A stretch of DNA of 63,955 bases, the filler included, from Octopus bimaculoides (lineage: Eukaryota): NCBI RefSeq assembly GCF_001194135.2. It is 5 parts of 2 records of this genome, joined end to end, with 100 filler letters (N's around TTAATTAATTAA, not from the genome) between each part and the next. Parts side by side here need not be neighbours in the genome. Positions count along the whole stretch, not along the records: positions 41,046 to 60,960 come from NC_068991.1; 4 more parts are not named here. One strand, 5' to 3'. The translations under genes were made by a program, and so were the position numbers. The notes under the pieces were generated by a model. That model was not told the DNA's origin. It worked only from the letters and a program-made list of their open reading frames with translations, and searched no databases. Below, in pieces: positions 1-63,955 of this stretch. Within the stretch, counting starts at the first letter, position 1. Each line of letters opens with the position of its first letter.

Positions 1-12270: not shown

Positions 12271-12980
12271 TGTTTCATAAGATTTCTTGCATCTTTCTTC
12301 TTTTCATAATGATATATCAGATAATTCCTCACAGCTTCGGCACAAGGCTTATATTAGATGCGGCGTAGTTGGACGTGCAGTATATGAATGGTATTTTTGA
12401 TCAACTCTAGATGTATAGACCTAATAGTAGACACCAGTTAAAATTTGAATTCAGTTAGCTAAATTTGCGAAACTAAATGTTACAGGGCGTTAAATCAGAC
12501 ACTGTCCTAATTCTCCAACTTAATGCTCTAATAATGATTAAAAATATTACCATTCTTTTCTTTATAAGATTAGGAATATTCCAAATTTATTCTCTTTCTT
12601 CACTATTTTGTTCAGGATTCACACAACATACACTCGAATACTTCACCTATGACAAGTATGTTTTGCATAGAGTCAACATCAAGTTAGATATTGCTAGTGC
12701 TAAGTAGAAACAGGGCTAGAGATAGTACAAGGATTCGCTTGAGAAATTGATCGCAAATACAGGTTATCAAAATGTGACAAATTCACTTTGAAGAGTAGAC
12801 ATTTAAGAAAAATATCTAATGCTGTGTTTGATAGATAAACAGTGAAAAGAAAATGCTTTCAAACGCTGAGTTATAAATGATATTGGAAGAAAACATTTGG
12901 AAAGATATTTTAGTTTTAATATATTTATACTTAACACAGAGCTAAATGCAAAAACGAATTTAATAGTGCGTGTGTGTGTG

Positions 12981-13362
12981 CTGGCACTCCGTCGCTTACG
13001 ACGTCGAGGGTTCCAGTTGATCCGATCAACGGAACAGCCTGCTCGTGAAATTAACGTGCAAGTGGCTGAGCACTCCACAGACACGTGTACCCTTAACGTA
13101 GTTCTTGGGGATATTCAGCGTGACACAGTGTGACAAGGCTGACCCTTTGAAATACAGGCACAACATAAACAGGAAGTAAGAGTGAGAGAAAGTTGTGGTG
13201 AAAGTGTACAGCAGGGTTCGCCACCATCCACTGCCGGAGCCTCGTGGAGCTTTTTAGGTGTTTTCGCTCAATAAACACTCACAACGCCCGGTCTGGGAAT
13301 CGAAACCGCGATCCTATGACAGTGAGTCCACTGCCCTAACCACTGGGCGATTGCGCCTCCAC
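12981..13362 (-). mobile_element. SINE family B, full length, well preserved
   Basis: The reverse complement begins GTGGAGGCGCAATCGCCCAGTGGTTAGGGCAGTGGACTCACTGTCATAGGATCGCGGTTTCGATTCCCAGACCG (A and B boxes, tRNA-like). It ends GGAACCCTCGACGTCGTAAGCGACGGAGTGCCAG followed by (CA)n. Confidence 0.9.
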
Positions 13363-13479
13363 TAAATATAGTAGTAAAATTCTAAATTACATGAGAAATG
13401 AATTAGCTCGAAGTGAGACGATGTCAAAAAGTATTTCGATGAAATTTAAAATTACAAAAGTAATCATCAGACACAATTC

Positions 13480-13925
13480 AATACTAACTGATCAGGGGTT
13501 ATTTGCAACAAGAAATTTTTTGTGTTGTACATATCCGGGAATACAAATATCATCTTATAAAGAATAATACAAAATTAATACAAAGAGCTAAGAATAAAGT
13601 TCTAAAATTGCAAAAGAGTTATTCTAAAACGGTGCAAGAAAACTCCAACATATAAATCCTGACAAAACTGCACAACAGAAAAATTGTTTGGAATAAAAGT
13701 TGGTGGCATGGACGTGGAAACGAAGAAATCTGAAGGTAAGGATTTTTTCTCTTGTAACACAAAATCGGAAAATTCCTGCCAGAAATTACCAAAATATGTA
13801 TGGAATTCGAAAGGAAGAAGTAATTGCAAAATATGATGGTGATTGGAAAAAAGGAAACACAATTAATCATATTATTTCTAAATGCCCAGTCTCAGCGGCA
13901 ACGGAATACGTATACATGCACACAT
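13480..13925 (+). pseudogene. Degenerate R4/Dong retrotransposon fragment (post-RT region and knuckle)
   Basis: ORF 13700: WTWKRRNLK...TQNRKIPARNYQN...GNTINHIISKCPVSAATEYVYMH matches the R4/Dong pattern WL...LK.ETE...AQ.Q.L.TRNY...ETI.HI.S.C..LA..EY..RH. Confidence 0.65.
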
Positions 13926-14064
13926 AAACGCTCACATCTATATGTTTGTATGTATGTATGTATGTATGTATGTATATACACGCGCGCAAGCACACACACA
14001 TGCACACACACACAAACATATGTATATATATATATATATGTGCATGTGTTTTTATGCGTGATTG

Positions 14065-14140
14065 CATCCGGGCGTGGCTGTGTGATAAAAAGCTTACTTC
14101 CCAACCGTATGGTTCTAGGTTCCATCCCGATATAGGGCAT
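14065..14140 (+). mobile_element. SINE family C, head only
   Basis: GGCGTGGCTGTGTGATAAAAAGCTTACTTCCCAACCGTATGGTTCTAGGTTCCATCCC. Confidence 0.7.
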
Positions 14141-14258
14141 ATATATCAAGGGTCAAACATAAAAGAAGACAAAAATGAAAAAAATTAGACGAAAATGCAT
14201 CAAAACCGAAGAAACCACGACAAATATATCCAATGTATATAGATATGCATGTACGTGT

Positions 14259-14262
<4 letters not shown>

Positions 14263-14316
<54 letters not shown>
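14263..14316. repeat. (GA)n microsatellite adjoining a gap
   Basis: About 27 GA units. Confidence 0.97.
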
Positions 14317-15509
14317 NNNNNNNNNNNNNNNNNNNNNNNNNNNNNNNNNNNNNNNNNNNNNNNNNNNNNNNNNNNNNNNNNNNNNNNNNNNNNNNNNNNN
14401 NNNNNNNNNNNNNNNNNNNNNNNNNNNNNNNNNNNNNNNNNNNNNNNNNNNNNNNNNNNNNNNNNNNNNNNNNNNNNNNNNNNNNNNNNNNNNNNNNNNN
14501 NNNNNNNNNNNNNNNNNNNNNNNNNNNNNNNNNNNNNNNNNNNNNNNNNNNNNNNNNNNNNNNNNNNNNNNNNNNNNNNNNNNNNNNNNNNNNNNNNNNN
14601 NNNNNNNNNNNNNNNNNNNNNNNNNNNNNNNNNNNNNNNNNNNNNNNNNNNNNNNNNNNNNNNNNNNNNNNNNNNNNNNNNNNNNNNNNNNNNNNNNNNN
14701 NNNNNNNNNNNNNNNNNNNNNNNNNNNNNNNNNNNNNNNNNNNNNNNNNNNNNNNNNNNNNNNNNNNNNNNNNNNNNNNNNNNNNNNNNNNNNNNNNNNN
14801 NNNNNNNNNNNNNNNNNNNNNNNNNNNNNNNNNNNNNNNNNNNNNNNNNNNNNNNNNNNNNNNNNNNNNNNNNNNNNNNNNNNNNNNNNNNNNNNNNNNN
14901 NNNNNNNNNNNNNNNNNNNNNNNNNNNNNNNNNNNNNNNNNNNNNNNNNNNNNNNNNNNNNNNNNNNNNNNNNNNNNNNNNNNNNNNNNNNNNNNNNNNN
15001 NNNNNNNNNNNNNNNNNNNNNNATATATATATTTATATATATTAATATGTAGATATATATATAGTGATAGATTGATAGAAAGAAAGATAGATATATAGAT
15101 AGATAGATAGATAGACAGACAGATAGATAGATAGATAAATAGATAGATAGGCAGATGATAAATAGATAGTTAAATCCATACATATATGTATATGCGAGTG
15201 TGTAAGCATGTATGTATGTATGCTTGAATGCATATATATATATATATATGTACAAGCGTGACAGACATAGTGTCTTTATATACCGGAAATTATGCCAGCA
15301 TTGTGAAATATAAGCACAAAGCTTTAGTATAGAAATACGGCAGAAAAGCTTCGAGTATGGCAAAGTGACCTTACTGTAGGAACCCTTTCACAGAGAGTGA
15401 GCGTGGGGGAGGGAGAGATAGAATGAGATGGAAGGTGAAGGAGAAATATAGACTGGCAGAGACTACAAAAGAGAGATATTGAGAGAAGGAGATATTGAGA
15501 GAAAGCGGA

Positions 15510-15775
15510 AGATCAATGTAAATTGATCGGATGTTGTTGTCAAGGAACATCAGGAAAGGAACTATCTCCTGATCGAAATATCAGTCCCAACAGATAATAT
15601 AATGTATCTTTCAAAAGAAATGGAGAAATTGTCCAAATGTAAAGAACTTAAAATAGCGATAACCCGAATGAAAACAGAAAGAATCTTTACAATAATAGGT
15701 GTTTTGAGAATGATAAAAAGAGATGTAGACATATAGGGTAACCAAATGCCAAATCTCATACCTTATATACATATA
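15510..15775 (+). pseudogene. R4/Dong restriction-like endonuclease fragment
   Basis: Manual translation: DVVVKEHQERNYLLIEISVPTDN...KEMEKLSKCKELKIAITRM...IIGVL (PD..D/ExK nuclease region). Confidence 0.72.
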
Positions 15776-15849
15776 TATACACACACGTGTACATAGATAC
15801 AAACACACAAACGCTCACACACATATGTGTGCATATGTAAGTATATATA

Positions 15850-15889
<40 letters not shown>

Positions 15890-16412
15890 NNNNNNNNNNN
15901 NNNNNNNNNNNNNNNNNNNNNNNNNNNNNNNNNNNNNNNNNNNNNNNNNNNNNNNNNNNNNNNNNNNNNNNNNNNNNNNNNNNNNNNNNNNNNNNNNNNN
16001 NNNNNNNNNNNNNNNNNNNNNNNNNNNNNNNNNNNNNNNNNNNNNNNNNNNNNNNNNNNNNNNNNNNNNNNNNNNNNNNNNNNNNNNNNNNNNNNNNNNN
16101 NNNNNNNNNNNNNNNNNNNNNNNNNNNNNNNNNNNNNNNNNNNNNNNNNNNNNNNNNNNNNNNNNNNNNNNNNNNNNNNNNNNNNNNNNNNNNNNNNNNN
16201 NNNNNNNNNNNNNNNNNNNNNNNNNNNNNNNNNNNNNNNNNNNNNNNNNNNNNNNNNNNNNNNNNNNNNNNNNNNNNNNNNNNNNNNNNNNNNNNNNNNN
16301 NNNNNNNNNNNNNNNNNNNNNNNNNNNNNNNNNNNNNNNNNNNNNNNNNNNNNNNNNNNNNNNNNNNNNNNNNNNNNNNNNNNNNNNNNNNNNNNNNNNN
16401 NNNNNNNNNNNN

Positions 16413-16459
<47 letters not shown>

Positions 16460-17499
16460 TACAACAAACAGAAAATAGCACCACTAAACACTGAATACAT
16501 ATTACGTAATTTCAATGGAAAAAAAAATAGTCACACAAAAGAAAACCCTGCATATGCCCAAGGCCCTTAGGGCTGGCAATACAATGAAAAATAAATGCAA
16601 TAAAAATAAGATTGCTGAATAATAATGATAGCCAAACCCGGGAAATTCCTCGGGTTTTGCTTGTGGATATAACTTCATGAACACAACATATTCAATCAAT
16701 ACTATTACTACCAGAAATATAATTTCTTTTAGCTTAGCATACGAGGCCTGTCAATTAAATGGGCTCAATGTAAATTTTCTTCTTCAATAACGACCGTGCA
16801 AAGTAAAATACACATAGGAACGTAAGTAACGGACGTAACTTATTGAATGTATTTCAGTAATAATCTAAAAGTATAATTTACTTGTACTTTCTTTCGTACA
16901 TTATAGTCTGTATGAAAACCGTATTGCATTTGTTTGTGAACGAAATTATATTTCGGGGACGGAACATTTTTCATTTAAAACATGAATATCGTTCCGTTCA
17001 TATGCATATAAACGTTTTTTCATAAGTAAAAAAAAATCTACTTTCGAATAAACTTGCAGAGGCGTGATACGAAGGATAGGCAGATGGAAGGTGTCCCTGT
17101 GTTATATATAGAATAAGACATAGTTTATTGCGAGCTGTTACAAGTGATTGAGAGTCGCACATTTTTGTTTTCGTATTTACTCTGGCTGTTTGCATGCCGT
17201 TTTAAATTCCCTGCAGTGTCAAAATACAACTGTCTTCTTAGTAAAAGAAACGCTTTACTTGCAATAGAATTTCTACTTTCAAATGAAATTTCAGGACCGT
17301 TACACACTAGGCTGGTAGTTTGGAAAGTACCATAATAATAATGATTAAAAATTTTTGCCACTGGGACTCATAATGCTGCACACACCCCAGCAACATGGAG
17401 GTGTAGCAGGTGATGCAGTTGAAATTTTCCTGAAACTACCAGATGTTGAGCAATGATAGACATAACAATAATAAAGGTTATTTGATTAAGAGTTGAGCT

Positions 17500-17852
17500 G
17501 CTAGTTTAAATGTAGGAGATAGGCAAACAAAAAAGCCGCATGTTAAAAGTAAGGAAAAAGGAAGCAAGATTATCTAACTGGCAAGAGAAGGCTTCGCTTG
17601 GTAGATTTCCTAAGATTGCTTCAGAAAATAGTAAAATTAAGAAATGGTTGTGTTTGTAGAAAGAAAGGCTGAAACGGGAGACATAAATTTTTTTTAGTAG
17701 TAGCACAAAGTCAGGTACGGATGACTAACTCAATTGATGCTAAAATAGACAAAAATCTGGTAGATTCTCAATGTAGGCCATATACATCAAAGGAAGAAAG
17801 TGTTACTCATATAGTTAGTGACTGTAATATGCTGGGACAGAAAGAATATGAG
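17500..17852 (+). pseudogene. R4/Dong fragment (post-RT region and knuckle), cut by a SINE
   Basis: WQEKASLGRF...KWLCL*KERLKRET...AQSQVRMTNSIDAKIDK...DSQCR....EESVTHIVSDCNMLGQKEYEK. Confidence 0.75.
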
Positions 17853-18070
17853 AAAAGTGATGAGCTAGCAGAGTGGTTAGTAGGCCGCATGAAATACTTA
17901 GAGGAATTTTGTCCCTCTTAACGTTCCGAGTTCAAAATCCGCCGTGGTCGATTTTGCGTTTCATCCTTTCAGAATCGATAAAATACGTAGCGGTTGAAAA
18001 TTGGGGTCCCTATTATCGACTTATCCTCTTCCCGAAATAGCCAGCCTTGTACCAAAATATAAAACCAATA
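17853..18070 (+). mobile_element. SINE family A (second tail type)
   Basis: GAGCTAGCAGAG...CGTTCCGAGTTCAAAATCCGCCGTGGTCGATTTTGCGTTTCATCCTTTC...CCAGCCTTGTACCAAAATATAAAACC. Confidence 0.8.
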
Positions 18071-18512
18071 TTTTGGGGTTGAAAAAGTTACTTTGCACGA
18101 TGTCACACACGTCACACTTTTTGTATCCTCTTCAAAAACTTTAGCATACATTTCAGGTAAAATAGTTTTTGATAAGTGCTTGCCTTGGTGATCAAACTTT
18201 AATGAGAATAATGAATCGAGACAATTCCTGTAAACGTTTGATATTTACAGTTTAGCAATTTCATAATTTGTGTTCTGATTGACAAGTACATCACGCGAGA
18301 ATGGTCCGTTACCTATGTGACAAAAATGTAGACGAGTCAGTTTTTTTGTTGTCAGAGAAACCAGGGTTAGGTGCGTGGAGTTCCTAATAGTATAATGTTG
18401 TTCCTCTCTTTTGGTGGTGGTGGTGGCGGCGGCGCTGTACATATTTTCTCGTTGTTACATTATTCTGTAGTGTCTCTACTGTTTATTGGTTTGCGCTAAT
18501 TAACATAGTGTG

Positions 18513-18725
18513 AAGACGGCCAGTTGGCGAAATCATTAATACGTTGGACAATATGCTTAGTAACATTTCGTCCATCTTTACGTTTTGAGTTCAAACTCCT
18601 CCGAGGTCTACTTTGCCATTTATATTCTCAAGCTCAATAAAATAGGTGTTTGTCAAGTACTAGGGTCGAAGTAATCGACTTCTCCCTTTCAAAATCTACT
18701 GGTCCCGTGTCAAAATTTGTGGCCA
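18513..18725 (+). mobile_element. SINE family A (second tail type), diverged
   Basis: AAGACGGCCAGTTGGCGAAATC...GAGTTCAAACTCCTCCGAGGTCTACTTTGCC...CTGGTCCCGTGTCAAAATTTG. Confidence 0.72.
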
Positions 18726-19260
18726 TTATTGATGGCGATGATGATGATGGGAAGATTGATATTGTTGATGACAACAACAAAGATGGCAATGTTGACGACG
18801 ACGAAGACGACTGAGACGACGCCTAAAATGATGATGATAATGATGATGATAATGATGATGATGAGGAGGAGGAGGAGGGTAGAAGCTACGTCGTCGTCGA
18901 CGATGCTGATTACGATGATGATGACGATGATCATGATCATGATTAAAAGATGATAGACGTGGTTATGATGAAGATTTGTCATGGATTTGCTGCAGATACT
19001 GATGATGACGAAGTCTGAGGAAAACATCATCATCATCATCATCATCATGACATTTATGATGACGACTGTGACGTCTATGCCGACGACGACGACGACAACA
19101 ATGATGATGATGATGTTGAGGAAGATGATGACGATCTTCATCACCATCATCGCTATCATCATTATGACCATCATCATCATCCTCATCGTCGTTATCATCG
19201 TCATCATCGTCGTCACCAGCATAATCGTATTCATGAATATGGTATCGGCGATACTGAAAC
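18725..19260. repeat. Degenerate (GAT)n/(CAT)n triplet field
   Basis: Alternating GAT-rich and CAT-rich blocks. Confidence 0.92.
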
Positions 19261-19702
19261 AATTGAGATGAAGGGTGGGGGGNNNNNNNNNNNNNNNNNN
19301 NNNNNNNNNNNNNNNNNNNNNNNNNNNNNNNNNNNNNNNNNNNNNNNNNNNNNNNNNNNNNNNNNNNNNNNNNNNNNNNNNNNNNNNNNNNNNNNNNNNN
19401 NNNNNNNNNNNNNNNNNNNNNNNNNNNNNNNNNNNNNNNNNNNNNNNNNNNNNNNNNNNNNNNNNNNNNNNNNNNNNNNNNNNNNNNNNNNNNNNNNNNN
19501 NNNNNNNNNNNNNNNNNNNNNNNNNNNNNNNNNNNNNNNNNNNNNNNNNNNNNNNNNNNNNNNNNNNNNNNNNNNNNNNNNNNNNNNNNNNNNNNNNNNN
19601 NNNNNNNNNNNNNNNNNNNNNNNNNNNNNNNNNNNNNNNNNNNNNNNNNNNNNNNNNNNNNNNNNNNNNNNNNNNNNNNNNNNNNNNNNNNNNNNNNNNN
19701 NN

Positions 19703-19734
<32 letters not shown>

Positions 19735-20337
19735 ATAAACAAATATAGAAGGTTCAGGCATAATAAACAAACAAAAAAAAACAACAATATCACCAAACAT
19801 TGAGTTGATTGACATTCCAAATATAGATCGTGAAATTTAAATGAAAAAGCAGAATGTTGTATATACAATATAATATCATATATATAATATAAAATAATAT
19901 AATGTGATATAGTGTAGAGGAAAATAGCGAAACGGAAACAGCACCGCTGACAAAGGGAACAGACAGGGTAGAAACACTGCACGAAACATCTAAAGCAATT
20001 GAGAGAGAAAATTTAATTGAAAGCTATATTGATAGATTGTTAATTTTTAATAATTTATCATCATATTTATTTTGCTGGCTGGTCGGACGGATGGTTGGTT
20101 GGCTGGTTGGTTGGTTGGGAAGTTGGATGATGGAGTGTTAGGTGAGTTAAGGTAGATGGTGAAGTAGGCAGGTGAGCGGGTGGGTGGGTGAGTTATGGGT
20201 GTTTCGTGAGGTATTTGGTTTATTTCCTTGTTTCGTTGATTTTTTTTTTTTTTCAATTTTTGATTCTCTGATAAATTTGAAAGACTTAGAACAAGTTTTC
20301 AAAGTGCAGTTTTGTGTATACGTACATATACATACTT

Positions 20338-20368
<31 letters not shown>

Positions 20369-20914
20369 NNNNNNNNNNNNNNNNNNNNNNNNNNNNNNNN
20401 NNNNNNNNNNNNNNNNNNNNNNNNNNNNNNNNNNNNNNNNNNNNNNNNNNNNNNNNNNNNNNNNNNNNNNNNNNNNNNNNNNNNNNNNNNNNNNNNNNNN
20501 NNNNNNNNNNNNNNNNNNNNNNNNNNNNNNNNNNNNNNNNNNNNNNNNNNNNNNNNNNNNNNNNNNNNNNNNNNNNNNNNNNNNNNNNNNNNNNNNNNNN
20601 NNNNNNNNNNNNNNNNNNNNNNNNNNNNNNNNNNNNNNNNNNNNNNNNNNNNNNNNNNNNNNNNNNNNNNNNNNNNNNNNNNNNNNNNNNNNNNNNNNNN
20701 NNNNNNNNNNNNNNNNNNNNNNNNNNNNNNNNNNNNNNNNNNNNNNNNNNNNNNNNNNNNNNNNNNNNNNNNNNNNNNNNNNNNNNNNNNNNNNNNNNNN
20801 NNNNNNNNNNNNNNNNNNNNNNNNNNNNNNNNNNNNTATATAGATATATATGTATATATACATACATATATATATGCACACAAACATATTTATACATAGA
20901 CACAGACACACACA

Positions 20915-20986
<72 letters not shown>

Positions 20987-21484
20987 CACGTACACATATC
21001 CATCTGTACATATATATTTCTGTCTACAATTTCCCATTATTCACTGGTTATGTGAGAATAGATTTCAGAATTTGTTTAATTATTAAATTGTTAAGTATTA
21101 AAAAAAATAAAATTAACGAATTTTTCAAAGAAAAATGAAAACATAAAGAACAAAAAAGGAAAAATAAAAGAAAAGAAAACTCTGCCACAACGCCACTAAT
21201 ATCAATAAAGTTTAAAAAAATAAATAAATAAACAGTATAAAGTGTTCAAAAACGAAAACCAACAGCAGCACCATCAGCGCAATCTGCACCAATTACACCA
21301 CCACCGCAAACACCAACCTTAATAGCAACCTAACCAACACCTCCATAAATATTGAAACAACCACAACAAAAATATATAAAAAGTATTAAAAAAAACCCAT
21401 CAAAGACAATAACAACATTTCGATAATTAATACCAACAAAAAATATCGCTTGATTCTTAAAGAATATTGTGAATATAACAAAAC

Positions 21485-21790
21485 AAAATGGCCGTCCACA
21501 TGTTTTTGATTTTTTCTTTCTGCGTCTTTTTATTATTTTTATCTAACATTTTCGAGGCGATTCAGAGAATTAAAAAAAAAATGCGGGTTTTCATTTTCTT
21601 ATACGTATTTGTTATTTGCAGTTTTGTGTTTTTTTCATGGGGGAGGGGTAATTTCACACAGGAAGACTGAGTACGAACGCTAAACACCGAGTCAAATCTT
21701 TTGGAAGAGCTCAACGATGCTTTATATATGACCGGAAGTTACTGGAGACTGCTTTTGCAATAACTTCCGCCATTTTCTTTTAGCGCGCTC
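21485..21790. promoter_or_regulatory. Candidate promoter-like motif cluster (ETS and YY1 motifs)
   Basis: AAAATGGCCG at about 21485, ACCGGAAGT at 21731, ACTTCCGCCATTTT at 21763 and AGCGCGCT at 21782. Motif matches only; no transcript evidence. Confidence 0.3.
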
Positions 21791-22128
21791 TAAAATAACA
21801 TTATTTATTGCATTTCTTTCTTTTCCACTTTCTTTTCTTATTTATTTTTTGGTTTGAAAATTTTATTTTATTTCTTGTTATGAATTCCCTTATTTTTGTT
21901 TTCGAATTTTCATATCTTCTTTTTAATTTTTTGATTCCGAATAAGGAAAAACACGGACGCACAGGCAAACAAATGGACACACAATCGCAGACACACTACT
22001 ACACATGAGTCACTTACACATACACCGACAAACGTTTATATATATATATATATATATATGTATACCCAAATATACATATACATATATGTATGTGTATACA
22101 TGTATATAAATATATATATATATGTATA

Positions 22129-22161
<33 letters not shown>

Positions 22162-22369
22162 GCAAGAGAAAGAGAGAGGGAGAGAGAAAGAGAGAGAATA
22201 ATTAATGACAAGATTGAATATTAAAAATATAAAAAAAGGCTGAAGAATAAATCTTCTAAAAAAATACAGGTGAAAGGTCTATGCTAGCAAATGAAAAAAA
22301 AAGGGGTGGGGAAATGAATAATGAAATGTGAAATACTATAAATAAATAAATAAAATTATTATTATCATT

Positions 22370-22414
22370 AATAATAATAATAATAGCAACAACAACAACA
22401 ACAGCAATAATAAC

Positions 22415-22448
<34 letters not shown>

Positions 22449-22745
22449 GTAAGAACAATGACATGAATCCAGTAAATAAAGGAAGCATTAACAATATTTA
22501 AAATAACAATTATTATAAATTATATTAATGAAATAAACAACTATAAATGATCGCTGACAACAACAAACAATAAAATAATCATGATACTGCGATCACCACT
22601 ACCACCACCACCACCACACACCTCACTATCGTCATCACCACAATAACAATTCCCAACACCACGATCCCCATCACCACGCTTTCCACCACCATCACCACCA
22701 CCAATGGTAAAACTACAAGCAAAAGCAACAACGACAATAATAAGA
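22370..22745. repeat. (AAT)/(AAC)/(CAC) low-complexity tract
   Basis: Mixed triplet repeats. Confidence 0.9.
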
Positions 22746-22750
22746 ATAGT

Positions 22751-22949
22751 CTGAATTTTGGCACACGGCCAGCAATATCAGAGAAAGGATTGAATCTATT
22801 GTATTGACCCCTGTGCTCAACTGGTACTCAACTGATACCCACCAAAAGAATGGAAGGTAAAGTGGACATCGGCAAAATTTGAACTCAGAATGTAGAAGGA
22901 CGAAAATGTCGCTCAGCGTTTTCTCTGGCGTGTTAACGATTCAGCCAGC
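22751..22949 (-). mobile_element. SINE family A (second tail type), diverged
   Basis: AATTTTGGCACACGGCCAGCA...GGTAAAGTGGACATCGGCAAAATTTGAACTCAGAATG...AACGATTCAGCCAGC. Confidence 0.75.
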
Positions 22950-23033
22950 AATGAAATAGGGGTAGCTTATTCTGTTCAGGCTATATTATTAGCATTATCC
23001 TGCNNNNNNNNNNCATGTCGCGCACATATGGTT

Positions 23034-23172
23034 GTGATGCATGTGCCTAGTGTACCCTTATCATACGGGTATTCATGATGGGTATAATGGGCTGCGTATA
23101 TTTTACCCCAGTGTCACTTTGATGGCAGGCACTTCTCTCTCACTCAATAGTAATAATAATAATAATAATAAT
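23034..23172 (+). mobile_element. 3' end of a retroposon with a (TAA)n tail
   Basis: ...TTTTACCCCAGTGTCACTTTGATGGCAGGCACTTCTCTCTCACTCAATAG followed by (TAA)n. The tail type matches the Dong elements; family identity is from recall only. Confidence 0.55.
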
Positions 23173-24425
23173 ATCTATAGCAGCTGGATGTGACAGCGGC
23201 TGGACGTGTTCTTCGCAGCTCTGACCTGTCAGCAGCTGAAGACACAGAAACATTAATACAACCCAGGACAACTGAAAAATAACTCTAAAGGACTGGAATA
23301 TCTACAGTTTCCTGTGAGCATTTTGAATTTCCCTCAAAATAAGTTAAGGAACGTACATATCTGCAGCTTTCGAACACATACTGTTTTGCAAGAACAAAAC
23401 AGTAAAAACAAACGGTGAGGACTGCTAAGCCAAGACGAGGTGAAGTGGTGAACGCTGGAAAACGAGGTTTGACAAGAGACAGGCAAAAGCATGTCTATAT
23501 ATATATATATATATATATNNNNNNNNNNNNNNNNNNNNNNNNNNNNNNNNNNNNNNNNNNNNNNNNNNNNNNNNNNNNNNNNNNNNNNNNNNNNNNNNNN
23601 NNNNNNNNNNNNNNNNNNNNNNNNNNNNNNNNNNNNNNNNNNNNNNNNNNNNNNNNNNNNNNNNNNNNNNNNNNNNNNNNNNNNNNNNNNNNNNNNNNNN
23701 NNNNNNNNNNNNNNNNNNNNNNNNNNNNNNNNNNNNNNNNNNNNNNNNNNNNNNNNNNNNNNNNNNNNNNNNNNNNNNNNNNNNNNNNNNNNNNNNNNNN
23801 NNNNNNNNNNNNNNNNNNNNNNNNNNNNNNNNNNNNNNNNNNNNNNNNNNNNNNNNNNNNNNNNNNNNNNNNNNNNNNNNNNNNNNNNNNNNNNNNNNNN
23901 NNNNNNNNNNNNNNNNNNNNNNNNNNNNNNNNNNNNNNNNNNNNNNNNNNNNNNNNNNNNNNNNNNNNNNNNNNNNNNNNNNNNNNNNNNNNNNNNNNNN
24001 NNNNNNNNNNNNNNNNNNNNNNNNNNNNNNNNNNNNNNNNNNNNNNNNNNNNNNNNNNNNNNNNNNNNNNNNNNNNNNNNNNNNNNNNNNNNNNNNNNNN
24101 NNNNNNNNNNNNNNNNNNNNNNNNNNNNNNNNNNNNNNNNNNNNNNNNNNNNNNNNNNNNNNNNNNNNNNNNNNNNNNNNNNNNNNNNNNNNNNNNNNNN
24201 NNNNNNNNNNNNNNNNNNNNNNNNNNNNNNNNNNNNNNNNNNNNNNNNNNNNNNNNNNNNNNNNNNNNNNNNNNNNNNNNNNNNNNNNNNNNNNNNNNNN
24301 NNNNNNNNNNNNNNNNNNNNNNNNNNNNNNNNNNNNNNNNNNNNNNNNNNNNNNNNNNNNNNNNNNNNNNNNNNNNNNNNNNNNNNNNNNNNNNNNNNNN
24401 NNNNNNNNNNNNNNNNATATATATA

Positions 24426-25662
24426 AAGGGTTTATAACGTATTTGAGGGCACCTTTTTGGGGTCATTGCTGCATTTTTTTGCTAACTCTGTATAATCTTT
24501 TTTCCGAAACTAATAATGGTAGAATCTCATCTTACTCAAGAAATAAAGAAGCATGCTGTTAGTGTGGTTATAAAGGCTGAGCATAGCGATTTAGTAATAT
24601 CTCGAGTTTTAAAAGTTTCCAGATCTTTCGTCTACAAAGTTTGTAAGGAGCTAAGATGGAAACGTATCACCAGTCTCAAAGCATAAAATACATTCTAAAT
24701 GAGCTGAAATCATCAGAACACCTGAATTTATCCAGCAAGTTCAGCAGACCATTGGTTACAATTCCAGAAAGTCCATGAGGTCAATTGAAAATGATCTCCA
24801 TGTGTCAGAAGGAACAGTCAGAAATGTTGTCCATGAAGACATATATGAGGCTTATATGATGAGGAAAGGTCAAATATGTCAGGAAAAACAAAAGAAAATC
24901 ACTACATCAGATCTAAAAGGCTCTCAAACAAACTGAAATTTCCAACAGAAGAAAATTTGATTTGGTGTTTCTCAAACGAGAAAAACTTCGACCAAGATCA
25001 AAATGTTAAGAGAAGAAACGACAGATGGTTATGTGTAGACCCTTCTGAAATTCGAACTGTTATGCATACAAAATTTCCTGCAACTATCAGGATTTTAAGG
25101 GTTGTCAGTAATGAAGGATATGTGATGCCTCCCTACTTCTTTCTACAAAGCCTTAGAGTTAACTCTGTCACCTACATTGAGGTCCTGGAAATAATTGTTA
25201 AGCCCTGGATAGACTGTATACAATGGAAGGTCATATGTGCATCAGTAAGACTCTGCACTATCACACATGGCTCTAATAACAAAAGAATGAGTGGTTGAAA
25301 CTTTTCATGATCTCATAACCCCTAATTCCCCAGATCTTAATCCATTGGACTATTACATGTGGAGCGTTGTTGAGAAAGAGATCAATGAACTCGCCCATAA
25401 CACCAAAGATTCTTTGAAAGCTGCCATAGTCAGAGTAATGTCCAAAATGAACCAGGACCACTTGATTCGAGCATGTAGATGATTGAGATCTCATATAGAA
25501 GCAGTTGTTGAAGCTGAAGGTGGCTTTATTGAATAACAATATAGAACAGAAGGTTTATTTTTATCCTCATAGACTTGTTTGATAAATAAAGTTATTATTT
25601 GTTATTTTATGTATATTTTTTTTATAAACATAAATCTGTCCTCAAATATCCTACGTACCTTG
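24426..25662 (+). mobile_element. Full-length DD37D (maT-family) Tc1/mariner transposon, about 1.24 kb
   Basis: Imperfect TIRs: TA|AAGGGTTTATAACGTATTTGAGGGCA on the left versus TA|CAAGGTACGTAGGATATTTGAGGACA (reverse complement of the right end). TA flanks both ends and a transposase remnant lies inside. Confidence 0.85.
24516..25536 (+). pseudogene. maT/DD37D transposase pseudogene
   Basis: MVESHLTQEIKKHAV...VSEGTVRNVVHEDI...FSNEKNFDQDQ...HTKFPA...Q*DSA...NSPDLNPLDYYMW...IEAVVEAEGGFIE*, with stops, frameshifts and an inferred 5-codon deletion before NSPD. Confidence 0.88.
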
Positions 25663-26643
25663 TATATACGACAGGTCCTCATATAACATCTCAAGGTACA
25701 TCTTCTTTTCTCTGACGAAATAATGCTCAAACCACATAAATGCAAATTTAATGCACAAATTTGCAATTAAATTATTGAATATTAATTGAAACGGTTGTAA
25801 GAAGGGAAGAGAACCAATTTGTTAATAATAAATAATTGTTACCTTCCTTATCTCCATTTTTTTTCTCTTAGCTGGATATAAACAATATGCTTAATATATA
25901 CATATTATTTTAAGGGAATTTCATTCCCCCAACAATACTAGATATTGAACCAGCACTTTCTTGGATGCANNNNNNNNNNNNNNNNNNNNNNNNNNNNNNN
26001 NNNNNNNNNNNNNNNNNNNNNNNNNNNNNNNNNNNNNNNNNNNNNNNNNNNNNNNNNNNNNNNNNNNNNNNNNNNNNNNNNNNNNNNNNNNNNNNNNNNN
26101 NNNNNNNNNNNNNNNNNNNNNNNNNNNNNNNNNNNNNNNNNNNNNNNNNNNNNNNNNNNNNNNNNNNNNNNNNNNNNNNNNNNNNNNNNNNNNNNNNNNN
26201 NNNNNNNNNNNNNNNNNNNNNNNNNNNNNNNNNNNNNNNNNNNNNNNNNNNNNNNNNNNNNNNNNNNNNNNNNNNNNNNNNNNNNNNNNNNNNNNNNNNN
26301 NNNNNNNNNNNNNNNNNNNNNNNNNNNNNNNNNNNNNNNNNNNNNNNNNNNNNNNNNNNNNNNNNNNNNNNNNNNNNNNNNNNNNNNNNNNNNNNNNNNN
26401 NNNNNNNNNNNNNNNNNNNNNNNNNNNNNNNNNNNNNNNNNNNNNNNNNNNNNNNNNNNNNNNNNNNNNNNNNNNNNNNNNNNNNNNNNNNNATAATTCC
26501 AAGTGGCTTTCTGTTTTCCTATGTGTTCGTTCCGTTGTCTGTAGTTCATTGTTCTAACGTCCTGTACCCTGATATGCATCTATATACACATGTAGATGAA
26601 AGTATATACATATATGTGTGTATACATGCATATATATTTTTTG

Positions 26644-26679
<36 letters not shown>

Positions 26680-27114
26680 GTAGATTATCGTCATCCAGCC
26701 TTGTTTGACTGCTATTGTACTTAGTAATATTACTGACTGTGATATACAAATCAAATGTAGTAGAAATTACAGTAAACGTAGGATTATGTTATTAGCGCTT
26801 AGGAATGTTTCAACATTGTGGTTGACTTGAAGTCTTCATTAGATGTCACAAGTGCATTTGGACACTTAAACAGCAACATGTTAATCAAGGGAACACTTTA
26901 TCGCGCTGTGTCAAGGGAAAGCTAATGTTACAGAGTTCTTATGACCTAACGTTGACATTGGTTTTCTGTAACAAAATGCAATACACTGTTCCCCTGATGA
27001 TCGGTTCTGATCAGGCAGCCAATTGCACTTGGAACGGCCAATGTAGAGTAGCAAAACAGACAGAATGGTAAAATCGACGCAGAAACAAATGATATAAACT
27101 TTATACAAAATATA

Positions 27115-27178
27115 AAGGCGGCGAGCTGGCAGAAACGTTAGCACGCCGGACGAAATGCTTAGCGGTATTTCGTCTGCT
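27115..27178 (+). mobile_element. SINE family A head only (near-consensus)
   Basis: AAGGCGGCGAGCTGGCAGAAACGTTAGCACGCCGGACGAAATGCTTAGCGGTATTTCGTCTGC. Confidence 0.88.
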
Positions 27179-27180
27179 AT

Positions 27181-27365
27181 CCCCCCTCCCCCCATTATCA
27201 CTTGAGACTCGGTATTGGTGTGTTTGCGCCGTGGTGATGTGAGCCGGATAGAATAATTGTTAAGCTTAAAACTAAGTCCTGGAGTCGATTTGTGCGGCTA
27301 AAATCCTCCAGGGCGGTACTCCAGCACGGCCGCAGCCAAATCACTGAAACAATAAAAGATTAGAA
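27181..27365 (+). mobile_element. SINE family C, 3' half
   Basis: CACTTGAGACTCGGTATTGGTGTGTTTGCG...GTCCTGGAGTCGATTTG...GGCGGTACTCCAGCACGGCCGCAGCCAAATCACTGAAACAATAAAAGA. Confidence 0.75.
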
Positions 27366-27514
27366 GAATACATACATACATACATACATACATACATACA
27401 TAATTTAGCACATAAATACATATGCATGCATCTAGACATAAAAACGCATCCATAAAACAAACATACAAATCTGCGCATACACTAACACAAAATACTGCAC
27501 ACACACACACACAC

Positions 27515-28170
27515 ACATATGCACAAATACCTAGATGATGTTGATAAAAGTTACAATGAAGGAGCCTTGAGTCTATGTTAGAGTCCGGCTCTTTCTCTAT
27601 GGACAAGAAATACAGAAATGAAACTGATTGATAACATACATAGAAACAAAAATACCCTGTTGTTGATGTCGAAATTCTAATGATGTTGAAATTCTAATGA
27701 TGTTGAAATTCCTATGATATTGAAATTCCAGTGATCTAGGTTAGAAACCGGTTCTTTCTCTATTGGCAAGAAATCTTGAAATAAAGCTGAATAGTGACAT
27801 ACATACATGCGTGATACATACATGCGTGAAACATACATGCATGCATACATACATACGGCGGAGGAAAAGAATACGTATACCACTCGTTTTCGCCGTAACA
27901 AAAACCTAACGCTAACTCTAACCTAACCCTAAACCCTAACCCTAAACACCGGGTGTACGTATTCTTTACTTTCGCCCATACATACATCGATACATCCATC
28001 CGTCCATCCATCCATCCATCCATCCATCCATACATACATACATACATAAATGCTTGGAAAATACCCTGTTGATGGTGTTGAAATTCCAAAGAGGGGGCCT
28101 TGGATTTAGGTTAGAAACCGGCTCTTTCTCTATTTTCAAGAAATCTTGAAATAAAACTCAATAATGACCC
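27515..28170 (+). mobile_element. Three dispersed copies of a 120-180 bp retroposon 3' end in a (CATA)n field (about 27515-27642, 27650-27830, 28049-28170)
   Basis: Shared AAATACCCTGTTGATG..GTTGAAATTCC..., GGTTAGAAACCGGCTCTTTCTCTATT..CAAGAAATCTTGAAATAAA. The first two copies end in CATA units. Confidence 0.75.
27857..27976. mobile_element. 120-bp MITE with about 25-bp TIRs and an internal (CCCTAA)-like array
   Basis: Left end GGCGGAGGAAAAGAATACGTATACC; right end reverse complement GGCGAAAGTAAAGAATACGTACACC. CATACATAC flanks both sides. Confidence 0.75.
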
Positions 28171-28179
28171 ACAAGCGGC

Positions 28180-28231
<52 letters not shown>

Positions 28232-29092
28232 TGTATGTATGAAAGTACCTAGTTATATATGTATATATGTATGTATGTATGTATGTATGTACGTATGCAT
28301 GTATGTATGTATGTATGTATGTATGTATGTATGTATGTATGCGTGTGTGTGTGCATGTATGTATGTATGTATGTTGTAAGAAAGCGGAGAGAGTGTGAGA
28401 TACAGTACACTCTGAACGTACCTGTAAAAAAATGCAAAATTACACCATGAACTGACTGCATGCATTTAACTCTTCTATTTTCCACGAACGAAACCTTATA
28501 TATTCACAGATTTCCTCCTATGTTTATCGCCTCAAAATCGTTCAGTTATTTTTTTTTATTTTACCATTTTCAACCTTCACATAGCGTAATTAACGCATCA
28601 ACATTCCTCACTATATCATAATACCTAGTTTAATGTATCAAACTATGAATATATTAAATGCCTCGCTTAGATAATTATCCAATATGTTAAGCTATTTAAT
28701 ATCTTAATAGCTTAACCTGTCTCATTCTACGTCTTATATAATGATGTGGCATACTCTTTCTTCCTCTCTCTTGTTTTCTCTCTATAACTATCCATATACA
28801 TGTGTGTTTTTGTGTATGTGTGCAAGTCTGCTTCTATAAAATATATATTGCTTCATCATAAATGTAACTATCCTATTAAGGTAACTACCCACAAACGATA
28901 TACAAGTAGCAAAGTAAGGAAATCGCCCCATTTCAACCTTTTTCAAAGTCATGCACCATTTCAAATTATTTCTCAATAAATTTAGTGGTTTAATCTGCGT
29001 TCTCATCAGTAGAGGACTATTGTACTTGGCGTCAAAATGGACATTTAAGATATGTATACTAACTTTTATATCTACTTTTTTATCTATAAATT

Positions 29093-29141
<49 letters not shown>

Positions 29142-29852
29142 TTATCTTGTCTCACTCCCTGTCTCTGTCTCTCTGTGCTTATATATAAATATATATATNN
29201 NNNNNNNNNNNNNNNNNNNNNNNNNNNNNNNNNNNNNNNNNNNNNNNNNNNNNNNNNNNNNNNNNNNNNNNNNNNNNNNNNNNNNNNNNNNNNNNNNNNN
29301 NNNNNNNNNNNNNNNNNNNNNNNNNNNNNNNNNNNNNNNNNNNNNNNNNNNNNNNNNNNNNNNNNNNNNNNNNNNNNNNNNNNNNNNNNNNNNNNNNNNN
29401 NNNNNNNNNNNNNNNNNNNNNNNNNNNNNNNNNNNNNNNNNNNNNNNNNNNNNNNNNNNNNNNNNNNNNNNNNNNNNNNNNNNNNNNNNNNNNNNNNNNN
29501 NNNNNNNNNNNNNNNNNNNNNNNNNNNNNNNNNNNNNNNNNNNNNNNNNNNNNNNNNNNNNNNNNNNNNNNNNNNNNNNNNNNNNNNNNNNNNNNNNNNN
29601 NNNNNNNNNNNNNNNNNNNNNNNNNNNNNNNNNNNNNNNNNNNNNNNNNNNNNNNNNNNNNNNNNNNNNNNNNNNNNNNNNNNNNNNNNNNNNNNNNNNN
29701 NNNNNNNNNNNNNNNNNNNNNNTATATATATATATATATATATATTAACATGTACGCATGCATGTAAAGTGTAAATTCAAATAAGCAATAAAAAACACAA
29801 CACCGAAGAGACTATGTTTCAAAGATACGGTATTACCTTAAATCTTAAATAG

Positions 29853-29896
29853 TGTTTCTTAACGTTTCGGAATTGGGTCCTTCATCTGTAGAAATG
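29853..29896 (-). ncRNA. Degenerate minimal type-I hammerhead-ribozyme-like motif (Penelope-like terminus)
   Basis: Minus strand: UUUCUA-CAGAUGA-A-GGA(CCCAAU)UCC-GAAAC-GUU-AAGAAA. The core differs from CUGAUGA at U4. Confidence 0.5.
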
Positions 29897-30162
29897 TTTG
29901 GGGAGAGTTGGGTAGAGGATGCGTCAATGAAAGAAAAAAGTACAAGAGGTCTGGAATTAGATCTAAGTGCGTTATAAAGGGGGGAAGCGTCATGTTTGTA
30001 TGAATAAGTATAGATGTGTAACCATGTGTGGCCGCGGGCGTACGGTTGGAGGACTGTACGTGGCTTTTTTTGTTACGTATGCATGTGTGTGTGTACGTAG
30101 AAGTGTGTAAGTATATCAGCATACGTTAATGGGGATGTAATCGTTAAGTATGTGTGGAGAAA

Positions 30163-30218
<56 letters not shown>

Positions 30219-30404
30219 TACACAAACACACACATACATTTAGTAATGCTTTTTTATGTCAAATTATATTACAAACAATTTCACATAACAAGTTTTGCAG
30301 AGTACGTATTCAATATACTTTTACGAGAGGAATAGCAGTGACTTCGAAGTTGCAGCATGCTAGCCTTCGGGCTAAAAATAATATATGTGTATATACACAC
30401 ACAA

Positions 30405-31095
30405 GTGGAGACGGGTGGCTTAGTGTGTAGAGCAGGCCTGGCCAACTCGAATTACACTGCTGGCCACTTTAATCACGGAAAGATTTTTGAGGGCCGCTTG
30501 TATACTTTATGCACAATTAATCAAATTACAGAATCAAGAATCTTTCATACTTTCCGTTTGTTCAAAATCGTAAAATTGTAGGCTATTGCTTTATTGCCGC
30601 TTATGAAATTTTAAATTTTCATGCTATTATTACAATAATGAACGAATGAGCGTTGAATCAACATGAAATATTATCGCTGCAAAAACAGTAATATCTTCTT
30701 TTTTTTTTACTTTTCATCACAATCTTTAATTTTTGATAAATTTTTAAATGTTTATTTAAATAAACCCATTCAAGAAAGTATCAAGCGGGCAGCAAGATAA
30801 AAGTCTGCGGGCCACATGCAGCCTGGGGCGGGTGGGGGTTGCTATCGTTGGCCAGCTCTGGTTTAGAGTGTTGGACTCTTAATCGGAAGGTAGTGATTTC
30901 GATTCCTGGACCGAGCAACGCGTTGTGTTCATGAGCGAAACACTTCATTTCACGTTGCTCTAAGTCCACTCAGAGCTGGCAAAGATGAGCAATCCTGCGA
31001 CAGACCGGCGTCCCATCCAAATGGAGAATACTTACACCATGGAAGCTGGGAAACCAGCCCTATGAGTCTGTGTGACTCGGGAAGAAACTTTACTT
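30405..31095 (+). mobile_element. tRNA-headed SINE (family B-like head, different body), split by a hAT insertion at 30433-30860
   Basis: Joining the flanks gives GTGGAGACGGGTGGCTTAGT-GTTTAGAG-TGTTGGACTCTTAATCGGAAGGTAGTGATTTCGATTCCTGGACCG, then CORE-like GTGTTCATGAGCGAAACACTT, CCTGCGACAGACCGGCGTCCCATCCA and a GAAACTTTACTT tail. Confidence 0.8.
30433..30860. mobile_element. hAT (Charlie-like) non-autonomous element, 428 bp
   Basis: TIRs CAGGCCTGGCCAAC and GTTGGCCAGCTCTG; 8-bp TSD GTGTAGAG / GTTTAGAG; subterminal GGGCCGC/GCGGGCC motifs. Confidence 0.85.
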
Positions 31096-31142
31096 ACTAC
31101 TACTTCTATACACACATACATGTATGTGTGTGTATGTGCTTA

Positions 31143-31161
31143 TTATTATTAGTAGTAGTAA

Positions 31162-31229
<68 letters not shown>

Positions 31230-31232
31230 ATA
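31143..31232. repeat. (TAG)n microsatellite
   Basis: About 25 TAG units. Confidence 0.97.
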
Positions 31233-31936
31233 GTTTTATTATTTGTGTTTACTAGGTTCCAAGTAAAAATCTTTAATTCTTCTAAAATTGTGTGCTACTG
31301 TGATTTGGACTAGGTTCCTACATGTCGAAAACCTAATCAAGCTCCGATTGAAAATTTGATCGTTGGGAAGTTTCTGTCAAATTCAGCAAAAAACTTTGCG
31401 GCTACGTTTGTGGTTCTTTGAATCCCGAAGTCGACGTTATGCCATAATCTATGACTATATTTAGCTTTTCTTTTAGGAGATGGTCATTACTTTTGTTATC
31501 AATTTCATTTTTATGTCTATTGTATGTTTTCTTAAGCAAACTATTACTACCTTTATTATGAGGTTTACTTAAAATGATATCGTTATCCACTTTGCGTCTA
31601 TTCATATCATTGAAAAGTTCGGCATGATGGCTGCAATTCTTTATCGTTAATTTGTTTTCCGTTTAATTATTTTTATTAGCTATATGTATTTGATTCATAG
31701 CATAACCTTATTCACATGTTCTTTGATATGATTTTGAGAGATATAGAATATTTCATCTTTATATCCAGTTTTAGCCAGAATATTATTGTAATACTTTTTA
31801 TTCTTAAATGACACTTTCCAAGCAGAGAATCTAGACATACGAAGAGAAATAGTTTTACCGATAAAGGCAGTAATAGTTTTAGGATGAATTGATATTTTTT
31901 TTACGTATACAAGATCAATCTAAGGTTAAATGATAG

Positions 31937-32036
31937 NNNNNNNNNNNNNNNNNNNNNNNNNNNNNNNNNNNNNNNNNNNNTTAATTAATTAANNNNNNNN
32001 NNNNNNNNNNNNNNNNNNNNNNNNNNNNNNNNNNNN
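31937..32036. other. Assembly artefact: 100-bp gap with TTAATTAATTAA spacer
   Basis: 44 N + TTAATTAATTAA + 44 N. The same 12-mer sits inside gaps at 40990, 61005 and 62776. Confidence 0.95.
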
Positions 32037-32149
32037 CTCCTGGCTTCGTTTTCGTTCGAAGTTCGGAAACATGAAACCCCCATCCCCCCATCCCCCACCC
32101 TAGTAAAAATACATGAAAATCAGACATTTCACTCTATTTTTATAATCGA
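32037..32149 (-). mobile_element. Probable 5' terminus of a non-autonomous Helitron-like element
   Basis: Minus strand A|TCGATTATAAAAATAGAGTGAAATGTCTG resembles the TC-start termini at 50890 and 60374. Confidence 0.45.
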
Positions 32150-32332
32150 TTGCTACATTTTTTTTTTACATGTTCGAGTGCTCACACACACTTATAAACA
32201 CACACACATATATATATACACACATATATATATATATATATTCTTATACGTTTATATTCATATTTCGTTATATGTATAAATATTAACTAATGTTTATTAA
32301 CATATGCCACACTGGTGTGTATATATATGTGA

Positions 32333-32363
<31 letters not shown>

Positions 32364-34295
32364 CGTGTGTGTATGTGTGTGTGTGAGTATATGTGTCCGT
32401 CTGTCTGTTTGTACGTGTGTGTGTGTGAAAGAGAGATAGATAGACAGACAAGCAGGCAGAAAGACAGACAGAGATATATCTATACATATATATATGTATA
32501 TAGATATATCTGTCTATCTGTCTTCTGTCTGCCTGCCTGCCTGTCTATCTGTCTATCTGTCTTCTGTCTGCCTGCCTGCCTGTCTATCTGTCTCTCTGTC
32601 ACACACACACACACACACACACACGCACATCTGCCTGTCTATCTATCTATCTATCTATATATCTATCTTCCACACACATACACGCGCACGCACAGACAGA
32701 CAGGCTCATATACTCACGCACATATATATATACAGACACACACATCTATATATACACATATATAAACATATGTGTCTGTCTGGATGGATGGATGGATGGA
32801 TGAATGGATGGATGGTTAGTTGGATGGATGAATATCTTGGCATTAAGTGTTTCGTTCAGATGAAAAAACAGGCGATGGCGGCGGTGGTGGCGGTGTAGGC
32901 GGCGGCGGTGGCGGCGGCAGCGGTGGNNNNNNNNNNNNNNNNNNNNNNNNNNNNNNNNNNNNNNNNNNNNNNNNNNNNNNNNNNNNNNNNNNNNNNNNNN
33001 NNNNNNNNNNNNNNNNNNNNNNNNNNNNNNNNNNNNNNNNNNNNNNNNNNNNNNNNNNNNNNNNNNNNNNNNNNNNNNNNNNNNNNNNNNNNNNNNNNNN
33101 NNNNNNNNNNNNNNNNNNNNNNNNNNNNNNNNNNNNNNNNNNNNNNNNNNNNNNNNNNNNNNNNNNNNNNNNNNNNNNNNNNNNNNNNNNNNNNNNNNNN
33201 NNNNNNNNNNNNNNNNNNNNNNNNNNNNNNNNNNNNNNNNNNNNNNNNNNNNNNNNNNNNNNNNNNNNNNNNNNNNNNNNNNNNNNNNNNNNNNNNNNNN
33301 NNNNNNNNNNNNNNNNNNNNNNNNNNNNNNNNNNNNNNNNNNNNNNNNNNNNNNNNNNNNNNNNNNNNNNNNNNNNNNNNNNNNNNNNNNNNNNNNNNNN
33401 NNNNNNNNNNNNNNNNNNNNNNNNNNNNNNNNNNNNNNNNNNNNNNNNNNNNNNNNNNNNNNNNNNNNNNNNNNNNNNNNNNNNNNNNNNNNNNNNNNNN
33501 NNNNNNNNNNNNNNNNNNNNNNNNNNNNNNNNNNNNNNNNNNNNNNNNNNNNNNNNNNNNNNNNNNNNNNNNNNNNNNNNNNNNNNNNNNNNNNNNNNNN
33601 NNNNNNNNNNNNNNNNNNNNNNNNNNNNNNNNNNNNNNNNNNNNNNNNNNNNNNNNNNNNNNNNNNNNNNNNNNNNNNNNNNNNNNNNNNNNNNNNNNNN
33701 NNNNNNNNNNNNNNNNNNNNNNNNNNNNNNNNNNNNNNNNNNNNNNNNNNNNNNNNNNNNNNNNNNNNNNNNNNNNNNNNNNTGTGTGTGTGTGTGTATG
33801 ATCTTGTGTGTGAATGTGATCGTGTTTTTACCTGTCTCTTCTGGAAACTCGTTTTCCCTGCCTTCGCCACTTCACATCATCTGGGCTCAACGGCCCTCAC
33901 CGTTTTGTTTTTACTGTTTTTCTGCTCACTGTCCCGTTCTTGTTAACAACTTTCACCCACCGCAAAAAAATCCCATATTTTATTTAATTTGCTTTGCGGG
34001 AAGGACTGCTTTAACGAAGTCGCGTCTTGTCCTTACCTTCGAAACGCAGAGTAGATAAAACAGGGGACAACTGATGAAGGGAATGTTCTTTATGTTGCAT
34101 GTCTCGTTTCTCTGTTTCTTTGTTTTCTTCGTTGTTCGAAAAAAAGGTTCGTTTTCTATGCTTTTGTTTTTTATGTTTTCGTTTCTCATTGTGTCTACGT
34201 TTTTTTTATATGTCCTGTACCTATATATGCATGTATATATACATATATATGTATGTACATACACGTATGTATATATGCATATATATATATATTAT

Positions 34296-34440
34296 TACGA
34301 CGGGATTCTTTCAGTTTCCGTCTACCAAATCCACTCACAAGGCTTTGGTCGCTCCGAGGCCATAGTAGAAGACACTTGCCCAAGGTGCGACGCAGTGGAA
34401 CTGAACCCGGAACCATCAAGCTTCTTGCCACAAAGCCACA
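34296..34440 (-). mobile_element. SINE family C, 5' half
   Basis: TACGACGGGATTCTTTCAGTTTCCGTCTACCAAATCCACTCACAAGGCTTTGGTC...GACACTTGCCCAAGGTG...CTGAACCCGGAACC. Confidence 0.88.
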
Positions 34441-34518
34441 TTTGAGTCTCTTCATATTTCTTTTTATTCTATGCATCAACAGCAACCTTCTTGTTATCAA
34501 TATTAGCTCCTCTCCACT

Positions 34519-34550
<32 letters not shown>

Positions 34551-35391
34551 CTTACACACTCGCACACACATACTTACACACACGCACACACGCACACAGC
34601 ACAGCACACACACACAGCACAACACACACAAAGCACAACACACACACACACACTTACATGGTTGCATGCACACACACACACACANNNNNNNNNNNNNNNN
34701 NNNNNNNNNNNNNNNNNNNNNNNNNNNNNNNNNNNNNNNNNNNNNNNNNNNNNNNNNNNNNNNNNNNNNNNNNNNNNNNNNNNNNNNNNNNNNNNNNNNN
34801 NNNNNNNNNNNNNNNNNNNNNNNNNNNNNNNNNNNNNNNNNNNNNNNNNNNNNNNNNNNNNNNNNNNNNNNNNNNNNNNNNNNNNNNNNNNNNNNNNNNN
34901 NNNNNNNNNNNNNNNNNNNNNNNNNNNNNNNNNNNNNNNNNNNNNNNNNNNNNNNNNNNNNNNNNNNNNNNNNNNNNNNNNNNNNNNNNNNNNNNNNNNN
35001 NNNNNNNNNNNNNNNNNNNNNNNNNNNNNNNNNNNNNNNNNNNNNNNNNNNNNNNNNNNNNNNNNNNNNNNNNNNNNNNNNNNNNNNNNNNNNNNNNNNN
35101 NNNNNNNNNNNNNNNNNNNNNNNNNNNNNNNNNNNNNNNNNNNNNNNNNNNNNNNNNNNNNNNNNNNNNNNNNNNNNNNNNNNNNNNNNNNNNNNNNNNN
35201 NNNNNNNNNNNNNNNNNNNNNNNNNNNNNNNNNNNNNNNNNNNNNNNNNNNNNNNNNNNNNNNNNNNNNNNNNNNNNNNNNNNNNNNNNNNNNNNNNNNN
35301 NNNNNNNNNNNNNNNNNNNNNNNNNNNNNNNNNNNNNNNNNNNNNNNNNNNNNNNNNNNNNNNNNNNNNNNNNNNNNNNNNNNNNNNNNNN

Positions 35392-35790
35392 TGTTTGGTT
35401 AGAAGTTTACTTTCCAACCTCATGGTGCCGGGTTCAGTTCCACAACATGGCACCTTGGGGCAAGTGTCTTGTACTATAGCTTCTGGCTGACCAATATTTT
35501 TGCGTGGGTTTGGTAGGCGGAAACTGAAGAAAACCCGTCGTATCAAATATATACATGTGTGTGTGTGTGTGTGTGTGTTTCCCTGTCCTCCACCAACACT
35601 TGACCGCTGCTGTTGGTTTGTTTACGTACCCTTAACGTAGAAGTTCGGCCAAAAAGACCGATAGGATAAGCATCAGACTTGAAGAAAAAAATAAGTATTG
35701 AGTGTCGATTCATTCAACTAAACAAACAAACAAAAAATCTTTCATCGTTACCCCAGCATGGCCACAGTTCTATGACCGAAACAAGGAAAT
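35392..35790 (+). mobile_element. SINE family C, near full length with a short internal (GT)n
   Basis: GGTTCAGTTCCAC..CATGGCACCTTGGGGCAAGTGTCTT...GGAAACTGAAGAAAACCCGTCGTAT-(GT)n-...AGTTCGGCCAAAAAGACCGATAG...CCAGCATGGCCACAG..TGACCGAAACAAG. Confidence 0.82.
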
Positions 35791-36089
35791 GATTTTTTTT
35801 TTTTAATTATAATAAAAATAAAGGGGAATAATTCGAATAAAATCAGATAACTGAAATTCCTGAGAATAAAGACAACGCAGATTGTAGTGAAATAATTACA
35901 AACTACATACGCTCTTTCTCTCTCTCCCCCCTCTCTCTCTCTCTATTTCTCACCTCTGAAACTAGGAGGCTGCTCATCCGCCTCTGCCGCACAGACCCAC
36001 CTCACCCCTCTTCACATGTACACGTGCCGCTTCCCTTTAGTCATTCTTGTCCGGATGAATTAGTAAACACAAACGTATGTTTGTGCAGA

Positions 36090-36201
36090 AACACCACTAC
36101 GACTACGGCATATACCATCACCATCACCATCACCATCACCATCAACAACTATCATCACCATCATCATCATCAACACCATAATCTTCTCTATCATCAGCCA
36201 C

Positions 36202-36254
<53 letters not shown>

Positions 36255-36450
36255 ATACTACCTTGTGCAACTGCTACAGCCAGCGCCACCATCACAGCCC
36301 TCATCCTTACCACCACTGCCACCATCCCACCACAGCATCATCATCACCACCATCACCATCACTGGCACCGCCCCCCCACCACCACCACCACCACCGTCGC
36401 CACTATTGCAGACAACGCCTTCACCACCATCACCACCACCTCCACAATTC
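36090..36450. repeat. (CAT)/(CAC) triplet tract
   Basis: Perfect (CAT)n at about 36203-36253 within a degenerate CAC/CAT field. Confidence 0.93.
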
Positions 36451-36598
36451 ACCCACCCGGCTTGTTCACAGCTCTTATACCTCATTAAAATATACTCGTA
36501 AAGAGTCCACACATTCGCATACACACACATGCACCCAACCCTACACGCAATCACACACACACACACACACACGCACATATGTATATATGTATGTGTAA

Positions 36599-36630
<32 letters not shown>

Positions 36631-36649
36631 ACGCATGTCTATGTGTGTG

Positions 36650-36778
<129 letters not shown>

Positions 36779-36843
36779 AAATTAACAGGTTGACTTACTT
36801 CCTCTTGTTAAAGTTTCTTTAGATATTTCGAAGCTTACTATAC

Positions 36844-36919
<76 letters not shown>

Positions 36920-37122
36920 ATGTATGTATGTATATGTATGTATGGTGAGTGCAAAGTTGTATAGTTCGTTACTTGTTACATGTATACATGTGTGAAATAT
37001 TTCTTACTCCACCGACTGACGTCATCGGCATCAAAATAAATGAACGCGCCTTATGAAACACGGCCAACACGTGCCAACAATTACAACGGGGAACAGGTGA
37101 AATATTATACACACGCACACAT

Positions 37123-37161
<39 letters not shown>

Positions 37162-37328
37162 TAGATGCATACACGCATGCGCACACGCAGACACACAAGC
37201 ACACNNNNNNNNNNNNNNNNNNNNNNNNNNNNNNNNNNNNNNNNNNNNNNNNNNNNNNNNNNNNNNNNNNNNNNNNNNNNNNNNNNNNATATATATATAT
37301 ATATATATATATATACGTACACATATAT

Positions 37329-37556
37329 ACAGTGAGCAAAAATCTCGAGAAGTTCATGGAACAAATAGGGGCTGCAATAAGGGTGGAGCACTTGCAGAAA
37401 ACAGCACTGCTTGGGACCGCTCGAATACTCGAGAAGGTGCTCGAAAACTAAGAGGTGTTACCTTAGTTCACTGGTAGTGAACAGCTGACACCGTAGTACA
37501 TCTCCAGCGTTAGAAGCTGTGCAAAGACAATTATAATAATAATAATAGTAATAATA
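37329..37556 (+). mobile_element. 3' end of an R4/Dong element with 3' UTR and (TAA)n tail
   Basis: TVSKNLEKFMEQIGAAIRVEHLQKTALLGTARILEKVLEN*, about 80 bp of UTR, then TAATAAT... The C-terminus is homologous to the 1151-1890 element. Confidence 0.85.
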
Positions 37557-38550
37557 CATGGGAGGCTGACGGAACAACTTCAGGATTGCTTCAATGGAGG
37601 AATAAATACCAAATTGGAATGGCTAGAGGGAGGACAATACTCATTATGAAGGATAAGAGCAAGGATAATATAGAATATAGGTAGCAACTATAGACCAATC
37701 ACTTGCTTACCATTAGTGTGGAAGCTGTTAACAGGAATGCTTTCAGAAAGCATTTACGAGCGCCTTGACAACCAAAAGTTACTGCCAGAAGAACAGAAAA
37801 GTTGTAGGAAGAAGACTAGAGGAACACATGATCCAACATATATAGACAAAGCAGTTCTAAATGAAATAAAAGCTAGAAAGAAAAATCTAACAATAGCATG
37901 GATAGATGGTAGGAAAGCCTATGACATGATTCCACATTCATGGATAAGTGAATGTTTGAGTATATTCAGTATAGCAGACAATATAAGAGAATTAATTAGC
38001 TTTAAGATGAAGAAATGGAAAGTAGATCTATACTCAAGTGACACACTCTTAGGGAAAGTTAATATCAAAACACGAATTTTTCAGGGGCACTCGTTGTCCC
38101 CTTTAATATTTGTCTTAAGCTTGATCCCCCTCAGTTCAGTATTAAGGAAGGCAAAAGCAGGGTATCAGTTCAGAAATAGTAATGCAAAAATTAACCCTTT
38201 GCTCTACATGGATGATCTGAAGGTTTTTTTAGTAAGAATGAAAAGAGATAGATTCCTTAACACAGACTGTAAGACTCGTCAGCAAAGATATAGGCATGGA
38301 ATTTGGCATTGATAAGTGTGCAATATTAGTCATGAGAAGTTAGTACTCTGTCAGATTCTAATACTCCCTAAAGATCTGAACAGATGGATAGAGGAAATAG
38401 GCATAAAACCCAGTTTAGTATAGCTCTGGAAAACAGTATTGTTAGGGACAGCTAGGAAACTTAGGAGGGTTCTTGGCATCTGAAGTTACTCGCTGTAACC
38501 CAATAGAAGGGTTCTTGGCATCTAAGGCTACTTGTTGTAGCCTGATGTAT
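37557..38550 (+). mobile_element. R4/Dong retrotransposon: reverse transcriptase pseudogene fused by internal deletion to the ORF C-terminus
   Basis: NYRPITCLPLVWKLLTG...WIDGRKAYDMIPHSW...IFQGHSLSPLIF...LYMDDLK (YMDD at about 38205-38216)...DIGMEFGIDKCA, then KDLNRWIEEIG...KTVLLGTARKLRRVLGI* ending at 38483. Confidence 0.92.
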
Positions 38551-38564
38551 ATGAATATATACAT

Positions 38565-38665
38565 TCGAGGTCAATGAAATAAGTGACAGTTATGCACTAG
38601 GGTCGATGTAATCGACAATTCCATTCCCCAAATTTCAGGTCTTGTTCCTGTAGTGGAAATTATTA
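38565..38665 (+). mobile_element. SINE family A, 3' half
   Basis: GAGGTCAATGAAATAAGT...GGGTCGATGTAATCGAC...AAATTTCAGGTCTTGTTCCTGTAGTGGAAA. Confidence 0.72.
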
Positions 38666-39205
38666 TAATTGTTGTTGTTGTTGTTGAGTGCGCTTTATGT
38701 ATGCAACTGTGCGTGTATTGTGTGGGCGTGTGGGCGTCTTTGCGCTTTGCTGACAGAAATATTAAAAAAAACTAAAACCTGTTAGGAAATTAGATTATCA
38801 GGGATAGACAGAGATAGACAAAGATAGAAGTGGGACAGATGAAGAAGAATAAGAAGGACAAGCAGAAGAATAAGAAAGCAGAAGTTGCAGAAGACTTGTT
38901 GATGACAAAAAAAGCTACTTCCAAAAATAGAATAATCTTCGTAAAATTAGTTACAAGACACACAAAAAACGAGAGCGAGCGGGAGACAGAGAGAGAGAGA
39001 GAGAACGAGAGTCTTGTGTGGTAAGAAATGTGAGTGGAGACAAAAATATTGTGATAAGGAAATCAATAAAATTGCATCAGAAAATATGTTTGTGTGGAGG
39101 GAAGATGTCTATGTGTGTATGTGTTCGTATGTAGGTGTATGCGTCTCGATGTCTACCTGCGTGGGAATGCGTTCACACACACACACACACGCACAGATAT
39201 CTATA

Positions 39206-39444
39206 TTGGGTTGGTGCATAATTATTGCGGCTCTTTTTTTTTTTTCCAACAAATTTTATTCAACGAAAGCAATAACAATATTTAACAAAAACATCTTTAA
39301 ATGATGGCCTGATCGTCTGCCAAGCAAATGGGAAGCAGTAATTGAAGTAGATGGTGAATATGCTCCGGAATAATCATTCAAAGATGTTTTTGTTACATGT
39401 TGTTATCGTTTTTGTTTGAATAAAATTTGTTGGAAAACAGCCGC
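39206..39444 (+). mobile_element. mariner-derived MITE: long inverted repeats around the transposase C-terminus; outer right end missing
   Basis: TA|TTGGGTTGGTGCATAATTATTGCGG is similar to the Hsmar1/MADE1 TIR. Inner arms CCAACAAATTTTATTCAA...AAAAACATCTTTAAATGAT are mirrored at about 39372-39437. The spacer encodes DRLPSKWEAVIEVDGEYAPE*. Confidence 0.82.
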
Positions 39445-39635
39445 GGCGCTTTTATGGAGCGGCACTTTTGGGTCTGCTGCATAAAGCCAGAAAAGGGGAG
39501 GAGGAAGGGTGGGGTGGAACACACCGTAGCTACGTCCTTGTCCGACGCAGATTCTTAAGCTATCTGTTCTAATTTCTCTTTCTTCCTCATCCTTGAAATG
39601 AGAGAACCAGACTGCGTTTTCCATCTCTGAAAGAG

Positions 39636-39639
<4 letters not shown>

Positions 39640-39720
<81 letters not shown>
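39640..39720. repeat. (GT)n microsatellite
   Basis: About 38 GT units. Confidence 0.97.
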
Positions 39721-40032
39721 GTGTGTGTAAGAGAGAAAAAGACTCCTCGTATATTGCGTGTGGGAGAGAGAGAGGGGGGGAAGACTCCTCCGATGTGTGT
39801 ATATGTGTATGAGATAGAAAGAGACTCCACGTATGTGCGTGTGTATGTGTGTGCACGTGTGCGTGTGTGTGAGAGAGAGGGAATCCTCGTATGTGTATGT
39901 ATGTGTGTGTGAGAGAGAAACAGAGATACCTCGTCCGTATGTGTGTCTGGGCGTGTGTGTGTGTACGTGTGCATGTATGTATGTGTATACATTATTACGC
40001 AGAGTAAATTCTTCGTTTATTCAGGGAGTATA

Positions 40033-40260
40033 AAGTCGAACAGCTGGCAGAATCGCTAACTCTAAAGCTTCCCTGAATATTTTCGAGTATTACGTTCTGA
40101 GTTCAAATTCCGTTGAGGTCAACTTTTCGAACAAAATTTCAGATCTTGTTCCTATAGTAGAAAAAAAAAATACCGTAGTAGCCCAAATCAAGCTGGATTT
40201 GAACTCAGAGCGAAAAGCACCGTGACTAAATATCACAAACCATTTTGTCCATGGTTCCAC
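40033..40260. mobile_element. Two SINE family A remnants in opposite orientation (+ 40033-40170 internally deleted; - about 40190-40260)
   Basis: GTTCTGAGTTCAAATTCCGTTGAGGTCAACTTT joined directly to the tail AAATTTCAGATCTTGTTCCTATAGTAGAAAA; then GGATTTGAACTCAGAGCG. Confidence 0.65.
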
Positions 40261-40837
40261 GAAGTCTGTTGATGCATCTCCCTGATTGCAGACATATATT
40301 ATTACGTTTTAAATGCACACATTTGTATGCACATAACCTCCTATATACGAACACATGTACAGACACACACATACGCACGCACATAATGTTGTACACACAT
40401 ATACACACACATACATACACACACAGACATACATACATATATATATATATACATACATACATACGCCGCACAGTCACACATACACAAAGAAATACAAACA
40501 TATGTACATAACACCTACACATATATGTATGTATATGTATGTATGTGTGTGTGTGTGTGTGTATGCAAGCTTTATATATACATGTATGTGTGTATGTGTG
40601 CATGTATGTATATATACTATACATATATCTGTATGTATGTTTTATATATATGTGCATATGTATCTATGTACGTACATATGTATATGCATGTGTGCATAAT
40701 ATATATATGTGTATATGGATATATATATACATACATATATATATATATATACACATATATATATATATATGTATAATATATGTATGTATTATATATATAT
40801 ATTATATATATATATAATATATATGTTTGTGCGTATA

Positions 40838-40880
<43 letters not shown>

Positions 40881-41750
40881 TATATATATAATATATATAT
40901 ATTTAATATATATATATGTATGTATGCATATATATATATACACATNNNNNNNNNNNNNNNNNNNNNNNNNNNNNNNNNNNNNNNNNNNNTTAATTAATTA
41001 ANNNNNNNNNNNNNNNNNNNNNNNNNNNNNNNNNNNNNNNNNNNNTATATATATATATATATATATATAAATATATAACAAAGTTATTTTATTCTATGCA
41101 GGTGGAAATATAGGAAAAATAGGAGTTGAAAATGCACTGAGAATAGTTAAAATATATTTTTAATTATTATATTTAAAGTTTTATCGCACGGACGCAGCGG
41201 GAAGCATACAAAAGATTCTAAATTTAGCCATGAGTTCATTCTCTACAAACACTTGACAGAAAACATACAGAGCATTAATTGTTTCGACATGTTCAGTCAA
41301 CCGTGCCAGCCTTAGATTACGACGCCAAATATTGTCACTTGATCCTAACACAAGGACATAGCGGGGAACCTAAGAAATTTCTAAGATCAGTCATGTAACT
41401 ATGCTCTACCAATTAAATCCTGTTTAAAACATATATTATTTTGAGTCATGAACTCCCTATAAAAATAGGACAAGCATCACACACTAGTCAGAAGCAAGAC
41501 CACTGCAATATAAGCCACGTCTTTGTAATTCAACTTCTTGAAAATCAGTGTAAAATGTGAAACCAGTTAAAATTTTAGAAATTATAATAATAAATGCATA
41601 ATACACACACACGCGTGAACGCAAACGCACACCCGCATATACACATACGCATATATATACATGCACATAGTAATATACACATAGTGCTTTCGTTGTGACA
41701 AGACGTATTTCTCATAGCTCAGGCCAGCAGTCAGAAACCAAAGAAACAAA

Positions 41751-41982
41751 AGGCTGTGAGCTGGCAGAAACGTTAGCACGCCGGGTGAAATGCTTACCGG
41801 TATTTCGTCTGCCACTGCGTTCTGAGTTCAAATTCCGCCGAGGTCGACTTTACCTTTCATCCTTTTGGGGGCGATAAATTAAGTACCAATTACGCACTGG
41901 GGTCGATGTAATCGACTTAATCCCTTTGTCTGTCCTTGTTTGTCCCCTCTATGTTTAGCCCCTTGTGGGCAATAAAGAGATA
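41751..41982 (+). mobile_element. SINE family A, full length, young-looking, third tail type, with TSD
   Basis: Near-consensus A/B boxes; tail TAATCCCTTTGTCTGTCCTTGTTTGTCCCCTCTATGTTTAGCCCCTTGTGGGCAATAAAG. Flanked by AGAAACCAAAGAAACAAA (41733-41750) and AGAAGCCAAAGAAAGAAA (41983-42000). Confidence 0.92.
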
Positions 41983-42380
41983 AGAAGCCAAAGAAAGAAA
42001 TTTCAACTCAAATTAGCTGTAACTCTCCTTGTTTTTAGTCCCAGGACCCCTGAATTCTATCTTATCATCGGAGAATAAATTTACACAAGTCTATATACCA
42101 CCTGGAGAAACAAATATATACCAGCAATACCTGCAAAATAAAAACTAATACCAAGATTAGTTCTAAAACTAGAATCGTGAGTACAATTACTTTCTCTTGA
42201 TTTTTATTAGACACACCGCACTTTCTGATTTGTACAAAATACACTGAAGTCTCTCACACACACCCAGATATAACCACGCATTTCCGAAGATATCAACATA
42301 TATATACAGCACATTTACGATCGTACATCAAATCATCAATAACTATCCTACAATGTATAATACTGTTCTATCCACTGAAT

Positions 42381-43255
42381 ATGGTCAATAATTTTCAAAA
42401 CCGTCCGTGGGTAGAAAATAAAATCAGTGTACTGATGAACGCTTGGTACGCTCACCCTCACGATTGTGTAAAAACCAATAACTACGGTAAAATAGCCGAA
42501 AAATTAGCGTCACAGTCCTTTTACAGATTTGTAAAAGAGATCGAAAACAAAATAAAAGAAATCACAAAAAACATTTCATACCTTACACACGCACATGGTA
42601 AAACTAGAAGCTATACTTGTGCGCCAACTGACCCAATGCCAACAGGTCAGGGGTAACCTAAATGACCCGTTAGTCAGCAGCAAACAACAACCACCTTCGG
42701 ATCGCTATCTAACCTAATTCCATCCAATACCACTGTGGCCAGCAGGGACTCACTACCACAACAAAAGCTACTGCTACTACATTGGAATCATCTTGTTTGG
42801 TATCACTGTCCGACATGATTTCACCCAGCCCTACCGCTGCAACCCAAGTTTCACTGCCGCTCCAAGAAGAAGAAGAAGAAGACGGATGGGAGCACTGACC
42901 AATGAGTCTGCCAATATAGAGAAAAACCTCTACTACGAATCCTGCCGTTACTATTCCCAACAAAGCTGTAGATTTGGCTCCAGCAGCACCAACTACAAGG
43001 GACGCTGTCCTTTTTCTCCATCTTACCTCTTCATATGGTACAACAGGAAAAATCAGCCCTCAACTTCACCCCAAATACTGTCCTAAATACAAAGTCCATG
43101 GTCCTGGTCCTAAATATGGACGCACAAAATGCAAAGGTTCTACCTTCTTCCATCCTAACCTGAGCCAAAATTCTGTGTCACTAAGGATAAGCCTGATCCC
43201 AGAATGCAAGTACCACCATCTGAAGGGCACACAAAACGAACGAAAAAATATATGA
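42381..43255 (+). pseudogene. Degenerate ORF: Myb/SANT-like domain, S/T-rich and acidic linker, three CCCH-type zinc fingers (probable retrotransposon ORF1)
   Basis: RPWVENKISVLMNAW...YGKIAEKLASQSFYRFVKEIENKIKEI; TTTTKATATTLESS...EEEEEDGW; CRYYSQQSCRFG...GRCPF(fs)LH; HPKYCPKY..HG...FFHPNL...ECKYHHLKGT. Contains stops and at least 2 frameshifts. Confidence 0.65.
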
Positions 43256-43449
43256 ACAGCAACAGAGGAGTGCTACAACAACAACGAAAATAAATTAAAA
43301 CCACAATTCACCTCCTAAAATCAAACAACGAAGACAGAAATATAGGAAAACCGCAAAACCAAATAACATTAACATGAACTATGTATCACGGAATAATGAG
43401 TTAGCAGGGAAGCAAAAAATCACACAATTAATAAGGACGTAACACTCTG

Positions 43450-43754
43450 TTTGTAAAGGTAGAAACTCCGGGTTGATGTGAAGTATTTTGTATAATATAT
43501 ATAAATGAATAAATGGAGTTACACCATTTTATTCCTTTTGGAACAATACCAATGTTGTCTTCGAAACACGTGTCGGAAGTAAAAGAATTTGAATAACACC
43601 TGCGTTATTTAACTCGACCGTTGACTGAACACTATTCAATTTTTTTTCTCCGTGTTTTTCTCCTTGTCTCCGTATTCTTTCTGTTGAAGAGCGTAGCTCG
43701 AAACGTTAAAGACTTTCCGTATTCCCGAGCGTCATACTAATACATCCTTTTGTT
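43450..43754 (+). mobile_element. Penelope-like element terminal region with hammerhead-like motifs; continues into a gap
   Basis: CTTCGAAACACGTGTCGGAAGT (43559-43580) and TCTTT-CTGTTGAAGAGCGTAGCTCGAAACGTT-AAAGA (43676-43712). No PLE coding sequence is visible. Confidence 0.55.
43676..43712 (+). ncRNA. Minimal type-I hammerhead-ribozyme-like motif
   Basis: Stem I UCUUU/AAAGA; core CUGUUGA (A6 to U); extra A; stem II GAGC(GUA)GCUC; GAAAC-GUU with palindromic AACGUU. Confidence 0.6.
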
Positions 43755-44931
43755 NNNNNNNNNNNNNNNNNNNNNNNNNNNNNNNNNNNNNNNNNNNNNN
43801 NNNNNNNNNNNNNNNNNNNNNNNNNNNNNNNNNNNNNNNNNNNNNNNNNNNNNNNNNNNNNNNNNNNNNNNNNNNNNNNNNNNNNNNNNNNNNNNNNNNN
43901 NNNNNNNNNNNNNNNNNNNNNNNNNNNNNNNNNNNNNNNNNNNNNNNNNNNNNNNNNNNNNNNNNNNNNNNNNNNNNNNNNNNNNNNNNNNNNNNNNNNN
44001 NNNNNNNNNNNNNNNNNNNNNNNNNNNNNNNNNNNNNNNNNNNNNNNNNNNNNNNNNNNNNNNNNNNNNNNNNNNNNNNNNNNNNNNNNNNNNNNNNNNN
44101 NNNNNNNNNNNNNNNNNNNNNNNNNNNNNNNNNNNNNNNNNNNNNNNNNNNNNNNNNNNNNNNNNNNNNNNNNNNNNNNNNNNNNNNNNNNNNNNNNNNN
44201 NNNTATATATACATACATGCATACATACATATATGCATACATACATGCAAATGAAGACATACCTGAATAACAGTACAAATTGTTTGACTCAAAAGTTGTG
44301 ACTTTCAGCCAGGTATTTTAGGTTAATTTAAAGCATGATATTTTTCAAAGAATTTTCTCCATTCGGCTTTGATTAGGAACATTGTCTTGAAGTGGTCTTA
44401 ATTAAAAATGAGAATTGAGTCGATGAATGTGTCTCGCTATTATAATGTTATAAAATCTCCCGCAGTGGAATCCATTATTATTTTGCTGTGATAGAAAAGT
44501 TGGTAGATAGATAAATAGACAGATAGATTGATATTTTTATCACATTGAACGTACTTCTATTAGCCTCTATTAGAAATTCTTCCAGTACGTTTTGATGGAA
44601 TAGCATGAGGATAAAATATATAATATATGCTTGATTCAGCATTTAGAAAGCTTAACAAATGCTAAATTCGAGGGAGTGAAGCAAACTGCTATAAGTCATA
44701 ATCATATCAACATCAAAGGATTTTCTTTAAGCCTCCACCGATTATTAGCCAGTATGGCAAATTACTAGTAAGATTCTCAGAAGACGAATTGGCAATATCT
44801 TAATACAAGCATAAAGGAGAGATACAACGTAAATTGTTTCTTAATTTACTGCAGGAAATCGAATTTCTTGAGATGAAAGTTTGTTATATAACACACACAC
44901 AAACACATGCACCAACGAATACATACATACA

Positions 44932-44962
<31 letters not shown>

Positions 44963-44997
44963 GCGTGTATATATACATGTAATATGTTCGTATGGAC

Positions 44998-45030
<33 letters not shown>

Positions 45031-45041
45031 CATATATATGT

Positions 45042-45075
<34 letters not shown>

Positions 45076-45099
45076 GCATATATAAGCATAGATGTGTGA

Positions 45100-45137
<38 letters not shown>

Positions 45138-45772
45138 TGTATGTGCGTGTGTATGTGTATCCTGATGGAAACATTGGAAGCGGACATAAAATGATAATCA
45201 TGCACACACAAACACAGACACACACACACACACACACATATATAAAATCATTCATATACGCACATATAGAAATTAATGCTTGTTCAGTTCTCTTACAACT
45301 TCAACCATTTTTAGTCGTTTCAATATATATTTTATAAATATTTAAATTACTTTCTTCATCTTCAAAGATACATAAAAGTATTCATCGTGATATATAATAG
45401 CAAACTATATCACCAGTCGATATTTATTTATATATTTAAAACTTTCTCATTAAAAGATGAAATGTTAAAGTGCTGGGAGAAAAAGCAAACTAATAATAAC
45501 AAAGACACAACACGATAGTAAAATACGTGTATAAATATATAAACAACTACCTCTGCTTTTATAACTTCTGCATTTCGCTCTAATCTTAATAGTGATGTTC
45601 ATAAATTCATTCAGTTTGAACGGAAACATATGCAGTGATATTTTATATAAAGATGTGAGAAAACTCATATAAAAAACTCCGAAATTTGTAGACCTTTAAC
45701 TTAATTATCATTATTATAATTATCATGCCAAGATTTATCATATATATACGTACATGCATGCATGCATACACA

Positions 45773-45824
<52 letters not shown>

Positions 45825-45841
45825 TATACACACAACATATA

Positions 45842-46620
45842 CAGGGTGCCGTGAATAATTTTGTCATCTAAATTACGCAAAAATGAAAATAACACTGACA
45901 TGTCATTTTAACAGATATATTTACCAAACTTACATAAAAGTATATTGAGAGTAATGGAGGTATCACATTTTGTTGGCCTCTCGCTGAACTGCGACCCACA
46001 CATAATAATCAAGGGACTCTGAGTAGTTACGTCGCCAGATTTTAGGGGTGATGTAGTCGCAGAAATTGTCTGACAGCCATGACTAGGCTCTCCTGCCCTG
46101 CTTGCGTAGCATGTTGCAGAGGCATGTTGTCAGACACAGGGCCTTCCAGCAGCTACCTTCTTGAGCCAGGGTAGCACTACCTCCTCTAGGCACTTGATGT
46201 AGGCCTCCGTGTTGATTCTCAGACTGTGTGGGAAGATGAATTGAGGCATAATGTTGCCATCACCACTGATCATTCCTAACAACACGATGTTGACCGGATG
46301 CTTGATTTTTATCACTGTCGGTATATGTTTTAGGGATACGGCAAGCCGACGGTTGTTCTGTGATTCACCCTCTGATCTTGGCAGAAATATTTCTTGTCTG
46401 AGGAAAACCAAAGTGTGTTCAGATGGAAGAGATGCTTGCGTTCAAAAGCTACGTAGCGCGGTCTCTCCTCTTGTCCTTGAAAATAATACCGATATGCCAT
46501 TGGTGAGTTGGGAAATATGTCCAATAAGTTAACCTTGCTTAAGGCTTTCTCTCTCTCACCGATTCTCGCCGTGTTTGTGAGCTGCCTCCTCTTCCATTCG
46601 CCTCATGTGTACTTTGACTC
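45842..46620 (-). mobile_element. maT/DD37D transposon remnant, 5' end lost
   Basis: TA|CAGGGTGCCGTGAATAATTTTGTC terminus. Minus-strand LWFSSD.K.F.QDQ...IKHPVNIVLLGMISGDGNIMPQFIFPHSLRINTEAYIKCLEEVVLPWLKKVAAGRP...DYYVW. Confidence 0.85.
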
Positions 46621-46780
46621 TCTCTGTCTCCCTTGTCTCCTCATCCCATTCTCTAATTTGTATTCTTCCATATTAAATATTTACTTTGAATATATTTCTC
46701 AGTTCATCATGGCTATCCAGCAAGCGACTCTATCTCTGATCATGTGTTCGAACTGAAGCGCTTACATCATGGAAGACCAA

Positions 46781-46997
46781 TTTTGATATCAAAATTTGGC
46801 ACAAGGCCAGCAAACTTGGGGAAAGGGAAAATTCGATTACAACGACACCAGGGTTCAACTGGTACTTCTTTTCTCAATTCCGAAAGGATGAAAGGCAAAG
46901 TCACTTCGGTGGAATTTGAACTCAGAACGTATAGACGGACGAAATGCTGCTAAGTATTTTGCACTGCGTACTAACGATTCTGCCAACTCACTGCTTT
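46781..46997 (-). mobile_element. SINE family A (second tail type)
   Basis: AAAATTTGGCACAAGGCCAGCAAA...GGATGAAAGGCAAAGTCACTTCGGTGGAATTTGAACTCAGAACG...AACGATTCTGCCAACTCAC. Confidence 0.85.
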
Positions 46998-47209
46998 TAT
47001 AGAAGAACAATTTGAACAATTTAAAGGCATAGACAAAAACCGCCTACTACATACACTTTCCATTTACTGTTTATCCCAAAGGGGAGTATAAAAAAAATTA
47101 AGTGATTTAAATGGTTCAATTGTTTCTTCGCTGATGTAATTCCTTTTCTAAATAGTCTATATACTAACTAGAAAACAACGATAAATTCTGACTTTTCATC
47201 CCTTTAGAA

Positions 47210-47352
47210 TGTTATTTTCTTCATCGTCCCCGAAAACAGGAGAAAAGGCAAAATCTGAGAACTGTAACATTTGAACTCAGGGTGCAAATAATTAGAACGA
47301 ACACCGCATGTATTCTCTTCAACTCTAACGATTTTGCCAATTTGCCGCCTTA
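47210..47352 (-). mobile_element. SINE family A, highly diverged
   Basis: AAAAGGCAAAA...ATTTGAACTCAG...CTAACGATTTTGCCAATTTGCCGCCTT. Confidence 0.6.
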
Positions 47353-49421
47353 ATCATAAAACAATTTTAAGCATTCCACCATTATATTTAACATCGGACC
47401 AATAAACTTTACGCAATGAATAATGTAGTTATTCAGCCATAGCAACCAGGAACTGACCTCCTCTAGCACACATTCTTGCAACCATTATTGTACCATTACA
47501 GAAATCTGGTTATTAATATCTTTCATTACTGCTACGTAAGTGGCGAAGAGAGATTCACAGTTTGCTACCTAGTTCAATTACAGAAACAGAAATGTGATTA
47601 ATAAGTATATTACGTTTGTTATAAAAAAATATATATCGAGGATCACTTTTAGTGTGAAATGCTACAACTGTTAGCTGCATTCATTCTTAGTAGACAGATA
47701 TAATTACTTCCGTAGCAAGACGCCCTCTCGATTTTCAACCGGAAGCATTTCTCTTACATCATAACTACTTGCTAATATCCACTTACAAACTGGGAAATTT
47801 ATATAAATAATTCATATGTAATTTCTTGCATTAGGATTGATTGTACATTACAGCATCGTTCTCAATGTTGCCACTGATTAAATAAGCGATATATATCACT
47901 GATTCTTACCTATTTGCAGAGAGCTGTACCAGGCTGGAGACAGTTGTGTGTCTTCTCAATTCATATAACACATCACTGATTACGTCAGCTGGTTATCAGG
48001 TATCCTGTCGATAAAAAGCTTAATACCGCTCATCGTCATGGAACAGGGTTGTGCAAAAAAGAAGCCAACCAAGAGTTAGTAAAGTGGAGTTCGCCAAATG
48101 GTTTCGGTCGCAGTAACGATATGCTCAACTGTTTTAGATTGCTGTTGTCGCAGATGAGATAAATAATGTTAGGCATGTCTGTTCCCTTAAAGTGTGTTAA
48201 CCTGTATCCCCTTGAAATAATCAATATAATTTGTTCATTATACAATACCACCAAGTGATATTCTTTCCCATTCTCAGTTTGCCCCGATTTTCCGTATCGT
48301 TTCAAATGGACAAAATTCCTGTTAATCGACTTTATTTAAACCCTTAGAAATATTTTCCATATCTGGGAGACAATCCGGTAGTCTAATAGTTGCGTGGGTG
48401 GATGGTTAAGAGGCACATTTTGCAACTACATAGTTTCCGGATCAATTTCGTGGCAGAACTCCATGCGCATGTTCTTTCTTATTTATTCTTAAAGTGATGG
48501 CTCGAACAAAGTCTTGAGAAAGACAAATGGTAGACGGAAATTGTGTGGAAGTTCCGTTTGAGGGATATTACTTGGTTTTGCTTAGTAAGCTTAATTGTTC
48601 GTTCGGTTTAATAGTACCATCTGATCTTTTGGTGTTTAGCGGTGAACTTTCTGCTACAAACATTTGCACAAGTCTCCGATCTGACAATTATATTCTCTCA
48701 TTCATCAAACTGAGAGGCCTTGAGAATGACTATGAGCGTTGATCCTTTCCCCACCAGCACTGACCTAGCAATTTAAAAAAGAACGGTTATCTTCATATAT
48801 GTTGTGACAGCTACTATGTTAATGATGCTGCTAAGAGAAACGAAATGCTATTAACGTTCCTGTTATGAAACTAGAAATGACAGGCTACTAATTCTTGTTG
48901 ATAAGTGATCTCACAGGATATTTCCAAGACTTGAAATATACTTAGTGATCTCATATGAATGGACACAAATCAAACTGGCAATACCGCAATTTCCGATCTG
49001 TCCCAACATCATCTCAACTTTCCTATAAATTAGCCAGTATATTCTAAGTCTATGCTATTCCTATATTCCTCCATTCCATCCATTAACCTATTCGGTCATA
49101 CATTCATTCATTAAAATTTTTAAACATTTACTATTGGCAACATACAGGTTATCTCTACGTAATGTTAGAGAATTCAATCTCAACGGTATGCAATACAAAA
49201 TAGCATCTTAGGAAATGAGATTTTGTAACATTAATGCATTCATACAGAACATTAAAACTAAAGTATAGAAACATGTTTTCAAGTGGATATTGAAATTCTA
49301 TCGCCATCTCGGTTTATTATAGACACATAGCATGCTTCACGGTGCATGCCCTTTCTTCATCCTCCATATCTATGTTTTGCTTGTATTACTTATATACATT
49401 GCATATAGCGTTATACAACTA

Positions 49422-50890
49422 CTAGCTTAAAAGCCGACCACTGTGCAGACTTTTAAGTTAATTCCTGCGGAGGGCTAATTGAATCTGCAGCCTAAAACCA
49501 AAGTGAGCAATAATAATAGAGCATTTATTCGTACCCTACCATCTCTGATTTATATAACAGAGTATCACATTTGAAGAATTTTTTATGGCTGTGACATTTG
49601 GAGATCACTTTAAAGCAGCAGGATAAACAACATTCTTGCTTCTACCATTTTGTGTGAGTATGAAGAGATTGTTGCCATTTCCAACTCTGGAACAACCAAT
49701 ATAGAGCTGATCATGCGAAAAGCACCGTTGCATGAGGTGAAGTCCAACAATCTTCAGTGATTGTCCTTGACTCTTGTTAATTAACATTGCAAAACAAACT
49801 TTTACTGGAAATTGAAGTCTCTTGAATTCAAAGGGCATGTCTGCTAGAATCAGTGGAATTCTTGGATTAAACAGTTTCTACCTTTCCTTGTTCAGTGAGG
49901 ACTGTTGCTTCCAAAAAATGTGGATGCATTTGCCTGACAATCATTCTTGTTCCATTGCACAGCTTTGGAGGACCTGATTGCTCAAATGCATGATTGGAAG
50001 TCCTGTCTTCAATATCATTGTGATAGAAAACATTCCGGGAAGATCCAGAGAGTTAAGAAATTCAGTAGTATAATTCACAGCCTTATTGGGGTCCACAACA
50101 ATATCTATTGAGAAATATTTTTTGTCCTCCGTATTGATTGATTCTATAAGTTTCCAACTGACAAGTTTCAGTCTTTGGTGCAAGTATGGTTCTTTCAAAA
50201 AACCAATCATGATCTTCAAAATTATGTGCAATGTTTGGGTAAACCTTCTTAAATAACTCTTCTGCAGTTTTGGCCAAAACGCCAGAAACATTTGGAAAAT
50301 TGATACCTCCATTACTCTCTTGCTGAATGCTTCCATTTTCCAGATTCATTAGCTGAGCTGGAAATCTTCCAGCATACAAATCTCTGAATAAATTGACTGG
50401 AACTCCGGTCAGGCCGAAATTTCAATCTGACCGAAAACCCAGTTTGCGCGGAAGTCCGATTTGGGCCGAAAGTTCGAGTCCTTCAATATTTCCTTCCGAG
50501 CATTTCAGTTCACAAACTCCACGGAACTTCGAAATCTCACGGATACAAAACCTCTCTCTGTAACTTGTAGTTAGATCTAGATTTAAATGAACAGACTTGA
50601 AAAAAATTTTTTAAACTCACAAAGCTTTGGTACTACTTTAAATTCACTTTAAATGAACAAAATTGTAAATGTTTTGAGTTCTTTTAAAATTTCAATTTTG
50701 CACAGTTAGAATGTAACAAATCCTCATCCAGACCTGATCCCAGTGCTGGATATTCAAGAACCAAATGAAGGGCAAATCCCGTGATCATCCTCATTCCTAA
50801 AAGGTATATGTCTATGTGGAGAAAATGTAGACTGAGATACAGTGGTCCCGGCCGAACGGATGGACAGAATTTCGCGTTTATTATAATTGA
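49422..50890 (-). mobile_element. Internally deleted Helitron with both termini, 1469 bp
   Basis: Minus-strand 5' end A|TCAATTATAATAAACGCGAAATTCTGTCC; 3' end imperfect GC hairpin GTCTGCACAGTGGTCGGC then TTTTAAG-CTAG|T. Sits between A and T and carries a helicase remnant. Confidence 0.8.
49605..50380 (-). pseudogene. Helitron PIF1-family helicase, C-terminal part
   Basis: ERTILAPK...VNYTTEFLNSLDLPGM...PFEFKRLQFPVKVCFAMLINKSQGQSLKIVGL...CFSHDQLYIGCSRV...KNVVY; frameshifted. Confidence 0.92.
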
Positions 50891-50949
50891 TGTAAAAGTT
50901 TAACAATTGCTCTTGTAAAATACCAGCGATAACTAAAACTTGCAAGGCC

Positions 50950-51400
50950 AGTACAAACTGATACGAAAGACTTAGAAGTAATGCAATAAAGTGAGGATGT
51001 CTTCACCAAGCCACCCGTTTATGTAAAAGTGTTGAGCTGATATATTTTCCATCTCTGACGTCACAAAAGTTAACACAGATAAAATGGAAACCGTTGCCTT
51101 TGTACAGTGGGCACAAGATAGTTCTGATCAAGAAAACTAATAATAAAAGTGTACTATCCATTTACCTCCCATCTTATTCCCGAGAATTCCTTCAGGACTA
51201 AATTATCAACTTCATCTGCACTTTTTATAAAACCGCAGATATGCTTTTGCTGACGAAAGTGGTTCATATGATATCATAGGCTGGCAAAATTACCATGGAA
51301 TTCTTCAGTGATACTGCTGCTTGCTGTGTATGATTACAATGTCCGCATGTATAAAAGCAAGTGGTCTAGACTTCAAAAGCGTTACATTTTCCGCTAGAAA
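50950..51400 (-). pseudogene. Possible very old RTE-like reverse transcriptase fragment
   Basis: Minus strand RTILCPLYKGNG...CVNF...GK resembles the I.PLYK.KG...C.NYRGI..L...GK motif. Weak. Confidence 0.3.
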
Positions 51401-52731
51401 TAAAGCCATATTTCCGTCAAATCTCACTCTACCGTCATAGAAAAGACATGGTCGTCATGCAGGGGCGTTTGATCAGAGATGTCCCCTACAAGGGGATAAA
51501 GAACATCCTCCTCCCCCTCCTGGACACAGGTTCAATCCCACAGCATGACACTCGAAGCCAGTATCTACTATCAAAGGGTTAACTCCACCACAGCCAAATG
51601 AAGGAAATTTATTCGACAGAAGCCTTTGTGTGTGGAATCTTACTAGTATTGAGGTGGCAGATTTATTTGGTCATATGACTGTAGGGCGCTTGTTGTTGTG
51701 TTCCTCGTGGTGTACGTATACGAATTAGAAATCTAGTCTGATAAAAAAAAAACGAAAAAAAAACAAAACAAAATAAACCAAAAAGCAAAAATAATATAAC
51801 ACTGCTGCTCTTGTTCTTATAGTTCATATGCTGTATTTGTCGCTCAGACTAAACCACTATGTAACAGAAACCATATTCCGCAAAGAATTAACACAAATAA
51901 TTAATTAATCTTGATACGAGTTTATCTACTTTATTTATTATTCCGGTAAATTAACAAATAGAAATTCATAATTAAAGAATCCAAAATTTCACATTTATTT
52001 AATATTGTAAAACAAACCAACACTTAATTATCGGTAAATTTTGAAAAATTAGAGTGATCAATACTTTTCCGTAGAAAAGTATTTTTATTTGAAAATTTTA
52101 TTTGAAGATTGTAGGAGATTGTTTTTATGCGAGAGAATTATGAATTTGGTTATGGGTTCAAAACTAGGAAAATGTTTTAATATTTATATTTAATGATGAA
52201 TCTTGGTCGGAGAACTTGTTGCGTTATATACACTAACTTGTTGCGTTATATACACTAACAATGCAGATATAGTGATTTTATGTTTGTATGTATGTATGTA
52301 TACATACACATATACAAATATCCAAATAATGTATAAATGTGCACATGTAAATCTATCTATCTGTCTGTCTCTGTATATATATATATATATACGTGCGTGT
52401 GAAATAGAAGTTCGCACAAGAACACCTCCCCACTCCCAATATATGTGTATATGCTAAAGAAAAGTGTTTCCAAACAAAATATATAGAAATAACAAACATT
52501 TACTGAAAATGGACTCAATTGTGACGTAGAATGGAATATTTATTATAACAACGCTCCCTTCTCCTCCAACGTTTTCCTGACGATGGCTTATTCAGAATGT
52601 CCATGCCAATGTATATAAACTTACATACATGTATACACATGTAGATACGTAGTTAAATCCTGATGTATGTATCTGAGTGTGGTTTTGTGTGCAAGTCTCT
52701 GTGTATGTATGGTTACATGCTTTTTCAGTGA

Positions 52732-52774
<43 letters not shown>

Positions 52775-53869
52775 AATACATCATACATACATACACGCTC
52801 ATATATATATTTATGTGTGTATATATATGTATGTATGTATATATATATNNNNNNNNNNATATATATACATACATATACATATATATATATATATATATAT
52901 ACACATAAATATATATATATTCGTGTATGTATGTATGATGTATTTATGTATATATATACATATATATATATATGTATGTATATATGTACATTTGTATATA
53001 CATATATACATGTGTTCACTTAGACCACATTTTATCACTTCTATTTTGTTTGTCAACTCAAAGTATATTTATTCACTCAAAATTAGTTGCCATATTTACG
53101 ACTCAATCGCACGTTAAAATGTTTGCTTACTTGTACACGTGCCATTTACGAATTCATCTTCGGAAGGATTGCATTCTTGTAAACAGGTTTGTTCTGGATA
53201 AGGATATTTTAACAGATTTAATATATATACTTAGCTCTAGGAACAAAACAATCACTAAAACATAAGTGAAACTGCACGCTATGAAATAAAATCTGTGATG
53301 CGTCCATTACTATTTTCAACTGGTTTTACTGTAAAGGTTCAGGTTTCTATAATATCATCAGCGATGGTCTAGTTGCATTATCAATACAATGAAATTGTGA
53401 AAAATACCATTCCATTTAAATGCATATGTAGTTTGGGAATGAACATTAGACCATTCTATATCTAACTTGCGATACAACCGTAAATGTTTCTCTAACAATG
53501 TTAATTTTTAAAACTTTATTCCTCTTAATATGGATCACATAGAAAGGGTTGTGTTTCATCTTACCTCTTTGCCCTACACGCACTAGAAGAAGGCCAGAAT
53601 CTTCAAATCTCTTAGCCTATCAACCGATGGGAGATGGGACTCATATCATATCAAACAATAAAAGGTTGTCAAATGAACCTCATAATATTTAGGTAATGTT
53701 CTGATTTCAAATCCCATTAACATCAAATTGATTTCATCCCTTTCAAGTGGAGATAAAATAAAATGCCGAGAATTTTTGTGAAAAATCGTTTACAAGTAAT
53801 GATTTTAAATTAATATTCGACCATTGAGAATAAACGCAATAGATCTGCCACCTTGGCTATATTTCTTCT

Positions 53870-54030
53870 AATCCGTTCTGTTAGAAGTGCAAGGCCTGAA
53901 CGTGTGGGAGAATGGATAGTCGATTACATCGACCTCAGTGCTCAAATGGTACTTATTTTAGCGACCTCGAAAGGATAGAAAGCTAACTCGATATCGAGTC
54001 ACAAAGTGAAGACAAACGAGATGCCGATCA
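53870..54030 (-). mobile_element. SINE family A, 3' part
   Basis: GTGCAAGGCCTGAA...AGTCGATTACATCGACCTCAGTGCTCAAATGGTACTTATTTTAGCGACCTCGAAAGGAT. Confidence 0.72.
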
Positions 54031-54234
54031 ATCTATCTCTGTCATAATATGCGTATGTACAGTTGATATATGCCCATGTGCTCGTGCGCGTTTGTGTAAT
54101 TAGAAGAATGCATAAATTTGTTATAAGACATATGCTAACACAATAAAAGTCTTATGTTTATATAGAAATAGTAGCAGAGACACCCGGCGTTACTAGGGAT
54201 TAAAATGGCATAGTCTTTTTAATGTTTTGCTAGT

Positions 54235-54417
54235 AATGTGAATGTGGCTATGCTGGGGCACAACATTTAGTGGAAGAAATGGGCCCCAGGATTTAGTCTT
54301 TGTACGTCTAGTACTTATTCAATCGGCTCGCTTTGCTATACGACTAATTTACGGAGACGTAAATAGAGCAACATCGTTTGTCAAGCGATGGTGAGGGATA
54401 TGCATATATATGCATAC

Positions 54418-54460
<43 letters not shown>
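54235..54460 (-). mobile_element. SINE family C, 3' half plus internal microsatellite running into a gap
   Basis: GTGGCTATGCTGGGGCAC...CCCCAGGATTTAGTCTTTGTA..CTAGTACTTATTC...GACGTAAA...GTCAAGCGATGGTG, then (CATA)/(TA)n. Confidence 0.7.
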
Positions 54461-55150
54461 NNNNNNNNNNNNNNNNNNNNNNNNNNNNNNNNNNNNNNNN
54501 NNNNNNNNNNNNNNNNNNNNNNNNNNNNNNNNNNNNNNNNNNNNNNNNNNNNNNNNNNNNNNNNNNNNNNNNNNNNNNNNNNNNNNNNNNNNNNNNNNNN
54601 NNNNNNNNNNNNNNNNNNNNNNNNNNNNNNNNNNNNNNNNNNNNNNNNNNNNNNNNNNNNNNNNNNNNNNNNNNNNNNNNNNNNNNNNNNNNNNNNNNNN
54701 NNNNNNNNNNNNNNNNNNNNNNNNNNNNNNNNNNNNNNNNNNNNNNNNNNNNNNNNNNNNNNNNNNNNNNNNNNNNNNNNNNNNNNNNNNNNNNNNNNNN
54801 NNNNNNNNNNNNNNNNNNNNNNNNNNNNNNNNNNNNNNNNNNNNNNNNNNNNNNNNNNNNNNNNNNNNNNNNNNNNNNNNNNNNNNNNNNNNNNNNNNNN
54901 NNNNNNNNNNNNNNNNNNNNNNNNNNNNNNNNNNNNNNNNNNNNNNNNNNNNNNNNNNNNNNNNNNNNNNNNNNNNNNNNNNNNNNNNNNNNNNNNNNNN
55001 NNNNNNNNNNNNNNNNNNNNNNNNNNNNNNNNNNNNNNNNNNNNNNNNNNNNNNNNNNNNNNNNNNNNNNNNNNNNNNNNNNNNNNNNNNNNNNNNNNNN
55101 NNNNNNNNNNNNNNNNNNNNTATATATATATGTGTGTGTGTATGTATATA

Positions 55151-56014
55151 TAGTGTGCCGTGAATTAAATGTCTTCTAAATTGCGCAAAATGGACAGTAA
55201 AGCTGACATCTCATTTTGACAGATATATTTACCAAAATTACATTAAAATAACTTGAAATACTAAAGAGTAAAATTATTCTGTAAAATCGCCATTGGTTGC
55301 AACCACGGCCTGCAGAAGACATCAGAATATCCTGCAGCTCTTCTGGACGGTCTCTTTGTTTAAGTTGGTGAATGATGCTATAACACTTGCTTTCAGTTTA
55401 ACTTTGATGTCACAAGGAGTTTTGATGTTCTCTTGCTGAAGTGCGCACCACACATAATAATGAAGAAGATTGAAGTCTGGAGTGTTAAGTAGCCAAATTT
55501 TAGTGGTGATGTGGTCGGAGAAATTTTTTGACAGCCATGCCATGGTGCGGAGTCCTGTTGCCAGACTTAGGGTCTTCCAGCAGTCACCCTCTTAATCCAG
55601 GACAGCACTATTTCCTTCAGTTACTTGACTTAAGCCTTCCTGTTGATTCTGAAGACGTGTAGGAAAAGGAATGGCGGTATAATGCTGCCATCACTAGTAA
55701 TCACTACCAACACCATAATGGATCGCTAGTGTTCACTCCAAACACTACTCTAGGTACATGCTTTGGGGACTCAGCAAGCCAACAGTTTTTCTCTGTGTTC
55801 AGTATATATTCGTATTGGAGCTTCCGGCGCGAATGCCAAGCAGTATGGCATGTCAGTTTGAAATTTGTGGCAGAGTGAATTGCGTCATGGTGATTTTTTG
55901 TCTCACAGTCAGTGCCCAACTGACATTACTATACTGTGTAGTCGATAAAACTAAAAACAAACAATGGGCATTCGAGAAATTCAAAATATATAATGGCGAC
56001 AATTTACCAATCGC

Positions 56015-56020
<6 letters not shown>
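55151..56020 (-). mobile_element. Internally deleted maT/DD37D transposon with both TIRs, between TA tracts
   Basis: TA|TAGTGTGCCGTGAATTAAATGTC (same family as 45842) and GACAATTTACCAATCGCACCCTA|TA. Minus-strand AWLSKNFSDHITTKIWLLNTPDFNLLHYYVW. Confidence 0.8.
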
Positions 56021-56062
<42 letters not shown>

Positions 56063-56754
56063 NNNNNNNNNNNNNNNNNNNNNNNNNNNNNNNNNNNNNN
56101 NNNNNNNNNNNNNNNNNNNNNNNNNNNNNNNNNNNNNNNNNNNNNNNNNNNNNNNNNNNNNNNNNNNNNNNNNNNNNNNNNNNNNNNNNNNNNNNNNNNN
56201 NNNNNNNNNNNNNNNNNNNNNNNNNNNNNNNNNNNNNNNNNNNNNNNNNNNNNNNNNNNNNNNNNNNNNNNNNNNNNNNNNNNNNNNNNNNNNNNNNNNN
56301 NNNNNNNNNNNNNNNNNNNNNNNNNNNNNNNNNNNNNNNNNNNNNNNNNNNNNNNNNNNNNNNNNNNNNNNNNNNNNNNNNNNNNNNNNNNNNNNNNNNN
56401 NNNNNNNNNNNNNNNNNNNNNNNNNNNNNNNNNNNNNNNNNNNNNNNNNNNNNNNNNNNNNNNNNNNNNNNNNNNNNNNNNNNNNNNNNNNNNNNNNNNN
56501 NNNNNNNNNNNNNNNNNNNNNNNNNNNNNNNNNNNATGTGTCAAGGATTGTCATGGAATATAACATTTTGCACAGCGTAATGCGACAAACCGACCGGCTT
56601 TTTCACATGTTTTTTTTCTCTCCTTTTAACTTATGCAGTTTTCAAGTGATTCTCTCCCTTTTCTTTCTCTGTTTATTTATATCTTCTCTTTCTCACTTAC
56701 ACCTTCTGCAATACTTCCTCTCTTTGAGTCTATGTCTGTTTCTTTCACTCACCC

Positions 56755-56832
56755 AATCACTCACTCACTCACTCACTCACTCACTCACTCACTCACTCAC
56801 TCACTCACTCACTCACTCATTTACTCACTCAC
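56755..56832. repeat. (TCAC)n microsatellite
   Basis: About 18 TCAC units. Confidence 0.96.
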
Positions 56833-57614
56833 TCTCTCTCTCTCGGTCGTCCATAAGTGTCTTTGCTTTCACACTATTTATACTTTCTCCCTATAACATT
56901 ACTTATTTTAAATTATTTACACTCCGTCTATTTAACTACACTATTTACATTTCTCCCTCAATCGAAAACCGTCGTGATGCAGCCGATAAGCCTTCGTTAC
57001 TAACCGATGAGAATTCAACCACGCCACTCAGCGTTCATGCGTTAGAAAAAGATATCCTAAAGTGGTTCAAACGTTTTCTCTCAACCCATTTTTTCTACAG
57101 TTTTATACGCTGATATGGAGTTTGTAATTTCTGTCTACAGATTGACTTCCTTACGTGATATAATATTGTTTCACTTTTATTCTTTCACTTTTAATTCTAA
57201 TTTTATAAGACTATTATATTGTTTCAGTTTCTGTGTGTATTTCCGCGTTCGATACGTACGAGGTAGTAAAGGACATTTTATAGAACGACGACGACGTCAC
57301 GTATATGAGTGTGTATGTGTCTCTGGGTGTATGTATTTAGGTATATGAGCGTGTATGTCACTCTGACTGTGTGTGTGCTTCCGCGTTAGGTTCGTTATTA
57401 AACATACGCACGTACGCATCGAAACATACATATATGCATATGACGACTGACATGCGTGAATGTATTGCTATATGTGTCTCTGTTATTATATGTATGTGAC
57501 TGTTTGTGAGTGTGAATGTGTGTGTTTCGTCACAATTTGTATATGAATGTGTATGTATCTGTGAGTGTGTGCGTGTTTGCGCGCCCGTTATGTAAGTTAT
57601 TAAGCACACACATA

Positions 57615-58888
57615 CAAGGGGTGGACAAAATAATGGAAACACCTAGAATCAAAGCATTATAATTTTGAAATATCTATAAAACCGTCAAAAGCTTGTTTAT
57701 TTTTATGTTTTTTGATTTATTATTAGTGTTGCTTAATATGTTTTGCTTAACTTGCTCTTTCTTTTCAAATATCATCAGAAAGAGGTTATTTAAAATTCAT
57801 TAAAATGACAGATCTATCGGACTTTCAAAGAGGTCAAATTGTTGGTGCTCTTATGGCAGGCGCTAGCGTAACGAAAACAGCCGAAATGTTTGCTGTATCA
57901 AGAAGTACTGTCTCGAAAGTAATCACAGCCTTTGAGAAAGAGAGAAAAACCTCCTCGTCGAAGCAAAACTCCGGAAGAAAACCAAAACTTTCAGATAGGA
58001 ACTGTCGGACTCTTACGGGAATTGTTAGGAAGGATCACAAAAGTACAGCTCTCAAAATTACTGCAGAGCAAAATAACCACCCTGAGAACCCAGTTTTCAC
58101 AAAACCTGTTCGCCAGGAGTTGCACAAAGCCAGATTTCATGGGAGGGCTGCAATAAAAAAAACACTACTTTCAATAACAAACGTTACAAAGCATTTAGTG
58201 TGGAGTAAAAACCGACAGAATTGGTTCCTAGAGCAGTGAGAAAACGTTATTTTCTCGGACGAGTCATCCTTTGCCTTATCTCCGACCAACGGCTAAGTAT
58301 ACGTGTGGAGATCGCCAAAAGAAGCATTTGACCCAAACCGCCTTCTTCCAACTGTTAAATATGGAGGAGGATCTGTGATGATCTGGGGGTCTATACCTTG
58401 GAAATCCGCCAGCCCAATGATTTCCCTTCATAGCCGAATTAATAGTCAATACTATTTAAACATTTTATCTGATGAAATTCATCCTATGGTTGCGGAACTG
58501 TTTCCGGAGGGAAACGTAATCTTTCAGGATGATAATGCACCAATTCACACAGCTAAAGTTGTTACTGAATGGCCCGAGGAACATTCTAGTGAAGTTGAAC
58601 ATCTTATGTGGCCACCACAGTCCCCAGATCTAAATATTATTGAACATTTATGGCGCATTTAAAAAAAATGATTAAGGAGTCGATATCCTCCACCATCATA
58701 ACTACAAGAACTGATGACTGTTTTAACTGAAGAACGGACAAATACTCATTCCGAAACAATTCAAACTTTGTACTAGTCCATACCGCATAAAATTCAAACT
58801 GTAATTCCTGCAAAAGGCTGTCCTCCCCCATATTAAAATAAATTTGTTTGAAATTCTAAGGTGTTCCCATTATTTTGTCCAACCTGTG
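57615..58888 (+). mobile_element. Full-length Tc1-like transposon, 1274 bp, DD36E spacing
   Basis: TIRs TA|CAAGGGGTGGACAAAATAATGGAAACACCT and TA|CACAGGTTGGACAAAATAATGGGAACACCT (reverse complement of the right end); TA on both sides. Confidence 0.93.
57805..58836 (+). pseudogene. Tc1-family transposase, 343 codons in one frame, about 6 nonsense mutations
   Basis: MTDLSDFQRGQIVG...SGRKPKLS...IFSDES...YGGGSVMIWG...FQDDNAPIH...WPPQSPDLNIIEHLW...AKGCPPPY*. Confidence 0.93.
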
Positions 58889-59176
58889 TACATCTACACA
58901 TACATATACATATGCGACGAGAACGGCTGGAGGTGAAACTCTTGACAAAAAACAATTACGTGGAAGATTCAAGTTATATAAAAATACACATCTACTGTTC
59001 AATAAACAGTTCATAATGATCGCAGCAGTTGCAAGGTATTTACAGTTTGCTTATATTTGGTTAATTTACACCGCATACAAAAATATAGACATACTACATA
59101 CAACTGCTTACAAATATATAGATTACTGTATATTTTTTCTATGTTCATAATATCTTGCTTCAAATAGTGAAAACAT

Positions 59177-59820
59177 ATGCCACCAAAGAAAAAACGTAAT
59201 CTCTCCAGAAACAGCTATAAGGCAAGGAGGAATGCAGAAAACTGAAGGCGAGGGTATCAAGACTTAAGAAACATGAGACTTTCTCAATATCAGCGACAGT
59301 TTCTCAATATCAGCAACAGTACGTCAGATGGAGTCTCAATACAGAAGGGACATGTCACTTTCCAAAGATCACCAAAGGCATGCTGCAGCACGTCAAATAC
59401 AGTATCAAGAGAGAAGGAGAGGAGACTTTCTCAACATCAGGAAAAGCATGCTACATCACGTCTGATAGAGTCACAAGACGTAAGGAAGACGAGACTTTCT
59501 CAAGATCAACAAAGACATGCTGTAGCACATCAAATGGAGTCTCAAGAGAGAAGGGAGATGTGACTACGCCAAGATCAGCAAAGGCATGCTACAGCACTTA
59601 ATGCTGAATCATTAAAACAACGTTTAGCACGCCAGATTACAGCGTGATCCAATAGAATAGCTTTCGGAAACAGACCACGTACAAATTTTTCTTCACAACA
59701 CTTGGAGCTGCTTTCAAACATGATCCATCCCATTTTTAAAAAATGATGATTCTGTCCAAAGTGGCGTGCTAAACACAAATTGTCGTTCATGCAAAGCTTT
59801 AAAATTTACTCCACAAATGT
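59177..59820 (+). pseudogene. Helitron Rep/Hel N-terminal fragment (23-aa charged repeats and start of a Cys-rich motif)
   Basis: MPPKKKRNLSR...; 69-bp repeats (RLSQDQQRHA...ESQERRE); GAAFKHDPS...VQSGVLNTNCRSCKALKF, matching the Helitron AAF.YD....IG.M...C..C.A.KF motif. Confidence 0.72.
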
Positions 59821-60140
59821 TTTGACGTCAATACTGCACTTTCCTGTATCACCTGTTTTAACATAACTGTAATATATAGATAAAAACTATGCCGTATATA
59901 AAGAAAAATATATGACCATATCGGTGGACTATTCAAGACTATTTGATTCACTCCCACTTATGTATATGCACATATAATAGTTCATTCTTCATTTTTATCT
60001 GTGGGCATTCTGAGACGTCATGGAGATAGTTTTCTTCCGATATTTCGAAATGGTTATATGACCGTCGAATCATTAATTTATTTGCATGTTTTTATTTGCA
60101 TGTTTTTGAATACCGCAAGGGGTTTTGGGCTGTCGTGTTT

Positions 60141-60200
60141 GGGTAGTAAAATACAGTGTAGTAAAATTCAGGGTAGTAAAATACAGGGTAGTAAAATTCT
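60141..60200. repeat. 15-bp x4 tandem repeat (GGGTAGTAAAATACA)
   Basis: Four units read directly. Confidence 0.92.
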
Positions 60201-60373
60201 TCACATACAAAAGTAGTTGGGCCGGTCTTGTATCCTCATCTGACCAAATCAACTTTCGGTCTACGTAAAATCGTTCATTCATGATCTCTGTGAAGTAAAA
60301 CTTGGTATAACCTGCGAATTTTACAAAATACTTCGAAGTCAAATCTAAAAGTGAAGACATAGTACATACTGAA

Positions 60374-60560
60374 TCTGTATATATATCATACAGAAGATGT
60401 CTGTCTGTCTGTCTGTCTGTCTACATTTTACAACCGATTTGCACCAACTTTCATATATAAGTTTCTGAAGTCCTATTACACGTCATATGCTATTTTATTT
60501 TTCCGTACGTCGATTGTGGTGGCCCTTCAGGGACAGATAAACCCCTTAAGTCTTTCTATT
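60374..60560 (+). mobile_element. Probable 5' end of a non-autonomous Helitron/Helentron-like element
   Basis: A|TCTGTATATATATCATACAGAAGAT followed by (GTCT)n and CAACCGATTTGCACCAACTTT. A TC start with an internal (GTCY)n is typical of DINE/HINE-like elements. Confidence 0.5.
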
Positions 60561-60589
60561 GGAGTCAGCAGTACTACTGCATTAAGGCA

Positions 60590-60920
60590 CCATAATTCCT
60601 GCAGTTTGCTACGCATCTTCACCAAAATTAATCTTTTGTTTGTCCTACGAATAAAGTTGCAGGCATGCACTTCCGCAGAAATTCAGGCAAGGGACCCCCG
60701 GGGTGGGGTAGGAAACCAATTTTAAGCCCTTGTACATTCGTCCCTAACAATTAGTAGGCAGCGCTTTAACACCAATGTTTTCCCGGAAGACTTGCTGATG
60801 TTGCACATGGGTGTCTCAGTTGATCCCACGTTGAGAGGAAGGCTGAGGGCAGAATAGATCGTCATGCGACCAGGCAGCAAAGTTGCTGCAATACTGAAAG
60901 AAGCCACAGCCAATGCGATG
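60590..60920 (-). pseudogene. Helitron PIF1 helicase fragment (motifs Ia-II)
   Basis: AVASFSIAATLLPGRMTIYSALSLPLNV...CNISK...LIVRDECT, and downstream EVHAC...MRSKLQ. Confidence 0.88.
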
Positions 60921-61060
60921 TTTGCGTATATATATGCATATATATATATATATATATATANNNNNNNNNNNNNNNNNNNNNNNNNNNNNNNNNNNNNNNN
61001 NNNNTTAATTAATTAANNNNNNNNNNNNNNNNNNNNNNNNNNNNNNNNNNNNNNNNNNNN

Positions 61061-61097
<37 letters not shown>

Positions 61098-61269
61098 ATA
61101 TAGATACATTGTTTATGCTCGTAAGTAAGACCAAGGTGAGCTACAATGACCTGACCAGTTGAGTGTTGGCCGAAAAGTTTGTACAAAGGTGGTCAGTGGG
61201 AAAAATAAACGAAATTGTTTGACAGATGCGTAGAATCGTTTATTAACGCAATGATTCATCGTGAGTTCG

Positions 61270-61377
61270 AAAAAATAAGTATCGGATCGATTCATTCGAC
61301 TAAAAATCTTCAAAGCCATGCTCCAGATCGGCCGCAGTCTAATGACTGAAACTAGTAAAAGAATAAAGGATAAAAGA
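61270..61377 (+). mobile_element. SINE family C, 3' end
   Basis: AATAAGTATCGGATCGATTCATTCGACTAAAA...CTCCAGATCGGCCGCAGTCTAATGACTGAAACTAGTAAAAGAATAAAGGATAAAAGA. Confidence 0.78.
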
Positions 61378-61634
61378 CTAATATCGATGCATAGACGATG
61401 ATGGCTGTCCATTGGTGACCGAGGAAGACCATCGCATATTTTTTTAACTGCGTAACGTTATAGGCTGTAGAATAAATACTGGCTAACGCAATAAAAAGGT
61501 TGTGCGATGTTGATGCAGTGATGAAGAATACAAGGACTGTTAAGAAAAACATTATCTTGAAACTGGTTTGAAGGAGTGGAATAAGATTTCTGGAATTATA
61601 TTGAAAGAGCCGCTGAGGCTCTTCTTTGTCATTT

Positions 61635-61975
61635 ATCTTTTATCTTTTACTTGTTTCAGCCATTAGGCTGTGACCATGCTGGGGCACTGCCTTGAAGAAT
61701 TTTAGTCGAATGAATCGACCTAGGTACTCTTTGTTAAGGCTTGGCATTTATTCTATCGGTCGCTTTTGGCGAACCGCTTGGTTAAGAGACGTAAACACAT
61801 AAACAGCGGTTGGGGAACAAACATAGATACAAAACATACACACACACACACACACACACATGTATATATATATATATAAACGACGGGCTTCTTTCAGTTT
61901 CCGCCTACCAAATTTACTCACAAGGCTTTGGTTAGCCCGAAGTTATAGTAGAAAACACTTGCTCAAGGAGTCACA
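61635..61975 (-). mobile_element. SINE family C, head truncated, with internal microsatellite
   Basis: TCTTTTACTTGTTTCAGCCATTAGGCTGTGACCATGCTGGGGCAC...(CA)n(TA)n ACGACGGGCTTCTTTCAGTTTCCG...CACTTGCTCAAGG. Confidence 0.82.
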
Positions 61976-62831
61976 TATGTAAGTATGTGTATGTATCTAT
62001 GTATGTATGTATCTATGTATGTATGTATGCTATCTATGCTTCTGTCTATCCATATCTACACACACACACGCATACATATATTTGTGTGTGTAACTGTGTG
62101 TACGTGCATAGGCGTGTGTGCGTGTATACATATATTTTCATGTATTTTGTTACACCACGTTAAAAAACAGAACGCAAAAAGTTGCTATGAAGGTTAACTT
62201 GTTACGTTTAGACATTAAGGCGAGGACTAGGATTTTGGTAAATGGAGCTAAGAAACTAGGATAAGCTTCTCGCAAAACTTTTCTTGCCCCATATATGTGT
62301 TAGTGGGTTAGTGTTAGAGGTTAGGGTTAGTATATAGTAATAGACAGAAAGGTAGGGAGGATCTTTAATAAACAAGTATGCAGTGATAGGGGTCGCGCGA
62401 GTCACCGGTGCTTCTATCGTTGCGTGTTTGTTTGTTTAGTAATGGGCGGCGAGGTTTTGGTATCGTTTTACTGTTTCGATGGTGCGCACTTGCTCGAATA
62501 TAGTTACGTAGAAGCACACCGATTGTTGAACTGCGAGCGTGTGTGTGTGTATGTGTGTGTATGTGTGTGTGTGTGTGTGTGTGTGTAAACATATGCACAT
62601 GTATGTATATATATATATATATATACATATGTATACACATGTATATGTATATAAATTTATGTATGTATGTTTATATATATATCTATAGAAATACTAATAT
62701 CTAATATATATATATATATACATATATATATNNNNNNNNNNNNNNNNNNNNNNNNNNNNNNNNNNNNNNNNNNNNTTAATTAATTAANNNNNNNNNNNNN
62801 NNNNNNNNNNNNNNNNNNNNNNNNNNNNNNN

Positions 62832-62992
62832 CTGGCTTCATTCAGTTTCCGTGTACGAAATCTATTCACAAGTCTCTAGTCGACCCGCAGCCGTAGAAGA
62901 AGAAACTTGGCCAAGGTGACACAAAGTGAAACTGAACCCAAAACCATGTGTTTAGGAAACAAACTTCCTATTACACAGCCACGCCTGCGACT
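62832..62992 (-). mobile_element. SINE family C, 5' half, diverged
   Basis: GGCTTCATTCAGTTTCCGTG...CTTGGCCAAGGTG...CTGAACCCAAAACCATGTG...CACAGCCACGCCTGCG. Confidence 0.75.
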
Positions 62993-63679
62993 ATTTACAC
63001 ACACACATACACTCACTCACTCACACACAAAAAAACATGCGTGCACTAACCTATGCGCATTGCTGTATTGCTCCACTTGTTTGGCAAATGATTTCACTTG
63101 GGGCCGCCATTGTTTGTTCTAGAACAATTACATCAATACGTCTCTAACAGTCACACTAAAACAACTCCACTGATTTCATGCAACAGTCTCCTTTAAAATA
63201 CCAAAACTATATATATATATATATATACATCCGTTGCACTTTTTCCTACCGGGTCATTGACACAATTCCAACGATTCTTTTTAAAAAACTCGGTTACTGG
63301 GCAGTTATTTAATTTTTTTTTATAATACTCGGCTGTATTTTTCTTCCGTCTATTTTCCTTCATTTTATATTTGCAATTGTATTTGTCTTTCTTTTTTTGG
63401 TGGGGAACTGCATTCCTTTTCCAGCAGGGGAGTGGTTAATAAAATAATCAAACTGCAAGAATAGAAAACCTATTACGTGATGAGTCCCTGCATAATAACA
63501 TTGGGAACAACGACCCAGATTCATGTTACAACAATGGGAACATCGAAAAACACTCATTATTTGTTTTCTTTCCTCTCTTTCACTCTCTCTCTCTCTGCAT
63601 TTATGTATTCATTTATCTACTTCCCATTGTCTGTTGCTTTCTCTCTCTCTCTCATTCACTCACTGTCTGTCTTTCTGAC

Positions 63680-63680
63680 C

Positions 63681-63733
<53 letters not shown>

Positions 63734-63882
63734 ACTGTCTGTCTGTCTTTCTGCCTATCTATCTATCTGCTTGTCTCTCCGTCCGTCTGACCGTCTGACC
63801 GTCTGGCCGTCTGGCCGTCTGGCCGTCTGTCTGTTTGTCCCTCTGTTTATCTATCTACCTACCTACATACCTACCTACCTAC

Positions 63883-63931
<49 letters not shown>

Positions 63932-63955
63932 CATCCATCCATCCATCTCTGTCTA
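63680..63955. repeat. (TATC)n/(TGTC)n/(TACC)n compound microsatellite with an 8-bp CCGTCTG(A/G) array
   Basis: Read directly. Confidence 0.95.

What the first reader, a model, noticed from the sequence alone, without database searches (positions are those of the whole stretch)
42381..43255. Degenerate ORF combining a Myb/SANT-like (trihelix-type) domain with triple CCCH zinc fingers
Seen: W-x5-VLM-x2-W...Y-x2-IAEKL...R...EIENKIK (Myb_DNA-bind_4-like pattern); an S/T-rich and poly-E linker; C-x7-C-x12-C-x3-H; and two further HP-x2-C...C...H units in which several Cys codons have drifted by one base (CGC, TCT, AGC). Established: tandem CCCH fingers occur in ORF1 of some invertebrate non-LTR retrotransposons, and Myb/SANT proteins are typical of PIF/Harbinger elements. 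I do not know this combination as a described ORF1. Inference: the 5' part of an unusual retroelement whose ORF1 couples DNA- and RNA-binding modules, or a decayed captured or domesticated gene.
Basis: partly seen in the sequence, partly recalled or inferred. Interest (0 to 1): 0.7.

Follow-up and report, generated by a model that had tools for sequence, protein, structure and literature searches.

The report
Dead Myb-plus-zinc-finger gene relic
This is a broken, apparently single-copy remnant of a small gene in repeat-rich, octopus-like DNA that once joined a Myb/SANT-type DNA-binding domain to at least one CCCH zinc finger; the pairing is unusual, but nothing shows that it is an active element or part of a retrotransposon.

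Summary
The observation mostly holds; the interpretation does not.

- **Myb/SANT-like domain:** the intact 91-codon ORF at 42381-42656 hits Pfam Myb_DNA-bind_4 (E 1.4e-5, 25.9 bits against a cut-off of 27). It aligns in register with every repeat of two multi-Myb proteins, the only significant hits among 1.84 billion representative proteins.
- **Broken reading frame:** downstream, the "ORF" exists only as a path through three frames, with at least 3-4 frameshifts and in-frame stops.
- **First CCCH unit (42943-43021):** just under Pfam thresholds (zf-CCCH 19.5 against 20.5 bits). It still beats 100 of 100 shuffles that keep the Cys and His in place, so it is probably a real finger remnant.
- **Second and third "drifted" fingers:** no profile match, even with the Cys put back. 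"Triple CCCH" is therefore not established.
- **Neighbourhood:** the visible flanks show no reverse transcriptase, endonuclease, DDE transposase, terminal inverted repeats, target-site duplication or poly(A). An assembly gap lies 500 bp downstream.
- **Relatives:** none in 5.8 billion protein clusters, although a Tc1 fragment from the same piece finds 152, the best-named from Octopus sinensis.

Best reading: a decayed, low-copy, intronless gene relic. Retroelement ORF1 is unsupported. Interest is low to moderate.

The parts
42000..43445 (+). Compositional unit that contains the relic. The + strand is A/C-rich and G-poor (negative GC skew, positive AT skew). It is bounded on the left by a SINE-like repeat ending near 41990 and on the right by a skew reversal near 43445.
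   Evidence: Fine composition profile; base counts of 42381-43255 are A 0.35, C 0.26, T 0.22, G 0.17.
42381..42656 (+). Intact 91-codon ORF (ATG to TAA), the only unbroken part. The frame is also open for about 63 codons upstream, without any start codon.
   Evidence: the ORF listing; translations.
42402..42611 (+). Myb/SANT-like (Myb_DNA-bind_4-type, trihelix-like) DNA-binding domain, residues 8-77 of the ORF. It is about 6 residues shorter than the fish repeats in the loop after the first helix.
   Evidence: Pfam PF13837 E 1.4e-5, 25.9 bits, profile positions 2-78 of 89. Exhaustive phmmer gave only two hits, both proteins with 7-8 Myb_DNA-bind_4 repeats. In-register alignments to all repeats.
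42657..42942 (+). Broken linker: two in-frame stops (42654 TAA, 42660 TGA), S/T/Q-rich low-complexity coding in competing frames, and an (AAG)6 run at 42864-42882 that reads poly-E in one frame. The ancestral frame cannot be determined.
   Evidence: Three-frame translation; TRF.
42943..43021 (+). CCCH finger remnant (unit 1): CRYYSQQSCRFGSSSTNYKGRCPF, then LH after a 1-nt frameshift in the T5 run at 43011-43015. The spacing C-x7-C-x12-C-x3-H is non-canonical. It is either one finger with an insertion or two half-fingers.
   Evidence: zf_CCCH_4 E 1e-4 (22.7 bits), zf-CCCH_4 4.2e-4, zf-CCCH 9e-4 (19.5 against 20.5 bits), matched in two stretches. 0 of 100 Cys/His-fixed shuffles hit any CCCH family at E<=1e-3.
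43079..43153 (+). Putative drifted finger (unit 2): C-x13-R(CGC)-x5-S(TCT)-x3-H, preceded by HPKY. It contains a 27-nt internal duplication (GTCCTAAATA at 43080 and 43107). Unproven.
   Evidence: Sequence; direct repeat D5; no Pfam hit even with Cys restored.
43163..43219 (+). Putative drifted finger (unit 3): S(AGC)-x8-S(AGC)-x4-C-KYH-H, preceded by HPNL. Unproven. The frame ends at TGA 43253-43255.
   Evidence: Sequence; relaxed-pattern scan; no Pfam hit with Cys restored.
43256..43445 (+). A-rich, non-coding tail of the compositional unit (AT skew 0.4-0.6). It is not a poly(A) tract.

Best explanation
The stretch is the dead remnant of one small intronless gene of about 290 codons, lying in repeat-rich cephalopod (octopus-like) DNA.

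When intact, the gene encoded an N-terminal Myb/SANT-like three-helix DNA-binding domain (Myb_DNA-bind_4 type), an S/T-rich and acidic linker, and a C-terminal Cys/His region with at least one CCCH-type finger and possibly up to three. Such a protein would be expected to bind a specific DNA site through the trihelix and single-stranded nucleic acid through the CCCH part. That function is inferred from the domain families only.

The gene has since taken at least 3-4 frameshifts, stop codons, a 27-nt internal duplication and possibly loss of several Cys codons, so it makes no such protein now.

Its source was either the accessory Myb-like gene of a DNA transposon (PIF/Harbinger-like) or a lineage-specific host gene or retrocopy. 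The visible sequence cannot decide between these. It is low-copy or unique in the data I could reach.

Shown: the Myb domain, the coding-relic signal, one CCCH remnant, and the absence of neighbouring enzyme domains. Inferred: that both domains belonged to one ORF, the function, and the origin.
For: - **Myb domain:** Pfam E 1.4e-5, and E 0.0016 even in the whole-frame scan, where it is the only domain in six frames of 2.7 kb. phmmer E 7.8e-8 and 4.6e-7 against 1.84e9 representatives, to proteins with 8 and 7 Myb_DNA-bind_4 repeats, with consistent register PW..E...L...W...C.k...y..Ia.kla..g..R......kIK.
- **Coding relic:** the top three open stretches on the + strand are 122, 111 and 91 codons, tiling 875 nt in successive frames (P about 0.001 against dinucleotide shuffles).
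- **CCCH unit 1:** three CCCH families at E 1e-4 to 9e-4; 0 of 100 ligand-fixed shuffles do as well.
- **One unit rather than two fragments:** same strand, one continuous A/C-rich skew domain from 42000 to 43445, and no repeat boundary between the two halves.
- **Host and positive control:** the Tc1-like ORF at 57805-58236 finds 152 homologues, the best-named in Octopus sinensis at 70% identity, plus many ORFs on long ENA contigs. The stitched 291-aa product finds nothing at E<=10, and the exact ORFs are absent from the collection.
Against: - Both domain hits fall just under Pfam's curated cut-offs: 25.9 against 27 bits, and 19.5 against 20.5.
- The CCCH E-values depend on cutting the query down to the candidate stretch. 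In the 902-aa whole-frame scan no CCCH hit passes E 0.1.
- Unit 1 needs a hypothetical 1-nt deletion, and its spacing is non-canonical.
- Units 2 and 3 have no profile or PDB support.
- There is no second copy, orthologue or parent gene, so co-occurrence of the two domains in one protein is untested.
- The structure model is low-confidence (pLDDT 57.6, two helices) and does not confirm the fold.
- An assembly gap of unknown true size (43755-44203) could hide a neighbouring ORF.
Confidence: 0.55

Rival explanations
1. It is the decayed Myb-like (accessory) gene of a PIF/Harbinger-type DNA transposon. The transposase gene and terminal inverted repeats have been lost, or are hidden in or beyond the assembly gap.
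For: - Harbinger elements encode a DDE transposase plus a SANT/Myb/trihelix protein, and both are needed for transposition (PMC9392472, read).
- The N-terminal position of the domain followed by a low-complexity or acidic linker fits such proteins (my own knowledge).
- The piece is full of other transposon debris.
Against: - No DDE_Tnp_4 or any other domain in six frames of 41046-43754 and 44204-49100.
- No terminal inverted repeats or 3-bp TSD around the unit. The best inverted repeat is 13 nt at 92%.
- No other copies found.
- CCCH fingers are not a described feature of Harbinger Myb-like proteins (my own knowledge; none found).
Confidence: 0.2
2. One reading: it is the 5' part (ORF1) of an unusual non-LTR retrotransposon that couples DNA-binding and RNA-binding modules.
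For: - The sense strand is A-rich, as in many LINE sense strands.
- A nucleic-acid-binding ORF with zinc fingers is the general logic of ORF1 proteins (my own knowledge).
Against: - No RT or endonuclease within 500 bp before the gap, or in the 4.9 kb after it.
- No poly(A), simple-repeat tail or TSD.
- No further copies, although cephalopod ORFs are in the searched collection.
- The literature search found no ORF1 with CCCH fingers. From my own knowledge, known ORF1 zinc motifs are CCHC knuckles.
Confidence: 0.07
3. Two unrelated decayed coding fragments (a Myb-like gene piece and a CCCH gene piece) happen to lie next to each other, so the 'architecture' is an accident of juxtaposition.
For: - The two domains are in different frames.
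- They are separated by about 290 nt of broken low-complexity sequence with stops.
- No homologue shows them together.
Against: - Same strand.
- Continuous strand-skew domain.
- Frames tile without a long closed interval.
- No recognisable repeat junction between them.
Confidence: 0.13
4. It is chance: an accidental ORF in T- and G-poor DNA with motif look-alikes.
For: - Stop codons are rarer on this strand, so long open frames come more easily.
- The relaxed 'drifted Cys' pattern occurs 57 times in the six frames of the piece.
- Both Pfam hits are below the curated thresholds.
Against: - Myb E 1.4e-5, plus library-wide phmmer E 7.8e-8.
- No other Pfam hit at E<=0.1 in the 2.7 kb or at E<=0.01 in the 4.9 kb of flanking six-frame translation.
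- Open-frame excess, P about 0.001.
- 0 of 100 ligand-fixed shuffles match CCCH profiles.
Confidence: 0.05

Closest known systems
Myb/SANT-like DNA-binding proteins of the Myb_DNA-bind_4 (PF13837) class, such as vertebrate MSANTD and ZSCAN20-like proteins and fish multi-repeat proteins like P0001 and P0002
   Same: The spacing of conserved aromatic and hydrophobic positions is the same: PW..E...L...W, then Y/F..IA.KL, then R......KIK. The profile match covers positions 2-78 of 89.
   Different: The window copy lacks about 6 residues in the first loop. It scores 1 bit under the curated cut-off, occurs as a single repeat at the very N-terminus, is followed by a CCCH-like region, and sits in a broken gene.
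Myb-like accessory protein of PIF/Harbinger DNA transposons and its domesticated descendants (NAIF1, MSANTD2 family)
   Same: A small, apparently intronless gene with an N-terminal SANT/Myb/trihelix domain, located in a transposon-rich region (PMC9392472).
   Different: No partner DDE transposase, TIRs or TSD are visible. A CCCH region is not a described part of these proteins. No family of copies was found.
Tandem CCCH zinc-finger RNA-binding proteins (Pfam zf-CCCH PF00642, zf-CCCH_4 PF18044, zf_CCCH_4 PF18345)
   Same: It shares the C-x7-C start with CR.. and CRFG context and the CPFLH end, with an aromatic residue two positions before His in all three candidate units.
   Different: No unit has intact canonical C-x7-8-C-x4-6-C-x3-H spacing. 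Unit 1 is 1 bit below threshold and needs a frameshift. Units 2 and 3 lack two Cys each and match no profile.
ORF1 proteins of non-LTR retrotransposons
   Same: Only the general idea of a 5' ORF that binds nucleic acid, and an A-rich sense strand.
   Different: No ORF2, no 3' tail and no copies. From my own knowledge, known ORF1 types use RRM, coiled-coil, CCHC knuckles, PHD or esterase domains, not Myb plus CCCH. The paper library gave no counter-example.

Membership tests
Myb_DNA-bind_4 (PF13837) Myb/SANT-like domain | Profile match at or above Pfam's gathering score (27 bits) | tested here: inconclusive
   25.9 bits, E 1.4e-5, covering 77 of 89 profile positions. This is significant but 1.1 bits under the curated cut-off.
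Myb_DNA-bind_4 (PF13837) Myb/SANT-like domain | Conserved aromatic and hydrophobic pattern of the three helices, in register with bona fide members | tested here: met
   phmmer aligns ORF residues about 5-65 in the same register to 7 repeats of P0001 and 5 repeats of P0002. Pfam scores these proteins at 2.7e-145 and 1.6e-126 for PF13837.
Myb_DNA-bind_4 (PF13837) Myb/SANT-like domain | Three-helix bundle fold | tested here: inconclusive
   The single-sequence AlphaFold2 model has pLDDT 57.6 and pTM 0.32, with two helices (9-24, 34-71). It is too poor for a fold search.
CCCH zinc finger (PF00642 and relatives) | Four ligands with spacing C-x7-8-C-x4-6-C-x3-H in one reading frame | tested here: not met
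   A strict regular expression (first gap allowed 4-15 residues, wider than the canonical 7-8) finds none in the region. Unit 1 is C-x7-C-x12-C-x3-H and only after removing one T. Units 2 and 3 have one, or at most two, true Cys at ligand positions.
CCCH zinc finger (PF00642 and relatives) | Profile match at or above the gathering score, and above chance | tested here: inconclusive
   Unit 1: zf-CCCH 19.5 against 20.5 bits, zf_CCCH_4 22.7 against 29, zf-CCCH_4 20.4 against 24.6. These are below the cut-offs, yet 0 of 100 shuffles with Cys/His fixed reach E 1e-3. Units 2 and 3: no hit even with Cys restored.
Non-LTR retrotransposon | ORF2 with endonuclease and reverse transcriptase downstream on the same strand | tested here: not met
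   No Pfam domain other than Myb in six frames of 41046-43754, and none in 44204-49100. Caveat: the assembly gap at 43755-44203.
Non-LTR retrotransposon | 3' poly(A) or simple-repeat tail and target-site duplication; multiple copies | tested here: not met
   No tail and no flanking direct repeats. No second copy in the piece or in the searched protein and metagenome collections. The host genome itself could not be searched.
PIF/Harbinger DNA transposon | Gene for a SANT/Myb/trihelix protein | tested here: met
   The Myb_DNA-bind_4-like domain at the N-terminus. The family definition is from PMC9392472.
PIF/Harbinger DNA transposon | DDE transposase gene in the same element | tested here: not met
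   No DDE_Tnp_4 or other transposase domain within the visible flanks. The only DDE_3 in the piece belongs to a Tc1-like element 15 kb away.
PIF/Harbinger DNA transposon | Terminal inverted repeats flanked by a 3-bp target-site duplication | tested here: not met
   The best inverted repeat around the unit is 13 nt at 92% (42230 and 43483), which is at chance level for 1.9 kb.
Processed pseudogene (retrocopy of a host mRNA) | Identifiable parent gene; poly(A) tract and TSD | tested here: not met
   No related protein in 5.8e9 clusters at E<=10, nor among the 1.84e9 representatives apart from two distant fish proteins. No poly(A) or TSD.

The most novel reading that the evidence does not exclude
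The relic is a fossil of an undescribed cephalopod gene or transposon-accessory family. In it, one small protein couples a Myb/SANT trihelix DNA-binding domain to tandem CCCH fingers that bind RNA or single-stranded DNA. I could not find this architecture in any searched protein collection or paper. Intact members might survive elsewhere in cephalopod genomes.
Probability: 0.15. Interest if true: 0.45.

Novelty: new variant of a known kind. Interest (0 to 1): 0.25.

Why it matters
If intact relatives exist, a Myb/SANT plus CCCH protein would be a new domain combination. It could be a new kind of transposon accessory protein, or a cephalopod-specific regulator that binds both DNA and RNA.

As it stands, the locus is one decayed copy with no partner genes. 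Its practical value is small: it is a query for mining cephalopod genomes. It also warns against calling motif strings stitched across frames an architecture before copies are compared.

Tried and rejected
**Searches for relatives or other copies, all negative**
- Word-seeded search of the stitched 291-aa product against 5.8e9 protein clusters: nothing at E<=0.01, then nothing at E<=10.
Only the 91-aa ORF could be run there.
- Exact look-ups of ten window ORFs, and of the 91-aa ORF's encoding contigs: none on record.
- JGI metagenome scan for relatives of the 91-aa ORF: 600 pattern matches, none confirmed.
- Cephalopod-like ENA contigs fetched through Tc1 homologues (L001, L002) share only the Tc1 element with the piece. 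Sampling more 20-kb loci was judged hopeless for a low-copy sequence.

**Structure and domain checks that gave nothing**
- PDB sequence search: the C-terminal region has no hit at E<=10, and the N-terminal ORF has only noise.
- The AlphaFold2 single-sequence model was too poor to use, so no fold search was run.
- Restoring the four 'drifted' Cys in units 2 and 3 and rescanning Pfam: no hit.
- Six-frame Pfam scans of the flanks for RT, APE or DDE domains: nothing.
- Giving DNA references that contain stop codons to the Pfam tool is not accepted.

**Other negative checks**
- Rfam and tRNA scans of the piece: nothing.
- TIR, TSD and poly(A) search: nothing convincing.
- Short introns as the cause of the frame changes: rejected. 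The frames overlap as open stretches, and a candidate intron of about 21 nt at 42650 is too short.
- Literature searches for Myb plus CCCH in transposon ORFs, or CCCH in ORF1: no relevant paper.

Full report
**What the piece is.** The usable piece (41046-60960) is AT-rich, about 36% GC. It has four assembly gaps and many (CA)n, (TA)n, (CATA)n and (TCAC)n microsatellites. It also carries transposon debris:
- a Tc1-like HTH plus DDE_3 pair at 57805-58662;
- weak Pif1/helicase fragments at 49605-50379 on the minus strand;
- a SINE-like repeat present three times.

It holds no Rfam family and no tRNA. The Tc1-like ORF finds 152 homologues. The best-named is an Octopus sinensis protein at 70% identity, and many others are ORFs called on long ENA contigs. 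The host is therefore an octopus-like cephalopod. This also shows that the big protein collection contains cephalopod ORFs, which makes negative searches for the finding meaningful.

**Checking the observation.** The described residues are all there, but they are not one ORF.
- Frame A holds an intact 91-codon ORF (42381-42656), MVNNFQNRPWVENKISVLMNAWYAHPHDCVKTNNYGKIAEKLASQSFYRFVKEIENKIKEI... It ends at TAA, with a TGA one codon later in the same frame.
- The S/T-rich and poly-E linker sits in other frames. The poly-E is an (AAG)6 run at 42864-42882.
- CRYYSQQSCRFGSSSTNYKGRCPF is in frame B. Its closing His appears only if one T of the T5 run at 43011-43015 is dropped.
- The two 'HP-x2-C' units are in frame C and run to TGA at 43253-43255.

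At least 3-4 frame changes are needed to read through. Even so, the three longest open stretches on the + strand (122, 111 and 91 codons) tile the 875 nt far better than dinucleotide shuffles do: a sum of 324 against 193 +/- 32 (P about 0.001). This is the signature of a formerly continuous ORF broken by a few indels.

**The Myb/SANT-like domain is real.**
- Pfam gives Myb_DNA-bind_4 at E 1.4e-5 and 25.9 bits, 1.1 bits under the curated cut-off, covering profile positions 2-78 of 89.
- It remains the only hit (E 0.0016) when all six whole frames of 41046-43754 are scanned.
- An exhaustive phmmer search of 1.84 billion representatives returns only two proteins, at E 7.8e-8 and 4.6e-7. Pfam shows these to be arrays of 8 and 7 Myb_DNA-bind_4 repeats.
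- The ORF aligns to every repeat in the same register, with a loop about 6 residues shorter.
- A single-sequence AlphaFold2 model was too weak to add anything (pLDDT 57.6).

**The CCCH part is only partly real.**
- Unit 1 (42943-21), with only the 1-nt frame correction, hits three CCCH families at E 1e-4 to 9e-4. zf-CCCH scores 19.5 bits against a cut-off of 20.5, and the match comes in two stretches.
- As a control I made 100 peptides of the same composition with the Cys and His held in place. None reached E 1e-3 for any CCCH family. The non-ligand residues (CRYY, CRFG, CPFLH) therefore carry finger-specific signal.
- Caveats for unit 1: the spacing C-x7-C-x12-C-x3-H is non-canonical, and in a whole-frame scan the hit is not significant.
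- Units 2 and 3 each need two Cys 'reversions' (CGC and TCT in unit 2; AGC twice in unit 3). Even with those Cys restored, neither hits any Pfam family.
- The whole C-terminal region hits nothing in the PDB at E<=10.
- Three things favour units 2 and 3. A post-hoc relaxed pattern occurs twice in 118 residues against 0.17 expected from the six frames of the piece (p about 0.013). An aromatic residue sits two positions before each His. A 27-nt internal duplication in unit 2 could explain its long first spacer.
- I therefore accept one finger remnant and regard 'triple' as unproven.

**Surroundings.**
- The relic sits in a 1.45-kb domain (about 42000-43445) whose + strand is A/C-rich and G-poor. 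A SINE-like repeat bounds it on the left and a skew reversal on the right.
- There are no convincing terminal inverted repeats, flanking direct repeats or poly(A).
- No other Pfam domain appears in six frames of the 2.7 kb around it or of the 4.9 kb beyond the gap at 43755-44203.
- No second copy exists in the piece.

**Relatives.** None was found.
- The stitched 291-aa product finds nothing at E<=10 among 5.8 billion clusters.
- Exact look-ups fail.
- A JGI metagenome scan confirms nothing.

Given the Tc1 positive control, the sequence is not a high-copy family with callable ORFs in the cephalopod data held in the collection. The host genome itself could not be searched.

**Interpretation.** The best-supported reading is a decayed, low-copy, intronless gene relic. 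Its intact ancestor joined an N-terminal Myb/SANT trihelix to at least one CCCH finger through an S/T-rich acidic linker. Its function (DNA recognition plus binding of single-stranded nucleic acid) is inferred from the domain families only.

Its origin is open:
- **PIF/Harbinger accessory gene.** This is attractive because those elements encode a SANT/Myb/trihelix protein (PMC9392472). However, the DDE transposase, TIR and TSD tests fail here.
This fails every testable membership feature. Its premise, CCCH fingers in ORF1, found no support in the paper library: the co-occurrences listed concern host factors such as ZAP and ZCCHC3.
- **Juxtaposition of two unrelated fragments.** This cannot be excluded without other copies.
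- **Pure chance.** This is unlikely.

**Verdict.**
- Observation: partly confirmed. The Myb domain is real, one CCCH remnant is probably real, and two further fingers are unsupported. It is not a single ORF.
- Interpretation: partly supported. 'Decayed gene' holds; 'retroelement 5' part' does not.
- Novelty: the Myb plus CCCH pairing would be a new variant of known kinds, but it rests on one dead copy.
- Interest: 0.25.

Noticed in passing
window 57653-58662 (+): Tc1/mariner-type transposon remnant. ORF 57805-58239 has HTH_Tnp_Tc3_2, HTH_23 and HTH_28; ORF 58303-58662 has DDE_3. The DNA is 83.5% identical over 946 nt to an ENA metagenome contig (L001). There are 152 protein homologues, the best-named from Octopus sinensis (70%), which points to an octopus-like host.
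   Followed up: yes
window 41749-41918 (+); inverted copies at 46830-46998 and 53918-53996: A repeat of about 170 nt with 77-79% identity between copies, lying directly upstream of the relic. From memory it resembles the abundant octopus SINE; this was not tested against a repeat library. Rfam and ARAGORN find no tRNA-like head.
   Followed up: partly
window 49605-50379 (-): Broken ORFs with weak helicase signals (Pif1_2B_dom E 6.7e-4; Herpes_Helicase C-terminal part E 2.4e-3). They may be a Helitron or Pif1-like helicase remnant.
   Followed up: partly
window 45862-46013 and 55170-55465 (direct repeats, 83%), with ORFs 46130-46411 (-) and 55322-55543 (-): Two diverged copies of the same unclassified element about 9.3 kb apart. 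The ORFs look transposase-like to the eye (…DYYVW… motif), but Pfam gives no hit even at E<=1.
   Followed up: partly
window 59251-59623 (+): A minisatellite-like array of 42-105-nt units spaced 69 and 137 nt apart (64-81% identity). It reads through as ORFs rich in S, R, E and K (59273-59563, 59380-59601). No domain was found.
   Followed up: no
window 43080-43116 (+): The 10-nt motif GTCCTAAATA is repeated 27 nt apart inside the putative second finger. This is an in-frame 9-codon partial duplication (PKYKVHGPG / PKYG).
   Followed up: partly
window 43446-43754 (+): Immediately after the relic the strand skew flips. This 300-nt stretch has a 12-nt tandem TTTTTCTCCGTG x2 and runs into the assembly gap at 43755-44203. 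It is probably a different repeat, and it remains unidentified.
   Followed up: no
window 56745-56844 (+) and 45770-45830: Long (TCAC)n and (CA)n microsatellites create spurious long 'ORFs' and spurious strict CCCH pattern matches (CVCVCV…CMH). This is a trap for motif-based reading of this genome.
   Followed up: yes
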